From: an uncultured virus (IMG/VR IMGVR_UViG_3300027884_000001) | Taxonomy: Duplodnaviria > Heunggongvirae > Uroviricota > Caudoviricetes | Strand: one strand, 5' to 3' | IMG/VR virus record: IMGVR_UViG_3300027884_000001 | Length of the DNA: 64,000 nt | Shown here: positions 1 to 64,000 of the stretch, in pieces | How the letters are laid out: the number at the start of each line of letters is the position of its first letter | How positions within the stretch are numbered: the stretch's first letter is position 1 | The notes under the pieces: generated by a model | Database searches by the model: none | Told to the model about the DNA's origin: nothing | What the model saw: the letters and a program-made list of their open reading frames with translations, nothing else | Position numbers and translations under genes: made by a program

Positions 1-36
1 AGCGCAACGGATCTCGGTTCGGACGGAGGTGTTCTC

Positions 37-1020
37 ATGGCACGCAAAGCAAGGGCAACGGTTCGGGCGGCAGCAGACAAGGCTCGCGAGGCGCTTCTGG
101 CGTCGGCGGGCAAGATCGACTCGGACGACGACCGTCTCGGCGACCTGGTCCTTTACGATCTGGTCCCTGGCTTCCGCAAGTCGGTCGGTGCGGTGTCCAA
201 GGTCTTCGAGGCGCACGGCATGGACCCGAAGGCGGTCCTGCCGATGCCGCCAGACTGGGGCGTCGCGTTTGGACGGGCGCTCGAGAAGGTGGGCGCGCGC
301 ATCCGTGTGCAGGGCTACAAGCTCATCCCGGCCAAGGACGGCCCCAAGGGCGAGCGCCGCATCGCGGTGGTCGCGGTCCACGCCAACAAGACCGTCACGA
401 CCGACGACTTGGCGACCATCTGCTGCCCTACGAGCAAGGACAACAAGCCGCCGTTCATCGAGCGCGGTGAGGTCCGTAAGGCGCGCACGCTCGCCTACGA
501 GGTCGTCAAGGAGACCAAAGGCCTCTACGAGGTCTACACGACCGACGACATCCGCGTGGCCGTCGTCGAGCACATCGATCGATGGTTCGGGCTGCCGCTC
601 CGGAAGCAGCCGCCGTACGTGGCCTACTGGGTCCCGGCGGCAGGTTCCAAGGAGATCCGCAACCTGCGAGCTGCGGTCGAGGAGTGCGGCGCGGGCGAGA
701 TCGAGCTGTTCACCGGCTACGGCAGCGACCGCGAGAGCAAGCGCGCGATCGTCAACACCGTCAACAAGGGGCTCGAGAGCCAGCTCAACGAGTTCAAGGC
801 CGACGTACAGACCTACCTCGACAAGGATGCGATCTCGACGCGCGTCTCGACGATGGAGGAGCTGATCGAGGAGTCCAAGCGGCTGCGTGAGCGCGCGGGC
901 CTGTACCGCAGCATCCTGGGCGCCGCGGTCGAGAGCGTCGATTCGCAGTACAAGGCGGTCGAGAAGAAGGTCAAGAAGCACCTCGGCATCGTCGAGGATG
1001 CGCACGCCGAGGTCGCGTGA
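37..1020 (+). CDS. Conserved phage/MGE protein, DUF6744-like
   Basis: 327-aa ORF with strong GC3 bias and GGAGG RBS. N-terminal 'LGDLVLYDL...FEAHGMD...LPMPP..AFGRA' pattern and helical C-terminus resemble DUF6744 as recalled. Confidence 0.55.
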   Translation: MARKARATVRAAADKAREALLASAGKIDSDDDRLGDLVLYDLVPGFRKSVGAVSKVFEAHGMDPKAVLPMPPDWGVAFGRALEKVGARIRVQGYKLIPAKDGPKGERRIAVVAVHANKTVTTDDLATICCPTSKDNKPPFIERGEVRKARTLAYEVVKETKGLYEVYTTDDIRVAVVEHIDRWFGLPLRKQPPYVAYWVPAAGSKEIRNLRAAVEECGAGEIELFTGYGSDRESKRAIVNTVNKGLESQLNEFKADVQTYLDKDAISTRVSTMEELIEESKRLRERAGLYRSILGAAVESVDSQYKAVEKKVKKHLGIVEDAHAEVA

Positions 1021-1240
1021 GCGACACGGCACGCAAGCGCTTCCATGTGTACGACCGCGAGGGGTTTCTCGCGGCGTACACGGACATGAAGGTCGCGTGT
1101 CGCCAGGCCGCGATCGGTGCGCACCGTCACCGCCAGGAGCGACACGTCTACAAGACGGGACCGTGCGCCGTATCGACGCTCGTGGCCATCTACAACACCC
1201 TGGGCCTCGACATCACCGCATCCGTGAAAGCGAGTCAGCG

Positions 1241-1804
1241 ATGAAAACGGTAGAAGTCGTACGCAAGCCGATCACGACGTACGTGTCCGACGTCGTCCCC
1301 GAGGTCGTCGGCGTCGGGGAGATGGCTGCGAGCACCATCGCCTGGGCAGACGCGAACCCTGTCGTCTGGAAGATCGTCATGGGAACGCGCTCGAAGGTGT
1401 TCGGGAAGAATGCGAGCGCGTACATGGGGTACGAGCGAGGCGACTCGTCGACCGCCGTTCTTGCTCGCGTTTCGTACCTGAAGGACGTAACCAGTGCGCC
1501 CGATACGACATCGCCGCATGAGACGCTCGGCGCGCTTCAACGTTGCCGAGTCATCCCGAACATCTTCGTCTGGCGCGCCCGCTTCACGATCCAGCACTAC
1601 ACTGACAAGGGCTTCAAGGGCGGTCTCTTCCAGCAGTTCGACGGGACGTACGACCGCGGCTCCATGTACCTCGACTACACGCCGAAGCTTCTCGACGAGG
1701 TCGTGAAGCACTTCCTCGAGTGGTGCGACCTCGGCTACAAGTTCCCGACGGCCGCCGTCAAACTCGACAAGAACGTCATCAAGACGTTCAAGGTGGCGCC
1801 GTGA
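1241..1804 (+). CDS. Hypothetical phage protein
   Basis: ATG at 1241 overlaps the upstream stop (ATGA); coding-like codon bias. Confidence 0.6.
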   Translation: MKTVEVVRKPITTYVSDVVPEVVGVGEMAASTIAWADANPVVWKIVMGTRSKVFGKNASAYMGYERGDSSTAVLARVSYLKDVTSAPDTTSPHETLGALQRCRVIPNIFVWRARFTIQHYTDKGFKGGLFQQFDGTYDRGSMYLDYTPKLLDEVVKHFLEWCDLGYKFPTAAVKLDKNVIKTFKVAP

Positions 1805-2457
1805 GCCGCGTTCGTCAGGTTCGCTGGGCTTGTCCTGCCGGCCATCCCGCCGTGCTCGGCCCCAGCAAGCCGCGTCGCATGTCGACGTGTCGCTACTGCC
1901 TCCTCTGCTCGTCGCATGCCGCGCAGCTTGTCGAGCGCACGGCGCCGGCCCTGGAGAGGCAGCGCGACGAGCGCGCGCAGAAGCTGGTCGCTCGGCGCGC
2001 AGCCAAGAAGCAGAAGACCGCAGAGCAGCTCGCTGCGTACTACACCGTGGTCGGCATCAACCTGCTCGACGAGATGCGTGCTGCGCTCAAGTGCGCCGTC
2101 TTCAAGGGCATGAAGGAGCCGACGCTCATCGTGCGCAACAGCACGCGCGGCACCTACGGGCGCGCCTGGTACAACAAGCACCAGATCCTGGTGAACCGCA
2201 TGCCAGGTCTGACGCCGAACGACGTGCGCGACACGCTGCTTCACGAGCTGGCTCACCTGAAGACTGGCCGCACGTCGCGTCGCGAGCACCACGGCGTCGC
2301 ATGGAAGACCAACTTCCGTCTGGCGTGCGAGCAGTTCCTGGGCGTGCGTCCGCGCGTGCACACGCGCTTCGGTGGCGAAGTCGAGCGCCTGCTGGAAGAG
2401 CGCGAGAAGTCGGCCGCGTCTGAGCAATCCAGCTCGCAGAACGGAGTCGAGTCGTGA
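1801..2457 (+). CDS. SprT-like zinc metalloprotease with N-terminal Cys cluster
   Basis: 'DTLLHELAH...EHHGVAWK' (HExxH plus HG..W SprT signature); GTGA overlap start. Confidence 0.75.
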   Translation: MSRVRQVRWACPAGHPAVLGPSKPRRMSTCRYCLLCSSHAAQLVERTAPALERQRDERAQKLVARRAAKKQKTAEQLAAYYTVVGINLLDEMRAALKCAVFKGMKEPTLIVRNSTRGTYGRAWYNKHQILVNRMPGLTPNDVRDTLLHELAHLKTGRTSRREHHGVAWKTNFRLACEQFLGVRPRVHTRFGGEVERLLEEREKSAASEQSSSQNGVES

Positions 2458-2789
2458 AGACCATCCGTGTCATCCACAAGCGCCCCTCGATGCTCGCCGA
2501 GGTGGTCGTCATCGACAACACGCTCGAAGCGTTGCGCGGGCTGCTCGATGGCGGCTACCTATGCGGCATCCGACTATCTCCCGATGTCCACGGTTACGTG
2601 GACGACGAAGGCCTTCTCAAAGAGCTGCCGATGAACTTCTTCCTGAACGGTACACCCATCGTTGGGCCCGCGATCTTCTCGAAGGCCGACGCGCGAGGCG
2701 ACGAGATCGGGTTCAAGAGCGACGAAGAAGCGTTGCTGGTCTGCTCGATGCTCAACAACGTGAAGAAACAAGGTGACCACCATGGCTAA
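2454..2789 (+). CDS. DUF3846-like protein
   Basis: 'IDNTLEALRGLLDGGY...YVDDEGLLKELPMN...IVGP' pattern. Confidence 0.7.
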   Translation: MKTIRVIHKRPSMLAEVVVIDNTLEALRGLLDGGYLCGIRLSPDVHGYVDDEGLLKELPMNFFLNGTPIVGPAIFSKADARGDEIGFKSDEEALLVCSMLNNVKKQGDHHG

Positions 2790-3027
2790 CGATCACGACC
2801 CCACAGAGAACATCCGCCGCATCCAGCAGGTCGTCAGCAACTCGCTGACCGACGCCGAGATCCCCGAGGAGACCTGGGACACAGACGCGCTGCAGCGCGA
2901 CTTCGTCGTGCTCGGATTCATGGCCCCGTACGTCGTCGTCCGGCGCAAGAGCGACAACAAGAAGGGCTCGCTCCAGTTCAGACACCACCCGCGCGTGTAC
3001 TTCGGATGGAAGGAGGACACGCGATGA
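2782..3027 (+). CDS. Hypothetical phage protein
   Basis: Overlapping small ORF in the operon; 'FVVLGFMAPYVVVRRKSD.KKGSLQF.H.PRVYF'. Confidence 0.6.
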   Translation: MANDHDPTENIRRIQQVVSNSLTDAEIPEETWDTDALQRDFVVLGFMAPYVVVRRKSDNKKGSLQFRHHPRVYFGWKEDTR

Positions 3028-3595
3028 GCAAGGTCCTCACCTGCGCCGATTGCGGCGAGGTTTACTACTCGAGCGTCCAGCACCTCTGTCCTGGCAAAAC
3101 GCTAGATCGACTCGCGGCGCTCGAGAAGCGATGCGCCACGCTGGAAGCTGTCGTCGATCACGTGGCCAAGAACACCGGCACGACCGTCGACGAGATCTTG
3201 CAACGCGCCGCTGAGGACGTGCCGTGAGCCAGGCCGGCATCACCCGCGCCGACAAGGTCGCGTACCTCGAGCTGCATGGTTGGGAGAAGCAGCCCCGCAA
3301 GCTCGGCGCGGCCAACCGGTGGCTCGATCCGGTGACCGACCTCAATTACCCGACAGAAGACGCCTACGAGCTGTGCAAGAACCGCGAGGAGCACGACGCC
3401 TCGCAGAAGAGGTCCCGATGAACGTCAAGCTTCACATGGTCCGCACCAAGCGCAGCGACGTGCTCTGCGTCGGCTGCGGCAACTTTGGCGCTGAACACGT
3501 TGCGCTCCTTGCTGATGGCCGCGAGACCGACTTCGGGGCCCATCGCAAGTGCGCTCCGATGCTGCACGTCAAGCGAGCGAGGAAGGTGGTGGAAC

Positions 3596-4201
3596 ATGCC
3601 GCCCAGTGAGTTCTCGTTATCAACACGCGAGGCCCGAGTCGCTGCGCTGAAAAAGATCGAAGCGCGACGACCGGAGATCTGGAAGGAGCTACTCAAGCAG
3701 CTCCGATCGTTCAACCCGTCGCAGAAGATCGCGTTCGAACGCGGAGACGGCACGAATTCTCATAGTCGCGACGTAGTCGTCGACGGCACCCGTGTGGGCG
3801 TTCGGCTCGACACCGAGCGCGTGGGTAGCGAGTACCACTCGAGACCTGGACGGTACTACTTCACCATCGGTCGATGGCGCCGTCACGTCAACCAGGCGCG
3901 CGCGATCGAGAAGAAGACTGGCTTCGACTGGGCTCGCATCGCGCAGCTCGTGGAAGCGGTCCGTCAGATCCAGATCGAGGACGCGGACTCCGAGGCTCGC
4001 CACAATAGCATCCGCGAGGCGCGTGAAGCGGAACTGAAGGCGCTGTACGAGCGTCGCCCCGAGCTTCGCGACGTCGCAGACTTCGCCGAGATCGCGCACG
4101 GCAACTTCACGGTCACACTGCGCAGCTTGACGATCGAACATCTGGAGTCGGCGCTCGATCTGGTCAGGCTCGTTCGATCGAAAGAAGAGGCCGAGACATG
4201 A
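3596..4201 (+). CDS. Hypothetical protein
   Basis: ORF in a chain of overlapping genes. Confidence 0.5.
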   Translation: MPPSEFSLSTREARVAALKKIEARRPEIWKELLKQLRSFNPSQKIAFERGDGTNSHSRDVVVDGTRVGVRLDTERVGSEYHSRPGRYYFTIGRWRRHVNQARAIEKKTGFDWARIAQLVEAVRQIQIEDADSEARHNSIREAREAELKALYERRPELRDVADFAEIAHGNFTVTLRSLTIEHLESALDLVRLVRSKEEAET

Positions 4202-4593
4202 GTGACGCCATCATCGACCTCCGTGACGGCCGGTACTTCGCTGCCATCGCGTTCGTCTACGGCGAGCAGCACCGAGACTATCTTGCGTCCGTCTGGCGCG
4301 ACAAGGACGGTCCGTGGACGATGACTTGTCGATTCCGCTACTACATCGACGACCGTGCTCACGATAGCGCCGACGAGAAGCGTGAGATGTGCGCTGTCGA
4401 CACGCACGACCGCACGGAAGAAGAAATGCTTCGCACGTTGCGCATCACTGTCGAGGCACTCGTGGCCGGAGGCTTCAATGACCGGCTTGACTGGCTCGAC
4501 GTCAAGTCCGACGACGCGATGGTCGTCTTCGAGAAGCTCGCGGCCAGACCGTGGGCTCACGTGCAACGCATGCCGGCGCAAGGCGACGCATGA
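4198..4593 (+). CDS. Hypothetical protein
   Basis: ATGA-coupled ORF with coding-like bias. Confidence 0.55.
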   Translation: MSDAIIDLRDGRYFAAIAFVYGEQHRDYLASVWRDKDGPWTMTCRFRYYIDDRAHDSADEKREMCAVDTHDRTEEEMLRTLRITVEALVAGGFNDRLDWLDVKSDDAMVVFEKLAARPWAHVQRMPAQGDA

Positions 4594-5298
4594 AGACCAC
4601 TGGCGACGCATTCGTGGACGTCCCGGCCAAGATCCTGGCAGCGTGGCTCGACGCCTGCCGCTGTCAGATGCGCGCCCAGCGCGAGCGAACACGCAAGACG
4701 TGGAAGTCCGCGGCGAAGGCGTGGGACGCGCTCACGCGGATGCACTCGCCGACGGAAGCCGACCGAATGATCTACCGGAGCCTCGCCGTGCAGGCGTGGC
4801 GCCGCGTGGCCCACTGGAGAGACGCATGAGCAAGAGGAAGAAGCGCGCGAGGTCAGTCCTCCGACTCGAGGACCTGCCCAATCCGGTCGCAATCGCTCAG
4901 CTCGACGCCGCTGCGGACGCCATCGCCAAGCAGATCGACAAGGAGCTTGGTGGCAAGCCTGGAACGGAAACCATTCGTTCGATTCTGCCAGCCAGCTTAC
5001 TGTTGATGGCCGTGCGTGAGTCGAAGCCTGGACCGATCACGATGCAGCTCGACGACGGTCCCGAAGTCGAAGTGCGCGCCGTCGACGTCGAGACCTTCGC
5101 GATGGGCATGATGGCGAAGTCGATGGGTGCGCTCATGAACGACATCTTGGCTAAGTCACCTACGAAGCTGCGGCTGTTCGACGGCACCGTGGTGCCCCCG
5201 ACGCCGGGAGCTTCTCAGGGGGGGTCTGAGAAGACATCCAGACGTAAGGGGCGGCGCAAGACTACCGCGAAGAAACGTTGAGCTGCTAGAACAAAGCC

Positions 5299-5817
5299 AT
5301 GCACCCCATCTACGCCGGAGCCGCGGAACACCACCTCAACGACGGGAGCAAACGACGCTTCACGCCGAGAGGACCGATGTACATCGTGCCCGGACGCGAC
5401 AGTGGACGCGGACGCGGTCGTAGCGCCGGTGAGGACGTTCAGGACTACGCCGTCGGCCTGTCCGCTCGACTCTTCGTGGGTCTCAACGTCGGACAGACGC
5501 CCACGTACACGATCGAACAGGTCGTGTCGGCGACACGGTCATGGCGCGAACGCAACAGGTCCCCCGTCGACTCGTCCTTCATCGCTCAGAAGGGCTTGTA
5601 CACGCCGGACGAAGGCGACGTCGTGGAAGAGAACAGCGTGCAGATCATCATCATCGATCTGCAGGGTCTGTCCGTGGCCGACTTCACGTCGGCAATTGTT
5701 GGGCTCGCGGCGTACTTGCGGAGCAAGTTCGACCAGAAGAGCGTCATCGTGGAGATCCAGAAAGCCGGCATCATCCAGCGCGTGCTGAATGTCACGGCGG
5801 AAACGACAAAAGCATGA
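5299..5817 (+). CDS. Phage S-adenosylmethionine lyase (SAMase), Svi3-3/T3-like
   Basis: 'SARLFVGLNVG..PTYTIE.VV...SF.AQ.G.YT...V.ENSVQIIIIDL.GLS..DFT......L...F.Q.SVIVEIQ' closely tracks the Svi3-3 SAM lyase sequence as I recall it, including the Tyr, Glu and Gln-x-x-V-x-V-Glu positions. Confidence 0.8.
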   Translation: MHPIYAGAAEHHLNDGSKRRFTPRGPMYIVPGRDSGRGRGRSAGEDVQDYAVGLSARLFVGLNVGQTPTYTIEQVVSATRSWRERNRSPVDSSFIAQKGLYTPDEGDVVEENSVQIIIIDLQGLSVADFTSAIVGLAAYLRSKFDQKSVIVEIQKAGIIQRVLNVTAETTKA

Positions 5818-7553
5818 AAGACGATCTCAAGCAGCTCATCGCGTCCAAGGCGCCTGCGTACGTCTCGGAAAAGCACCGCGTCGACGCCGTGCGCGCCGTC
5901 GAACGCGCCTGGTACGACAACGAGATGGAGCGCGGTCGACATCGGCACGTTGCTGCGCTGCTAGCCGTATCTGCCATCTTCGCCTGGGTCGCGTCGCCTA
6001 CCGGGCAGGAGCTGCTCGGCGAGTTGCTCCGCACAGGACTCGGACGGGTCCAGCTTGGATCTCACGAAGCGGCGCTGTTCTCGGACGGACGAATAGAGCT
6101 GTACGCATTCGCCAAGCAGTGGAGCCAGCGACGCACGTTCCGGAGCGTCGATGACTTCGCAGAGCAAACCGCTGTGAGTCCTACGCAGCACAACACGATC
6201 ACGTGCTTCGACCGACCAGCGATCGAGGTGGCGAAGCTCATCGCCGACGGTACCATCGTCGACCGCATTGCCGAACGGTTGAAGACGCCGTGAATCCTGT
6301 CCCCGGCTGCTGGTACCTCGAGACGACGTCGCTGTCGCGTATGTTCCTCAAGAGCGTCGATCGCGGTTACGCGTTTCTGAGCTTCGACGAGTACTCCGAG
6401 GGCGAGATCGTGTGGCCGCTGGTCGCGTTCGCGGCGCGCTTCAAGCTCTGCGAAGACCGGCGGTTCAGCTACAAGCTCGATCGCTGTCCAAACACATGCC
6501 CGATCTGCTTCAGTCCACACATCGAGCTTGCTGCGGACCGCGCCGTACAGATCGTAGGTCATGTGCGCGCGAAGCGCGACGCTCAGCTGCTAGCGAAAAA
6601 GCAACGCGCTGCGCGGGCGCGACTCAAGACGCGTCTGCCAGACATGGTGCAGGTCATCCAGACGAGGAAGGCGCGGTGAACGTGTATTCGAACGTCGACA
6701 TGGCGCTCCTCAACTCCGAGTGGCACGACGGCGAGTGTCCTACGTGTCGCGCGCGACGCACGCTCCTGGACGACGGCGCGCACAGTCCTGGCTGCGAGCA
6801 CGACCTGGCGCTCGCCGAACGCAGTTTCGGCACGCAGGCCGAGCGCGATGCCGCTCGCAAACGACTCATCACAGCGTCGGGGCCCACGTTGCCACCGCCG
6901 CCATCGACGGAGCCGGCGTGAGCAAGTGCCTCGTCTCCTGGTGCCCCGAACCGGGTCTCGACACCGGTCTGCTTCCCGGTCTCTGCATCGAACATCGCGA
7001 CCAGACGCTCGCTAAGCAGAAGGAAGCGCTCGAGAGCACCAGAAACGCAGCGCAGCATGTGCCGCAGCTGTCGAACGCTGGCATAGGTTGGTCGCGCATG
7101 AGCTTTCCGATGGGCGCGACCGCGGCGAGCATTCCGCCGGGCGCATTCACGGCGGCCGCCGATCACGCCAGAGACATGCGCCTCATCGAACAGATGCGGA
7201 CCGACTACGCGACCGCGTGCGTACACTGCGGCAAACGTGCGAAGGACGTGATGTCGCGCATGCCGGAGTTTGTCAAGAACGGCGTTCACTACTCGGTGCT
7301 CCCGAAGGAGACGATGCTCTGCATCGACTGCTGCGTGGCGATGCAAGACACGGCGCGCGTCCAGAGCGCCGGATCGATGTGCGCGCACTGCCGCCACGTC
7401 GGTGCCGATGTTCGTGTCCGTCCGCCCGCACATCGCGTGTACTCGCTGCACAAGATCGAGCCGTGGACCGCGGTCTGCGACGAGTGCTGCGTTCGTGCAG
7501 CTCGCACGCCTGTCGAGTAGCCAGCCAGCTCGCAGTTCGGTAGACTCGCGGTC

Positions 7554-8006
7554 GTGAGCTGCCCCTCGAACCCCCCTGCGCCAGCCGGCTATTCCGTGTG
7601 GAAGGGCTCCGTACCGCCGCCGCTGTCGTCCTGGGCCGTTCAGCTGCTGAAAACGGTCAACAAGGTGCCGTTCGGGCAGACGTGGACGCAGAACTACAAC
7701 GGCACGCTGGCGCTCGCGCGAAAAGATTTTCATACCTGGCATTACCAGCCAGACGGAACGCTGCTCACCAACATCTGCTGGCCAGGGATCACGCTCTACA
7801 AGCCGCTTCCGACGGGGTTTGCGACCGTCGACGACGTGACGAACATCGAAACGACGACGCCAGATCCTTCGCTCGCGGTCTACGACGCCCAACCGACCAA
7901 CTGGAGCCTCGTAGCCGTCAGCGCAGGCGCGATCCTGACCATCTCGGCGCTCTTCGCGCTCGCGATCAAGCACGCAGGGCGCGCTGCAGGCGGGAGCAAG
8001 CGATGA
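7554..8006 (+). CDS. Membrane-anchored protein (C-terminal TM helix), possibly virion-associated
   Basis: C-terminal 'WSLVAVSAGAILTISALFALAI' followed by a basic tail. Confidence 0.6.
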   Translation: MSCPSNPPAPAGYSVWKGSVPPPLSSWAVQLLKTVNKVPFGQTWTQNYNGTLALARKDFHTWHYQPDGTLLTNICWPGITLYKPLPTGFATVDDVTNIETTTPDPSLAVYDAQPTNWSLVAVSAGAILTISALFALAIKHAGRAAGGSKR

Positions 8007-8407
8007 ACAAGCCCACCATCGGCGTTGGAGCCACCACAACTTCGTCGAGCATCGTCCCCGGCCTCATCGCAGGTGGCGCTGTGCTCGTTGCTGTCGCCGC
8101 CGTCATCGCTCTGGCCACGCGAGACCGTCAGAAGACCGTCGAGGACGAGGCGATGGACGCGTTTCCGCCCCCGTACGGCCGCGCGAACACGCCTGCGCGC
8201 AAAATCCTGGCCTACAAGGCGTCCGCGGCACGCTGTTTCTACCGCGAGCTGCGCGACAACTACACGCCCGACGAGTCTAAGAGCATCGTGCAGCGTGCGA
8301 TCCGCAAGGATCGAGGCTGGTTGGGTGGCTTGGCGCGCGCGGGAGCGTCCGTTGGCGACGGTTGCGCGCAGCTACGGTCGCATACGCCGATGATCTACGG
8401 CCTGTAG
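8003..8407 (+). CDS. Single-TM hypothetical protein
   Basis: ATG at 8003 overlaps the upstream stop; TM 'IVPGLIAGGAVLVAVAAVIALA'. Confidence 0.55.
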   Translation: MNKPTIGVGATTTSSSIVPGLIAGGAVLVAVAAVIALATRDRQKTVEDEAMDAFPPPYGRANTPARKILAYKASAARCFYRELRDNYTPDESKSIVQRAIRKDRGWLGGLARAGASVGDGCAQLRSHTPMIYGL

Positions 8408-8607
8408 GCCGATCGAGGACTCATTCCTCGTCGAGCGCGGGCGACGCGAAGCCGTCCCAGTCGAAACGCAGCGCCCACGGGTCGTTCAGGCGCACACCGC
8501 TCTCGTCAGGCAGCTGCTCGATCGAGTCGAACAGATCGAACGTCGGCGGCGGCGACGGAATGGTCATGGAGCGGCCGGAAACGGCGCCGTGTCGTCGGGA
8601 TCGCGGC

Positions 8608-9050
8608 TCATGGCTTCGCCGACTTCACTACTTCGACTGTCGCAGGCACCGCAAGCGCCCCTACGGCGACCCCTGCGAGCGTTCCGAGCACCGGATGGGT
8701 CTTTTTCGCCACGAAGAAGCCCGTGATGCCGCCGAGGATGCCTCCGACGACCGCCACGCCCAGCTCGAACCGGTCCGTCGAGGTCATCACGCCCCCGTGG
8801 TGGTCACCGAGGTCGTCGTCGTGTTCTCGGGGGGAGCGGCCAGCGCTGCGCCCGCGAACGCTCCTGCGGCCGTTCCCACGAGCGCAGGCACCACGAGCGA
8901 AGCGACCGCGCTGCCGCTCTGCACGGGCTTGCCCTTGGTCAGCATGCCGCCCACGATCGAGCCAACGAACAGGCCCACGATGCTCCCCACGCCTGCCCAG
9001 GCGCCGGTTCCGAGCTTGGTCGACATGGCCTCGAGAATACCCGAGGCCAC
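8608..9050 (-). CDS. Two small Gly-rich two-TM membrane proteins (8787-9050 and 8608-8790)
   Basis: GxxxG-rich hydrophobic hairpins in both ORFs; overlapping start/stop. Confidence 0.55.
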
Positions 9051-9072
9051 TCGAGTCGTCTAGCCAGCTAGC

Positions 9073-9861
9073 TCACTGAGACTGAATTGCGGATCTCTCG
9101 CCAGGTTCAGGAAAATTCACACATGCGAACTCGCCGAACGCTTCACGTGCAGCCGCGTCGTAGGCTAAGGCCGCCTTTTCTGGTGTCGCGAAGCAACCGA
9201 GGTGCCTGTTTCTTCCAGAAACACGAATCGTCGCCTGCCACGGTCTCGGCCCAGGCGTCGGCCCCTTGTGCACGCCCTTGAACACAGACGTTCTCGCGCT
9301 TCTCTTCTTGCGAGCGTTCCAAACGTTCTGCGCCTGCGTCGCGACCCGCAGGTTTTGTCGCCGGTTGTCGGAAGTGTTCCCATTACGATGGTCGACCTTC
9401 ACGACAGGATCCGTGACTCCCATCACGAACCTGTGCAGCTGACGCGGGGAACCGTCACGACGGTAGTGTGACGGGGCACGATCCGGTACGTGTGTCCATG
9501 GTCGTGACGCTACGACCTCGAAGAGGTCTGCGTCGACGAGTGCGAACTGTCCGCGCGTCAGGGGAAGCCACCGCGCTCCGTCGACGGGCGGAGGCTCTGG
9601 CACGTTCCAACGATGTACCAATGCGTCGTTCGAGCACTTGCGTGAACAAAACGCTCGTTTTGCCGCGCCAGGTTTCGACGAATCGATCGCTTTGCCGCAT
9701 GCGCGACAGCTACCAACGCGACGCGCTTGCTGCGTCTGCCGGTAGTCGTACCAACATCGTGGCCGGCAGAACCGGCCCGTGGTCATCGGCTTCTTCCGAA
9801 ACTTGCCGCCGCATTGCACGCAGACGAGGAGCGGTCTGGCGTCAGCGAACGTCTGGTACAT
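9073..9861 (-). CDS. HNH homing endonuclease with C-terminal AP2 domain and N-terminal Cys-rich zinc ribbons
   Basis: 'VDHRNGNTSDNRRQNLRVAT..QN' (HNH_3); 'S.FKGV...WQATIRV.GRNRHLG.F.TPEKAALAYD.AA' (AP2); CxxC...FC..C repeats. Confidence 0.9.
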   Translation of the reverse strand: MYQTFADARPLLVCVQCGGKFRKKPMTTGRFCRPRCWYDYRQTQQARRVGSCRACGKAIDSSKPGAAKRAFCSRKCSNDALVHRWNVPEPPPVDGARWLPLTRGQFALVDADLFEVVASRPWTHVPDRAPSHYRRDGSPRQLHRFVMGVTDPVVKVDHRNGNTSDNRRQNLRVATQAQNVWNARKKRSARTSVFKGVHKGPTPGPRPWQATIRVSGRNRHLGCFATPEKAALAYDAAAREAFGEFACVNFPEPGERSAIQSQ

Positions 9862-10432
9862 CCACCATAGATTCTAGCGCGGCACGAGCTGCTTGCACAC
9901 GCTGGCGGACCTTTACTCGTGCCGGGTAGTAGACGCAGGATCCGGCCAGCCCTGCGAGCTTTTCGTCCGGTGGCAACGTCTTGCACGCGCCGGTGTTCAT
10001 CGATGAGACCGCGAGCGAGCGCCACACGAGCGCCGCCTGTGCAGGATCGAACGCGATGTCCTCAGAGGCAAACCACATCTGCCAGGCGCCGTGAGCCTTC
10101 CCATGGTCGCCTACAGCGCTCGCGTTGTTGCCTGACTCGTACGACGAGAACGTCGCCATGACGGCCGCGTCGAGCTTCCTGCTGCCCATGATGGCGCCGT
10201 TGGCCGTCGTCGCGATAGCCTCAGCGATGCGCCTGGCGTCCGGACCTTTGTCGTATCCGCCAGGATGATCGCAGCCCACGCCCTTTGGATGAAAAAGGCA
10301 CGCTTCCGACGGCAGCTTCGCCATCACGCCGACGATCTCGGCCGCCGTCGGAGCCGGATCGGATTCCGCGAAGACGGGCTCGATGTCGCAGACCATCAGA
10401 GCGAACGGCAGAGCTAGTATGAGCTTTTGCAT
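9842..10432 (-). CDS. Secreted lysozyme-fold / lytic transglycosylase-like protein
   Basis: Signal-like N-terminus MQKLILALPFAL; 'YESGNNASAVGDHGKAHGAWQM' matches the SLT ES...G..Q motifs. Confidence 0.6.
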   Translation of the reverse strand: MQKLILALPFALMVCDIEPVFAESDPAPTAAEIVGVMAKLPSEACLFHPKGVGCDHPGGYDKGPDARRIAEAIATTANGAIMGSRKLDAAVMATFSSYESGNNASAVGDHGKAHGAWQMWFASEDIAFDPAQAALVWRSLAVSSMNTGACKTLPPDEKLAGLAGSCVYYPARVKVRQRVQAARAALESMVDVPDVR

Positions 10433-10477
10433 CGGCCGGGTGTACCGCGGGTCCGAAGACGGGGTCAACCAAGCCCG

Positions 10478-11896
10478 TCACTTCGTCTTCTTCCCGAGGT
10501 ACTTCGTCTTGACCTTGCCGTCGTCGCCCCACCACATCGCCTGCAGGTAGGGGCCGTGAGGGCACGAGTAGCAGTCGGGCTTGCCGCAGCGAATCCACTT
10601 CTCCTGGATCTTGGCGTGGGGCGGGTAGTCGACGACGTCCTCTATCGGACGAGCCCGCTTTGACCGCGCCGGCTCTAGCGCGACCTCCTGGACGGGCTTG
10701 CCCTTGGTCGACCTCCTGGTCCTTGGCTTGGGCTCCGGCTGCGCAGCGGGGCTCCCAGCGGGCCTAGGCAAAGGGTTCTTGAGGCTCTTGAAGCGGAAGA
10801 CTGGGGCCTTGGCCGCCTTCTTTACAGATGGGGTCGCTTCACTGGCGCGCGAGGCCCGCGCCTTCCGCGACGGACCCGGCGTCGAGGATCCAGCCTTGGC
10901 GATGAGGACGACCCCGGCCGCGGCAGCTGCGACCACGAGGGCCGCCTTACCGAGCGAGACCGCCGTCGACTCCGTCGGAGGTGTCCCAAGAGTCTCAGGC
11001 TTGCCAGGTCCCTGAACGTCAGGATCGGTCCGGGTCGCCTGATCGGTCCTAGGGTAAGGGAATGCAGGCAGAGACTGAGTGACGGCCGAGACTCGGGCCT
11101 CCACCGTGGCTACAGGGACGCCTCTCTCGATCCGTACGGGCGGGGGCGGTGGGGACGAGGCTACCGGCGACGGCGAGACCTGCGGCACCGAGGACGGCCA
11201 GGCTTCGACCCGAGTCCACGGCTCGGCCTGGGTCGCCAGCTCGCTCCTAGGATAAGGGCCCACAGCAACAGCGGGCGCAGGGACCTCTCTCTCGATCCGG
11301 TGGTCGACGACGGTCCGGACCGCGCGCCCGATCGTCTCGCCCTCGTCGACGCGGTCGCCCTCGACCGGGCCAGCGGCGATCTTCTTGACGCCCTCATAGA
11401 CGTGGCGAGCCCCGTCGTCGGCAACGATCTCAACGACCTTGTCCGTCTTGTAGTGGACGACACCCTCGACCGCGGCTCGCACGCGACCCTGGATACCAAC
11501 AGCAAGCGGCTCGTAGACCGACTCGATGACGACGTCCGTGGTAGGCGGCTCCGCAGGCGGACCTTCCTCGAGCAGCTCGTCGATGACGCTTTCCGCCTGC
11601 TGAGCCTTGAGCTTCTCGATGCGATCCAGTTCGGCGCGCATCTCGCGCTCGTGCTGCTTGCGCTTCTGTTCGCGAAGACGCTCTCGCCACTCCTCGCGCC
11701 AGATCGGCTCGCAGTTGGTCGCGCGCGTCGCGCTGCCACCGCCACCGGCGCCAGACTGCTGCTGTCCGGGCAACACCTTCGGCCGCACCGGCGTCGGCGT
11801 GGGCGTCGGCGTGGGCGACGACGGCCCCGGACCGAGTCCGTGCGTGACGATGTTCTCGCCGATGCCCGGGATGCCGGCGATCGAGAGGACGTTCAC
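10478..11896 (-). CDS. Multidomain membrane protein: degenerate M23-like domain, Pro-rich linker, TM, C-terminal DUF6788-like Cys/His domain
   Basis: 'VRAAVEGVV...DDG.RHVY...VEGDRVDEGETIG' lacks the HxxxD/HxH ligands; TM 'AALVVAAAAAGVVLIA'; 'RCGKPDC.SCPHGPY...GKVKTKYLGK'. Confidence 0.5.
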   Translation of the reverse strand: MNVLSIAGIPGIGENIVTHGLGPGPSSPTPTPTPTPVRPKVLPGQQQSGAGGGGSATRATNCEPIWREEWRERLREQKRKQHEREMRAELDRIEKLKAQQAESVIDELLEEGPPAEPPTTDVVIESVYEPLAVGIQGRVRAAVEGVVHYKTDKVVEIVADDGARHVYEGVKKIAAGPVEGDRVDEGETIGRAVRTVVDHRIEREVPAPAVAVGPYPRSELATQAEPWTRVEAWPSSVPQVSPSPVASSPPPPPVRIERGVPVATVEARVSAVTQSLPAFPYPRTDQATRTDPDVQGPGKPETLGTPPTESTAVSLGKAALVVAAAAAGVVLIAKAGSSTPGPSRKARASRASEATPSVKKAAKAPVFRFKSLKNPLPRPAGSPAAQPEPKPRTRRSTKGKPVQEVALEPARSKRARPIEDVVDYPPHAKIQEKWIRCGKPDCYSCPHGPYLQAMWWGDDGKVKTKYLGKKTK

Positions 11897-11906
11897 GCGT
11901 CAGCTC

Positions 11907-12449
11907 TCAGACTTTACCGCGCTGAGCCGGCGTGCCTGGCGTGTTCACCACGGCGTTGCCCGCGAAGTCCAGAAGCGTCTGCGTGCTCTGCACCGTGACG
12001 CCGTCGTCCTCGTACAGCGTGAAGGTGCCAGGTAGACCACCGATCGTAGTCGCCCGGTTGGTGTCGTACTGACGCGCGAGCTTGGCGTCCGGTCGCAGCT
12101 CGCTCACGAAGATCGTGTCGCTGGCCAGACCGCTCGTGCCGACGCCCGACGAGTTGTATTCGGCGACCAGGATCTGCGGCAGCCCGGTCAGCGGCGTGAA
12201 GCCGAGAAGCGGCACGTTGAGGATCGCTTGGTACATGCCGTTGCCGATGTCGGTCATCGGCTGAAACTTGGTGACCCATCCAACCGTCTTGAACGTGTAG
12301 TCGTTCCAGTCGAGGTAGCTGTTGGTCGTCGGCGCCTCGCGCACGGCCACCGTGCATGTCAGACCCGGCACGCCGCCGACACCGATCAGGTTGACGACCA
12401 GCTCGAGGGCCCCGTCCGCGTCGTTGTAGTCGAACTCCAGCGTCCCCAT
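11907..12449 (-). CDS. Putative virion structural protein
   Basis: Thr/Gly/Val-rich, beta-type composition within the structural block. Confidence 0.45.
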   Translation of the reverse strand: MGTLEFDYNDADGALELVVNLIGVGGVPGLTCTVAVREAPTTNSYLDWNDYTFKTVGWVTKFQPMTDIGNGMYQAILNVPLLGFTPLTGLPQILVAEYNSSGVGTSGLASDTIFVSELRPDAKLARQYDTNRATTIGGLPGTFTLYEDDGVTVQSTQTLLDFAGNAVVNTPGTPAQRGKV

Positions 12450-12729
12450 GACGACGATGCTAGCTCAAGTCAGCTGGCTGGTTCTACCGGTGGCTCGATT
12501 CCCAGAAACTTCCTCGCGCACGCAGCGCAGTAGCAGCAGTGACGCGTGTCGCCGTCCGGGTTGGTCACGAAGAACGGAACGGTGATGACGTGATCCTTGA
12601 CGTCGAAGCCGTGGAAGCCCATGGCGCCAGCGCAGCGCCAGCCGCCTGTGTAGATGGACTCGCCAGGATCGCCGCGCGGCGCAGCCTTGAGGCGCCCGTC
12701 TTCCGGATCATGCACCCAGACAACTGTCA

Positions 12730-15700
12730 TCACTGCCCCGACTCTCTACGGCACAGCGCAAGCATCGTCTCCAGGTGCGGCTTCTGTCCGTCCGGGGTCG
12801 TCGGCCGCCGAAGGATCTCCTCGTAACACATCACCGCCGCCTTCTTGTTTCCCGCCCAGTACGCGGAGATCGCCAGCTCCTGCAGCGACAGCCACGTGTA
12901 CGCCTCGACGTTCACGAACAGCGAGTCGTTCGGGATCGGAAGCTCGGACGCGGTGCGCGCAACCACGACGGCGAGCGCATAGCGCTTCTGTTTCTCGTCA
13001 CGAAGCCAGTTAGCCAGCTCGCAGAGCGGTTCAGCGCGCGACGGTCGCAGCTCGTAGGCCCGCATGTACGCAGTGGTCGGATCCTTGCCCTGCTCTCGGA
13101 TGATGCGTGCAATCTGCAGCGCCGAGAAGAACCTCTCCTCGTCCCAGCCGCCCATCGCGATACGCCGTTCGTACTCGACGATGGCCTTGTCGCCCTGCTG
13201 CGCGTCGCGGTAGCTCTGCGCCAGGTAGAACTGCGCCCGGCAGTCGTCCGGGTGGTCGATGAGCCACTTGGACAGGTCCTTGGCGTGCTTCATGTACTTG
13301 ATCGTGTTCGGATCACGATCCTGGTCTCCGGTCGCGAAGCGGTTGCCACCGATGCGTCGGTAGATGAGCGAGCTAGCGTCCGCAGCGGTGCCGCGCCAGG
13401 TGAGCTGCTCGTGACGGATGCCTTCGTAGAAGAACCCCTTGCCGCTCTTGAACAGCTGGATGCGTGGGTAGCGAAGGCCGCCGTCGTGGATGTACACCTG
13501 GTAGGCGTCGGCCGTGAGGTTCTTAGGGATCTCGCCCTCGATCGTGTCGTCCGGATCGAGGATGAGCACGTAGTCGGTCTTGCGCTCGGCGATGGCGAGC
13601 GCCTCGTTGCGCGCCGCGGCGATGAATCCGATACCGCGCTTCCAGTCGACCTCGGGAGTCTTGCGCTGGTAGACGTCGGCACCGATCGCACGGCACACGT
13701 TCACGGTGTCCTCGCCGCCGTCGACGACCACGGTCATGGCGTCGACCATCTTCATGCACGACACCAGGGCTCTGGCGACCACGGTGGCACCTTCGTTTCC
13801 CTTGGCGATGATGACAAGTCCGACCGTCGGCCGTCCGTCCGCACGCGGCGGCGCGCGTTCCGGAGCTGGCGGCAGCTCGGCGTTCTTGCGGAAGATGACG
13901 AACGACGCGAAGCCGGTGTCGAGCAAGATCTGTTCGAAGTCCTTCAAGTCCTCGTCGATGACCTGCTTGATCGGCGAACCGTTGTTGCCCTTGTCGTCGT
14001 ACCACCCGAAATAGTCGTGGATGACGAAGTAGCCGCCCGGACGCACGTGCGGCACGTAGCGCGCGACGTCGTTGCGCGCGTCACCCTTGAGGTGACTGCC
14101 GTCGATGAGCAGTACGTCGATGACGCCGAGCGATCCCGGATCGACTTCGTCGGAGTACTTGTCGATCTTCTCGACGTAGTCGGTCAGTCGAGCCTGCGAC
14201 AGAAGCTCGTCGGCTTCCTTGGTGGGGAACGGATCGATCGAAACGACGCGACGCTTCTTCTTGGCCAGAAGCTGCGCGTAGTTCACGTCGGGACGCTGAT
14301 GGGCCGCCATCGGTTCTTTCCATCCCGCATCCACCATCGCCACCCCCGACGCGAGCGCGAGCGTAGAGAAGCCTTGGAAGCGGCCGATCTCGACCACGAG
14401 CGACGCGCGTGTCGAGGCGACGATCGCTCGGAGCATCAGCCCCAGGCCCATCTCGGAGCCGCCCACGGACAGCGAGCTGCGTAGCAGAGCCAGGTGCGAG
14501 CCGAACTCGGGCGGGAACGGCTCCTTGTTGATCGCCAGATTTTCCTGACGCATCGTCATCTCGACCGACTGCGGCGGCCGCTGCGGTGTCGGTGTGTCGC
14601 GGTAGGCGTCGATGACGCGCTCCTCGACCGCGGGCGTCGTCTGATCGGGCTTGAGCTTGGTGCGCGATCCGTCCTTTCCTGGCCGAGTCTCGATGGCGCG
14701 CTCGATCGAACGGATGTAGCGGTTGTGCGGCGTCCATCCCGGCTCGCGCGTCTGCCGGATGGCCGCCATCGCCCTGGCCGGATCGAAGCCGAGGGCCACG
14801 CGCAAGGCGAGGTAGCCGAACGACGGACCGCGCGAGCCGCCCAGGCGGCAGTGCGTGTACAGCACCGCGTTCGGATCGCTGAGCGTCTGCTCGGCGTAGT
14901 CCATCGCCTTGTGCAAGATTGCTTCGGTGATGTCCATACCGTTGTCGTCGAACTCGAAGCGCGCCCTGCGCTCCTTGGGCCACTTGCCGTCGTCGTCGTG
15001 CTCGTGCTCGGCGCTCAGGACGTGCGTGATACCGAGCTTCTCGAGCGCCTTGCCGTCGTCGGCGTTCATGATGGATCCGCCGATCAGGACGCGGTCGTGC
15101 GCCCAGTACCGGCGCGCCGTGCCGCCCCACTGGTGGTGCGGCTGTTCCTGAGGCAGAGTGTTCTCGTAGAAGCACACGTGCGAGCCGGCGCGCGCTTCGT
15201 GCGACTGGAATCCGAAGACGTAGCGAACGCCGCCCCAGTCCGGATGGTTTTCGACGGAGAACTTGCCGCCCGCAGCCTTCATGAAGTCGACGAAGTAGTC
15301 TTCGTTGCTGATCTGCGGATCGGTCTGGTGGTACGGCCACTGCGTCGCGATGAGGTACTTGCTGCAGCTGCTGTGCAATGCCGGAAACAGCTTCGAGCGC
15401 AGCTCGAGAGGCGCTTCGCTCAGCGACCACGTGGCCACGAACGCGACGCGCTTGCCTTTGAGCATCGGCAAGAGCGCACCGATGTTCTTCTCGACCAGGA
15501 GCGTCGCCGTCCCGTCGCGCAGCACGACGTCACTGGTCACCGGGACGCCGCAGAGCTGCAGGTACGCGCGCTGGAACTCTCGGATGTGCGGCAGGTCAAG
15601 GATGACGTACGAGCCGCGGAAGCCGTCGTTGTAGAGCATTCGGCAGAAGTTGCCGTGCGCGCCGCCGAACTCGACGATGACGTCGACGTCGTCCACCAAC

Positions 15701-17130
15701 CGCTTGCCTGCGGCGCGCTCGTAGCGCATCAGCATGTAGGTGTGCTGCACGGTGTTCGGCGACGCGCCGCTGTCGCGCGAGTAGGTGTGCGGGACGGTGT
15801 CCGTCGCTTTGCGCGACAAGGTCTTCCACCGCGTCTCCCACTGCACGTCGGCTCGTAGCGCGTCGTACATGGGATGGAAGACATCCAGCTCGCTCTGGTC
15901 CACCATGTCGCTCCAGGTCAGAAACGACGCGATCGGCGCCGTCTTGACGAGCTGCGCGACCTTACCCATCTGGCTGCGCCAGAAGTCGGTGAGGGTGGTG
16001 TCGTCGATGACGTCACCGAGAGCGAGCAGGTTGTCGCGCAATTCGCTGAGGACCTCGCTACTGGGACGCTTCGGAGCGGAGCCGAAGATCGCGGGCATCG
16101 CGCTGCCACCGACAAGTCGCATCGCGCTCTCCCAGTCGGGCGCGAGCGCGTCCGGACTGCGATCGGGCACGTACCACCGGCCGGGAGCCTCTTTGCTATG
16201 CCACGCCTCCATGAAGTCGCGCTCGAACTTGGCCGGATCGTCGGTGATGAGCGATCCGTTCTCGACGGCCTCGCGGATGCCGCCGAAGCCGTTGACGCAG
16301 AGAACGTGCGTGCGCGTCTGGAACTTCTCCGCGAACGCCACGCAGCATCCGAACGTCTCGGGCATCGTGTTCACGAAGAAGAGGCCCTCGGCCGAGGCGA
16401 TGAGCCTGCGGTACTCGATGAGCGACTGCGATCCGATGAACGAGATTCCCATCATCTTGTCGGCGTCGCTGAGCGTCTTCGGCTTGTCGCCGTAGAAGTC
16501 GGAGAAGCCCGGAACAGCTACGATGAGCTTGGCCTTCGCCAGGATCTTCTTCTTGCCGTTCGGGCCGTCGTACTTGCGCTTGAACGCTCGCCACATCTCG
16601 AGCGTCGCGTCGAGCCCCTTCATGGGCGCCGAAACGTAGACGAAGCGGCCAGGGACCTTCTCCGGTGGCGGCTCGCTGCCAAGATCGTAGTCGAGCGCGG
16701 GCGGGATGACGATCTTCTCCTTGGCGTACGTGAAACCGTCGGCTTGCCACTTGGTGTTCACGACGACCGCAGCTTGGCCGGACTCGAGAAACGGCCGATG
16801 CACCTCGTAGGGCGGGCAGCAGATGTCGGTGGCGCGGATGACGACGCGAAGTGTGCGGATTCCGGACGGCGGGACCGTCATGCGCTCGACATACAGGCAG
16901 CGCGTCGTCATCCCTGCGGCTTGTGCGAGCGGGATGTAGCGGACGCCGTCCTCGGTCACTTCCGAGGTGACGCCGTTGGCGACGACGACCTTGTGACCAC
17001 GCCGAGCGAGCGCGTGGGCGACAAGCACGAGTTCCAGCTCGGAACCGCCCAGGCCTGCCTGCCCTTTCGTCGTCGAGAAGCTGAAACCTGGACCCACAGA
17101 ATTCACGAACAGAACGTCGGCGTCGGTCAT
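12730..17130 (-). CDS. Multi-enzyme fusion: GT-B glycosyltransferase + sugar O-methyltransferase-like + dual-specificity phosphatase + class I SAM methyltransferase + GT2 glycosyltransferase + TPR
   Basis: GLGGSE...ETFG (GT-B); IVEFGGAHG...ILDLP...ATWSLSE (MTase); HCRLGGSR (CX5R); VVEIGRFQGFST...LLIDGSH...RPGG..VIHD (Methyltransf_24-like); IIAKGNE...AARNEAL...LILDPDD...YEGIRHEQ (GT2); FYLAQSY...P.RAEPL (TPR). Start taken at ATG 17130. Confidence 0.85.
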   Translation of the reverse strand: MTDADVLFVNSVGPGFSFSTTKGQAGLGGSELELVLVAHALARRGHKVVVANGVTSEVTEDGVRYIPLAQAAGMTTRCLYVERMTVPPSGIRTLRVVIRATDICCPPYEVHRPFLESGQAAVVVNTKWQADGFTYAKEKIVIPPALDYDLGSEPPPEKVPGRFVYVSAPMKGLDATLEMWRAFKRKYDGPNGKKKILAKAKLIVAVPGFSDFYGDKPKTLSDADKMMGISFIGSQSLIEYRRLIASAEGLFFVNTMPETFGCCVAFAEKFQTRTHVLCVNGFGGIREAVENGSLITDDPAKFERDFMEAWHSKEAPGRWYVPDRSPDALAPDWESAMRLVGGSAMPAIFGSAPKRPSSEVLSELRDNLLALGDVIDDTTLTDFWRSQMGKVAQLVKTAPIASFLTWSDMVDQSELDVFHPMYDALRADVQWETRWKTLSRKATDTVPHTYSRDSGASPNTVQHTYMLMRYERAAGKRLVDDVDVIVEFGGAHGNFCRMLYNDGFRGSYVILDLPHIREFQRAYLQLCGVPVTSDVVLRDGTATLLVEKNIGALLPMLKGKRVAFVATWSLSEAPLELRSKLFPALHSSCSKYLIATQWPYHQTDPQISNEDYFVDFMKAAGGKFSVENHPDWGGVRYVFGFQSHEARAGSHVCFYENTLPQEQPHHQWGGTARRYWAHDRVLIGGSIMNADDGKALEKLGITHVLSAEHEHDDDGKWPKERRARFEFDDNGMDITEAILHKAMDYAEQTLSDPNAVLYTHCRLGGSRGPSFGYLALRVALGFDPARAMAAIRQTREPGWTPHNRYIRSIERAIETRPGKDGSRTKLKPDQTTPAVEERVIDAYRDTPTPQRPPQSVEMTMRQENLAINKEPFPPEFGSHLALLRSSLSVGGSEMGLGLMLRAIVASTRASLVVEIGRFQGFSTLALASGVAMVDAGWKEPMAAHQRPDVNYAQLLAKKKRRVVSIDPFPTKEADELLSQARLTDYVEKIDKYSDEVDPGSLGVIDVLLIDGSHLKGDARNDVARYVPHVRPGGYFVIHDYFGWYDDKGNNGSPIKQVIDEDLKDFEQILLDTGFASFVIFRKNAELPPAPERAPPRADGRPTVGLVIIAKGNEGATVVARALVSCMKMVDAMTVVVDGGEDTVNVCRAIGADVYQRKTPEVDWKRGIGFIAAARNEALAIAERKTDYVLILDPDDTIEGEIPKNLTADAYQVYIHDGGLRYPRIQLFKSGKGFFYEGIRHEQLTWRGTAADASSLIYRRIGGNRFATGDQDRDPNTIKYMKHAKDLSKWLIDHPDDCRAQFYLAQSYRDAQQGDKAIVEYERRIAMGGWDEERFFSALQIARIIREQGKDPTTAYMRAYELRPSRAEPLCELANWLRDEKQKRYALAVVVARTASELPIPNDSLFVNVEAYTWLSLQELAISAYWAGNKKAAVMCYEEILRRPTTPDGQKPHLETMLALCRRESGQ

Positions 17131-17216
17131 TGTTTGCCACGTACTTCGACGCTCTACCGAGCGCAAGTCTTGGAGCGAACCACGACCGACACGATCTTCT
17201 TCGGGATGACGTAGCG

Positions 17217-18116
17217 CTACCGGCTCACGTACTGCGGGCAGGACAGGCAGTGCGGGTGCGAAGAGCGCCCGCCGTTCTTACTGAGCGCGCGAACGAAGGC
17301 TCGGTGCCGATCCGACTGCCAGAGCTTGTCGAGCGACGTGTCGTGGACGCTGCCGAGATCAAAGTGACCGACCACGTCCTGGCAGCACATGAGCATGTCG
17401 CCGCGATGGTTGATGATCGCGCGGACGGTGGGCTCGTGGCACGGCTGCGACGCGTACTGCGCCGCCAGCTCGGTCACCGGATGCGTCGGACTGAAGTGCG
17501 ACGCCACATGCGTCATGTGCATGATGTTGAGCTGCGTCCTGCGGAACAGTGTTCGCAGCCAAGCTCCGCGTTGCTCCCGATCCTCGGGCCCTACCCAGGG
17601 GCCGGACAGCTTCTTGTACGGGTACTGAGAGCTTGGGTAGAGCGCGATGTCCAGTCCGTCGAACTTGCCATCCAGCTCGGCGGCGAGTTGCGGCGTCATG
17701 AGATCGGCGTTGGTGGCGGCCCAGATGCGCGTGAACCCCAAAGACCTCGCCAGCACCGCGATGTGCGGCAGACGCTTGTCTTCGAGCGGCTCGTTGTAGT
17801 GCTGTAGCCCCACGAAGCGGCAGCCCATGGCGTGCGCCTGACTCATGACGCGGTAGAGCGCGTCGAGCGACAGTTCGTGCTCCTCAAACCAGGACTGGAC
17901 AGCTTTGCGATCCGGATGCGAGTTACGAATGCAAGCCGCGCATCGACGGTTGCATGTCGAGTGCGTCTCGATCTCGAGCATGCCGAACATCGGGATCGGC
18001 TCGAGGACGTCGGACTCTCGGATCTTGGGCGTCGGGACGTACTCTTTGCTCGACGATGCTCGGACCTTCATGACGGGAAGACGGCGCCCCGCTTGACTCG
18101 TCGAATCGTTGTTCAT
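17217..18116 (-). CDS. Radical SAM protein with SPASM/twitch domain
   Basis: CNRRCAAC (CxxxCxxC), YNEPL, ATNA; C-terminal 'C...I...GD..MCC.D...LGSV...L..LW.S...C..C'. Confidence 0.9.
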   Translation of the reverse strand: MNNDSTSQAGRRLPVMKVRASSSKEYVPTPKIRESDVLEPIPMFGMLEIETHSTCNRRCAACIRNSHPDRKAVQSWFEEHELSLDALYRVMSQAHAMGCRFVGLQHYNEPLEDKRLPHIAVLARSLGFTRIWAATNADLMTPQLAAELDGKFDGLDIALYPSSQYPYKKLSGPWVGPEDREQRGAWLRTLFRRTQLNIMHMTHVASHFSPTHPVTELAAQYASQPCHEPTVRAIINHRGDMLMCCQDVVGHFDLGSVHDTSLDKLWQSDRHRAFVRALSKNGGRSSHPHCLSCPQYVSR

Positions 18117-18127
18117 CTTCCACCTAG

Positions 18128-21100
18128 CTAGAACGTAATGAGTAGTAGCCCGTCGCTACCCTTGCCACCAGCGCCACCCGTGCCGCCCCAACCGCCAGAG
18201 CCGCCGATACCCGCGCCACCGCCACCGCCACCGCCACCACCACCACGGCCTCCGAACCCGGTTGCGCCCGCACTGCCAGGCTGCCCGCTGGCGGTCACGC
18301 CGCCCGTCGCGCCAGCGCCACCTGCGCCACCATTGCCGCCATACCCACCGGAGCCGGTTGTAGAACCGCCCGGTCCATATTCGTCGGCACTGGCCGCGTT
18401 ACCGCCAGCGCCACCGCCACCGCCACCGGCCGCGCCGGTGATCGTGCCGCCGCCGGAGGACGCGCCCGGAGCGCCGCCGGACGGAGGTCCAGACGTCAGA
18501 CCTGCGGTCGTAATTCCAAAAATAGTCAATGCCACAGATGCAGAAGGCGCGCCTCCCACAATGCCTACCTTGCCAGTGCCACCGCCCGCACCGCCCGCAC
18601 CGCCGGTGATGATGCCGTTGCTGATAAGCACCGGAACCCAGAATGACGGATACGGCCAGCCACCGGTCGTGCCTACCGCGCCACCGGCACCTGCCGAGCC
18701 AGTTGCTCCTGAACCGTTACCTCCGCCGAAACCACCTTGTGCGGTCGTGGTTTGATTTTCATTCGCCTGACCGAACACGATGAGAGCTGTTGTACCGCCG
18801 GAAGTTGCACCGAATGCCGTGAGCGCACCATTCGCACCCGTCGATCCAGCGCCACCCTGACCCGCGGCAAGCGAAGCGGTCCCGCCCGCGCCACCCGCGC
18901 CACCCGCGCCACCGGCACCGATCGTCATACCGTATAGCTGATTGAAGTTCAGCCAGAGCGTGACTTCTTGACTGAACGCGGCGCCGCCAGGAAACCCTCC
19001 TCCGCCACCACCACCAGCAATGTTGTTGCCTGGCGTCGCGCCACCCGCGGTTGCGCCGTGACCGCCACCTCCGCCACCTCCGCCACCGGCGCCAGGACGT
19101 CCGAGGATGCGCGCGAGAAATGTTCCGCCCGTAGGTCCTGACGGTGTCCACTGCGTGTACCCCGCCGTCGTGAACAGAACCGCGGTCACCGAGTAGCCGC
19201 CACCAGGACCAGTCGGACCCGTCGGTCCTGTGGGGCCCGTGGGTCCAACCGCCGTGGGACCGGTGGGGCCCGTCGCGCCCGCAGCGCCAGTTGGACCCGT
19301 CGGGCCCGCGGGGCCTGTTGCTCCTGCAGGTCCGGTCGGACCCGTAGCGCCTGCGACACCGGTTGGGCCCGTTGGTCCAGTCGCACCTGCAGCGCCAGTG
19401 GGTCCTGTCGCTCCTTGTGCGCCGGTCGGACCGGTTGCACCTGCAGCGCCCGTAGGGCCGGTTGCGCCTGTCGCTCCTGCCGCGCCACTCGATCCGGTAG
19501 CGCCAGTGGCGCCCGTAGCACCGGTCGCGCCCCGCACGCCACCAGGACTCACCGCGTATGGCTCGCCGATCACTGCTGCGGCAGATGCCTTGAATGCGAC
19601 AAGTTGTGCGAGCCACGTGGCCGACGCGCCCAAGATGGCGCTCGCGTCTGTCGAACCCGTTGTCGCTTGCGTCTGATCTTCGATGGACAGAAGCGCGTTG
19701 AGCGGAGATCGGAACGCGTAACCGCCACCAGGCACGATCGGGATACCCGACGAAGCGACCACTCCGAAGAGCAGATCGCGAGCAACCGTCGTCGTCGTGT
19801 GCCCGCTCGACGCAGTCAGTCCGCCGCCCGTTGTTCCGATCGCGACGTCGACTGGGCTCGCGCTCGTGACGCCTGCGTACTCGGCTGCCTGGATGAACAG
19901 CGTCCCCGACGACGCTCCGGCTGTCGTGACCGTGACGACGTTGCCGCCCGTGGCACCGGTGATGCCTGGCGCGTACCAGACCTGCAAGATCGATCCGCCT
20001 TGCGTCAGCGCGCTCGCGGCTGGCGAGTACGTGTTGCCAGCGCTGTCGGTGACGGTGCCGACGGTCTGGCCGCCGATCACGATCGCGACGGCGATGAGAT
20101 CGCCCGCCGCCTGCGGCTGCGAGAAGATCGCTGAGGCGCCCGTCAGTCCGTTGCCCGAGAGCTGCCCGAAGTTGGTCTGCTGGACGTACTGCGGGCCGCC
20201 GAGCGCGTTTCCTAGATCGCCGGTGTTCTGTAGCCAGACGCCGGTGATGCCGGTCGTGATGCCGGCCACCGTGTAGTAGCCAGCCGTCGGTCCGGTGCCG
20301 CCGCCTGTGGGACCGACGTAGACCGTCTGATCGAGCGCCATCCACGCGTTGTCGACGACGCCGACGAGAACTGTCTGGCCAGGAAGCGGCTGGGTGTACG
20401 TCGTGGTCGTGGTCGTGAAGGCATTGATCCCTGACGCTCCGGTGGGTCCTGTTGGTCCGGTGGCTCCGGCCGGACCCGTTGGTCCCGTAGCGCCCGCAGA
20501 ACCGGTCGGTCCCGTGGGGCCAGTCGCTCCCGCTGCGCCGGTCGGACCCGTGGCACCCGCCGCCCCTGTGGCGCCGGTTGATCCCGTCGCACCCGTGGGT
20601 CCGATGATCCCCGCCGGCACCACGGGGGCCGGACTCAAGATCGTCACGCCTGTCGCTGCATTGCCCGGGTAGCCGCTGTTCTGGAGCCACGCGCCAGTCG
20701 ATCCGGTCGGCAAGAGCACCGAGAAGTAACCGCCGATGGTGCCGCCTGCGGTGCCACCCGGACCAACGAACACCTCTTGCCCAATCGCCATCCAGCTCGC
20801 TTGCGCGAGCGCGACTTGCACCGAGGATCCGCTGGCCGGCATCGTGAAGCCGGCCGTCGTCGTCGTGAACGCGTTGATACCCGATGCGCCCGTGGGGCCT
20901 GTCGGTCCAGTCGCGCCTGTGGCGCCTGCTGCTCCCGTGGCGCCCGTCGCGCCGGTTGGCCCTGTCGGCCCTGTCGGCCCTGTCGGCCCTGTCGGCCCTG
21001 TCGGTCCGGTCGCACCTTGTGCACCGGTCGCTCCCGTCGCTCCCGTTGCTCCCTGCACGCCACCCGGAGTGACAGGTGACGGTTGCAGGATCGTCGCACC

Positions 21101-22831
21101 CGGCGTCGCGTTTCCGATGTCTCCGGTGTTCGTCAGCCACACGCCGGTGATGCCCGTGAACGTGCCGACGGTGTAGTAACCGCCGGCTGTTCCGCCTGCG
21201 GTGGGACCTCCAACGAAGACGGTTTGCTGCGTGGCCATCCACGCGTTGTCGACAACCGCTACGTCGACCGTACCGCCCACCGCCGGCTGAACGAAGTCTG
21301 CCGTCGTCGTGGTGAACGCATTGATTCCTGATGCGCCCGTCGGACCTGTAGGACCCGTCGCGCCCGCAGGACCGGTGGCGCCTGCAGGACCCGTCGGTCC
21401 GGTCGCACCAGCGGGTCCGGTAGCTCCCTGTGCACCCGTCGCGCCGGCTGGACCCGTCGGTCCCGTGGCGCCAGCGCTTCCTGTCGGGCCAGTGGGACCC
21501 GTCGCTCCGGCGGCACCGGTTGCCCCTTGCGCGCCGGTCGCACCCGTTGCCCCCTGGACGCCGCCAGGAGAAACCGGCGACGGTTGCAAGATCGTAGCGC
21601 CCGGCGTTGCGTTGCCAAGATCTCCTGTGTTGGTGAGCCAGACACCTGTGATCCCGGTGAAGGTGCCGACGGTGTAGTAGCCACCCGCGGTGCCGCCCGC
21701 CGTCGGTCCGCCGACGAACACCGTCTGCTGCGTCGCCATCCATGCGTCGTTGACAACAGCGACGAGCACGGTCGCTCCGGCCGCCGGCTGCACGAAGTCT
21801 GCGGTCGTCGTCGTGAACGCGTTGATACCGGACGCTCCGGTAGGTCCTGTCGGCCCGATCGGTCCTGTCGGACCCGTCGCTCCCGCGGGACCCGTGGGCC
21901 CCGTCGCGCCCTGGGCACCTGTGGCACCTGCAGGACCGGTGGCGCCTTGAGCGCCCGTGGCGCCAGCGGGTCCTGTCGCCCCTTGCGCGCCGGTAGCGCC
22001 TTGCGGTCCTGTAGGTCCCTGCGCGCCGGTCGCCCCAGCGGGCCCAGTGGGACCTGTCGCTCCCGCGGCTCCCGTCGCGCCAGCAGTTCCTGTTGCGCCG
22101 GTCGCGCCTTGCACGCCACCCGGCGACACGTCCGACGTCGCGCCGATCGTCGTACCTTGCGGCGCGTTGCCGATGTCGCCGGTGTTCGTGAAGACGCCAC
22201 CGGTCGTGCCGGTGACCGTGTCCGCGACGTAGTAGCCAGCGACCGTGGCGCCCGCCGTCGGTCCCGCGATGAAGACGACCTGCCCGATCGCGATCCATGC
22301 GCTCATCGCCATCGCGATGGCGACGGTTCCTCCAGCAGCCGGAGCTTGGAAGTCGGCGGTCGTGACGGTGAACGCGTTGATACCGCTCGCGCCCGTAGGA
22401 CCCGTCGGCCCTGTCGCGCCGGCCGCACCGGTGGGTCCGGTCGCGCCAGCAGGTCCCGTGGGACCCGCAGACCCTGTTGCACCTGCGGGTCCTGTGGGTC
22501 CGGTTGCGCCTGCGGCGCCAGTTGCACCCGCGGCGCCAGTGGGCCCCGTCGCACCCGCGGGTCCTGTCGCTCCCGCTGGACCGGTGGGTCCTGTCGCGCC
22601 AGCGGGACCTGTCGGACCCGTGGGGCCTGATCCGCTGGGACCCGTCGGGCCAGTCGGACCTGTAGGTCCTGTCGGCCCAGCGCCGCTCGGCCCCGTGGGC
22701 CCTGTCGGACCCGTCGCGCCCGTGGCGCCCGCGCCGCTTGGACCTGTGGGACCCGTCGGGCCCGTAGGACCTGTGGGACCAGTCGGGCCTGTCGGCCCAC
22801 CAGCAGTGCCTCCAAGAAGGATCTCCGCCAC
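18128..22831 (-). CDS. Collagen-like (GPT/GAT repeat) fibre protein, 1567 aa
   Basis: Long (G-P/A-T)n tracts alternate with five homologous modules starting 'GASGINAFT'; the fifth carries an inserted beta-rich domain; Gly-rich C-terminus. Confidence 0.9.
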
Positions 22832-22914
22832 GCTCGAGTCACCTTACCCGCCGCATGTCCAGTCCACAATGCTTCGCGAGCCAGCTGGCTTTTGGCAGCT
22901 GCTTACCAGCTAGC

Positions 22915-23550
22915 TCACCGAGGTCGCGCGCGCGTGGGCGCTGCGTCAGCAGGCGCTGCGCTCGGCGGAGGCGGTGGCGGCGGCGGCAACGTGACAGCCG
23001 TGAACGTCGCTTCCGCTATCGGAGCGTGCGCGGAAGCTTCCGTCGGTACGAGCACAACCTTCGGCGGCGGCGAGCCCGTGACGAAGTGGCCGAGCGCCCA
23101 CGAGCTAACGATCGTTGCGACGATGACCGCAGCTCTCTTGGACAGAACGGAGGCGCCCGCGTCGAGCCACGCGGGTCGCAAGCTGCTGCTTCGGCTGCTG
23201 CGATGACGATCGCCGATGTCGAGGTTGAACTGCACGGGAACGGCCGGCGGGGTCGGCAGGCCCACCGCTGGCAGGATGTTGTGTCGCCCGGTGCCACTGG
23301 CTCCGCCGAATTCGCGTTCAGCGTTGCGTTCGCCGACGATTCTCGCGACCTTCTCTCGCGTCCGAGCGTGCGCGTCACGGACCTCGCCGATCTCGTCACG
23401 CAGCGCCGACGCGATCTCGGCGTCGTCGCGCGAGTGCGTGTCGAGCTTGTCGCCGACCTTGTCGACCTTGGCGTGCAGACCACTGATGCCGTCGCCGGTC
23501 TCCTTACGCATGTCCCGCAGAAGAGCAATGATCTCGTCTCGCTCTGCCAT
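22915..23550 (-). CDS. Coiled-coil, single-TM protein (possible lysis accessory)
   Basis: N-terminal heptads, TM 'AAVIVATIVSSWALG', Pro-rich tail; lies next to a muramidase candidate. Confidence 0.45.
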   Translation of the reverse strand: MAERDEIIALLRDMRKETGDGISGLHAKVDKVGDKLDTHSRDDAEIASALRDEIGEVRDAHARTREKVARIVGERNAEREFGGASGTGRHNILPAVGLPTPPAVPVQFNLDIGDRHRSSRSSSLRPAWLDAGASVLSKRAAVIVATIVSSWALGHFVTGSPPPKVVLVPTEASAHAPIAEATFTAVTLPPPPPPPPSAAPADAAPTRARPR

Positions 23551-23604
23551 GGCGTCTGAGGCCTATTCTGGCACGCCCCGCGATGGCTCAGCAAGCCAGC
23601 TGGC

Positions 23605-24255
23605 TCATGCTGCCGTGGCAAGCACAACGCGCCGACCGAGCTTGTCTGCCGTGGCGATGTTCACGTCGAACTCGACGCCGCCGATCACGATGGCTGGGTA
23701 GTGCTGCCTCATGGCCACGCCGCACACCGCGACGTTCCATGCGCCCGCAGCGCCCCAGTAGCAGTGCACGTCCGGCAGATCGTACAGTTCCTGCTCGGTC
23801 AAGCCCGGAGCGAAGCCCGTGTAGAGCAGCGGCGGCCGCGCGATCTGGTCGACCCACGTGTTGATCTCGCCAGAGACGTCGCCGTCGCAGTCCTCGTTGT
23901 CGTACGAGAGCTGCGAATCGTCTGGGTAGAGCACGAGATCGGCGTGCTGCTTGGCGGTCTGACCCTTCTTCAGTCCCTGCGCCACGGACGCGGTCCAGAC
24001 CGTCTTGCCAGGCGGAGCGGCAAGGCAATGTTGAACGAGGCCGAGCGCCGGAACATGGTCGAGGATCATGTCTGCCTCGACAGGATCGATGTCCTCGCGG
24101 GTATTGATCGTGTAGAGCGACACGTACCGCTCGATCCCGAAGACCGATCGACCATCCGCGTCTCGGTACGCGGCCACGGCGGCAAGAACGGCGGCCGTTA
24201 GCTTCGCATTGGTATCCAAAACGAGAGATCCATCAGGCACCACGATCGACTTCAT
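23605..24255 (-). CDS. DUF1906/GH25-like glycoside hydrolase, endolysin candidate
   Basis: 'LDT...RYVS....EA..I......LV...G...G..A...A....YD.ED...Y.G...D.N' pattern of the Rv2525c-like fold. Confidence 0.6.
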   Translation of the reverse strand: MKSIVVPDGSLVLDTNAKLTAAVLAAVAAYRDADGRSVFGIERYVSLYTINTREDIDPVEADMILDHVPALGLVQHCLAAPPGKTVWTASVAQGLKKGQTAKQHADLVLYPDDSQLSYDNEDCDGDVSGEINTWVDQIARPPLLYTGFAPGLTEQELYDLPDVHCYWGAAGAWNVAVCGVAMRQHYPAIVIGGVEFDVNIATADKLGRRVVLATAA

Positions 24256-24578
24256 CGCTGCGACCTACTTTTCTCGATGAGCGCCTCGATGGCGTGCTCA
24301 CGCTTGTCTCCCTCGAAGTTGGCGACGTTCTCGATGATGCGCTGCAACGCGCGCCGCTCTTCGAGGATCTCCGAACACCGGCGACTCGTGGCGTTGAAGT
24401 TGTCGACGAGCGCCACGAAGTCTCGCTCGGGTGTCACGGCGTTGACCACGAAGTGCGCGAGTGCGAGCGCCGCCTCGTTGTGGTTCTTGTGGACGTGATC
24501 GAGAACGGCCTGCGCGAGCTTGCGCCAGCCCTCGGTTGTCGTCGGATGCGCGGCGCCGCCGCTCGTGATGTCGCTCAT
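24252..24578 (-). CDS. Hypothetical protein
   Basis: ATGA-coupled to the downstream gene. Confidence 0.5.
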   Translation of the reverse strand: MSDITSGGAAHPTTTEGWRKLAQAVLDHVHKNHNEAALALAHFVVNAVTPERDFVALVDNFNATSRRCSEILEERRALQRIIENVANFEGDKREHAIEALIEKSRSQR

Positions 24579-24589
24579 ACCCCGGCCTC

Positions 24590-25255
24590 TTACGCGCTTG
24601 CTTGCTGGACGAACAGTCTCGCGTTGCTCGTGAGCCCAGGCAGCTGCGCGCCGGACTTGGTCGCCCAGAACTCGATGTAGATCCGCGTCTGCGCGCCGGC
24701 AATGTCCGCGGCCGGCCAGTTTGGTGGCGGCGTGCCGACCCAGACACCGTCGACCTCGAAGCCGCTCGGGCCGAGGTAGGTCTGCAAGTTGTCCACCGTG
24801 GGCGAGTTCTGCAGATCGGCAGCGCTGGCGACGTCGCTGAGGCGGTAGATGATGTTCGGCTGCAGCACCGTCGATGCCGCGATCTGCGTCCAGACGATGT
24901 TCGTGCCAGGCGGCGGGCTCGGGGGCGGCAAAGCAGGCGCCGCCGCGGGTCCAGGGACGAGCGACTTGTAGGCGGCGTGACCGAGAAACACGGCGCCGAC
25001 ACCGCCCAGACCGATGAGCGCCGTTGCCAGGCCGGCCGCGCGCAGCCGCTTGCTCGCGACCACGACTGCAAGACCTCCGAGGCTCGCTGTCCCTGTCCCG
25101 AACAGCGTGCCGCCCAGGGCGGTCATCTTCCGATCGCTGGGCATCTCCGCGCCAGCCGCCCCCACGATGGCGCCGATCCCCGCGGCGGCGGCCACGATGC
25201 CGAGACCCACCGCGATCGGATGCTTGACCGCGAGTGAGCTGGCTGGCTGGCCCAT
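24590..25255 (-). CDS. Three-TM membrane protein with soluble C-terminal domain
   Basis: Three Gly/Ala-rich hydrophobic segments and a Pro linker; start uncertain. Confidence 0.55.
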   Translation of the reverse strand: MGQPASSLAVKHPIAVGLGIVAAAAGIGAIVGAAGAEMPSDRKMTALGGTLFGTGTASLGGLAVVVASKRLRAAGLATALIGLGGVGAVFLGHAAYKSLVPGPAAAPALPPPSPPPGTNIVWTQIAASTVLQPNIIYRLSDVASAADLQNSPTVDNLQTYLGPSGFEVDGVWVGTPPPNWPAADIAGAQTRIYIEFWATKSGAQLPGLTSNARLFVQQASA

Positions 25256-25287
25256 CAAGGTCATCTTAGCGTACATTCGACCTGGAG

Positions 25288-25920
25288 ATGCAAGTCGCGC
25301 CCGTCGCCACGCCCTCGGATCCCGCGACCGTCGCGGGCGCAATGATCTGGGCGTACCAGTACGTCACCGGCCGGGCGCCGCCGTCGAAGTCTTCGTGGCT
25401 CATGCCGCTTGCCCAGAGCGCCTTCGAGACGGCGAACTGGCAGCAGATGTACAACAACAACGCTGGCTATATTTCGCAGCCGAACAAGAGCCAGACGTAC
25501 TACTTCCGCGGCAGCAATCCCGTGCCGTTCGCGGTCTACCCGACGCTCGGCCAGGGATGCGCAGCGCTCATTCGCTGGCTGCAGCGCACCGGCGCGCTCG
25601 CCGGGGCCGACGCCAACAACCTGCAGACCTATGGCGCGGCGCTGCAGAGCGGCGGCTACCTCGGTAGCGATCCGTCGCAGTACCCCGCCTACCTTGCAGG
25701 GATCCAGAGCGAGATGCAGCGCTACGCCAACGTCGTGCCGACGCCGTACAGCGAGTCGCCGACCGGTCCGTCGACGCCGTTCGGGCTGACCAACGGCCAG
25801 GCCATCGTGCTCGCTATCGGCGCACTGGCCGCTGCAGGCTTGGCCGCGTACTCGATCTCGCCACCGAAGCGATTGGGGGCGTGGCCTAGGGCGACACGGA
25901 CGCGGCGAAGGGCAGCGTGA
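25288..25920 (+). CDS. GH73/FlgJ-like glucosaminidase with C-terminal membrane anchor
   Basis: 'AQSAFET...NN.G.I...FAVYPT...G...L..GGY..DP..Y'; C-terminal TM plus basic tail. Confidence 0.75.
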   Translation: MQVAPVATPSDPATVAGAMIWAYQYVTGRAPPSKSSWLMPLAQSAFETANWQQMYNNNAGYISQPNKSQTYYFRGSNPVPFAVYPTLGQGCAALIRWLQRTGALAGADANNLQTYGAALQSGGYLGSDPSQYPAYLAGIQSEMQRYANVVPTPYSESPTGPSTPFGLTNGQAIVLAIGALAAAGLAAYSISPPKRLGAWPRATRTRRRAA

Positions 25921-25921
25921 C

Positions 25922-26479
25922 GTGCAGATCGTCGTCTTCCCTCTCGCGGTCGCCAAGTACACGATCTGCAGCGCGTTCGGCGATCCGCGCGGCAACGGCA
26001 CCACCCACCACGGCGTCGATCTCTGCGCGCCGATGGGAACGCCGGTGCTCGCCGTCAACAACGGCGTCGTGCGCTTCGGCACCGATCCGAAGGGCGGCAC
26101 CGTAGCTCTGCTCGCCGCCGACAGCGGTGGGACGTTTTACAACGCGCACCTGTCGGGCACCGAGGGCGTCAGCGGCCGGCGCGTGGAGCCCGGCGACATC
26201 ATCGGCTACGTCGGGATGTCGGGCAATGCGGCGACGACGCTGCCGCACCTGCACTTCGAGGCGTGGCCGACGGGCGTGTACACGACCTACATCGACCCCA
26301 CGCCGATGCTGCTCACTGCGCAGCGGTTCACGTCGCCGCCGGGTGCAGCGCCGGGACCGATGTCCACGCGTGAAGCGGTCGGTGTCGCGGTTGGGATCGT
26401 CGTCGCTGCCGGCGTGCTCGCGTTCGCGTTGTCACCCGACAGCAAGCCGGCTCGCAGAACGCGCACGCGACACGCTTGA
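25922..26479 (+). CDS. M23 family metallo-endopeptidase with C-terminal membrane anchor
   Basis: HHGVDL (HxxxD), YNAHL, 'G.SGNA...PHLHFE' (HxH); C-terminal TM plus basic tail. Confidence 0.9.
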   Translation: MQIVVFPLAVAKYTICSAFGDPRGNGTTHHGVDLCAPMGTPVLAVNNGVVRFGTDPKGGTVALLAADSGGTFYNAHLSGTEGVSGRRVEPGDIIGYVGMSGNAATTLPHLHFEAWPTGVYTTYIDPTPMLLTAQRFTSPPGAAPGPMSTREAVGVAVGIVVAAGVLAFALSPDSKPARRTRTRHA

Positions 26480-26565
26480 CCTGTGCGAGCCAGCTGATAG
26501 ATTCGACTCAACGATCGAGACGCGTCCTCCACGTGAGGCCACCTCCCGCTTCGTTGCGCTGGGCC

Positions 26566-26604
26566 GCTGCCCGCTCCCGAAAGGTGGCGGGCAGTTGCTT
26601 TTTT
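26566..26604 (+). terminator. Rho-independent terminator between the M23 gene and the CRISPR trailer
   Basis: CTGCCCGC...GCGGGCAG stem followed by TTGCTTTTTT. Confidence 0.7.
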
Positions 26605-26633
26605 GTATGGTCGAACTCGACATGCGCGCGCTT

Positions 26634-29600
26634 GTCTCCATGTTCGATCTCATGGAGCCTGAACGAGCTGCAGCGTCCCAACGCGTCTCCGCTACCTGAG
26701 TCTCCATGCCCGATCTCATGGAGCTTGATCTCAACGCAGCGCCCCAGGCTGACGAGAGCTACCGTTCGATCGCGACGTAGACGTCTCCATGCCCGATCTC
26801 ATGGAGCCTGATCTCGACGACCCCTGGGTACGACCAGGTGAGCGGTGTCCTCTATGTCTCCATGCCCGATCTCATGGAGCTTGATCTCGACGCCCTCCGG
26901 CTGGACCTCCAGCGGCGCGCAGAGCGGTCGTCTCCATGCCCGATCTCATGGAGCTTGATCTCGGATCGATGACGCCTGCTCCTGGCACGAAGTGTCTCCA
27001 TGCTCGATCTCACGGAGCTTGATCTCGACACGTTATGCACTCAGAGGACAAACTCCTCGACGCTTGGTCTCCATGCTCGATCTCATGGAGCCTGATCTCG
27101 ACAGGTCGTGGCGCCGTGGGACCAGATGAATCGGCGTTGTCTCCACGACCGATCTCATGGAGCCTGATTTCGACGTCACTGCTCGATGTGGGTACGGACG
27201 TCGCCATGGTCGTCTCCGTGCCTGGTCTCACGGAGCTTACAGGATCGCGCGGCCGGTGGAGTATGTCTCCATGCCCGATCTCATGGAGCCTGATCTCAAC
27301 GCACGCGCTCGTTCATGCGACACCCCGCAGTCTCCACGTTCGATCTCATGGAGCCTGATCTCGACTCGACCCGGACGAGGTCATCTGAGCCATGAGCACC
27401 ACGTCTCCATGCCCGATCTCATGGAGCTTGATCTCGACTATACGTACGCGGTCGCGGCTGTTCGTCTCCACGCTCGATCTCATGGAGCCTGATCTCGACT
27501 TGCCGCCGCCGTCGTAGGGGCCCTGTGGGATGCTGCGTCTCCATGCCCGATCTCATGGAGCCCGACTTCAACCAGATAGCGTGAACACCAGGACCCCAGA
27601 CACGAAGTGTCTCCATGGCCGATCTCATGGAGCCTGATCTCGACGACGAACGCGACGTGCGCCGCATCGAGTCCGGTGAGTCTCCATGTTCGATCTCATG
27701 GAGCTTGATCTCAACGCACGCGCTCGTTCATGCGACACCCCGCAGTCTCCATGTTCGGATCTCATGGAGCCTGATCTCGACTTGGTCCGACACTGGATCG
27801 ACCACCTGTCTCCATGACTGATCTCATGGAGCTTGACTGCGACACCCCTGGTCGTCTCCATGCTCGATCTCACGGAGCTTGATCTCGACGGCAGAGCCGC
27901 GACACGCACACGCGCGCCCGCACGCTCGTCTCCATGCCCGATCTCATGGAGCCTGATCTCGACAGACCACTGCTGGCCGGCGGTGGTTCGCTCGTATGGT
28001 CTCCATGCCCGATCTCATGGAGCCTGATCTCGACGAGGTAGCCCGTGAAAACGCAGCGTAGGAGGTCTGTCTCCATGCCCGATCTCATGGAGCCTGATCT
28101 CGACCATATGGACCTATTCTACAATGTACCACACTGAGGAGGTCTCCATGCCCGATCTCATGGAGCTTGATCTCGAGGAGCAGAGCGTCGAGGTGACGCA
28201 CAGAGTGGCGGCTGCGTCTCCATGCCCGATCTCATGGAGCTTGATCTCGAGTGGCTGGAGTGGCGGAACGGCAGACGCGGCGGTCTTTAGTCTCCATGCC
28301 CGATTTCATGGAGCCTGATCTCGACCGCGTTCACGCAGTACCTTCGCGTCTCCATGCCCGATCTCATGGAGCCTGATCTCGACGCCTCCGGCGTCAGGCG
28401 CAGCCGCGGCCCGGCGTGATCGTCTCCATGCCCGATCTCATGGAGCCTGATCTCGACCTGGTAGGGCGAGCCTTCGTCGCGGCAGTTGATGCTGTCTCCA
28501 TGCCAGATCTCATGGAGCCTGATCTCGACAGTTCGCGGCCGACGGTCACGAGTCGCCACCCTCCGGGTCTCCATGCCCGATCTCATGGAGCCTGATCTCG
28601 ACGTCCTACCCGCGCCAGCTCGCTGTGGGGCTGATGGTCGTCTCCATGCCCGATTTCATGGAGCCTGATCTCGACCTCCGAGCCATCAGGAACCGGGCCG
28701 ACCTCTCGACGTCTCCATGCCTGATTTCATGGAGCCTGATCTCGACTACTTTGTCGAGGGCGAAAAGGACGTCGACAGCCTGTGGTCTCCATGCCCGATC
28801 TCATGGAGCCTGATCTCGACGCGTCCAGCAAGCGCGCGAGGATCTGAGGACGGACCGGTGCGCCGTCTCCATGCCCGATCTCATGGAGCCTGATCTCGAC
28901 AGGTCGGCAGGAGCGACGGAGGGGAGGGAGGGGTCTGTCTCCATGCCCGATCTCATGGAGCCCGATCTCGACCTGCTCTCGCGCCGATGGTGGGCCACCG
29001 TTACCCCGTCTCCATGCCCGATCTCATGGAGCCCGATCTCGACGGACACGTGGGAGGGCAGCGGCGACACGGTGGAGTTGTCTCCATGCCCGATCTCATG
29101 GAGCCCGATCTCGACATGTTCATGGGGCCTCATGTTCTGCGGTATCCGGTGGTCTCCATGCCCGATCTCATGGAGCCCGATCTCGACCCGGATGTTCTCA
29201 CGCCACACTGGATCTGGCTGCCGTCTCCATGGTCGATCTCATGGAGCCTGATCTCGACGTCCCAAGTTGTCGACGGCCCCAAGCCGAAGGCCCTGTCTCC
29301 ATGGTCGATCTCATGGAGCCTGATCTCGACACAGTAGCCGTCCGGCAGGCTGCGGCAACCTTCACGAGGTCTCCATGGTCGATCTCATGGAGCCTGATCT
29401 CGACCCTGGTCGACGTGCTCGTGGTCGTGGAGGCGCCTTTGTCTCCATGGTCGATCTCATGGAGCCTGATCTCGACGAAGAAACAGGGCCGGCTCACGTG
29501 AGGTAAGGCACGTGTCTCCATGGTCGATCTCATGGAGCCTGATCTCGACTTCTCGCGAACCCGGGTCTCTCTGCCGACCATCACCCTGTCTCCATGGTCG

Positions 29601-30932
29601 ATCTCATGGAGCCTGATCTCGACTATGCGCCTGGTTTGATCGCGCATACGGGATGAACCTGTCTCCATGGTCGATCTCATGGAGCCTGATCTCGACTCGC
29701 GGCGATGACGGTCACCCCCCAGCAGCGTCACAAGTCTCCATGGTCGATCTCATGGAGCCTGATCTCGACTTGGTCCGATGACCAAGCTCACTGGACCGAC
29801 CACTTGTCTCCATGGTCGATCTCATGGAGCCTGATCTCGACGAGGCGCAGGCCGGCGACGACCCGACCTCTCAGGTGGTGTCTCCATGGTCGATCTCATG
29901 GAGCCTGATCTCGACACACGCTCACGGAGTTCGCAGAGCGCATCCGCACGTCGTCTCCATGGTCGATCTCATGGAGCCTGATCTCGACGGAGGCTAGGCT
30001 TTTGGGTCGCGCCCGGTGGTGTCGCGTCTCCATGGTCGATCTCATGGAGCCTGATCTCGACGCGTGCAGTGGTCGGCGCGTCAGTGCCGTCAGTAGCTTG
30101 TCTCCATGGTCGATCTCATGGAGCCTGATCTCGACACGAATCACCGCTGCAGCTGCCGGAGGCCGCGCGGGACGTCTCCATGGTCGATCTCATGGAGCCT
30201 GATCTCGACGCCAGGGATCTGGGGCGCGAGCGACCTCGCTGGGAGTGTCTCCATGGTCGATCTCATGGAGCCTGATCTCGACGAGGATGGCTAGTCGGGG
30301 TGTGATGTGCGCCGCTTGTCTCCATGGTCGATCTCATGGAGCCTGATCTCGACATGCCGCCCGCGGCGGCGTAGCCGTAGCCACAAATGGTCTCCATGGT
30401 CGATCTCATGGAGCCTGATCTCGACGCGGTTCACCCTGAGGAAGACGCGGGCAGTCTCGCTGTCTCCATGGTCGATCTCATGGAGCCTGATCTCGACACC
30501 TTGCTTGAGCGCCGCATGACGCCTGAGGAGTTGGTCTCCATGGTCGATCTCATGGAGCCTGATCTCGACGCCGTAGGGGTGGGGGTCGGGCGCGTCGACT
30601 AGTGTGCGTCTCCATGGTCGATCTCATGGAGCCTGATCTCGACGTCGACCGCCCGGTCGGCTACGTCATTGCTCGCTGAGTCTCCATGGTCGATCTCATG
30701 GAGCCCGATCTCGACGTCGATCGCGCCCCACGCGCTGCGCGCTCGCCTGCGTGTCTCCATGCCCGATCTCATGGAGCCCGATCTCGACCCAGCATGCCGG
30801 CGTGTTCCTCACCGAGCTTCATGAGTCTCCATGCCCGATCTCATGGAGCCCGATCTCGACCATCGAGGACCTGAAAGCCGGGTACTGGTCGGTTTTGTCT
30901 CCATGGTCGATCTCATGGAGCCTGATCTCGAC
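26634..30932 (-). CRISPR. CRISPR array, about 61 repeats of 36 bp and about 60 spacers (mostly 34-38 bp)
   Basis: Plus-strand repeat GTCTCCATG(CC/GT)CGATCTCATGGAGCC(T/C)GATCTCGAC, counted by hand. Minus-strand form GTCGAGATCAGGCTCCATGAGATCGACCATGGAGAC has a 7-bp CTCCATG/CATGGAG hairpin near its 3' end. Repeats decay toward 26634 (trailer). Confidence 0.98.
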
Positions 30933-30951
30933 AGGTCGCGCACAACCGTAG

Positions 30952-32838
30952 TCATTCTGCGCCATCAGCGTCCGCTTCGCGAGCGGTTGCCATTCGCGCC
31001 ACCTTTTCCGCTCGAAGTCGCGCCACTTTTGCCCATCGCCCTTCCTTCTTCTCTCCGTTTTCGTTCGTTTTCTCTTGCTCGCGAGCACTCACCACGATTT
31101 TTGCATCGCCAGGGCGCTCGCGCCACCGAGCCAGCAGCACCAGCGGGGCGCCGTCGACGTCCTGATCCCATCTTGCGCCACATTCGCACTCCAACCGCAC
31201 AGCAGCAGCCGCGTCACGCGATTCGACCAGACCACACGTCGGGCACGTTCGTGTTGTGTCTGCGCACGGTACCGCGAACAACGCGGCGCGCCTGCTACGT
31301 GCTGCCGTTTCCATGCACGAAACAAGTTCGCTGGTCGATGCCAGCACTCGATTGGCGCGAGCCGTCTCGTTTTCGGTCGTCGCATCACGCGAGGTCGCCG
31401 CGACACGTCGCTTGTCGAAGTTCTCGATCACGATCGTGTCGTACTTGGTCGCTAGCTGCGCTGCCCACACCCGGTATTTCTCACGACGCCTGCGAAGCGC
31501 TTGCCCGCGAGCGCAGCTCTCGACGGCCCAATCGTGTCTCGCTCTGAACGCCCAGTTGGTCAACGCATCGTACGCTGCCTCGTCATCGGCAAAACGTGCG
31601 TCCATCCAACGGTTGCGTAGCGCCACCATTCTCGCTTCCGCCTTCCACGCGTGCACGTTCGCGCTGATCACGCGAAGCCAGTCGGGGAGGATCTCCCGGT
31701 GATCGCGCAGCCAGACGCTGAGCGCGAGGCGTGCCGCGTCGAAACGCAGGTCGCGAGCCGATCGCATCGCCTCCGGCGCTCGCAATACAGCCAGATCCTT
31801 CGCCGACAGGCGCAGCTCGCCTCGGTCTCCGGTGTCGTCCTGCCATCCGGCCACACGAAGCTCGTCGCCCATGACACGCCAGCCAACATCGACCGCGATT
31901 GTACCAGTGCCAGCCGTCGATGCTCGCGTCGATGCAGGCACGTCGAGCGTGAACGTCACGTGCCATCGGTCGTACGGACCGACGCGTTTCCGGTGTACGG
32001 TCGCGAGCTGAATCGTGGATCCGACGGGCAGCGGCCTGTGCATGTCCATGCGCCACGAACCCCAGACAGGGTCCCGACCGTTGCTGCCGATCCGGATCGA
32101 CAGCTGTGCCTGACGCGCCATGTTTTCGCATTCGCGATGTGTACGTCCGCTACGGTCCCACGCGCGTTCATCCGGAAGCACGATACGCAACCGCGAATCG
32201 TTACCGGAGGCGGCACGCTCGACAGTCAGAGACTTCGTAGCCTTGTCGGCGGTCGCCGTCTGGATCTGGACACCGACCGAACCTTCGCCAGTCCAACGCG
32301 CCCACGCCGGATCGTTCGCGTGACCGTCTTTGTTATAAAGACTCGTGTCGCTGAACGAGTCGCTCACCGCCCCCTCGACCAGTAGGTAGCTGCCCCAGTA
32401 CACGCCACAGTTTGCCCGAGCGCTACGCTGCAACTCCTTGGCGCGCTCACCAATCGCGTCACGCGCGGCGATCATGGCCGGACTGTCCTTGATTTTTAGC
32501 CGTAGCTCGCGGAACGCTTTGGCGGCGTCGCGTTCCGCTACTCGCGCCGCCCGAAGCGTGTCGCGCATCTCTTGCGGTTCGTCACGTTTACGGCTGCGCG
32601 CCCGATGTCGCTTGATTGCGCCATCAGCAAGCTCTCTGGCTCCTATAGCCATGGTGAGGGCTCGCTGTGCAGCCGGCATGTCGCCGGCTTCCGCTTCCAC
32701 CAAACGTACAGCCGCCCGACGACCTCGTTCGATCTCTACGAGCGTGTTGCGGTACCGATGAGCGGCCCGCATCTGTAGATCGATGAGATCAAAGTTTTCA
32801 TGTGGCGAAGCGAGTGCGTATTTGTAGACGAGCTTCAT
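30952..32838 (-). CDS. cas12m: Compact type V CRISPR effector, Cas12m (V-U1/C2c4)-like, 628 aa
   Basis: ATG 32838 with AAGGAG RBS. 'Q...AH.YRN.LVEIE', long Arg/Ala coiled coil, 'YWGSY', 'W.GEGSVGVQIQ', 'MHRPLP', RuvC-I 'IAVDVGWR', RuvC-II 'IVIENFD', Zn finger 'TRTCPTCG...CECG', RuvC-III 'WDQD'. Collinear with MmCas12m as recalled; abuts the array. Confidence 0.85.
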   Translation of the reverse strand: MKLVYKYALASPHENFDLIDLQMRAAHRYRNTLVEIERGRRAAVRLVEAEAGDMPAAQRALTMAIGARELADGAIKRHRARSRKRDEPQEMRDTLRAARVAERDAAKAFRELRLKIKDSPAMIAARDAIGERAKELQRSARANCGVYWGSYLLVEGAVSDSFSDTSLYNKDGHANDPAWARWTGEGSVGVQIQTATADKATKSLTVERAASGNDSRLRIVLPDERAWDRSGRTHRECENMARQAQLSIRIGSNGRDPVWGSWRMDMHRPLPVGSTIQLATVHRKRVGPYDRWHVTFTLDVPASTRASTAGTGTIAVDVGWRVMGDELRVAGWQDDTGDRGELRLSAKDLAVLRAPEAMRSARDLRFDAARLALSVWLRDHREILPDWLRVISANVHAWKAEARMVALRNRWMDARFADDEAAYDALTNWAFRARHDWAVESCARGQALRRRREKYRVWAAQLATKYDTIVIENFDKRRVAATSRDATTENETARANRVLASTSELVSCMETAARSRRAALFAVPCADTTRTCPTCGLVESRDAAAAVRLECECGARWDQDVDGAPLVLLARWRERPGDAKIVVSAREQEKTNENGEKKEGRWAKVARLRAEKVARMATAREADADGAE

Positions 32839-32866
32839 GGTGACGATCTCCTTGTTGCGCTTGTCG

Positions 32867-33547
32867 CTACCGTATCGATCGCTCGGCCGTCTCCGGCAGC
32901 AACGTGTTGCAACGGATGCACCGATCGACCACATACTTATTTGTCTCGCCACATGCACACCGACGAAACTCTGGTTCATGCGGCATCGCTCTCTCATTGA
33001 GCGCGTCAAGTTCTTGCTGGTCAACAGGACAGTGAGGCCGAAACCGAAACGTCTTGAGTCTCTCCGCAGCGCTCTGTTCGTTACGCACTTCCTCACGTTC
33101 GATCGCGTACCGCCCTAGCCTGGTAACTCTCGAACGCAAAACTTTAGCCGCACTCGTCAAGACGCGATCCTTATCGCCGATCCGTTCGCAAATCGACGCC
33201 GCCTTTTCAAGCTCAAAATCCTCGGCGACTTCTTCGTCACTCGGCATCGGTTCGTACCGTTCAATCCAGTGCCGCATTTCCATAAGCACAAGCTCCGCAC
33301 ATGTGTTCGCTAACGTCGCCACACCGAACGGCTCTACAGTGGTAGCTTGCACACGACAGTCTTCGCGTTGGCAACCAACCACGAACGTTTTGCCGCCGTC
33401 ACATAGTCCGACTTGATACATGCCACATCCGTGTATTGGGCATCGGCAGTCGCGCAGCCGAGCGACAGGATCCATTTCGTCTAGCCACGCGCGGAACTGT
33501 TCCGCTGTCCAACGATCGAGGTCGACGACATTGTCGCCCGTCTTCAT
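32867..33547 (-). CDS. Cys-rich (putative Zn-binding) protein immediately upstream of the cas gene
   Basis: CxCxxHxC...C..C cluster at the N-terminus and CxC...CxxC at the C-terminus; stop 28 nt before the cas start. Confidence 0.55.
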   Translation of the reverse strand: MKTGDNVVDLDRWTAEQFRAWLDEMDPVARLRDCRCPIHGCGMYQVGLCDGGKTFVVGCQREDCRVQATTVEPFGVATLANTCAELVLMEMRHWIERYEPMPSDEEVAEDFELEKAASICERIGDKDRVLTSAAKVLRSRVTRLGRYAIEREEVRNEQSAAERLKTFRFRPHCPVDQQELDALNERAMPHEPEFRRCACGETNKYVVDRCIRCNTLLPETAERSIR

Positions 33548-33813
33548 CTTGCACCGCCCGACTTTTGTTTTCCTGGTTGCCGATGAGACGCCCCTTTCGC
33601 GATCATCGTTTCATGCAACGATCTGATCGCTTCACGCACAACCGCAGCTCGGGCAACGTGGTGATCTGGCATCGACGCCTGGCGGTCAGCCACCAGGTCG
33701 GCAAGCATCGCTGCGGATTCTGGTCCCAAGCGCATGAACAGATGTAACGCTCGCTTCGAGTACGTGCGACCATCGAGCTTCTCGCTGTTCACTTTCTTTT
33801 GTTTGCGTTTCAC
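33544..33813 (-). CDS. Ribbon-helix-helix-like DNA-binding protein
   Basis: 'LHLFMRL...AAMLADL......ARAAVVREAI' strand-helix-helix pattern. Confidence 0.55.
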   Translation of the reverse strand: MKRKQKKVNSEKLDGRTYSKRALHLFMRLGPESAAMLADLVADRQASMPDHHVARAAVVREAIRSLHETMIAKGASHRQPGKQKSGGAR

Positions 33814-34123
33814 TTGCCGCTCCCCTCGCCGCCGACGTCGTCCACGAGCAGCCAGCCGGCGGCGCGCACTATTCGATCCGCCTGCTCTCTGTTGCTGAAC
33901 GGTGGCGCGCCGCCGTTACGATGAAGCAGCTCCAGTTGACACGCCTCTGTGTCCGACGTGGGCGCGCTCGGATCCGTTGTTGCGGCGAACATCGGGAAAC
34001 TCAGCAACCGCCGCTGACCGTTCTCCCACGGCCCCGCCACCTTCGGCGCCGTCTTGAGCGACTCGTAGATCTCCCACGGCGTCATCTTCGACCAGTCGAC
34101 GATCATGTTGCGCTCCTCGTTGT

Positions 34124-34636
34124 TCATCGTCTCGATCCTTTGCGAATGTACTCCAGCGCCGACATCGACAGCTTCCAATCGCCCGACTTGTACAAGCTTC
34201 CGCCGCCGCACTCGCCGTCGCGCAGGTACCACATCGCGTACGTGCACTCGTGGATGGTGATGGCGATGCTGCCGTCGGTGTAGATGAGCGCGTGCGTCTC
34301 TCCGAACGCTTCGCGCACCGCATCATCGCTCGACGTCGGATCCATCGCGTAGACGTGCACGGCGTCCTCGCGATGCCCGTCTGTGACCGGACCGACGTAG
34401 TCGATGTCGACCGGGAACTTATAGTCCGGATGGTCGCCGTGCTCGTGCTCCCACATCGACCAGTCCGCGGCGATGCACTTGATGGGCAGCCCGTTGGGCG
34501 CGTGCTCGATACCGCCCTGCTTCTTGGCGTAGGCGACGTGGCAGTCCCAGTCGCAGAAGTAGACCGACTCGTTCGGCTTGCCGCAGTCAAGACAGTTGAT
34601 CGTCGTCACCGTCGTGACCCCTTGTGCGCCGGACAC
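34124..34636 (-). CDS. Hypothetical Cys/His-rich phage protein
   Basis: CxxC...FCxxxC motif; coupled to neighbours. Confidence 0.5.
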   Translation of the reverse strand: MSGAQGVTTVTTINCLDCGKPNESVYFCDWDCHVAYAKKQGGIEHAPNGLPIKCIAADWSMWEHEHGDHPDYKFPVDIDYVGPVTDGHREDAVHVYAMDPTSSDDAVREAFGETHALIYTDGSIAITIHECTYAMWYLRDGECGGGSLYKSGDWKLSMSALEYIRKGSRR

Positions 34637-34814
34637 TTGACCTTGAGGTTGGTGCCGCGCACGTGTTCTCCTCGCGGGCTCGGCGCGAAGGTCCAGCCAG
34701 CCTCTCTGAGCTTCACGAGCGTCGACGTCGTTTCGGCGACAACAATCTCGTCCACAAGATGAACGAAGCTCTCGGTGCAGCGACGAGCGTCGCAGTCGAA
34801 GATGATGCGGACGG

Positions 34815-35426
34815 TCATCCGCGCTTCTCTCTCAGGATCCGAATCTGCTCCTGCAGCATCTCGACGACGCGTCTCACGCCGTCAACCGGCATCCCGTACG
34901 GCTCCTCGAGCGACGGATCGATCTTCCTCAAGTACGCGCCGACCGCCATGTTGCTCTCGGCGGCGACATTGACCCAGGCGCGCTGCGCGAGGATCTCGTT
35001 GAGGATCGACATCATGACGTCGGCGTTCACGAGTACCATCTTGAAGCCGCTGTCCTTCGCGATACGTGTCGCCATCCGCATCTCCTGGATCCCGGCCTCG
35101 TCGATGTCGGCGGATTTGATGCCATCCTCGTAGCCCATCGCGTACCCGACAACCTCGGCTACCTCTTCGTTGGACACCTCGGGCGACTTCGGGGCCGCTG
35201 CCAGCTGCGCTCGCGTCTCCTGCAGCTCCGTCAGGAGCGCTGTGCGCATCGCCGACCGACCCACACGGACGTTCTCGATCTCGTCCTGCAGGCGCTGCCG
35301 CTCACGCTCGGCACGCTCCAGCTCGGAGATGAGACGACGGCACTGCTGCATACTCAGGCCCGCGCGCATCGCGTCGCGCAGCTGCTGCAACTCTTCGGAC
35401 GGGATCGGTTCGTAGCTCATGATCAC
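34815..35426 (-). CDS. Coiled-coil hypothetical protein
   Basis: GGGAG RBS; heptad-rich. Confidence 0.55.
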   Translation of the reverse strand: MIMSYEPIPSEELQQLRDAMRAGLSMQQCRRLISELERAERERQRLQDEIENVRVGRSAMRTALLTELQETRAQLAAAPKSPEVSNEEVAEVVGYAMGYEDGIKSADIDEAGIQEMRMATRIAKDSGFKMVLVNADVMMSILNEILAQRAWVNVAAESNMAVGAYLRKIDPSLEEPYGMPVDGVRRVVEMLQEQIRILREKRG

Positions 35427-35796
35427 TCCCTCAGCTCTTCACCCTGCACTCGTTCCGCACGTCTTCAATGTCGTACGAAGTTCACTCGGCCGCCCTCGGG
35501 CCACACCATGTCGCACGCGATGTTGATCTGACTGCGCTTGAGCGCACCCATCACGTCTTCGCCGTGCTTGACGAAGCACGCGTCGCACAGAAGCAGCCAG
35601 CTCGCTATGCCCTCGCGACCGTCCGGTCTCCGGAACGCGATGCCCCCGCGAGGATCGTCGCTTGCCAGCCAGTAGAAGTGCGCCCCTTGCAACGGATCTG
35701 GCTCGTGCTCGCAGCCGATGACGACGTCGCCACCGGAAGGCTGCGTCGGCGATTCCTTTTCGACCCGATCGCTGGTGCGCTGGATGAGCGAGCGCC

Positions 35797-37149
35797 TCAC
35801 TTGGACTTCCGCCTGCTCTTGCCCGCCTTCTTCTTCTTCGTTTCCGCCACCTTCTTCTTGTGCTCCAGCTTCTTGATGAGCTTCTTCGTCCGCGCGACGA
35901 TGCCCTCGTACGACTTCAAGCGGCGTCGCACAGCGATCAACGGCAGATGCCGGCGGTAGCGGCGATGTCTGCGACGAAAGTTCGGTGCGCGAACGCCCGT
36001 GCCGTACGCCACGCCGACGCGACCGCCGCGCTTCACGACAAGAATATCGCCGACGTCGACGCGCCGCCTGCGCAAGCTCTTGACGACTTTGTCGCGAAGC
36101 TCGGCAGACGTCTGCGGGTGGATCGCGATGGCAGCAAAAACGTTGCGCATCAACTCGCTCGTGTTGTTGCGTCGACTGCGGCGGCCACGGCGAGCGCGGA
36201 GTCCGCGCCGGAGACCTCCTTTCGCGAATTGCTTCCATGCATCCATCGCCAGCGACGACGCGCGGTTCACGATCTCATCCAACAACGACGACGGTGTCGC
36301 GTCGTTGCAGCAGATGGCCTCGATGAGCGATTCGACCTCGTAGGGGTTCAGCTTGCCGGTAGCGAGCGTTTCGAACGTGATCGTCAGCTGCTCCGCGGTG
36401 GCCGTGCCCTGATAGACCTGGAACACGACGGAGCCTGGGTACCGCTCGCTGCGTTCGTAGACATCCTTGAAGATGTCGAAGACGCGCGGCCCATGCACTT
36501 TGGCCAGGATCATGATGTCGATCTGCTCGTCGAGCGACGTGAACGCCGACGCGGTCTCCACACGCCAGCCGCGGTCGCCGTCAGCGGCGCGTGGCATCAT
36601 GAGCGCCATCTTGTCGTGCTCGTCACCTAACGGGACCTTACGTTCGAAGAAGAAGAACGTCGCGTTGTTCGACTCGTACTCCTCGAAGTAGCCCTCGCGA
36701 AGCATCGAGATGCACCACTTGGTGCCCAGGCCGTAGTGAACGCTGGCTTGTTTGTTCTTGATGTGGCGCACGATGAGATCGGGCGAGTCGTATACGATCT
36801 CGGCCTCGACGGGCCCCTCGAGTCGGTAGAGCTTCTCGCGTTGTTTGCGTTTGCGATCCTGCTTGCGCTTGATCTTCAGCAGGTTGTCGCGAAGGCTGGC
36901 GAGATCCTGCGGGCGGTACGAGTAGATGTCGGGATGGATCCGACGCGCGCCGAACCACTGGCCGTTGAACCTGTGGAACATCTCGATGATGTCCGACAGC
37001 TCCTCGGTAAGCGCTTGATTCGCGGCGAGCATCCTGGCGCCCCAATCCAGGTACTTGAGGTTGCCGGACGGATCGCGCGCAGCAAGCGTTCGGATCCCGT
37101 CCTCGTGCGCGGGATACTTCTGCAGCACCTGATCGAGACGTGTGCTCAC
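35797..37149 (-). CDS. Conserved phage protein with 'DP...KYL.W' and 'S..YG.GTKWCIS' motifs, basic C-terminus
   Basis: Motifs I associate with large-phage hypothetical proteins; function unknown. Confidence 0.55.
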   Translation of the reverse strand: MSTRLDQVLQKYPAHEDGIRTLAARDPSGNLKYLDWGARMLAANQALTEELSDIIEMFHRFNGQWFGARRIHPDIYSYRPQDLASLRDNLLKIKRKQDRKRKQREKLYRLEGPVEAEIVYDSPDLIVRHIKNKQASVHYGLGTKWCISMLREGYFEEYESNNATFFFFERKVPLGDEHDKMALMMPRAADGDRGWRVETASAFTSLDEQIDIMILAKVHGPRVFDIFKDVYERSERYPGSVVFQVYQGTATAEQLTITFETLATGKLNPYEVESLIEAICCNDATPSSLLDEIVNRASSLAMDAWKQFAKGGLRRGLRARRGRRSRRNNTSELMRNVFAAIAIHPQTSAELRDKVVKSLRRRRVDVGDILVVKRGGRVGVAYGTGVRAPNFRRRHRRYRRHLPLIAVRRRLKSYEGIVARTKKLIKKLEHKKKVAETKKKKAGKSRRKSK

Positions 37150-37483
37150 GGGTTGTAGTCCGACTGTTTGATGTCGACACCGAGCAGAGCGTGGAGCTTT
37201 TGATGAAGCTCGTGCATCTCTTCGATGACCTTACGTCGACGCTCGTCGACACCGCTCTCGCGGTCGTAGATCACGTTGGTCGCTCGAGTCACGCCGAAGT
37301 ACGCGTCACACGTTTCGCGCGACGGGTTGGCTTTGAGCGCGTCGGCAAGATTGTCCAGCGCAGCCCAGCGAGCATGACGTTCGTCGTGCAGGCGCTTGTA
37401 CTCGACAACCAGCTCGTCGAGGACGCCGCGGTTGGCACGTAGCTGGACGATGAGGCTGTCGACTTCGGGATCGGTGATGCTGG

Positions 37484-38413
37484 TCATGCTTGCGTCCCTC
37501 GATGCGTGTGGATGTCGGCTTCGCCTGGCACGAGCTTTCTGTACTGAACCCAACCGTTATAGTTGCCGAGGAAGTGCGTCTCGCGACCCGAGATCGTCAG
37601 CCATCCTCCGACTCCCGCGTCCCAGACTCGATGCGGCTGCTCGAACATCAGCAGCTCCGACAACGTCATCGGACGAGCCGGATGCTCGAGAGGGCTCATG
37701 TGACCCGACTCCAGTAGCGAGTCGTGGAGCCTGAGGTCCTCAACCGGATCGCGCTTGCCGTCGTGTGTGAGGTACGACACGCGAGCGCACCGGCCGGCCG
37801 AGACCTTCACCCAGTCGATCGACGCCTCGACCATCTCAGCCTCGGTCACCAGCGGCAAGTGCCACTGCTTCGACGACAGATCCAGCGGCTTGCTCGCCAA
37901 GTGCAGCTGGTGCATCAAGTCGGCGGCCTTGTGGATCTCCGGCTGCGCCTTCTTGTTGTCGCGCAGGTTGAAAAAATTGCCCCACTCAGTCGCGGAAACA
38001 ATGACCGTGTGCCAGAGCCACGGTTCGAGTAGCCGGTTGGGGATCTGCTTGTGAACGTCGAGACCGCCTTGTTCTTCTGGGACGGCGAGAAAGTGGGCGG
38101 TGTTGATGGCGTGGTTGCGTAGTTCGCGCCACGCGAAGTCCGCCCGAGCAAGATCTTCATCTTCAAGCACCTCGCTGGAGGCCTGCATGCCTTTTTGGTT
38201 CTTGCCCCACACGGCCGGCACGAACGGGTTCTCGCGTACGCGTTCGAGCATCTTCTTGACCGGGATCGCGCGACTCGAGGCGCTGTTGCGCGAGAAGACG
38301 CGATGCGTGTTGAACTCAGCGAGCACGATGCGAGGGAATGTGACCTCGAACGTCGTCAGCCGGTGACCGATCGGCGAGACCGAGTCCGCGAGAATCTTGG
38401 CGTCGTACCCCAT
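37484..38413 (-). CDS. thyX: FAD-dependent thymidylate synthase
   Basis: 'AEFNTHRVFSRNSASSRAIP', 'HKQ..NRLLEP', 'AQPEI', 'H.SP.EH.A' of the phage-type ThyX. Confidence 0.85.
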   Translation of the reverse strand: MGYDAKILADSVSPIGHRLTTFEVTFPRIVLAEFNTHRVFSRNSASSRAIPVKKMLERVRENPFVPAVWGKNQKGMQASSEVLEDEDLARADFAWRELRNHAINTAHFLAVPEEQGGLDVHKQIPNRLLEPWLWHTVIVSATEWGNFFNLRDNKKAQPEIHKAADLMHQLHLASKPLDLSSKQWHLPLVTEAEMVEASIDWVKVSAGRCARVSYLTHDGKRDPVEDLRLHDSLLESGHMSPLEHPARPMTLSELLMFEQPHRVWDAGVGGWLTISGRETHFLGNYNGWVQYRKLVPGEADIHTHRGTQA

Positions 38414-38479
38414 TCACACCCTCCGTTCGTTGCGCTGAGCGTTTTGTTAGCTCGTCGCGGCGGCGCTGTCTACGGCTAA

Positions 38480-40018
38480 CTACTCGTCGCCGTCTTTGTA
38501 CTCGTCGTCATAGTCCTTGAGCGTATCGATGTACCTGCCGCGCTCGAACTCGAGCAACGTGATGCTCGTCTCGTCGAGGCGACCCTTGGCCAGCGCGAAC
38601 GCTGTCGGTTTGCCCTTGATGAAGATGCCGCTCATCGGATCGCGCGGCCGGTGCATGATGAAGATCTGGTCGGCGTCCTGCTCCAGCGAGCCGCTCTCGC
38701 GAAGGTGGTGAAGTTTCGGCATCGCATCCGCGTTCTTCTGCCGCTCGGCATCACGATGGATCTGCGCGAGCGCCATCACGTGACATCCGAGCTTCGTCGC
38801 GATGACACGCAACCCTCGACTCGTCTCGGCGACCTGCTGTTCACGCGTGCCCTTCTTGAGCAGCTCCGCGCTCGGCTTCACCAGACCGATGTGGTCGATG
38901 ACGACGAGTGTCAGCTTCTTGCCGGCGCGATCAAGAATCCGAGCACGATCGGTCGCCGCCGAAAGCACGCTGACGAGCGTCTGCTCTAGGCTCACCGTGA
39001 ACCACAGCTCCAGGTCCTTGACTGACTTCACGGACGCGGTGAGGTCTCGCCACTGATCCGTGTTGAGAACTTTCCTGCGGATCGCTGCCACAGACACGCC
39101 TGGCGTGCGTGCGGCCAGAAGCTTCGTCGTGAACGACTTGTGCGGCATCTCCATCGTGACGTACAGCGCGCCTACCTTCGGATCGCTAGCGACCATGTGC
39201 TCTGCGATCTGCACCGCGATCGTGCTCTTGCCGACGTTCGTCCTGGCGGCCAGGATGCTTGTTTCTGGTGCGCGCAGACCGCCGTTGATCATCTCGTCGA
39301 TGTTGTTGAGCCCCGTCGGAACCGCTGCACCTGTCGGCGCCATCAGGTCGGTGAAGAACTGTTCGGCCGACTGCTTGAGACTGATCGTGGAAGCGATTGC
39401 ACTTGATCGCTCCATGATGTCCGCGGATGCTTTTTCGGCGAGCCTGTAGATCTCGATGTCGCTGATCCTCGGATCGAGCGCGCTTTCGACAACTCGGCGG
39501 AGGCCGCGGATCGCCTCGCGCTTCGTCCATGCCGACTTGATCGACTCAGCGTACGCACGCGCCTGAACTTCGCTCACGGTCGACGCTGAAGATTGAAGCT
39601 TTTCCAGTGCGCCGATGCCGGTCCTGTCGCTACTGTAGCCAAGCTTGGCGGCATGCGACGCCACTTGGACGGGATCGTGTTCCACAGGAGTGTGTCCCGT
39701 CTCCTCGATCTTCGCGAGGCACGCGAGCATGGCTTCGTAGATCTCGCCGTGAGCCGTCTCGTAGAATGGTTTGCGGTCCGGCAAGATGTCCTGCACTGCG
39801 CTCGCTCGGAGCACGTCCGGAGCGTTCGATGCAGACCACAGGAACGCCGCCAGCAAAGCTTTCTCGGCAGCTACCTCAGCTGGTTCGCCGATCTTGCGCA
39901 TCCTCGCGTCGACCACATGAAGCTCGACACGCTTCGTTCCTTCGGCGAGGTTCGGCGAGAGCTTGCCCGCAGCGAGCAGCTCGTTTTCGTCAGGGACCCT
40001 CGGTCTGTCGTTGCTCAC
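38480..40018 (-). CDS. dnaB: DnaB-like replicative helicase
   Basis: Walker A 'AARTNVGKS', 'TMEM', 'VVIDHIGL', 'LAQIHR', 'LRESGSLEQDAD'; GTG start overlaps the primase stop. Confidence 0.92.
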   Translation of the reverse strand: MSNDRPRVPDENELLAAGKLSPNLAEGTKRVELHVVDARMRKIGEPAEVAAEKALLAAFLWSASNAPDVLRASAVQDILPDRKPFYETAHGEIYEAMLACLAKIEETGHTPVEHDPVQVASHAAKLGYSSDRTGIGALEKLQSSASTVSEVQARAYAESIKSAWTKREAIRGLRRVVESALDPRISDIEIYRLAEKASADIMERSSAIASTISLKQSAEQFFTDLMAPTGAAVPTGLNNIDEMINGGLRAPETSILAARTNVGKSTIAVQIAEHMVASDPKVGALYVTMEMPHKSFTTKLLAARTPGVSVAAIRRKVLNTDQWRDLTASVKSVKDLELWFTVSLEQTLVSVLSAATDRARILDRAGKKLTLVVIDHIGLVKPSAELLKKGTREQQVAETSRGLRVIATKLGCHVMALAQIHRDAERQKNADAMPKLHHLRESGSLEQDADQIFIMHRPRDPMSGIFIKGKPTAFALAKGRLDETSITLLEFERGRYIDTLKDYDDEYKDGDE

Positions 40019-42150
40019 GCTTGCCGCCTCCACAGGAAGGCGCGACGCCGCAAGGTGTTCTCGATCTCCTGCGCGTAACGATTGCCCGCTTCGTCGACGT
40101 CTGTTCGAAGATAGACGCGAGCGCCGAGAGGGACACGCTCGGCGAACGCTTTGGTCCATGACCCGCTGACGATGCCAAACGTAGCGCCATGAGCATCGTT
40201 GGTTACGCTTGCGCGCGACAAGAAGTCAGGTTCACCCTCAACGATACCGATGCGGTACGGCTTGATCTCGCCACGCAGCATCGCGCGTCCGAACGCGTCG
40301 GCCATGACCATCTCGCCCGCCTTGTGCCCGAACGGTGGCTTGCGTTTCGCGCCATCGCCGTCGACGACGCGCCACGCGCGCACCGACCGCATCTCACCGG
40401 TCGCGTCGTACATCCCGACCAGCAACCGGTAGCCGACCTCGCGCCACGTGCCGCCGGTCGCGTACGCCCACCGCGGCAACGCGCCCGACGGCGAAATCGC
40501 GCGCGCGAGATCGCGCGAGTCGATGACGTCCGGATCGAGCGAGCGGCCTCGCAGATAGGCGGCCACAATCGGATCGTCGTACGTCGGCACGCACGACGCC
40601 CACAGCGCGTCGACCTCGTCCTTCGGCGGCCACGCGCGCGGCGGCTCTTCGACCGGTGGCGGCAACGGCGCCGGAGCCGGCGCTGGATGATCGTCGCGCG
40701 GACCGCGCCCTTCGAGCTTGTCGACGAGCTGCCACATGCCGGCCAGGCGCGCGCCCTCGACGAGCACACGCTTGAAGTCGGTGTCGATCTTCAGACCGCG
40801 CACGGCGGCGATGAGCGACAGCACATCGCCCGTCGCTTCGCAGTTGTGCACCGTGAGCGTCGGCGTAGAGAATGTTCCGTCGGACGTTGTGACGTCTACC
40901 ACCTGTTGCTCGCGTTCTTCGGGCGTGACATTGACCAGCTTCGAGCAGAGGGCCCATCTGCCATCGGCCAGACGCACGACAGCCTCGCTCTTGCGCAGCT
41001 GATGTCTAGGTATCCAGCTAGCCCGCGTAGCGCTCTCCACTTGCTCCATCGAGCCAGCCGCGAAGTTGATGCCGTAGATCGGCAACTTGTCTTGCGGGTA
41101 CGATGGTGACCAACGTCTCGGGAACGCGTGACACCGCGCAGCTATCACGAAAGCTGCGTCTACGAGATGGCTGGACGTGACGCTGATGACGTTTCTGGCG
41201 CGACTACCGTCACCGTCTCGTAGGCCAAGAAGCCAGAAAGCTGCTGCTCGCACAGGACCAAGCAACAACTGCGCCGGACACCGCTTGTTTTCCGTTCCAG
41301 AGCCGCAATGCTCCGCGAAGACGTCGGCCGCAACCGCGCTGGAGATGCGAATCTCGGCGCTGTTCTCACGGTCCGGCCACGTCCGTACCGACGCTGTTGC
41401 TCCGAACATGTCGGCCACGCGTCGAAGTCTAGGAAGAAACTTCTCAACCTCGTCGATGTGGATGGAGAACGTAACGCAGCGACCGCCGGCACTTCCTTCC
41501 GCGGCGTACAGTCCAAACGCCCACGCCAGATCCGCTTCGTGACCGTCGACCTCTTGTAGTTCTTTTCTGGCCAGCGGGGACGTTCGACCATGATGCAGAC
41601 GGATTCTCCAGCTGGACACGGTTTGCTCGGGGATACAGAACGGCAACCAGTCCGAAGGCTGTAGCTCGTCGGCGTCGCGCTCCAACAGCTTGCCTGTCCA
41701 GCGCTGTCGCGCCAACGAGTGCGGTGTCACTGGCGCGTCCGTAACGAGCATCCGATGGTTTCCGGTCACGAACACGCCCCGCGTGTCCGACACTGTCTGC
41801 ACACGGAGTACGCGTTCGCGACGGGCTCGATACGTCTTCATGACGACGCTCGTGCCACTCGATCCGAACACCCTATCGCCTTCGACGAGATCTCCGAGTC
41901 GCCGAAACCCTAGCGGAGTCAGAACGCTCGTGGCGACCGGCAAGCACCCCCAACACTTCCAGAGGATCACGCCGCCCTTGTTCTGCACCGAGCAGCTCGG
42001 GCTGCCGTCTTCGTGCACGGGGCAGCGGATCATCCATCCGCCGGCCTGACGCGCTCGCGCCTTGCCCTGACCCATGATGCCGAGCGCCTCGAGCACGCGA
42101 GTCGGATCGCTGAGAGCGCGCTTGATCTCGGCGACGTCCTGGTCAGCCAC
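40015..42150 (-). CDS. DNA primase (CHC2 zinc finger + TOPRIM), intein-interrupted
   Basis: 'CPVHED..PS...WKCWG|C..GD' zinc finger; TOPRIM 'IVEGEPD...TDVDEAG'. Confidence 0.88.
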   Translation of the reverse strand: MADQDVAEIKRALSDPTRVLEALGIMGQGKARARQAGGWMIRCPVHEDGSPSCSVQNKGGVILWKCWGCLPVATSVLTPLGFRRLGDLVEGDRVFGSSGTSVVMKTYRARRERVLRVQTVSDTRGVFVTGNHRMLVTDAPVTPHSLARQRWTGKLLERDADELQPSDWLPFCIPEQTVSSWRIRLHHGRTSPLARKELQEVDGHEADLAWAFGLYAAEGSAGGRCVTFSIHIDEVEKFLPRLRRVADMFGATASVRTWPDRENSAEIRISSAVAADVFAEHCGSGTENKRCPAQLLLGPVRAAAFWLLGLRDGDGSRARNVISVTSSHLVDAAFVIAARCHAFPRRWSPSYPQDKLPIYGINFAAGSMEQVESATRASWIPRHQLRKSEAVVRLADGRWALCSKLVNVTPEEREQQVVDVTTSDGTFSTPTLTVHNCEATGDVLSLIAAVRGLKIDTDFKRVLVEGARLAGMWQLVDKLEGRGPRDDHPAPAPAPLPPPVEEPPRAWPPKDEVDALWASCVPTYDDPIVAAYLRGRSLDPDVIDSRDLARAISPSGALPRWAYATGGTWREVGYRLLVGMYDATGEMRSVRAWRVVDGDGAKRKPPFGHKAGEMVMADAFGRAMLRGEIKPYRIGIVEGEPDFLSRASVTNDAHGATFGIVSGSWTKAFAERVPLGARVYLRTDVDEAGNRYAQEIENTLRRRAFLWRRQA
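40843..41946 (-). mobile_element. Intein (368 aa) with LAGLIDADG homing endonuclease
   Basis: Block A 'CLPVATSVLT', block B 'VTGNHRM', endonuclease motifs 'FGLYAAEGS' and 'LGLRDGDGS', terminal 'VVDVT...VHN|C'. Confidence 0.93.
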
Positions 42151-43072
42151 GAGGCACCGTTTTGCCGCCGACGACCTTGTTCTTGTACAGAACGCCGTTC
42201 GACTTTTTGGCGGTGCCTCCGCCCTCGTTCAGCCACTTGCCGAGACCACGCGGCTGGTGGGCCATCCAGAACTTGGGTTCGCCTTTGGTCGCGCTGATGA
42301 ACGCTGTGACGACAGATTCGATCCACTGCTCGATCTTCGTCTTGTCAACGCAGTGCACGCCGATGACGTCGTTCAAGTCGTGAAGCTGCTTCTTGTCGAA
42401 CGACCACGCCCGACCAAGAGCTGCGGTCGCCGCTTGCTGGTAGTGCTCGATCCAGAAGGGACCGTTGAGGCTGATGTTCCATGCCGGAAGCGATTGCATC
42501 GGCTTTTGGACACCGTTCGAACCTGCGTCTGCGGGAGGCACAGAGAGCACAGGAGGTTCAGATGGTTCAGTACGGCTAGGCACAGCACAGAGTGACTGAT
42601 CGTTACCAGGCGTGACGGTACCGTTCTGTTTCGTGTCGCTACCATCACGCTGCGTGTCTGTTGCATCACGTGCCGTGTCGTCACCGTCACGTTTCGTGAC
42701 GATCAAGCCCTTTTCCTCGGCCAAAGCCTTGTCTCGAGCTTTTGCTCGCGACTCCCGAGCCCGCTGCGCGTCGCTCGCTTTCGCTTCCTGGGCGTCAAGA
42801 AAGTTCGGCATCACGAGTACGCCGCGAACGATCTTGAGCGTTCCTCGGTTGAGCCAATGCGTGAGCCCGATCTGGACAACATCCAGAGGTAGCTCGACCA
42901 TGATCGCCAGCGCTTCGACACCATCGTCGCCGAGATCCATCAAACCGACACGGTCGAGCTTACGAAGCACGAGCGGAAGAAGCGCACGCGCTTGCCATGG
43001 ACCGACACGCCAACCAACCGTGTCGCGAATGAAGAGCCGCACGTAGCGCTCCTCGCCGTAGTTCATTCCCAT
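42143..43072 (-). CDS. Putative phage replication initiator (replisome-organiser-like)
   Basis: Directly upstream of primase and helicase; wHTH-like N-terminus, repeat-containing linker, helical C-terminus. Confidence 0.6.
   Translation of the reverse strand: MGMNYGEERYVRLFIRDTVGWRVGPWQARALLPLVLRKLDRVGLMDLGDDGVEALAIMVELPLDVVQIGLTHWLNRGTLKIVRGVLVMPNFLDAQEAKASDAQRARESRAKARDKALAEEKGLIVTKRDGDDTARDATDTQRDGSDTKQNGTVTPGNDQSLCAVPSRTEPSEPPVLSVPPADAGSNGVQKPMQSLPAWNISLNGPFWIEHYQQAATAALGRAWSFDKKQLHDLNDVIGVHCVDKTKIEQWIESVVTAFISATKGEPKFWMAHQPRGLGKWLNEGGGTAKKSNGVLYKNKVVGGKTVPRG
42611..42700. repeat. Four imperfect 21-bp tandem repeats, iteron-like
   Basis: CGTG(A/T)C units start at 42611, 42632, 42653, 42674 and 42695. 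Confidence 0.6.
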
Positions 43073-44006
43073 CTCAGAACTCCGACTCGGGCAGGGGTGG
43101 CGCGATCAGGTCCACGACGTCGGTGCGCTTCGGTCTTTTCATGGACGCGTACCTCCCGCCGGGACCGTGACGGGCGCCGGCTGTTTCGCTGCCTCGAGTC
43201 TTGCTTCGTCCAGGCGCAGCAGCTCGTACTTGAGCCAGATCGTGAAGAAGACGACACCGCCGCCGTCCTGGTCGATCTCACAGCGGTCGAGGCACTCGAC
43301 GATGTGTCCGACGGTCCGGAGGTGCTTTCGCACACGCGCGTCCGCGAGGTACACGACGTCCGCCATCTTGCCGTCGACCTCGTTGCGCGTGTCGTCTGCC
43401 ACCCCTGCCTCCGTCCGCGTGAAAGCACGGACGATCGATCTAACCGGCCACACGAAGGACGCCTGAAAGTCCTTCCCATGCCCGCGAGAGGCCGAAGAAG
43501 CCTTCCCTCGCGTGGCCGCTTAGATCGTTGTCCGTAGCGTCGTCTACCGTTGCGCCTACCGATCGAGTGTTCGCACGTCTTTCAGGTCGCGCGCGCACTC
43601 AAGGGGCAGGGGAGCCACTCAAGCACAGCTGTGTTCTGATTTGCAACTAACCAAAAAACATTTCTCGTTCTGCCAGCTGTCTCGCTGGCTTATCGCTTCG
43701 GCCCTTCACTGGTTTCGCGCTTCGCCCACGCGCGGGCGCCTTTTTCGGTCCAGAACACGAGCCCGCTTCCCATCGATCCCTTGTCTTTGACGCGCGTGTC
43801 GTGCGCGACGGTCAGACCGTCGATGCGCGTCAAGATCTTGAACGGACCGACGACGTTGTCGTTGGGCTCGCGCAGAATGTTGCCGCCGACGGGCGTGCGT
43901 ACCGAGCACGCAGCTTTGTTCGCTACAGCCAGCTCGCTGGCTGTTAGAGGAACGTTCTCGTCGCGGCCTGCTGGGGCGGCGCGAGGCTCGGACTTCTTGC
44001 GCGGGC

Positions 44007-44558
44007 TCACTTGTCGAACTGCTTCCATGCGCGCGACGCGACCGGACCGCGCGACGTGTCGCCCTTGTAGTTGCCGTCGTAGAGCTGCGGCGGCACGCCG
44101 TCGATGGTGTGGAAGCGCATCTGCGCGATGCGCATGCCGGCATAGATGCGGATGGGGTACGTGCTGGTAACTTCGAGCGTGTAGTTCCCGAAAAATCCAG
44201 GATCTCCATACCCGGCCGTGCTGTGAACCTGCAGGAACAGCCGACCGATCGAGCTTTTGCCGTCGATCACGGGCACGAACTTCTTCGTGCCGATCCGCTC
44301 GGCGGTGTGCATCAGGTAGCCGACGCCGGGACGCAGCACGATCCCTTCCGGCTGGATGTAGATCTTCGTGGTGGTCGGCTCGTTCCTGACGTCGTGCACG
44401 CTGTGCGGACCGAGAAAGTTGTAGGTCAAGGCTTCGTTGCCGAGCCGCAGATCGTAGCTCGCCGGGTTGAGCTGCTTCGGGTCGTACGGCTCGATCTCGA
44501 TGTCGCCGTCGACGACCGCGTCGTGAATCGATCGTCCGCTCAGGATGCCGCCGGTCAC
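44007..44558 (-). CDS. dcd: dCTP deaminase
   Basis: 'QLNPASYDLRLG', 'DGKSSIGRL', 'TAGYGDPGF.G..TLE', 'GMRIAQ'; GTG start at 44558. Confidence 0.92.
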   Translation of the reverse strand: MTGGILSGRSIHDAVVDGDIEIEPYDPKQLNPASYDLRLGNEALTYNFLGPHSVHDVRNEPTTTKIYIQPEGIVLRPGVGYLMHTAERIGTKKFVPVIDGKSSIGRLFLQVHSTAGYGDPGFFGNYTLEVTSTYPIRIYAGMRIAQMRFHTIDGVPPQLYDGNYKGDTSRGPVASRAWKQFDK

Positions 44559-44946
44559 TTGAGCACCCCGTGACCCGCGAGGCTCAGGCATGTGTTGCAG
44601 TACGTCAGGTCCGTCGGCGGGATCGCGCTCGTGCGCGTCGCCACCGTGCACTCGCGGCCGCAGAGGGTCGAGAGCTTCTTGACGGTCTTGATGTTGCGCT
44701 CCTTGTCGCAACGCACCAGGCACGGCCGCGTGTCCTCGGTGACGCTGCCGTCGTCCTCGACGACGTCGAAGTACACGACGCGCAGCGGCGGTCCGCCGAG
44801 CACGACCCTCGTGAGATCGACGGGCGCAAGCGCCTCGTCGTCGAACAACTTGCCCGTGCGGTCGGCGGCTTCGGTCATCGTGATGCAAACGACAGCTAAC
44901 AAGAACGATTGACGGACGCAAGCGCTCGCGCTACCCGTACCCCTCG

Positions 44947-45126
44947 ATGCCGCGAACCAAACAGACTCTGTGTTCGATCTACTTCTACGAAGCCAAGGAC
45001 TTGGCTCGGGTCAAGCAAGCTGCCGAGCTTCGTAAGACCAGGCCGAGCGTGTTCATGAGGGACGCCGTACTTGCCGAGGCGGAGCGCGTCATCGCTCGAC
45101 AGAAGCGCCGCGCGAAGGCGGCGTGA
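44947..45126 (+). CDS. Small ribbon-helix-helix regulator at the strand switch
   Basis: My translation: MPRTKQTLCSIYFYEAKDLARVKQAAELRKTRPSVFMRDAVLAEAERVIARQKRRAKAA (59 aa, below the ORF-track cutoff). Confidence 0.65.
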   Translation: MPRTKQTLCSIYFYEAKDLARVKQAAELRKTRPSVFMRDAVLAEAERVIARQKRRAKAA

Positions 45127-45863
45127 ACCGCGCCGCGCTGCTCGCGGCGGTCCGTGACGTCATCGAGGTCCTCGACCGACACGCGGAACGTGAGGGTGAG
45201 GTCCGCACGATGCTCGAAGGTGATGAGGTCACCGAGATGCGTCGCGTGCTTGCCGAGGCCGAGGAGATCCACAAGGTGCTCGACTGCTTCGATAGCGAGT
45301 CGACGTTGAATGCGGCCAAGCGACGGATGAAGCTCATCGACTCGTACGCCGAGGAGCTACGCAATCAAAACGGCAAGCTCTGCAAGCTACTCAAGCTCCT
45401 GGGTCTCGCGGATCGTGGATCAGACCAGGAGGTGTTCGACACCGTGAGGGATCTGCAGGTCACGTTGTCGATCGGTCCGAGCGAAACGGCGCTCGATGCC
45501 GCGAAGCGACTGCGGCAACAGGCCGACAAGGTCCATGAGCTACACGCGCAAACGGTCGATCTGAAGAAAGAGCTTCGCGACATCCTTACGGACTCGCAGA
45601 TCCCTCTGGCTGGGCTGAAGAAAGAGCTTTGCGACATCGCAGAGCTGATCGGCGCCCAGCCAGACGACGTCGTCGGCGCCGTCGAGCGTCTTCGCGACCG
45701 CGCCGTGAAGCTCGCGCACGACGTCGACACGCATGACAGGTACGACGCCGAGATCGCCGGCATCCTCGGCGACAACGACGGCCCCGCTCTCGGGGCGGCG
45801 AGAAACGCGGCGGCAACGATCAAGGAGCTGCTAAGGCGGCTGGAGCAAAAAAATGCCCCCTGA
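45123..45863 (+). CDS. Coiled-coil protein with internal repeats
   Basis: Repeated '(E/G)(S/T/P).L.AA(K/R)' units. Confidence 0.55.
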   Translation: MNRAALLAAVRDVIEVLDRHAEREGEVRTMLEGDEVTEMRRVLAEAEEIHKVLDCFDSESTLNAAKRRMKLIDSYAEELRNQNGKLCKLLKLLGLADRGSDQEVFDTVRDLQVTLSIGPSETALDAAKRLRQQADKVHELHAQTVDLKKELRDILTDSQIPLAGLKKELCDIAELIGAQPDDVVGAVERLRDRAVKLAHDVDTHDRYDAEIAGILGDNDGPALGAARNAAATIKELLRRLEQKNAP

Positions 45864-46152
45864 TCCGAAGACGGATGCGCAGCAAGCGCTGTCGAAGTCG
45901 AAGTCGCGGTGTCCCGTCGGTCTCTACATGCACCGAAAGGGCGGGGCGTACATCGTCTTCGCGCACAGTCTGAAGGAAGACACGCTCGACCCGCTGGTCC
46001 ACTACTGGTCGATCGAGAGACGAACGGTCTGGACGCGCACGATCGCGGACTTCATCGAGGTGGTCGAGGAGCGTCCGCGTTTTATGCGCGTGCGCGACGT
46101 ATCGACGTTCGACATCCTGGACGTGGTTCGGGAGCTGGTGAGGAACTCGTGA
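45853..46152 (+). CDS. DUF1653-like protein
   Basis: 'GLY.H.KGG.Y.V.......T....V.Y......W.R....F.E......RF'. Confidence 0.7.
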   Translation: MPPDPKTDAQQALSKSKSRCPVGLYMHRKGGAYIVFAHSLKEDTLDPLVHYWSIERRTVWTRTIADFIEVVEERPRFMRVRDVSTFDILDVVRELVRNS

Positions 46153-47951
46153 GCGATCCGCGCGAAGAGATCTGGGGCAAGGCGTTCTACTCGTACCTGG
46201 CGGCGCGCCTGCATCCGACAGAGGCCCGGATGAAGGCGGACGAGGCGCTCGAGGAGTACGAGAGTCGCTGGCCAGCCGCTGTCGCCGCCCCCGTCGTTGT
46301 CGCCGGGCTCGACGGCGCCATGCTCCAGCGCGCCATCACGCAGCTCAACGCCGATGGTCGCTGGGACGCGAAGCTCGTGCTGTCCTCCTTGTTCGAGGCC
46401 ATCATGGACGCGCAGGTGCGCGGCGACAAGCTCTCGAAGTGGACGCCGCCGCCGCGTGGCGGAGGCTGACGTGCGCTGGCTTCTCTACTACCTGGCCGTC
46501 GGTGCCGGCTGGCTCGCTGTCAGCATGTACGCGCGACCCGCGAGCGATCGTGTTCGGGAGAAGATTTCCGAGGAAATGCGGACGCTGCCACCGTTGCTTC
46601 GAGCGGCCAGACTGCTTGGGCTCTTGCTGGGCGGTCTGATCTGGCCGCTGTGGCTCTTGCTTATGATCTCGCCGCGTCTCTTTCCGCGCTTCCAAGGCAG
46701 CGTCAACAACGCGTTCCGTCGAGAGTTTCTCGATCGCGACGGGCTGCTGACGCCGCAGATGCCAGCGGCGCGCTGCCCAACGTGTCGAGGCGCGATGAGT
46801 CGCCTACAGAAGCCGTGCGTCAAGTGCAAGGTCGACTGGGATCTGGACCACTGCGACACGTGCTGCAACAACGAAACGTGTCTCGTCCACCGCGACTGGA
46901 CGTGCCCAAACTGTCAGCCGAACTTCGATCGCTACCGCCCGTGTCCTTGGTGCGGCACAACGGGAGGGCTCGTGCACGTACGCGACGCGGGTGGATCGAA
47001 CAAGGTGGATCTAGGTCATTCGCAACCGTGGTGCGATGGCTGGCAGAGGATGGCCGCGTCCGGCGACCGGGAGAAGTTCTTCGCTGACGCTCTCGTCCGA
47101 GGCGAGATCAGGCCGTACGTGGAGCCGCCGCAACCCATCTGCGAGACGCACCGCAAGTTGCTGTCGACGATGCGCGGCAAGTGCGAGCACTGCGACAAGC
47201 CGCAAGAGAGGCTCTACTGCAAGGACTGCAACGAAGTCGTGGTGCCGATGGTCTGCATCGACTGCATCGACAAAACGGAGACGCATCCATCATGAAGTGC
47301 TCGATCTGCCACGGAGAGCTTCCCGATCCCAAAGGTGTCTACCCAGGACGCCTGCCGGGACCGATCGGTCTGGTCGAGTTCAGTCCAGGCAAGTGCTTGT
47401 CGACGCCGCTGCAGCGAGCGGAAGCGACGGCGCGTAGAGCGGAGGCGGCCGCGAAGGCTGCGCAGGACCGGACGTGAACGCCTTCAAGTGCGCCAGCTGT
47501 TTTGCCGAGCCCGACGATCGCGATCTCGAGCGCATCCACGACGATCTGTTTGTGAAGCACCCGCGCGGCATTCAGCCAGCTGGCTGGTTGTGTCCAAGGT
47601 GCGCCCCGGAACTGGAGCAGGCTTGCAGCGGCCTGTTCTACGACGTCGTCAAGGTCGTCGGAAGCTCGCCGGAGCACGAGTACGGGAGCGAGACATGAAG
47701 CCGTCGGTCGGACGCTGGGTGCATCACACGGACGCAGACGGGGTCGTGCGCGCCGCGCTCATCGTGGTGTGCGCGATGAAAGATGGCTACGCGGTCGGTG
47801 TGGACGAGCAAGACTTCGACGTCACGCTCGAGGTGCACGGGTTGCGCGATCACGAATCGAACGTCTACATCGTCGAGCAGGCGCAGTACTCACCAGCGAG
47901 GTCGGGACACGTTACGGCACGTGGGTGCTGGACGTGGCCAGCGAGAGAGTC

Positions 47952-48356
47952 GTGACCGACGTCCTCATCGCCCTCGTCGGAACCCGTCGCCGCATTCCCG
48001 CTGTCATCTCGGACATCACCGCGACAATGGAAGCGCTCGACCGCGATACCATCATCGTCACGGGTGACGCTCCCGGCGTCGACGCGCACGTGCGGCGCGA
48101 GTGCAAGCGACTCGGTTTCCGTTTCATCGAGTGCCACGTGCGCCAGATCGACGGCGAGTGGGCGGGTCGCTGGGCGGGTCCCGAGCGCAACGAGATCATC
48201 TCGCGTCTGGCGCAGCGAGCCATCGCTTGGCCGGCGTCGTCGCGCGACACGCCCGAAGCTCGGAAACTGAGCGCCGGCACGTGGGACTGCGTCGAGAAGT
48301 TCGAGGCTCGTGGCAAGCCGGTGGATGCGCGAAAGGATGCTTGGACACCATCATGA
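47952..48356 (+). CDS. SLOG-family (DUF2493/YspA-like) protein
   Basis: 'LVGTR...IVTGDAPGVD...W...AGPERN...IAWP...SAGT'. Confidence 0.7.
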   Translation: MTDVLIALVGTRRRIPAVISDITATMEALDRDTIIVTGDAPGVDAHVRRECKRLGFRFIECHVRQIDGEWAGRWAGPERNEIISRLAQRAIAWPASSRDTPEARKLSAGTWDCVEKFEARGKPVDARKDAWTPS

Positions 48357-49007
48357 CGACCGTCAACAAGATCATCTCCCTGTCTCTGGCGCAGTACCGG
48401 CTGCTCGGGCGCGCGCTGCGTGGCGAGCGTCTGCCACGGCATCGCTACAGAACGCACCACCCGACCGTACTTTCGCTCGTACGTAAGTCGTGTCTCGTTT
48501 CCGGCGGGGAGCACTGGGTCCCGACGCCGCTCGGCAAGGAGATCCACGCCTGCCGCGGCGTCCTGCGCCCTGGCCACCGCGTCTGGGACGCGGCCACGAA
48601 GGAAGAGCGCGACGCACAGATCCGTGTGCAGCGCACCAGCTACGCGTCGGAGAAGGATCAGGCCATCGTGGCGCGGCTGCAGGAGAGGCAGCGCGCAGCA
48701 GGAGAGATCGAATGAGGTTCCGAGTCAGCTGCAGCATCGTCGTCGACGGCGATCGATGGTGGGACGCTCGCACGGTCGGCCTGATGCACTTCGGCTGCGA
48801 GGTCGCCGAGCTGGACTTTCAGCAGACCGCGGACGCTCCTGACGTGGAGACGCGCTGGGTGGGAAGCGATGCGACGGACTCGAACAGAGACGGACGTCGA
48901 CTGGAGTTTCGTCGGCCTGGCAATGAGTGGCGACCGATCGAACAGTACAATGACGAACGGCTCGCGACGGCGGAAGCGGCGAAGGTGGCTGCACAGCGGG
49001 CGAAGCC

Positions 49008-49589
49008 ATGAGCTGGATGCGGACGGCGCTCACGTGGGTCACGAGCAAGATGGCGCCGCCGCGCGTCATCTACGATCGTGCGGGCGGATCGCCGTACTTG
49101 TCGCGGTGGTATTTGTACGGGTCACCGAAGGCGAGCGATGGCAAGCCCGTCTTCAACTGGGACGGCAACCCAAGGTCCGGCATCACGTGGACGGACCGGA
49201 CCGGACCGCTCGCCATCTACCTGCATCGCTTCCATCGCGGAGATGATGATCTCGATCTTCATTCGCACCCGTGGCTCTGGAGCGTCTCTCTCATCCTGGC
49301 CGGTGGCTACAGAGAGGAGAGGCGCGCGTTTCACGGAAAGTGGGGTGACATGGGGACGGTCTGGCACGTCGCGGAGCGCGTGCTGCGTCCCGGCATGTTC
49401 AACGTCATCCGCGGCGACGACTTCCACCGCGTCGACCTGCTCGAGGAAGACGCGTGGTCGCTCTTCTTCGCCGGGCCACGCGTGTCGAGCTGGTCGTTCT
49501 GGGACCGCTGGACAGGCGAGACGACGCCGTGGAGAGAATTCATCGCGCGCAAGCGCGGCGAGGACATCAACAACATCAAGGAGACGTGA
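49008..49589 (+). CDS. Cupin-like phage protein
   Basis: 'YL.RW...YLHRF...D...LHSHPW...SLIL.GGY.E...FHRV'. Confidence 0.65.
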   Translation: MSWMRTALTWVTSKMAPPRVIYDRAGGSPYLSRWYLYGSPKASDGKPVFNWDGNPRSGITWTDRTGPLAIYLHRFHRGDDDLDLHSHPWLWSVSLILAGGYREERRAFHGKWGDMGTVWHVAERVLRPGMFNVIRGDDFHRVDLLEEDAWSLFFAGPRVSSWSFWDRWTGETTPWREFIARKRGEDINNIKET

Positions 49590-49594
49590 CCACC

Positions 49595-49978
49595 ATGTTC
49601 GTAGCAAACGACAGCCAGAGCAGCAGCGTCATCTCGGTCAAGAAACAGGAGCTGGTCGACGCGATCAGTAAAAACTACAAGGAGCACCGTTCGATCTTCG
49701 AGCAGGCGCAGAAAGGTTACCGTGAGGCCGTCATCGCGGAGCTGGACAAGATGCTCGCCGACGCGCGCGCCGGGCGTGAGGTTCCGAAGGTCATCATGCT
49801 CGAGGCGCCGCAGGACCACGGCCGCGACTATGAGCGCACGCTCAAGATGCTTGTCATGTGCACCACGGACGTCGTGTTCGTCGACGAGGAAGAGTTCTCT
49901 CGATACGTGATGGATGACTGGAGCTGGAAGCGCGCCTGGGTCGCGAACGCGTCGAGCTACACGGGGCAGCGCCGGTGA
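49595..49978 (+). CDS. Conserved hypothetical phage protein
   Basis: 'P.DH..DYER.LKML...EF.RYVMDDW.WK'. Confidence 0.55.
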   Translation: MFVANDSQSSSVISVKKQELVDAISKNYKEHRSIFEQAQKGYREAVIAELDKMLADARAGREVPKVIMLEAPQDHGRDYERTLKMLVMCTTDVVFVDEEEFSRYVMDDWSWKRAWVANASSYTGQRR

Positions 49979-51440
49979 AGTTCACGAGCGACCCACGCTG
50001 TCCGGTCCACCGGAACTACGAGGTCTACTTGCAGTGGCCGCAGTTCCTGCGCGGTCCGGCTGTTTGGGTCTGCTCGATCTGTCGTCGTCCGTTGGGGGCC
50101 GCGACCGTGCACGGCGCGGACAGTTTCCAGCTTCGATGGCCTCCGGGTCGCATGCCGAGCATCGAAGATCGAGCGATCCGCATGTGGGACTGGCAGTGGT
50201 CGCCACCTGGAAGCGAAAGCGATTCTGAGATCGGAGAGACAGAATGAAGAAAGTGAAGTTCGTTCAGCTGGTGACGGGGTCTATGGTGGGAAGCGCCGCT
50301 TTCGCTGCCGCCAGCCAGTATTCGTCGTGGACGATCTTATACGCGCTGGCCGACGACGGGACGGTCTGGATGTGGATAGGTACTGGCGGTGTGGGCTGGG
50401 CGCAGTACGGACCCAACCCAGAGAGCGTCGAGAAGTGGCCGGCGTCAAATAGATTGCGCGCGAGGAGAAAACGATGTGCAACGAGCGTAACGAGAGGCTG
50501 GCACGCGCACTGTTCAAGGCGTTCGATGCGCACGTGGTCGTGCCGCCCGGACTGGAGTCGCGGCTACTCACCTACATGCGACTCGTCGTTCGGGAAATCG
50601 ATGACGACCATCCGGAGCTGGTGAGAAAACCCGATCCGCAGTCACCCTAGATTGCGCGCGAGGCGAGGAGTGAGCCGTTTTCAGCCCTTCCAAGAATCGA
50701 CCATGACGCACTTGACGTGCGGCTACACTGCGGCTACACTTTACACCATGAAGATCGTTATCCTCACCGACTCGACAGGCAAGTGCGTGGGCGCCTCGAT
50801 GGTCAACGGCGACGAGAGGGCCCTCAAGAGCATTGAGAGCCTGCTGGGCGCCGGCTTGGCCGACCTTCGGTGCCAGGTCATCGAGGCCGACTCGCTCGCG
50901 GACCTTGGCCGGTTCGTCGCTTCCGAGGTCAAGGAGGCCGCCGACGAGGCGGCGGCAGAGTCGTGAGCCAGCTCGCCTACATGACCAAGCGCGGCGCGGG
51001 CGTCGTCAAGATGGGGCTCGCGCGCGACCTTGGTCCCGAACTGGAGAACATTCGTACGTCGGCCACCTTGCGTAGCGAGCACGGGGCAGTCATCGGCAGC
51101 ACGCGGGAGTGTGACGGCGCGTGCGATGGTGACTGCGGGGGCTGGCACTGGTGGTACGACGCGGACGGCGACGACGAGGTGCCTGAACCCGAAGAAGCGG
51201 AGAACGAGTCGTGAGCGCGCGCAAGAAGACCGCGAAGCCTGTTCTGGACGAGTGCCAGGAGTGCAACGGTTCCGGCCAATGCCAGCAACTCTGCGAGGCG
51301 TGTCGCGTCCCTCTCACGGAAGCGAACTGGCGCTCGAAGAATGAGGCGTACGTCTGCAACGCCTGCACGAAGGTCGAGAACGCGGCCCACCCGACCGGCG
51401 GCTACTCTCACATGGGGTGCAAGTGCGCGGGGTGCGCGGC

Positions 51441-51617
51441 ATGACCCGCAAGCGCCCCCTGGTCCACCTGAGCATGAGCACGGACGCCATCGCTCGGCTC
51501 AAGGAGATGGCGACGCGTTGCGGCGAGAGCAGTAGCGCGGTGGTCGAGAGACTCGTCAGAGAGGCCGAGATGCCTCGCCCGAAGACGGCAGCAACCGCCG
51601 ATCGTCGGGGACCCTAG
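51441..51617 (+). CDS. CopG-like ribbon-helix-helix protein
   Basis: 'VHLSMS.DAIARLKEMA..CGESSSAVVERLV'. Confidence 0.65.
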   Translation: MTRKRPLVHLSMSTDAIARLKEMATRCGESSSAVVERLVREAEMPRPKTAATADRRGP

Positions 51618-53480
51618 ATTGCGCGCGACCATGGCGCGGCGAAACGAAAGGACGTGAGACGTGGACACCCGTGACTTTTTGCTCTCCAAAGACCAGATCC
51701 GCGCGAAGTATCCGGTCGGGTCGCCGGACTACCCGACCCATCACGCAACGTGCGGATGCTCGGGCTGCTATGCGTCCTGGCAGGAGTGGCGCGGTGGGCA
51801 TACGGCGGTGGTCGCGTTCCGCGCACACTTGCAGGGCGTGGCCGGCAAGGCCATCGCTCACCGCAGGAGAGCAGAGACCGACGGAGCTGCGTGCATCGCG
51901 TACGAGTTCGTCGCCCATCAGTACCTCGACGAGCTGCTGGCGGAGATCGTCGGCGAAGGTACGGGCGAGGCGCCGTTCGCATCGCGAGAAGTGACCAAGC
52001 AGAGCGCGTAGCGTGCGCGCAACAGAAGGAAGGTCGAGAGCGATGAGCCCTATCGTATGGCGCGAGGTGACTCGGAACTGCCACGTCGGCAAGTTGGATG
52101 ATTGTCCTGTCGTCACTGTCGAGAGGTCGCAGAAGAACAGGCCTGACGGCACGAAGCACGATTGGCAGATCGTCGTCATCGGTGACCGTTACTCGTGGAC
52201 GGACGTGTTCGCTCAGCACGATCCGAGCGATCTGGACTCCACCAAGCTTGCCGCAGAGGCACGCACCAAGTGGGCGATCGAGACGCTGTACATGGCGGTG
52301 AGGCGGCGACCGCTGGACCCCCGCCGCCATACGCGTGCCAAGGAGAGACGACGTGAAGCCTAGACCAACGATGCCAGGCAAGACGCGACCGAAATCTGAG
52401 TTGCTCACGTGGCTGCGTGGGCAGTACGCATCGCACGAAAAGGGCCGCAAAGCGGCAGCTCGCGAAAAGAGGTACAACGACGCGGTCGAGCATCAGGCCA
52501 TGGCGTCGGCCTACGCCTTCACGATCCTGCACGTCGAGCGTGAGGCGGCGCGATGAGTAGCGACCGATACATGGTGTGCAAGCCTTGCCTGAGGCAGTTC
52601 TTCAGCGGCTGGGAGAAGTCGTGCTCGCACGGATGGGACATCATGACCAACAAGCCGCGTGAAGGAACGTGCGCCAAGTGCGGCCAGCACGCCACGACAC
52701 TTCACTGTCCTGACGGCTCAGAGCTGCCACCGCGACGACCGCTCGGCAACCCACTGACGCTCGCGGACCGCGTACGTGTGGTCGCCGCGATGCTGCCGAC
52801 GATGCAGGACGACATCTATGCGGGTCGTTACAGCGAGCCAGGTCGCCCGAACGTCACCACGATCCAGCACGTACTCTTCGAATCATCGGAAGATCTTGAC
52901 TCGTCCCGCGAGGAGATGGACAAGATCCTCGACGAGAACCGCGGAATCGACGCCGAAGTCTGTAGGGCCCTCTGGCCGGAAGAAACGAAGTCGTGAGCTG
53001 CAAGTGGTGCGGTCGCGAAGACTGCGTGCTGCCGAACCTCAAGTCGCTGACGTTCAGGTGCGTGGATCTGACGCGCGTGCAGCAAGAGGAACGCGACGGC
53101 ATTGTCGATTGGCTTCGTTACCTCAGTACGGCCAACAAGGATCCGGCGGCGCGTCGGGAACTTGACCGCGTGCTGCGTCTGGCGCCGAGTACGGTCGACG
53201 CGCTACGTGTGGCGATCGAAGCCAACGACATGCGGGTGGATTGATGGGAACGCGACCGACGCGAGCGTACACATGTCTGGAAGACCGAAGCGTCTTCGTC
53301 GGCTCGGGACTGCACGGCCTGTGGATCAAAACGCACATCTGCGTCATCTTGGTCGGCTGCTCGTACTGCGGCGCGAAGAAGGGTGAATGCTGCAAGGGTC
53401 GACGCGGCTACCCGCACGGCCAGACGCACGTCAAGCGTCGAGAGGCAGCGGCGACGGCTGTGAGGAAGGACAGATGAGCG

Positions 53481-53888
53481 ATGTGCACGTGCAGCTCTGA
53501 CTACGGCAGCTCCGAGTTCTACGACGTCAGCTACCCGAAGGCGCGCAAAGAGTACCGCTGCTACGAGTGCCGGACGATCATCCCGCCGGGGACCTTGTAC
53601 GCGCGTCACGCCCAGAAGTGGGAAGGTGAGGTGCACACGACGAAGTTCTGCGTGGACTGCGACGCGTGGAGCAAGGCGTTGATGACGGCACAGCAGATCG
53701 CGTGCGGCTGCAGCGGCTGGAGTCTTGGAGAACTCTGGGGAGAGATCGCTGAGTTCACGGAACAGCACATCGGCTACGATCCGGTCACCGGCGAGAAGCG
53801 GCAGACCGAGAAGGAGTACCGCGAGCAGCAGGAGGCGACGCGCAGGCGTCTCGGGCTGCGTGTACAGAGCGCGAGCTACCCGCGATGA
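53481..53888 (+). CDS. Zinc-ribbon hypothetical protein
   Basis: 'KARKEYRCYEC...I.PG..Y...KFC.DC'. Confidence 0.6.
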   Translation: MCTCSSDYGSSEFYDVSYPKARKEYRCYECRTIIPPGTLYARHAQKWEGEVHTTKFCVDCDAWSKALMTAQQIACGCSGWSLGELWGEIAEFTEQHIGYDPVTGEKRQTEKEYREQQEATRRRLGLRVQSASYPR

Positions 53889-54478
53889 AGCCGATCCTTG
53901 CCGATCTCGGTCTCGTCACGCAGGGCGACGAATATGCGTTCGCTGTGACGTCTCCGGACGATCGCTACCGCTACGTGCTCGGTCGCCAGTGGAGCGACGC
54001 GCGGGCGTTGTGGTGCGTGTGCGGCATCAACCCGAGCAAAGCGCGTCACAACATCGACGACCACACGGTCACGAAGATCATCGGCTTCGCCAAGCGAAAC
54101 GGCGCGGGAGGCTTCGTCTTGGTCAATGCGCTCGCGTACTCGGAAACGGACCAGGACGAGGTCGTGCGAGCGCATCGAAACGGTGTGGATGTCCGCGGCG
54201 AGCACAATAGCGCCGTCATGTGTTGGGCGACTTTCGGTCGCGCCATCGCCGCGTGGGGCAAGGTGCCGCCGAAGTTGCGGTCGATCGCTCAGCGTGGCAT
54301 CGGCGAGTTCTGCGTCGGCAAGGTCGAATGCTTCGGCGTCAACAGCGACGAGTCTCCTCGGCATCCGCTCATGCTCGGCTACAGCACACCCATCGTGCCG
54401 CTCGTCGACGCTCGCGACGCTCTGCGAGCCGGATTCAAGAACGGTCTGCGCCCGCTATCGACAGCGCCGCCACCGTGA
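53885..54478 (+). CDS. DUF1643 family protein
   Basis: 'S.D.RYRY.L.R.W...GINPS.A....DD.T...AWG...PRHPL'. Confidence 0.8.
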   Translation: MKPILADLGLVTQGDEYAFAVTSPDDRYRYVLGRQWSDARALWCVCGINPSKARHNIDDHTVTKIIGFAKRNGAGGFVLVNALAYSETDQDEVVRAHRNGVDVRGEHNSAVMCWATFGRAIAAWGKVPPKLRSIAQRGIGEFCVGKVECFGVNSDESPRHPLMLGYSTPIVPLVDARDALRAGFKNGLRPLSTAPPP

Positions 54479-54807
54479 TCTACGTTCCGCGCTCCCACCA
54501 GCGCGAGGTTGCCATGGCCAGCACGATCACCGTCCCCGAAGGTTTCTTTGCCGTCGTCGTGTTCGTTCCAAAGTCCGAGACGGGCGAAGCGAAGCTCGAG
54601 TTCTTGGGTCACGAGGAAGGGATGGAAGCAGCAATCGCTGCCGACGCGATCCCTGTCCTCGTGGATTTCATGTCCGACGAGATCGAGTCGCTCAACGACG
54701 AACTTGCAGAGACCTCGGACAACGATGCGGAAGAGACAGAGGACCCCGAAAAGCCGTCCTGAGCGCGGCTAACAAGTTGTTTGACGCTGCGCTGAACATG
54801 TGCCACA

Positions 54808-54993
54808 TTGGCGATCGTGCCGCGCAACGATAGGTTCCACGTGCTGCTGTCTGCGGACGAGCGTTCCATGCTCGATCAGCTGTCCGACAGAGACGGAGTC
54901 AAAGGGGCCGCCGTGTTTCGGCGGCTTCTGCGTGAGGCGTTCAAGGCGTCCGGTCTGACGCTGCCGAAGACGTCGACGAAGAAGCGCTCGTGA
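54808..54993 (+). CDS. Ribbon-helix-helix protein
   Basis: 'RFHVLLS.DERSMLDQLS..DGV..AAVFRRLL'. Confidence 0.6.
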   Translation: MAIVPRNDRFHVLLSADERSMLDQLSDRDGVKGAAVFRRLLREAFKASGLTLPKTSTKKRS

Positions 54994-55587
54994 GTGCGTT
55001 GATTTCGACGGAACAGAAGGTCGCCATCGGCGCGAGCACGATAGGTATAGGCGCCGGTCTGCTTGGAGCGTTCGCGCTCTTGTCCGGCTACGCATGGCGG
55101 AAGAAGGACGGAACCAAGATGACGATCCTGGAGAGAACGTTCGCGTCGCTCGTGACACAGCTCATCGAACACATCGAGAAGCTCGAGACGGAAGCCGAAG
55201 AGCTTCGCAAGCGGCCGACCAAGGCGTCGTTCGACTCGCTGGCCGGCGACAACAACCAGTACGTCAGGGAGATTGCCGCGTTGCGAGAGAAGATCCTCGG
55301 TCGCGACAAGCAGATCGAGACGCTCGAGAAGCTCGTGAACGTGTACAGCAAGAAGAGGCCTCGCGCGTGAAGATCGAGACTCACAGCTGCAACGGTCAAG
55401 GCGTACCTGACGGCGTCACGCGTGAGCGAGTGCGCCTGCAGATGCGCGCTGTGTGTGACGGAGCGCACGAGAGGATCTCGATGACCGACTTCGCTCATTA
55501 CTTCGGCGCCTTCACGCTCGCGCTGGCCGCCCTTGGTGTCGTGGCCGCGTTCGTCGAGCGCGCTCACGACAAGCGACAGAGGAAGTA

Positions 55588-56103
55588 ATGAGCAACGTCC
55601 GTGTCTGGCGCTACCACCTGCCGAGCATCAAGGGCGAGGGCTGGGTCATCGCGTTCCTGGACTCGATCGGCTGCATGAGTGTTTTGTCCGACTGGGGCGA
55701 CTACGGGTACAGGTGGCCCGAGGCGGGCTGGGGACCCGGCGACTTCCGGCAGTTCTTCGTGCAGTGCCACGACGACTACGTACTGCACAAGATCGCGCGT
55801 CGCGACACGTACCATTCGGACCGCACGCTTCGAAACGTCAAGAATCACATCTTGTCGCATCGTCGCGACCTATGTTGGTCGCGACGATGGGCGCGCGACG
55901 AGTGGGATCTGTTGGCGCGTCACTCGAACCTCTACAGTCGCGAAGACTTCGCCTTCTGGTACCAGGACACCAAGATCGAGGACGTGGGCGAGCTTTCCGT
56001 GTACGACGTGTCCGATCAGGCCCGCGGGTTCATCGAGCACGCGATGCCGCGGCTGCGTGAAGCCATCAAAGCGGAGCTGGCCGCGGAAGGTCTGGCCGCG
56101 TGA
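55588..56103 (+). CDS. Conserved hypothetical phage protein
   Basis: 'SDWG.Y.Y.W.......F..F.......Y...K'. Confidence 0.55.
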   Translation: MSNVRVWRYHLPSIKGEGWVIAFLDSIGCMSVLSDWGDYGYRWPEAGWGPGDFRQFFVQCHDDYVLHKIARRDTYHSDRTLRNVKNHILSHRRDLCWSRRWARDEWDLLARHSNLYSREDFAFWYQDTKIEDVGELSVYDVSDQARGFIEHAMPRLREAIKAELAAEGLAA

Positions 56104-56627
56104 TGAGCGGCCACTTGAAGGTCAAGCCGAGCCCCCGTTGGGTAGGCACCGAAGTCGACGCGGTCGCCAATCCAGGCCGGCATCAGCGCGACGATCGTGG
56201 ACGTCGCGTCTGGCGCGTTCGGATCAAGAAGAAGAAGTCATGAGCAAGTGCCGCTTCTTCATCGGCATCCAGCACGAACTGTGCGAGGCCGGCGTCAAGA
56301 TGTCCGAGATGCGCGACGTCTCGCAGCCCGGCATGGCGCGCTGGCCGTGCGTGACGTTCGATCCGGACAAGGCGGCGACCATCGTGTGCCCGAAGCGCGT
56401 GCTCATGACCAAGGAAGAGCACGAGGCCGAGGTTGCGATGCTGTACGCGGCCGCAGACAGGTTCGCTACCGCGGTCGCCGCCGGGAAGTGTCCACACTGC
56501 GGCGCCGACATCGAGCCATCGAAGATCGTGGGCCACTGCCAGTACGCCGCGTGCGGTCATCGTGTTGGGCAGGTTGATGATGGAACGGAGGAGCCGTGAG
56601 CGGCGAAGAGAAACTGAGGAGCAAGAC

Positions 56628-57056
56628 ATGACGATGCCGATCCCGTTCGTACAAGGCAGCGATACCAGCGAAGAGGCTGCGCAGAGCAAGCAGCCGACTG
56701 CGTCGAGTGATGAAGGTAAGGTCCTCGGGCTGCTGTGGAAGTATGGAACGTCTGGAGCGACCGACGACGAGATCGAGATCGCGCTCAACATGCGTCACCA
56801 GAACGCCAGCGCGCGGCGCAACACGCTCGTGCGAAAGGGTCTCGTCTGCAACAGCGGTCAGACGCGCAAGACGCGCAGCGGACGTAGGGCGGCCGTCTGG
56901 GTGGTGGGTTCCGGAGGCAACCCGCTCCTCGGTGCGTCCAACGACAGAGCGAAGAGACCGAACCGAACCGAGATGCGCGCGGCGGCGGACCTGCTCGAGA
57001 CGCAGCCTGGCATGGCCACGGTGGTCGTGTGGCTGCGGTGGCTGGCGAGGCACTGA
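56628..57056 (+). CDS. Winged-helix DNA-binding protein
   Basis: 'GATDDEI...L....QNASARR..LV..GLV..SG..R.TRSGR.A.VW'; GAGGAG RBS. Confidence 0.7.
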   Translation: MTMPIPFVQGSDTSEEAAQSKQPTASSDEGKVLGLLWKYGTSGATDDEIEIALNMRHQNASARRNTLVRKGLVCNSGQTRKTRSGRRAAVWVVGSGGNPLLGASNDRAKRPNRTEMRAAADLLETQPGMATVVVWLRWLARH

Positions 57057-57057
57057 G

Positions 57058-58023
57058 ATGTCGCTGTCACCCGAACAGGTTGCGATGCGGCGCACGGGGC
57101 TCACAGCCTCGGACATCGTCGTCTTGTCCGGAACGGTGCCGTTCAAGAAAACGAAGACGGTCTACGACGTCTTTCTCGACAAGGTCCATCCCGACAAGGT
57201 CGCGCCGACCGAGGTGACCGAAGCGATGGAGCTTGGCCACGAGGTCGAGCCAGCGATCGTTGCGCATGTCGCGCGCAAGAAGAACCTCTGCGTCGTCTAC
57301 CCGCACACTACGGTCCGCCACAAGGAGATCGAGTGGGCGCTGGCGACGCCGGACGCTCTCATCGCCACCAGCACCGATCGTGTCGGCATCCAGCAGTCAA
57401 CGAATACCATCCTTCAAGAGCAGGCGGTGCTGTCTGGACTGGTCGAAGCCAAGCTCGTGGGACTGCACGTCGCGGATTGCTGGGGTGAGACCGAGGACGT
57501 TGAGCACGGGCCCCCCGACTACGTCTACACGCAGGTCGTCTGGCAGCTGTTCGTGACGGGATACCGCTACTGCATCGTCGCCGCGATGATCGGCACCGAG
57601 TTTCGGATGTACCACGTCAACTTCGACGCTTCGGCGCAGGAGTACGCCGCGGCACTGGTCGATGTCGGCGAGAAGTTTCTGGTCGATCACGTTCGGCCGC
57701 AGCGTCCGCCGCCTGTCGATGGCAGCCAATCGTCTCGCGAGATGCTCGCAACGCTCTTCCGCAAGAGCAGCGGCGTCACGCTCAAGGCCGACCAGAGCGA
57801 CGAGGAAGCTGCGCGCGCGTACTTCAAGGGCAAGAAGGTGCGCGACGATGGTCAGTGGTTGATGGATGGCGCGAAGACTGCGCTGATGGCGAAGATACAA
57901 GACAACTACGGCCTGCGCGGCGATGGTTGGACCGCTACGTGGGGCGAGCAGAAGGGCTACCACGTCGAAGCGTACGATGTGGCGGCGATGCGGAAGTTCA
58001 GTCTGAGACCGAGGAAGCGATGA
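57058..58023 (+). CDS. YqaJ-like viral recombination exonuclease
   Basis: 'RR.G..ASD', 'G..VE', 'ATPD', 'VEAK', 'P.Y..QV.WQ'. Confidence 0.85.
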   Translation: MSLSPEQVAMRRTGLTASDIVVLSGTVPFKKTKTVYDVFLDKVHPDKVAPTEVTEAMELGHEVEPAIVAHVARKKNLCVVYPHTTVRHKEIEWALATPDALIATSTDRVGIQQSTNTILQEQAVLSGLVEAKLVGLHVADCWGETEDVEHGPPDYVYTQVVWQLFVTGYRYCIVAAMIGTEFRMYHVNFDASAQEYAAALVDVGEKFLVDHVRPQRPPPVDGSQSSREMLATLFRKSSGVTLKADQSDEEAARAYFKGKKVRDDGQWLMDGAKTALMAKIQDNYGLRGDGWTATWGEQKGYHVEAYDVAAMRKFSLRPRKR

Positions 58024-60658
58024 CCGAGCCGAAGTTTGATTGGTTCTTGTATCGGCGGCGCGCGTGCATCGTGGGCGTGGTCGCGATTTTTCTGTTGTAT
58101 CTGGTGTATCTGGTGTGGCTCTTTGTGCCGATCAACAGAGGTGCGCCGGTCCCGAACAACATCGACCACGTCTCGGAAGGTCCTGTCGGCGTCTACCACG
58201 ACCACGAGCGCCACGTGACGTGCTGGGTCAACTCCGGCATCTCTTGCATCCCCGACGACCAGCTCGATTGGCGACCGGATGGAGGAACGCAGTGACGAAG
58301 CATCACAAGATGTTGGCGTGGTCCGGATGGGTAGCGTTCGCGCTACTCGCCTTCCTACTACTTCTCGACGTCTTCGCAGAGCGACCGCCGTCGGCCGAGA
58401 CGTGCAGACAGTGCGTGACGGCACATCCGAGCGCGTCAGCTTCGGCAGAGCCGACCTCGACGCAACGCGACTGGCAGTTCACGTACGACACCGACATCTT
58501 CTCGAGCAGCACGAAAGACTGCCTGCCGGCACCCGATAGAAAACCGCCCACGGAGACGCGTGGCGGATGCGTCGTCAGTCCACGCCGCTCGTTCACCGCC
58601 GACGCGTCGTGGATCTGCGGCGACTGGACGGTTGAGAGTTGAGGGAGGTGCACGCGCGAGCGGGCATCGCGCGCGTATCCGCGGATATGCATTACGCGGG
58701 CGCGGCGGGCGACCCTGGGGTGTGTCAGCTCAGCTTCCGAGGGACGGCGGAGGTCGCGAAGTGAATCTTCTCAAGCATCAGGTGCCAGCGTTCTTCAACA
58801 CGTACTTCGAGGGTCGCGACGACGAGCTGGCTGCGATCGACAGCGAGGACAAGCTCAAGGCGCTGGCCAAAGAGCAGCACGACGCGCTCGTGTTCGCAGG
58901 CTTCCGCAACATGCGCGAGATCTCTTGGGAGTGTTTCCTGTGGGTCTGCTCAAAGTGTCCGTTCGCGAAGGGTGAACCGCCGAGGAGAGCGACATGAAGC
59001 TGACAGAAGACCAGAGGCACGACCTCGAGATCATGAAGAAGATGCTCGGTGCGCAGATCAAAATGCTAGACGAGATCGCCGGTCTGACACCGCCCCCAGG
59101 AACCAGCGAGAGTGAACTCCTTCAAGGCTCACTCATGATGGCCGTCGGTGGGATGGAGTTCATCAAGTCGCTGCTGCTGCAGATGGCAACGGAGAGCGTC
59201 CGTGGCCAGACATTGCTGCAACGCATTCAAAACATGATGCCGCCCAAAACAACGCTGCACGCGGTGAAGCCGCCGACGGAGACGCCGTGAAGCTTGAAGA
59301 CTCGCTGGCGAAAGCGCTTCTGAATCTGCATACGCAGAAGCAGGACGAAATAATGAAACTCGAGCCGCAGGCCGGCCTTGAGGCTGTGTGGAACGCGGCC
59401 ACGGGAGCGGTGCTCGTAGAGGTCTTCGTGAACATGCACGGAGCGATGCGGCAGAGCGATAGTTCGTTGACGTTTCAGCAGATCGTCGCGACCGCGATCG
59501 AGGTCGCCGAAGCGACATGGACCAGATTCGAAGACGAGATCAGAAAAAAATAAGGCGGTGCAGTCATGAGGGTCACCGACCATTTCACTGTCAAAGGACG
59601 CGGCATCGTCACCATCATCGATGCTCTTCCGCCGAGCCTGCACGAGGGCATGCACGTGTGGCTCGTCGGGGGTCACGTGAAGTGGAAGGTGGTCGGCATC
59701 GAGATGCACGCGCACGGTCGCGAGCACGCCAACGGACAGCCAGCTGGCTTGCTGTTGCAAGGCGAGTCGCCGCTGCCTGGCGTGGACGATCAGCTCGTTG
59801 TGGCCGACGAGCCGAAGCGCGAGCTGCACATGTTCGAGAACGGCTGCCCAGAATGGGTCGTAGCCTACGACGAGAAGGACGCGTGCGAGGTCTACTTCCT
59901 GGCGACGGGCGTGCCTGCCGAGGACTACGAGGGTGAGGACGACTGGAGGCAGCTCGATCCGCAAGCCACGAGCAAGTTCTGGCTCGACGACAAGGGCGAC
60001 ATCACCGACACCAGCGGTAAGCTCGTCGAGATGACCAACGCCGAGGCGTGCGAGAAGTTCGGGCACGGATTCTACGCGACGAGCGAGATGTAGCGGCGCT
60101 CATGGTCGCCACGAGCGTGTGCGTCATCTGCGCGATCGTATCGATCTTGTGCACGACTTACCGCGTGAGACGGATCGACAGGTTGATTACGGTTTCGAAC
60201 GGCGTGCAGCCGCAGCTTCCGTACCGATCTGCCGAAATCACAGCCGAGATCCTTCAGCCGCACGACGGCTCGCCGCTCAAGACGTGTCCCGCGTGCGGCG
60301 CGCAACCGGTGGTGTGCAGTGGTTGCAGCGTAAGTCGCACGGACAGAAACGAAGGGCAGATGCACGCGTGGTTCTGTACGTCGTCGTGCTACCACAACCC
60401 GTCCCGGCCGTTGACCTTCACGCACGCCACGAGTGAAACGAACCTATGTTCGCCTAACAAGCGCCGTCGTGGCTGCATGACACCTGGGATCCACGTTCAT
60501 CAGACGTGCGAGCGGTGCGGCTGGACTGGTGTCGCGCATATTTTCGCTTCTTAGCGTGGATGAACGAGTGCAGGAACGAGAAGACTTGACGTCCGGCCAG
60601 TTACTAACTAAAACAGTTTGCTCAAGCGCAACGGCGTTCGGGAAGAGGGTGGAAGACC

Positions 60659-62116
60659 ATGGGCAATGATAGCCAGCAGATGGTGCCGGCGAACGGTGGC
60701 GGCACGAACATCGCACGCACCGGGTTCGGCGAGACGAGCGTCGAGACCAAGCGCGAGACCGCCGCCACGGCGGTAGCCGCGCAGGCGCAGGCCGAGGTCC
60801 AGGCGCGGTACATCGTCGCCATGCAGCACCCGCGCGACGACGACAACGTGCGGATCCGGCTCCTCAAGGAGTGCTCGAGGCCGGGGTTTGCTCAACGCGC
60901 GTTCTTCAGCGTGCAGCGCGGTAGCAAGCCGGGTCGTCTGACCGGCACGCCGAACCGCATCGAGGGTCTGTCCGTGCGCTTCGCCGAGGCGGCCATCCGC
61001 CACATGGGCAACGCGATGGCGTCCACACGGTCGGTCTACGATGACGCCGAGAAGCGCATCGTCAACGTCACGGTGGTCGACCTCGAGACGAACTCCGTTC
61101 ACTCCAAGGACATCGTCGTCGGCAAGACGGTCGAGCGTCGCAAGCTCGGTCAGGGTCAGCTCGCGCTCAAGACGCGCACCAACACGTTCGGCGACACGGT
61201 CTACATCGTCGAGTCGACCGACGATGAGCTTCTGCAGAAGGAGAACGCGCTCGTCAGCAAGACGCTGCGTACCGAAGCGCTGCGGCTTCTGCCCGCGGAC
61301 ACGCTTGAGGAGTGCGAGCAACGTATCGTCGCCACGGTCAAGAACGAGGACGCCAAGGATCCGGACGCGGCGCGTAAGGCGCTCGCCGACGGGTTCGCGT
61401 CGCTCAACATCCTGCCGAGCGACATCAAGAGCTACCTCGGTCACGATCTGGCGCAGTGTTCCCCGGCGCAGTTGACCGATCTGCGAGGGATGTTCGCAGC
61501 GATCCGCGAGGGCGAGACGACCTGGCACGAGATCTTGGCAGCGAAGACCGAGGCGAGCGCCACGCCGTCGAACGAACCAGGCGCAAGCGCTGTGCAGCCC
61601 GCGAACGACGGAGACAAGCCGAAGGGTCGCGGCAGTCGTCTCGCGAGCCAGGTCCGTAAGGACGCGGGCGCGCCGGCTGCAGCGGCTACGCCTGCCGCGT
61701 CCACGACGCCGGCCGCTACGCCGACAACGCCTGCAGCGACTTCCCCAGCGACACCGGTGACCCGCGTCGACCCGCCGCAACCGCAGATCCAGTCGACGCC
61801 GCCCAAGGGCGGTGGGCAGCAGCCGTCCATGTTCAGCGGTCAGCCGACAGGGCCGCTGCAGGAGCCAGTCATTCCGCCGGCCGTCATCCCTCAGAGTATC
61901 GAGGACGAGCGCAAGGCGTGGCTCGCTGAGCAAGCGAGGATGTGTTCCGAGTGGCCCGGCAAAGTTGGCATCCCGGTCACGGTCACGCTCGCCAATGGAC
62001 AGACGAGCGAGAGCTACACCACGTCGATGTCGCGGATGTTCGGCGACATGGCTGTCGTGAACGTCGAAGGTTTCGCCAGCCCGCTGGCTCTCACACAGCT
62101 TCGACGGCTCGATTGA
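60659..62116 (+). CDS. Putative single-strand annealing/recombination protein with long disordered C-terminal linker
   Basis: 'AEVQA....A...PRD', 'IEG.SVRFAEA'; near YqaJ; Pro/Ala/Thr-rich tail. Confidence 0.5.
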   Translation: MGNDSQQMVPANGGGTNIARTGFGETSVETKRETAATAVAAQAQAEVQARYIVAMQHPRDDDNVRIRLLKECSRPGFAQRAFFSVQRGSKPGRLTGTPNRIEGLSVRFAEAAIRHMGNAMASTRSVYDDAEKRIVNVTVVDLETNSVHSKDIVVGKTVERRKLGQGQLALKTRTNTFGDTVYIVESTDDELLQKENALVSKTLRTEALRLLPADTLEECEQRIVATVKNEDAKDPDAARKALADGFASLNILPSDIKSYLGHDLAQCSPAQLTDLRGMFAAIREGETTWHEILAAKTEASATPSNEPGASAVQPANDGDKPKGRGSRLASQVRKDAGAPAAAATPAASTTPAATPTTPAATSPATPVTRVDPPQPQIQSTPPKGGGQQPSMFSGQPTGPLQEPVIPPAVIPQSIEDERKAWLAEQARMCSEWPGKVGIPVTVTLANGQTSESYTTSMSRMFGDMAVVNVEGFASPLALTQLRRLD

Positions 62117-62177
62117 TCACGCAGTACCCAAGCGCAACTGGAAAGCAACCTCAATCTGACACGAGGACACGAGGACA

Positions 62178-62909
62178 ATGCCGAAGCTCAACCAGATCAT
62201 TGCCGTGGAGAAGGGCATCAAGAACGAGAGCAACGTCGCGATCACGGCGGCGTACCACGAGATTCAGAAGACCGAACCGTTCAGCGGGATCTCGCGCACC
62301 TACTCGCCGCTCGACGAGGAGGGCGAGAAGTTTCCGCCCGAGCACAAGAAGGTGCAGAAGCGCGGCGGCGAGATCCTGAAGTTCACCGCCGACACGATGA
62401 CCAAGTACTGGGACGTCACGCTCACCAAGGACGCCGCGAACACCACGGCCAAGGGCGACATCGTCGTCGACGGCAAGACGATCGCGACGGACATCCCTGT
62501 CACGTTCATGCTGTTTCTCGAGAAGCAGCTCGGCGACCTCGCGACGATGGTCAAGAAGCTGCCCGTGCTCGATCCGGGTGAGTCGTGGAAGCTCGATCCC
62601 ACGCAGGACTGCTACGCGACCGAGCCGAACGAGACCGCGAAGACCAAGAAGATCCCCAAGAGCTTCGTCGCGGTCGAGGCGACCAAGGAGCATCCGGCCC
62701 AGGCCACCGTTTTCCAGGAAGACGTGCTCGTGGGCAAGTGGAAGACCGTCAAGTACAGCGGTGCGCTTCCCGCCAAGCACATCGCAGAGCTGCTGGAGCG
62801 CATCGGCAAGGTGCAGGCAGCCGTCAAGTTTGCCCGGGAAGAAGCCAACAGCATCGCTGTGAGCGAGCGTCACGTTGGCAAGAAGGTGTTCGACTTCATC
62901 CTCGGGTGA
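62178..62909 (+). CDS. Conserved hypothetical protein ('KLNQIIAVEKG' family), candidate RNA-binding partner of the downstream ncRNA
   Basis: 243 aa with GAGGA RBS and very strong codon bias. Confidence 0.75.
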   Translation: MPKLNQIIAVEKGIKNESNVAITAAYHEIQKTEPFSGISRTYSPLDEEGEKFPPEHKKVQKRGGEILKFTADTMTKYWDVTLTKDAANTTAKGDIVVDGKTIATDIPVTFMLFLEKQLGDLATMVKKLPVLDPGESWKLDPTQDCYATEPNETAKTKKIPKSFVAVEATKEHPAQATVFQEDVLVGKWKTVKYSGALPAKHIAELLERIGKVQAAVKFAREEANSIAVSERHVGKKVFDFILG

Positions 62910-62915
62910 GAATCA

Positions 62916-63358
62916 TGGCGAGCGTCCGCGTTCGCCAGCAGGAGCAGTACAACCTCAAGCTGACACTTCACTCTGACGGCCCTACCTAAACGCGAGGAAC
63001 CTGGTTCGACTCCAGGGGGGCCCGCTCGGTCGACGACCCCATGGTCAGCGGCCGAACGGGCCCTGAGTTCGACGGTAGAACACGCGTGGGCCACTCACTC
63101 TCAGGCTCTTACTGCAAGCTCAAAAAGAAGCGCAAGTTGCACGATCGAATGGTCCGGTACGGTACCGAGTAGGCGGCGGTTCAATTCCGTCTGTCCCCTC
63201 CATGCGTACGAGCTAGCTAGCTGGTACGTGTCGAGGGGACATAGCTCAGTTCGTAGAGCGACTCGTCTGACATTGAAACCGGATCTCAAGTGGCGCGTGC
63301 GACCGGCAAAAGCGCGATGAAAACATCGATCCGATGGGGGCGGTTGGGTAGCCGCCCC
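62916..63358 (+). ncRNA. Structured ncRNA with two circularly permuted tRNA-like domains (T arm - acceptor stem - D arm)
   Basis: Domain 1 (62990-63087): CCTGG-TTCGACT-CCAGG; GGGGCCC/GGGCCCT; GTTC-GACGGTA-GAAC; closed by ACGCG/CGCGT. Domain 2 (63166-63265): GGCGG-TTCAATT-CCGTC; TGTCCCC-T-CCA/GGGGACA; TA-GCTC-AGTTCGTA-GAGC; closed by CGAGT/ACTCG. Terminal hairpin GGGGCGG/CCGCCCC at 63337-63358. Confidence 0.8.
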
Positions 63359-63418
63359 TGTCACTAACTTCGTCTTCGAGTAGCAAGCCCGCTTGTCAGC
63401 GCAACGGGAGGGTGGTCC

Positions 63419-63910
63419 ATGCAGCCAGTACGTGTCGGTCAACGGTGGAGCGTCCTGAATCTGAGGCACTTCCGCGTCGAATTTCTCGTCGAACGAATCG
63501 CCAACGCGCCCGAGCCACGCGCGTTCGGTCGCTACGTCGGCTCCAAGCGCGACAAGGAGATCTCGTTCACGGTCTCGGCGCTCACCAAGGGACTGCGCGG
63601 CGCGCGGCTGGTGCTCGACGCCGACGGGAGCGTGCCGTACAAGCCGCCCACCGACAAGATCGCCGCGGACCTCGACAACGAAGCCACCGCGAGCGACTTT
63701 CGCCACACGACCAAGCCCAAGGGCTTCGCGACGACGAGCGCGCGCATGGAAGAGGCGTTCCGGATGCGCGAGCAGGGTCTGAAGCCGGCCGAGATCGCAA
63801 AACTGTTCGGCATCAGTCGCTCATTGGTCTCGTCGTGGTGCCAGCGCGTGCAGCAGAAGATCTACGACGACCGTCTGCGGGAGCGGATGGCGAGGAAGAC
63901 GGGAACATGA
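63419..63910 (+). CDS. Protein with C-terminal helix-turn-helix
   Basis: 'AFRMREQGLKPAEIAKLFGISRSLVSSW'. Confidence 0.7.
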   Translation: MQPVRVGQRWSVLNLRHFRVEFLVERIANAPEPRAFGRYVGSKRDKEISFTVSALTKGLRGARLVLDADGSVPYKPPTDKIAADLDNEATASDFRHTTKPKGFATTSARMEEAFRMREQGLKPAEIAKLFGISRSLVSSWCQRVQQKIYDDRLRERMARKTGT

Positions 63911-64000
63911 AGCGGCACCAGTACAAGGTCGAAGGTTACGACTGTCGCGTGTCGTGTTCGCACACGATCAAGGGCGAGCACGGCATCTGCAGCGAGAAGT

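Follow-up and report, generated by a model that had tools for sequence, protein, structure and literature searches.

The cas12m gene and its product

In the 64,000-nucleotide stretch of viral DNA analysed here (the window), a gene encoding a compact effector and a long repeat-spacer array together form a CRISPR locus on the minus strand (Table 1). The locus lies between phage lysis and replication genes, with the endolysin-like peptidase gene on one side and the ThyX, DnaB and primase genes on the other. Both this placement and the exact bounds of the locus had been given by a sequence-only reading of the same DNA, which had also proposed a Cas12m-like effector of the length found here.

Table 1 Features of the CRISPR locus and its surroundings in the window
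Feature	Position	Strand	Details and basis
M23 peptidase, endolysin-like	25922..26479	plus	PHROG endolysin 1.9e-20; Pfam Peptidase_M23 4.6e-17
8-bp G+C-rich hairpin, then TTGCTTTTTTGT	26567..26610	plus	intrinsic terminator, read from sequence
CRISPR locus	26634..32838	minus	cas12m gene, then repeat-spacer array
CRISPR array	26634..30932	minus	61 repeats (36 nt), 60 spacers
cas12m-array junction, 19 nt	30933..30951	minus	stop codon to first repeat; read from sequence
A-rich 3' end of cas12m coding region	30955..31110	minus	candidate leader/internal promoter, from position
cas12m, 628 aa (P0001)	30952..32838	minus	RuvC triad D317/E472/D560; zinc ribbon C532/C535/C551/C553
Shine-Dalgarno AAGGAG	32848..32853	minus	9 nt before ATG at 32838; read from sequence
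Cys-rich gene, 226 aa, upstream of cas12m	32867..33547	minus	ORF list; no family match
ThyX, DnaB helicase, primase (replication block)	37484..42150	minus	upstream of cas12m, same strand; PHROG and Pfam

The cas12m reading frame ends with a TGA stop codon (30954-30952, minus strand). A start at the first GTG (ORF 30952-33096, minus, 714 aa) was set aside because the ATG is preceded by the Shine-Dalgarno sequence at the spacing listed in Table 1; the first methionine of the 628-aa form was also invariant in the 9 closest homologues. Since the upstream Cys-rich gene ends 28 nt before cas12m, the two are probably cotranscribed. Its product had no match in PHROGs, Pfam or PADLOC, and no homologue of this gene was found beside cas12m in related loci.

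Sequence profile, PDB profile and predicted fold all place the effector in the Cas12m family (type V-M, formerly V-U1), bearing out the earlier assignment. It matched the PADLOC profile Cas12u1 at 6.1e-80 (effector residues 3-574 against profile positions 4-532 of 533), and a phmmer search against the PDB returned 23vw_A, 'DNA-binding protein Cas12m', at 8e-49 over effector residues 8-568. When the family profile was searched against the PDB, five Cas12m sequences were matched at 1.4e-129 to 6e-48; the next match was a TnpB-like protein at 1e-8, confined to the C-terminus. The AF2 model of the effector (pLDDT 88.3) matched the Cas12m fold (WED, REC1/REC2, RuvC, TNB) in Foldseek, where ranks 1-4 were occupied by 8hhl, 8hio, 8pm4 and 8hhm (Cas12m2 and GoCas12m; TMq 0.61-0.74, TMt 0.73-0.78) and the first non-Cas12m match was Cas12f, with a TM of at most 0.38. 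An identity as TnpB (IS200/IS605) was rejected, since NF040570 guided_TnpB scored 27.4 bits against a cut-off of 100, over residues 458-564 only, and the gene is accompanied by a true CRISPR array of 61 repeats instead of a single omega RNA.

With triad positions assigned by alignment to the 8pm4 chain, both the RuvC D317-E472-D560 triad and the CCCC zinc ribbon were intact. Among the 33 closest relatives, E472 and D560 were invariant and D317 was present in at least 90%. The triad was D-E-D in 47 of the 58 near-full-length family members and lost in the other 11 (NED, NDD, NGD, NHD, EKD, EED), several of which keep arrays. Similar proteins formed 1,510 clusters at E≤1e-30, and relatives of the effector were found on 37 IMG/VR viral contigs. 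The effector-then-array architecture is family-wide: the array begins within 400 bp downstream of the effector in at least 44 of 61 related viral and metagenomic loci, counting those with enough downstream sequence.

The array and its predicted guide RNA

The 36-nt repeat consensus was matched 55 times at ≤3 mismatches, on one strand only (26700-30932), with 0 matches expected from 100 shuffles; at ≤8 substitutions 59 copies were found. Two further degenerate repeats, at 27212-27247 and at 27745-27781 (the latter with a 1-nt insertion), bring the count to 61 repeats and thus 60 spacers, much as the sequence-only reading had estimated. That reading had also called the array long for a locus without adaptation genes; it is indeed long for its kind, as the longest array among the 61 related loci has 32 repeats. 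The period was 71-74 nt by TRF (about 72-73), and 49 of the 60 spacers are 34-38 nt long. The other 11 are odd-length spacers, measuring 10-30, 44 or 47 nt, with 9 of them in the distal third. Repeat variants are arranged in ordered blocks along the array. Near the effector the repeats are uniform, one variant accounting for 21 copies, 20 of which stand in an unbroken row. The opposite end (26634-27890) is degenerate, and one spacer is duplicated (27301-27329 and 27716-27744).

The spacers look like captured coding DNA, because their codon-position signal was 1.76 compared with 0.65 in shuffles (z 7.8), 17 of 49 spacers lying above the 95th percentile of the shuffles. Searches for spacer targets gave none in the remainder of the window, 108 related loci, five whole related viral records or 50,697 phage records, nor in 72,556 plasmids, where the only three matches had E 0.1. 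Likewise, the repeat was not found in the genome (185,579 species genomes), viral and metagenome collections searched. In a different soil run, one contig (X4) has a known old spacer of this array, next a repeat and after it a 31-nt spacer that the window lacks, from which it follows that array content differs between populations. Several soil metagenomes contain this phage again, and in one or more of them the array content is different.

Folded as minus-strand RNA, the repeat gives a 3' hairpin with a stem of 7 bp (-10.4 kcal/mol), in keeping with the hairpin-forming repeats noticed earlier. Across 28 related repeats, 92.9% of the cells of this 3' stem were paired and 4 of its 5 pairs showed compensatory change, a stem score reached by 0 of 500 shuffles. 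The geometry of the stem columns is that of the PmCas12m crRNA pairs -23..-20 / -6..-3, as described in a preprint (10.64898/2026.03.26.714355). The repeat RNA is thus predicted to form the 3' hairpin that is typical of Cas12m guides. Within the array, repeat variation falls on positions 1-11 and the loop, changes in the stem being G-U wobbles or one compensatory pair, and 59 copies preserve the 24-nt 3' handle with no more than 2 mismatches. Solved Cas12m guides also contain a pseudoknot, in which an upstream segment of the repeat pairs with the hairpin loop; it has partial support here, its columns 8-11 and 20-23 being paired in 59.8% of cells over the 28 related repeats and its three inner pairs in 19-20 of the 28 sequences. 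In the present repeat a shifted form, GAUC(6-9) with GAUC(21-24), would be possible; three copies break position 21.

The sequence-only reading had seen no anti-repeat or tracrRNA in the 64 kb. The search agreed with it: outside the array, complementarity to the repeat reached 12 nt at most (E 0.08), and all such matches lie more than 3.9 kb from the locus. The effector adjoins the array, and guidance by crRNA only is predicted, with no tracrRNA. The short junction between them leaves no room for a separate leader. Judging from its position, the A-rich 3' end of cas12m probably serves the array as leader or internal promoter; no array promoter was found and no sigma-70-like site was scored in this region. 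On the plus strand, the lysis block ends in an intrinsic terminator, which lies 24 nt past the last repeat and may also stop the minus-strand array transcript. This hairpin was omitted by the terminator scanner because its 12-nt loop exceeds the scanner limit of 8.

The carrier and the proposed mode of action

Eighteen of 48 window proteins matched PHROG families, including a collagen-like tail-fibre protein (9.7e-97), endolysin, HNH, DnaB, ThyX, dCTP deaminase and RecE-like exonuclease, and an IMG/VR virus of 91% completeness (L007) carries homologues of three window genes, with identities of 32-62%. No capsid, portal or terminase was found in the window by PHROG and Pfam. None of the 97 window ORFs, a set that leaves no uncovered gap longer than 509 nt outside the array, matched Cas1, Cas2 or Cas4 (Pfam, E≤0.001). 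The window is cut at both ends, with an open ORF at each, so the earlier statement that adaptation genes are missing stands for these 64 kb only, and the phage identity and the absence of cas1 rest on partial sequence. Cas1 was also found in none of 10 related viral records searched, 7 of which are 100% complete by CheckV and 3 of which have direct terminal repeats.

We consider it probable that the locus is a type V-M (Cas12m) CRISPR system of an uncultured high-GC tailed soil phage that acts by binding only. As the last gene of a minus-strand block for replication and nucleotide metabolism, cas12m would be followed by an array transcribed by read-through or from the 3' end of the gene. The transcript would be trimmed by Cas12m inside each repeat, giving guides whose 5' handle consists of about 24-30 nt from the 3' end of the repeat and is followed by the spacer. 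By analogy with other Cas12m, D-E-D forms included, the complex would bind PAM-flanked dsDNA and, leaving it uncut, keep the target from being transcribed or replicated. Its likely targets would be competing phages, other mobile elements or host genes with a similar G+C content. New spacers would enter at the effector end, and, as the window holds no Cas1-Cas2, they would have to be supplied by a host integrase working in trans or arise when array variants recombine. It has been reported for Cas12m that no tracrRNA is needed and that pre-crRNA processing is RuvC-independent, and no dsDNA cleavage was seen with D-E-D, H-D-D or N-D-D forms (Bigelyte et al., PMC11013384).

The intact D-E-D site raises the alternative of an active nuclease that cuts target DNA like CasPhi or Cas12f and destroys rival genomes, which we regard as unlikely. 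Because the triad is invariant or nearly so in the 33 closest relatives, selection for catalysis, and hence cutting, is a possibility, and D-E-D also prevails in the near-full-length members counted above. Clades 3 and 4 of Cas12m include D-E-D among their listed triads, and there it 'may facilitate' DNA hydrolysis according to Omura et al. (PMC10442227); hydrolysis is likewise suggested for MvCas12m in a myxophage preprint (10.64898/2026.09.14.751636). However, the four D-E-D variants tested by Bigelyte et al. all bound dsDNA and none cut it (PMC11013384), and cleavage was not restored when the HDD site of Cas12m2 was converted to DED (PMC10442227). Moreover, the depositors of 23vw, the closest solved relative, gave it the name of a DNA-binding protein, and 11 of the 58 relatives have lost the nuclease triad.

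Other readings concern the element and the state of its array. The element could be a plasmid, an integrated prophage or a chromosomal island, with a full cas operon or a host array of the same repeat just outside the window. In its favour are the two cut ends, the missing matches to capsid, portal and terminase, and the PcfJ-like, SprT-like and DUF3846 domains encoded in the window (Pfam), which occur on conjugative elements too. Type V-M is also reported to be strongly enriched in plasmids (PMC11656645). We nevertheless hold it improbable, given the tail-fibre protein, the endolysin-like peptidase, the HNH endonuclease and the phage-type replication and nucleotide genes of the window, its three genes shared with an IMG/VR virus, the effector relatives on IMG/VR contigs that include complete genomes with terminal repeats, the lack of Cas1 in all 10 related viral records, and the failure to find the repeat in the species genomes. 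That the locus is a decaying relic, whose array was inherited from a cellular ancestor and has ceased to take up spacers or to guide anything, would fit the eroded distal third with most of the odd-length spacers, the two badly degenerate repeats, the duplicated spacer and the spacer targets sought in vain. We judge it extremely improbable, as the cas12m gene is intact with a good ribosome-binding site, the effector-end repeats are uniform, stem pairing is kept even in old repeat copies, and the contig from another soil run carries a spacer that the window lacks. Growth of phage Cas12m arrays without a repeat-matched Cas1-Cas2, via an undescribed route such as effector-assisted or recombination-driven capture, is very improbable in our view. 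The 60 spacers of mostly regular length, the blocked repeat variants, the codon signal and the spacer from the other soil run are compatible with it, against a background in which the related viral records lack Cas1 and the search for cellular arrays of this repeat found none.

The locus adds a well-preserved D-E-D phage Cas12m with by far the longest array among its relatives, and finding so long and orderly an array in a family of genomes without Cas1 sharpens the question of how spacers are supplied to CRISPR systems of mobile elements that have no adaptation module. As the phage recurs in soil metagenomes, of which one or more differ in array content, it is a usable natural case for tracking spacer gain. 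The compact, putatively DNA-binding effector is also a candidate scaffold for base or epigenome editors, one among many similar proteins.

Comparison with known systems

The effector shares with TnpB a RuvC and zinc-ribbon core (Pfam PF07282 8e-6), whereas TnpB and Fanzor entries in the PDB gave only weak matches. Plasmid type IV-A3 systems resemble the locus in being carried by a mobile element, interfering without nucleolysis and having no adaptation module of their own, and they are described as acquiring spacers in trans, which offers a model for array growth here; unlike Cas12m, their effector is a class 1 multi-subunit complex of an unrelated protein family (10.1101/2023.06.23.546257). 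No report of in-trans acquisition for a Cas12m locus was found in the literature examined.

Type V-U variants in huge phages were reported in 2020, and CasPhi/Cas12j and the huge-phage V-U/V-F systems likewise place a compact effector beside an array, nearly always without Cas1, Cas2 or Cas4, and phage-phage competition or host-gene control was proposed as their role; the arrays of huge phages have a median of six repeats, against 61 here (PMC7162821). CasPhi itself is only a remote match to the effector (profile E 1.4e-4, on the C-terminus only; Foldseek TM ≤0.30).

The characterised proteins 23vw, MmCas12m2 (8hhl, 8hio), GoCas12m (8pm4) and PmCas12m share full-length homology, the same fold and a size of about 600 aa with the effector, and cellular and plasmid Cas12m likewise have a single crRNA with a 3' hairpin handle and no adaptation genes. 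In contrast, Cas12m2 and GoCas12m are only about 22% identical to the phage effector by structural alignment, the triad is described as H-D-D in MmCas12m2 and GoCas12m and as N-D-D in PmCas12m, and the carriers of characterised Cas12m are plasmids or chromosomes, whereas the carrier here is a phage.

MvCas12m of myxophage MV-1 is also phage-encoded, about 610 aa long, D-E-D (D305/E463/D555 against D317/E472/D560 here) and adjacent to its array, and the 2026 preprint likewise gives no cas1/cas2/cas4, no tracrRNA and no spacer targets for its locus; the two are likened by description, and its array has 8 spacers against 60 here (10.64898/2026.09.14.751636). The novelty implied by the sequence-only reading is thus unsupported, since the same design is already in print (10.64898/2026.09.14.751636; PMC7162821; PMC11656645), and recurs on the 37 IMG/VR contigs. 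A phage-borne Cas12m with an array and without adaptation genes is a kind already known, of which this locus is a large but ordinary example.

Family assignment of the effector

The minus-strand cas12m reading frame is open for 714 aa counted from its first GTG. Its start was placed at the ATG at 32838 because an AAGGAG motif lies 9 nt upstream, the upstream gene ends at 32867, and M1 is invariant in the nine closest homologues. The resulting protein has 628 aa, and its stop codon is separated from the first repeat by 19 nt.

In Pfam, the effector was matched by the Cas12f1-like TNB zinc ribbon alone (8e-6), and identity as TnpB was rejected, given a score of 27.4 bits for the NCBIfam TnpB model, whose cut-off is 100. 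The PADLOC model Cas12u1, the old name for the V-M effector, matched over the full length (6.1e-80). A phmmer search of the PDB sequences gave entry 23vw, "CRISPR-associated DNA-binding protein Cas12m", as the best match (8e-49, residues 8-568), followed by 8pm4, the Cas12m2 entries and UnCas12m4a. When a family profile of 33 sequences was used instead, the Cas12m matches ranged from 1.4e-129 to 6e-48, and next came a TnpB-like protein at 1e-8, matched at the C-terminus only. For the AlphaFold2 model (pLDDT 88.3), the four best Foldseek matches in the PDB were Cas12m2 and GoCas12m (TM 0.61-0.78), followed by Cas12f at no more than 0.38. The length proposed in the sequence-only reading is upheld, as is the Cas12m-like family by PADLOC, the PDB profile and AlphaFold2/Foldseek, and Cas12m was far ahead in the placement against TnpB and Cas12f. 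This family-specific evidence, from profiles and a predicted structure, argues strongly for membership in the Cas12m family.

Repeat RNA and composition of the array

The array is a true CRISPR array with 61 repeats of 36 nt and 60 counted spacers, in agreement with the roughly 60 spacers first proposed from 26634 onwards. The repeat was found in 55 copies at up to 3 mismatches (none in 100 shuffles) and in 59 copies at up to 8 substitutions; eroded repeats at 27212-27247 and, with a 1-nt insertion, at 27745-27781 make up the other two. Read on the cas12m strand, it is GUCGAGAUCAGG-CUCCAUG-AGAUCGRSC-CAUGGAG-AC and folds into a 7-bp hairpin 2 bases from the 3' end, as is usual for type V repeats.

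Pairing was counted in an alignment of one repeat per array from 26 related arrays plus two variants of the window. In the stem, 92.9% of cells were paired, with compensatory changes at four of five pairs; the covariation score was reached by none of 500 shuffles, and slid controls were only 36-45% paired. The paired columns match exactly the stem (-23..-20 / -6..-3) and pseudoknot (-28..-26 / -17..-15) given for the PmCas12m crRNA (10.64898/2026.03.26.714355). The columns of the putative pseudoknot were weaker than the stem (59.8% paired), and in the window's repeat it would take the form of a shifted GAUC-GAUC pairing. Within the array, substitutions fall at positions 1-11 and loop positions 25-27; in the stem they are few, and are either G-U wobbles or a compensatory A17G/U30C pair (the 27212 copy). 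In 59 copies, among them the terminal copy that is worn elsewhere, the 24-nt 3' handle differs by no more than 2 mismatches, a pattern consistent with selection on the portion of the repeat that would be retained in the mature guide. No copy of this handle was found in the window beyond the array when solitary repeats or a mini-array were searched for. Since the family covariance model of the repeat (R1) gave even the window's own repeats only about 15 bits (E 0.1-0.5), its out-of-array matches at that level were regarded as noise.

Counted from the cas12m end, the repeat variants follow the order A, C, C, H, A x20, C x4, and then consensus B with many single variants. Therefore, the repeats nearest cas12m are young and uniform, and those at the distal end are old and worn. 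Near cas12m the variants follow a non-monotonic order, and we infer that recombination between array variants fits it better than simple one-by-one addition. Spacer length is 34-38 nt in 49 of the 60; nine of the 11 odd-length spacers belong to the cas12m-distal third of the array. At the worn end a 29-nt spacer occurs twice (27301-27329 and 27716-27744), which points to a segmental duplication.

The hairpin between the endolysin-like gene and the array (26567-26610) resembles a terminator for the lysis block, and the array transcript may end there too; the hairpin was absent from the automated terminator scan because its loop is 12 nt. A scan for sigma-70-like promoters over 26000-34000 gave a single site where 1.7 were expected, at 26476 on the plus strand, and was regarded as uninformative.

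Targets of the spacers were found neither in the remainder of the window nor in 108 related loci or the phage collection. Three matches at E 0.1 in the plasmid collection, and a best match of E 0.016 over 21 nt in five whole related viral records, were taken as chance. The codon-position score of the spacers averaged 1.76; shuffles gave 0.65 (z 7.8) and the window's real genes 2.44, and 17 of 49 spacers exceeded the 95th percentile of shuffles. With this codon-position composition of high-GC coding DNA, the spacers resemble fragments of genes captured from genomes with a similar composition. Strand calls by the same score were only 62% correct on controls and too weak to use.

Parts of the window were present in five soil-metagenome runs from five studies, none of them RNA. 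In run X1 both flanks were identical to the window, which may have come from that sample, and runs X2 and X3 carried 95-99% variants of cas12m and of old-end spacers. A 160-nt contig of run X4 contains a known old spacer and a repeat, then 31 other letters and another repeat; this 31-nt spacer is absent from the window's array. As these are k-mer contigs, they provide modest evidence for populations differing in array content. In run X1, contigs also connect 26926 to 28395 and 27853 back to 26994. Both joins run through identical 36-nt repeats in k-mer contigs and were not counted as real rearrangements; the second may reflect the spacer duplication (27301/27716) or k-mer assembly ambiguity.

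Related loci and missing adaptation genes

The protein search returned 216 matches, the closest at 63-67% identity, and an exhaustive search gave 3,189 representative clusters, of which 1,510 had E<=1e-30. The relatives were carried by 37 IMG/VR contigs (25-41% identity), two MAG contigs and 69 metagenome contigs. Of these loci, 61 extend 250 bp or more beyond the end of the gene, and in at least 44 of the 61 an array starts within 400 bp downstream, a lower bound because the array detector overlooked some small arrays seen otherwise. The window's own repeat was not found in viral_contigs, genome_contigs or, with a loosened pattern, metagenome_contigs, collections that evidently lack the window's own record. 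The largest array among the 61 loci has 32 repeats, so the 61 repeats bear out the description of the array as strikingly long. That 32-repeat array (locus L041, 2048-4353) lies beside an effector of 64% identity, and the GTCG... start and the ...CTCCAT/ATGGAGAC stem are common to its repeat and the window's; long arrays may thus be characteristic of this subclade.

Most flanking genes are unrelated from locus to locus, which places the cas12m cassette in a wide variety of phage backbones, frequently close to a thymidylate synthase gene. A thymidylate synthase homologue lies upstream of cas12m within 2.5 kb in related loci L004 and L031 and at about 7 kb in L013/L014. The 226-aa gene upstream of cas12m in the window has no homologue beside cas12m in related loci, and no conserved partner was found there.

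The absence of adaptation genes and of an anti-repeat or tracrRNA, noted from the sequence alone, held for the 64-kb window, which is open at both ends. None of the 97 ORFs covering it matched Cas1, Cas2 or Cas4, and the best complementarity to the repeat was 12 nt, more than 3.9 kb from the locus. Cas1 was found in none of 10 whole related viral records (seven rated 100% complete, three with direct terminal repeats), in a search that gave a signal in 7 of 14 reference genomes used as positive controls. In the Pirellulales MAG that holds Cas12m relative L039, whose binning is uncertain, locus L110 (G017:C55, 10982-12104) has a 650-aa Cas1-containing ORF adjoining an array of at least 16 36-nt repeats, with spacers similar in length to the window's. 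The L110 repeat is unrelated in sequence to the Cas12m repeat of L039, so the MAG lends no support to a repeat shared between a Cas1 array and Cas12m.

Probable carrier, proposed mode of action and published systems

Features of the window around the locus
Feature	Coordinates	Strand	Basis
Collagen-like tail-fibre protein, 1,567 aa	18128-22831	-	PHROG tail fibre 9.7e-97; Pfam 5.6e-40, nine stretches of collagen triple-helix repeat
Terminator-like hairpin	26567-26610	+	8-bp G+C hairpin then T-run, between endolysin-like gene and array, read from sequence
CRISPR array	26634-30932		
cas12m	30952-32838	-	
M23 endolysin-like peptidase	just past array		PHROG
ThyX and dCTP-deaminase-like enzyme	37484-38413 and 44007-44921	-	PHROG
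HNH endonuclease			PHROG
DnaB, primase			PHROG
RecE/YqaJ-type exonuclease			PHROG

PHROG families were matched by 18 of the 48 larger window proteins. As originally proposed, the locus lies between lysis and replication genes, with the endolysin-like gene on one side and the ThyX/DnaB/primase block on the other; the minus-strand replication block ends with cas12m, which converges on the plus-strand lysis genes that end at the terminator. With DnaB as the tblastn query, the matches had only 27-29% identity and came from phages of many hosts; 33000-45000 had no nucleotide match to known phages, and the window contains no tRNA genes. The minus-strand stretch 12730-18116, beside the tail-fibre gene, possibly forms a modification module, in which a radical-SAM/SPASM enzyme (17217-18116) adjoins a protein of 1,478 aa whose methyltransferase domain matches Methyltransf_24 (2e-16) and whose C-terminus is glycosyltransferase-like (PHROG 1.7e-16). 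The strongest family match in the window is a whole-length DUF7873 match (2.9e-102) of a 243-aa protein at 62178-62909 on the plus strand.

No capsid, portal or terminase gene was found in the 64-kb window and both of its ends are cut, so a phage carrier is likely but not proven by the window alone. A non-phage element as carrier is quite improbable, and a dead relic, with worn repeats at the old end and a conserved handle, is more improbable still; both are less likely than the possibility that the effector is an active nuclease. For the latter, itself unlikely, there is the conserved D-E-D triad. Alignment to the chain of 8pm4, by its Foldseek title a Cas12m-crRNA-target DNA complex, placed the RuvC triad at D317, E472 and D560; in the 33 relatives E472 and D560 are invariant, and D317 and the four zinc-ribbon cysteines are at least 90% conserved. 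However, among 58 near-full-length members from related loci 47 have D-E-D and 11 have other triads, and the triad has repeatedly been lost in relatives that retain arrays, a pattern that fits DNA binding. The triad of GoCas12m is given as H-D-D (PMC11013384).

The best-supported mode of action is crRNA-guided DNA binding, in which Cas12m and its crRNA would bind DNA in a PAM-dependent manner and block transcription or replication of the targets. It has been shown that MmCas12m2 (PMC10442227), GoCas12m and the D-E-D variants of Cas12m that Bigelyte et al. tested (PMC11013384), and PmCas12m (10.64898/2026.03.26.714355) bind DNA in this way.

The novelty implied for a phage-borne Cas12m locus did not stand, since similar loci have been published. 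Type V-U variants, almost all without Cas1, Cas2 and Cas4, were described in huge phages (Al-Shayeb et al. 2020, PMC7162821), and V-M was placed on plasmids and "some prophages" in a 2024 review (PMC11656645). A September 2026 preprint reports a myxophage Cas12m locus, termed there the first in a bacteriophage (10.64898/2026.09.14.751636). The window's locus therefore adds to an already described type of system, and the length of its array is its unusual trait: huge-phage arrays have a median of six repeats (PMC7162821) compared with 61, and the myxophage locus shares the features of the window's but has 8 spacers instead of 60 (10.64898/2026.09.14.751636).

Follow-up and report, generated by a model that had tools for sequence, protein, structure and literature searches.

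Type V-M CRISPR systems (formerly V-U1) have been described as arrays without other cas genes, and the arrays themselves as short (Altae-Tran 2023). A 2024 review reports that they are enriched on plasmids and that some prophages carry them as well (PMC11656645). Their effector, Cas12m, has been divided into clades by its RuvC triad: HEK or HQK in clade 1, HDD in clade 2, DED or NED in clade 3, and DED, DND or NED in clade 4 (Wu 2022, as given in Omura 2023, PMC10442227). According to Omura 2023, the clade 2 protein MmCas12m2 carries the non-canonical triad H317/D485/D579, and members of clades 3 and 4 might possibly hydrolyse DNA. The same authors mention, as 'data not shown', that conversion of the Mm triad from HDD to DED did not restore cleavage (PMC10442227).

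Bigelyte 2024 (PMC11013384) lists 134 Cas12m variants and reports on eight orthologues, four with a D-E-D triad, two with H-D-D and two with N-D-D. By that account none of the eight cleaved dsDNA and six bound DNA in a PAM-dependent manner, D-E-D proteins among them. The only D-E-D orthologue that was purified, MsCas12m from Meiothermus, is reported to cleave neither target DNA nor target RNA and to have no collateral activity, in an assay at 37 C with 5'-labelled oligoduplexes. For the other three the paper describes only an adapter-ligation assay, which detects double-strand ends (PMC11013384). As these sources present them, the published no-cleavage data for D-E-D Cas12m are thin. Our literature search found no report of a Cas12m that cuts DNA, and none of the experimentally studied relatives is closer than about 30% identity to the protein described here.

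A September 2026 preprint presents MvCas12m from myxophage MV-1 as the first phage Cas12m (bioRxiv 10.64898/2026.09.14.751636). It is not the first, because relatives are present in GenBank record KX853510 and in 56 IMG/VR loci. In the preprint's description, MvCas12m is phage-encoded, has a D-E-D triad (D305/E463/D555) and lies adjacent to an array, without cas1, cas2 or cas4 and with no spacer targets found; our locus is alike in each of these respects. MvCas12m differs in size (610 aa; ours has 628) and in spacer number (8; ours has 58), a comparison made by description and not by sequence. The virus of KX853510, Rctr197k (197-kb Caudoviricetes), encodes a homologue that is 32% identical to our protein over 599 aligned columns and keeps D/E/D. 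Its sole annotation is 'similar to transposase'. The gene is followed after 34 nt by a CRISPR of 1,515 bp, also annotated; the gene-plus-CRISPR layout is that of our locus, with a shorter array.

Results

A Cas12m gene on phage DNA

The window, that is the whole stretch of 64,000 nucleotides that we analysed (uncultured virus, IMG/VR IMGVR_UViG_3300027884_000001), is phage DNA, from either a phage or a prophage. It encodes the following proteins, assigned with PHROGs/Pfam:

9076-9861, HNH endonuclease
18131-22831, collagen-like tail fibre, 1,567 aa
25922-26476, M23 endolysin
37487-38413, ThyX
38483-40159, DnaB
40018-42150, primase
44010-44921, dCTP deaminase
56707-58020, YqaJ/RecE exonuclease

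About 62 ORFs of the 64-kb window were scanned (62-63, chosen from 292 ORFs of at least 90 aa by a filter on third-codon-position GC and by eye). Among these there was no Cas1, Cas2 or Cas4 by Pfam and no transposase (TnpA, Y1). The effector gene has the following features:

30952-33096, minus strand, longest ORF at the site
30952..32838, minus strand, cas12m gene (type V-M / V-U1 effector), 628 aa plus stop, translated from ATG 32838
32848..32851, minus strand, GGAG ribosome-binding site, 9 nt before ATG 32838, by sequence inspection
32413..32793, minus strand, long helical REC region, residues 16-142, four long helices
31876..31899, minus strand, RuvC-I motif IAVDVGWR (in TIAVDVGWR), D317 at 31888-31890
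31414..31437, minus strand, RuvC-II motif TIVIENFD, E472 at 31423-31425
31180..31245, minus strand, zinc finger C532-x2-C535 ... C551-x-C553 (TNB/ZnF domain)
31159..31170, minus strand, RuvC-III motif WDQD, D560 at 31159-31161

We call the 628-residue product translated from ATG 32838 P0001. This start is supported by the GGAG 9 nt upstream and by the homologues of P0001, which open at the same VY(K/R)Y motif (alignment A1, 77 relatives of P0001). The ORF upstream of cas12m has its stop codon, TAG, at 32869-32867. A promoter and terminator scan returned sites no more numerous than in shuffled sequence.

A script run on the translated ORF (30952-32838, minus strand) found D317, E472 and D560 at the positions given by the first-pass annotation, which had also claimed an intact Cys4 zinc finger. 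The finger is indeed complete, with CPTC at residues 532-535 and CEC at 551-553. The interval marked by that annotation, 31159..31890, runs exactly from D560 through D317.

P0001 is a Cas12m, type V-M, as the description 'Cas12m-like effector' had anticipated. The PADLOC profile Cas12u1, the older name of Cas12m, matches it end to end (E 6.1e-80, profile positions 4-532 of 533). Searched as a single sequence against PDB chains with phmmer, P0001 matches 23vw, 'CRISPR-associated DNA-binding protein Cas12m' (E 8e-49), GoCas12m 8pm4 (E 4.9e-21), MmCas12m2 8hio/8hhl (E about 4e-19) and 23vu, 'UnCas12m4a' (E 8e-13). Used as a profile, A1 finds the same family with E-values of 1.7e-136 (23vw), 7e-76 (8hio), 1.3e-70 (8pm4) and 1.2e-50 (23vu), and the best PDB chain outside Cas12m is a TnpB-like protein at 2e-10. 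The assignment follows from this full-length homology to characterised Cas12m, which is far above that to TnpB or other Cas12 proteins. In Pfam the sole match is Cas12f1-like_TNB (E 8e-6, residues 504-564), and in NCBIfam it is guided_TnpB (E 1.9e-6, 27.4 bits against a cut-off of 100). Our literature search found no publication on PDB 23vw/23vu, 'UnCas12m4a' or Cas12m3/4.

The predicted model of P0001 has the Cas12m fold, with WED, long helical REC1/REC2, RuvC and zinc finger in about 600 aa, and its best Foldseek comparison is with 8hhl (E 6e-30, TM 0.78/0.82). DSSP places the REC helices of the model at residues 16-51, 54-82, 89-117 and 120-142. TnpB and Cas12f, which cut DNA, have no long helical REC insertion and use an omega-RNA or a tracrRNA.

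Position and type of the triad

When P0001 is aligned to PDB chains with phmmer, D317 falls opposite the H of MmCas12m2 tvalHlgwr, E472 opposite the first D of hvlvDD and D560 opposite the second D of yDqD. Counted along this alignment, the equivalent Mm residues are 317, 485 and 579, exactly the triad reported by Omura 2023 (PMC10442227). The H-D-D motifs that the first-pass annotation gave for MmCas12m are correct by both the alignment and that paper. It had also allowed that an alignment might place the three residues of P0001 away from the catalytic positions; ours pairs them with the Mm triad. The equivalent columns read H/D/D in GoCas12m and D/E/D in 23vw (aiDlgwr, tivlEe, wdqD). Across the 77 sequences of A1, no variation occurs at G319, W320, R321, C535, C551, C553, D558 or D560, and E472 and C532 reach at least 90% conservation, so the match of the triad goes beyond chance. 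We take D317, E472 and D560 to occupy the true catalytic positions of RuvC.

P0001 shares the GWR and WDQD motifs, the zinc finger and the long helical REC with MmCas12m2 (8HHL/8HHM/8HIO) and GoCas12m (8PM4). Their 36-nt repeats carry a stem or pseudoknot near the 3' end, as they do here. R110 of P0001 pairs with Mm R112, described as one residue of an Arg-rich non-target-strand pocket (Omura 2023, PMC10442227), and R113 is at least 90% conserved in A1. The differences from the two proteins lie in the triad, where D317 stands against H317 in Mm (H322 in Go) and E472 against D485 (D497 in Go), in the overall identity of only 21-24% (21-22% to the H-D-D structures by Foldseek), and in the setting, since the Mm and Go systems are bacterial or plasmid-borne and P0001 is phage-borne.

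P0001 also resembles Cas12m of the D-E-D type (clades 3/4, MsCas12m, PDB 23vw). It has full-length homology to these proteins, a similar size and the same D/E/D motifs, and like them it is a single effector with an array, without other cas genes or a tracrRNA-like anti-repeat. It is, however, only distantly related in sequence and sits in a phage genome. Judged by D317/E472/D560 at the three RuvC positions, P0001 falls outside the H-D-D clade 2 of Mm and Go and belongs with the D-E-D clades. The nearest solved relative, 23vw, is itself D-E-D by alignment, and its depositors named it a 'DNA-binding protein'.

A long array next to the gene

The array begins 19 nt past the cas12m stop codon:

26634..30932, minus strand, CRISPR array, 59 repeats of 36 nt and 58 spacers mostly of 35-38 nt (fuzzy repeat scan, TRF)

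The commonest repeat is present in 21 exact copies, all of them in the gene-side half (29223-30932), and the copies degenerate towards 26634. Exact copies near the gene and decay at the far end indicate that the leader adjoins cas12m and that the array is read with the gene, on the minus strand. There are two repeat variants, arranged in blocks, and one duplicated spacer.

The minus-strand repeat is predicted to form a 7-bp stem (-10.4 kcal/mol) that ends 2 nt before the 3' end of the repeat. A two-helix pseudoknot is common to the repeats of 17 loci: the share of cells that pair is 81.5%, compared with 68.1% in shuffled repeats and 28-46% after the partner has been slid. The pseudoknot helices of the repeat in the window lie one base out of register relative to the other loci. 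A similar handle of pseudoknot and stem is described for the Mm crRNA (Omura 2023, PMC10442227). The 36-nt repeat, with its pseudoknot or stem near the spacer, thus has the features of a crRNA handle. There is no anti-repeat longer than 12 nt in the 64-kb window. Within the window, the gene and its adjacent array stand without cas1, cas2 or cas4 and without a tracrRNA, which agrees with V-M as described by Altae-Tran 2023.

Searches with the spacers gave no target, every outcome being negative or no better than chance. None of the 58 spacers matched GenBank phages (best E 0.1) or plasmids (best E 0.1), and against 60 retrieved loci there were only matches of 15-19 nt. No exact 24-mer of the two newest spacers occurs in IMG/VR. 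Self-targets are absent from the 64-kb window, where the longest exact match is 17 nt. A 25-nt exact core of the repeat had no match in viral, genome or metagenome contigs.

Relatives in viruses and elsewhere

At E<=1e-3 the family counts 9,279 representatives, and 3,213 clusters (50% identity) remain when the limit is tightened to E<=1e-30. A scan of IMG/VR with the single protein found no relatives, and an alignment-based scan was needed to find the 56 viral loci. Repeat arrays accompany 40 of these 56, mostly just downstream of the gene, with 3-21 repeats by an exact 14-mer count that misses degenerate copies. Compared with these 40 viral relatives, the window's array of 59 repeats and 58 spacers is by far the longest seen. 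Five large viral records all lack Cas1, and three of them, with direct terminal repeats, carry a completeness rating of 100%. Four further loci lie in genome contigs of MAGs; they come from one peptide pattern only and are little guide to the frequency in bacteria.

Retention and loss of D-E-D

D-E-D is the common state of the family. It is found in 99 of the 121 closest proteins (119 next-best matches plus the query and P0002, which is its database copy), the remainder being N-E-D in ten cases and otherwise N-x-D, H-E-D or truncated. It is also found in 97 of 114 further representatives at 50% identity and in 35 of the 56 IMG/VR loci, where D-N-D, D-K-D and D-D-D forms occur as well. Within the set of 121, a residue other than E at position 2 is seen solely in sequences that already have N at position 1.

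We built a FastTree phylogeny of 166 sequences (126 D-E-D, 37 non-D-E-D and 3 gapped at a triad position), from which P0002, exact duplicates and viral translations below 450 aa had been removed. Parsimony on the midpoint-rooted tree puts D-E-D at the root and requires 20 changes. The query is nested in an all-D-E-D subclade together with P0003-P0010, at 52-67% identity. This suggests that D-E-D is the ancestral state of the Cas12m branch and that it has been lost about 20 times, independently and in scattered places. The D-E-D of P0001 would then be neither regained nor exceptional.

Besides D317 and E472, which define the split, only W332 and G340 drop in conservation by at least 0.3 in the non-D-E-D members. 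Some 20 losses that leave the rest of the protein little altered suggest that the main function, RNA-guided binding, needs no catalysis. Against this stands the retention of D-E-D in about 80% of a family with a mean column identity of 36%, in which D560 is nearly invariant. Retention so far beyond drift at 36% identity speaks for purifying selection acting on the site, and a protein that served only as a roadblock would have no obvious need of it. The triad pattern points two ways, to frequent harmless loss and to strong retention.

Discussion

Our results describe a phage- or prophage-borne type V-M system with a 628-aa effector, its own array of 58 spacers and no adaptation genes nearby. 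The first-pass annotation had read P0001 as an unusual, perhaps nuclease-active member of a clade known only for binding. The Cas12m-like effector, its canonical triad and the contrast with the H-D-D of MmCas12m hold. The exceptional status does not: D-E-D is the majority state and probably the ancestral one, and D-E-D proteins elsewhere have been published and, in the reports cited above, tested negative. That interpretation is therefore mostly not new, since its core idea is in print with a negative outcome for other D-E-D orthologues.

The most probable reading is that P0001 binds DNA under RNA guidance and thereby silences its targets, without a double-strand break. From homology with characterised Cas12m proteins, the array would be transcribed with cas12m or just after it, from the minus strand, and Cas12m would trim the transcript into crRNAs, each made of the pseudoknotted repeat handle and about 17-20 nt of spacer. 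The Cas12m-crRNA complex would find matching dsDNA flanked by a PAM, make a stable R-loop and remain bound, blocking transcription or replication of the target without a double-strand break. The targets are probably rival phages or plasmids, possibly host genes. As for the D-E-D site, it would most likely hold Mg2+ and the displaced non-target strand, like the H-D-D site of MmCas12m2, or serve another activity.

One could also argue that the D-E-D site is live. P0001 would then nick the non-target strand or slowly cleave target DNA, and the H-D-D clade would be a derived, dead form. Activity might perhaps appear only at the native temperature, with Mn2+, on a supercoiled substrate or with a host factor. 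We consider this unlikely, yet it is the alternative with most in its favour. P0001 keeps an intact zinc finger and all three catalytic residues, correctly placed, and D-E-D is kept in most relatives of every set that we counted (99 of 121, 97 of 114, 35 of 56). Among the 121 closest proteins, the restriction of position 2 changes to sequences with N at position 1 resembles a coupled site that decays as a unit, but the D-N-D, D-K-D and D-D-D forms among the viral loci show that this coupling is not strict. Published assays weigh on both sides as well. As described in PMC11013384, all four D-E-D orthologues failed to cleave dsDNA and purified Ms cleaved neither target nor collateral substrates; yet the assay used on three of the four would have missed nicking. 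Omura 2023 (PMC10442227) raised the same possibility of catalysis, but restoring D-E-D in Mm did not, by their account, bring back cutting. Also against a live site are the roughly 20 independent losses of the triad, with little else than W332 and G340 dropping alongside, and the failure of our literature search to find a cutting Cas12m. It is because frequent loss stands against strong retention, and because the published negatives are narrow, that we hold binding alone to be probable and still give real nicking or cutting some weight.

The large, mostly phage-borne D-E-D branch of Cas12m might keep its triad for catalysis, as a nickase of the non-target strand or as a slow or conditional nuclease whose activity escaped the published assays (for double-strand ends, and on oligoduplexes at 37 C), and binding-only proteins would then have been derived from it about 20 times. 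We regard this as rather doubtful.

Far less probable is a role as a binding-only programmable repressor that silences host genes (for defence or metabolism) or the phage's own genes, similar to TldR. TldRs are domesticated TnpB-like repressors. The locus is phage-encoded, none of its 58 spacers matched known phages or plasmids, and neither of the two newest spacers has an exact match in IMG/VR, all of which would suit such a role. It is also reported that phage CRISPR systems can target host defences (review PMC11656645). On the other hand, the absence of matches is normal for environmental spacers, and there is no self-target in the 64-kb window. Fifty-eight diverse spacers with a degenerate old end resemble a growing immune memory and not a fixed regulon.

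That P0001 is instead a TnpB-like transposon nuclease (an IS200/IS605 OMEGA nuclease) next to unrelated repeats, as its only NCBIfam and Pfam matches and the 'similar to transposase' label of the Rctr197k homologue could suggest, is effectively refuted: guided_TnpB scores 27 bits against a cut-off of 100, full-length Cas12m matches 60-120 orders of magnitude better than TnpB, no TnpA or Y1 transposase is present among the roughly 62 ORFs scanned, a CRISPR array lies where an omega-RNA would be, arrays accompany 40 of 56 viral relatives, in most cases directly behind the gene, and the repeats covary as a crRNA handle across 17 loci.

What, then, does the locus mean for the biology of Cas12m? 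The triad alone changes little, because D-E-D Cas12m proteins have been described and those tested are reported not to cut DNA. If the triad of P0001 were used catalytically, P0001 would be a natural cutter or nickase of compact size (628 aa), encoded by a phage and supplied with 58 natural guides. A triad that is strongly kept and yet lost about 20 times has a role that the published assays do not explain. The array of 58 spacers has a decayed old end, and with no adaptation genes in view one may ask who loads the spacers. With 3,213 clusters and 56 IMG/VR loci, the Cas12m family is also far larger, and more closely tied to phages, than one would gather from the literature. P0001 adds a new phage-borne member to the known D-E-D branch of Cas12m; its main points of note are the very long array and the large, little-described phage-associated family to which it belongs.

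CRISPR Array of the Window

The repeats of the array (26634-30932) come in two variants, which are arranged blockwise. They differ at repeat positions 10-11, where, in + strand reading, one form has GG/TC and the other GC/CC. We read these positions as unpaired in the repeat fold. A repeat scan of the array places the two forms as follows.

29223-30715 and 30897-30932, + strand reading, GG/TC repeat form
most of 26700-29187, and 30753-30860, + strand reading, GC/CC repeat form

A 29-nt spacer (27301-27329) is found again within a 92-nt gap of the array (27716-27807). Hence, part of the array's old end has been duplicated.

Relatives in Other Genomes

A Cas12m-like gene with a D-E-D triad is also present in a phage genome already in GenBank (KX853510), where it is labeled only "similar to transposase" and adjoins an annotated CRISPR.

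KX853510 112351-114219, Cas12m-like D-E-D gene
KX853510 110803-112317, CRISPR, GenBank annotation

A 2026 preprint claims its phage Cas12m as the first (bioRxiv 10.64898/2026.09.14.751636), a claim that conflicts with this GenBank entry.

The IMG/VR contig IMGVR_UViG_3300032770_000005 (152,857 bp) carries two Cas12m-like D-E-D genes (loci L008 and L028) about 50 kb apart. There is a 6-repeat array at one of them; the repeat-array scan of the loci detected none at the second. In another relative, P0040 (954 aa), roughly 300-470 extra residues carrying Pfam PF16003 are fused to the N-terminus of the Cas12m body, and the profile of 77 relatives matches residues 471-954.

Other Genes of the Window

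By far the strongest family match of the window is an end-to-end match to DUF7873 (E 2.9e-102).

62178-62906, + strand, DUF7873 ORF

Two genes lie within the replication block.

37487-38413, - strand, ThyX
44010-44921, - strand, dCTP-deaminase-like gene

This combination may be a sign that the phage's nucleotide metabolism, or the base content of its DNA, is altered.

Within 12733-18116 (- strand), an ORF of 1,478 aa combines a methyltransferase domain (Methyltransf_24 family match, residues 925-1052) with a glycosyltransferase-like C-terminus and is directly adjoined by a further gene.

17220-18116, radical-SAM/SPASM protein

Together, the two may form a phage modification module.
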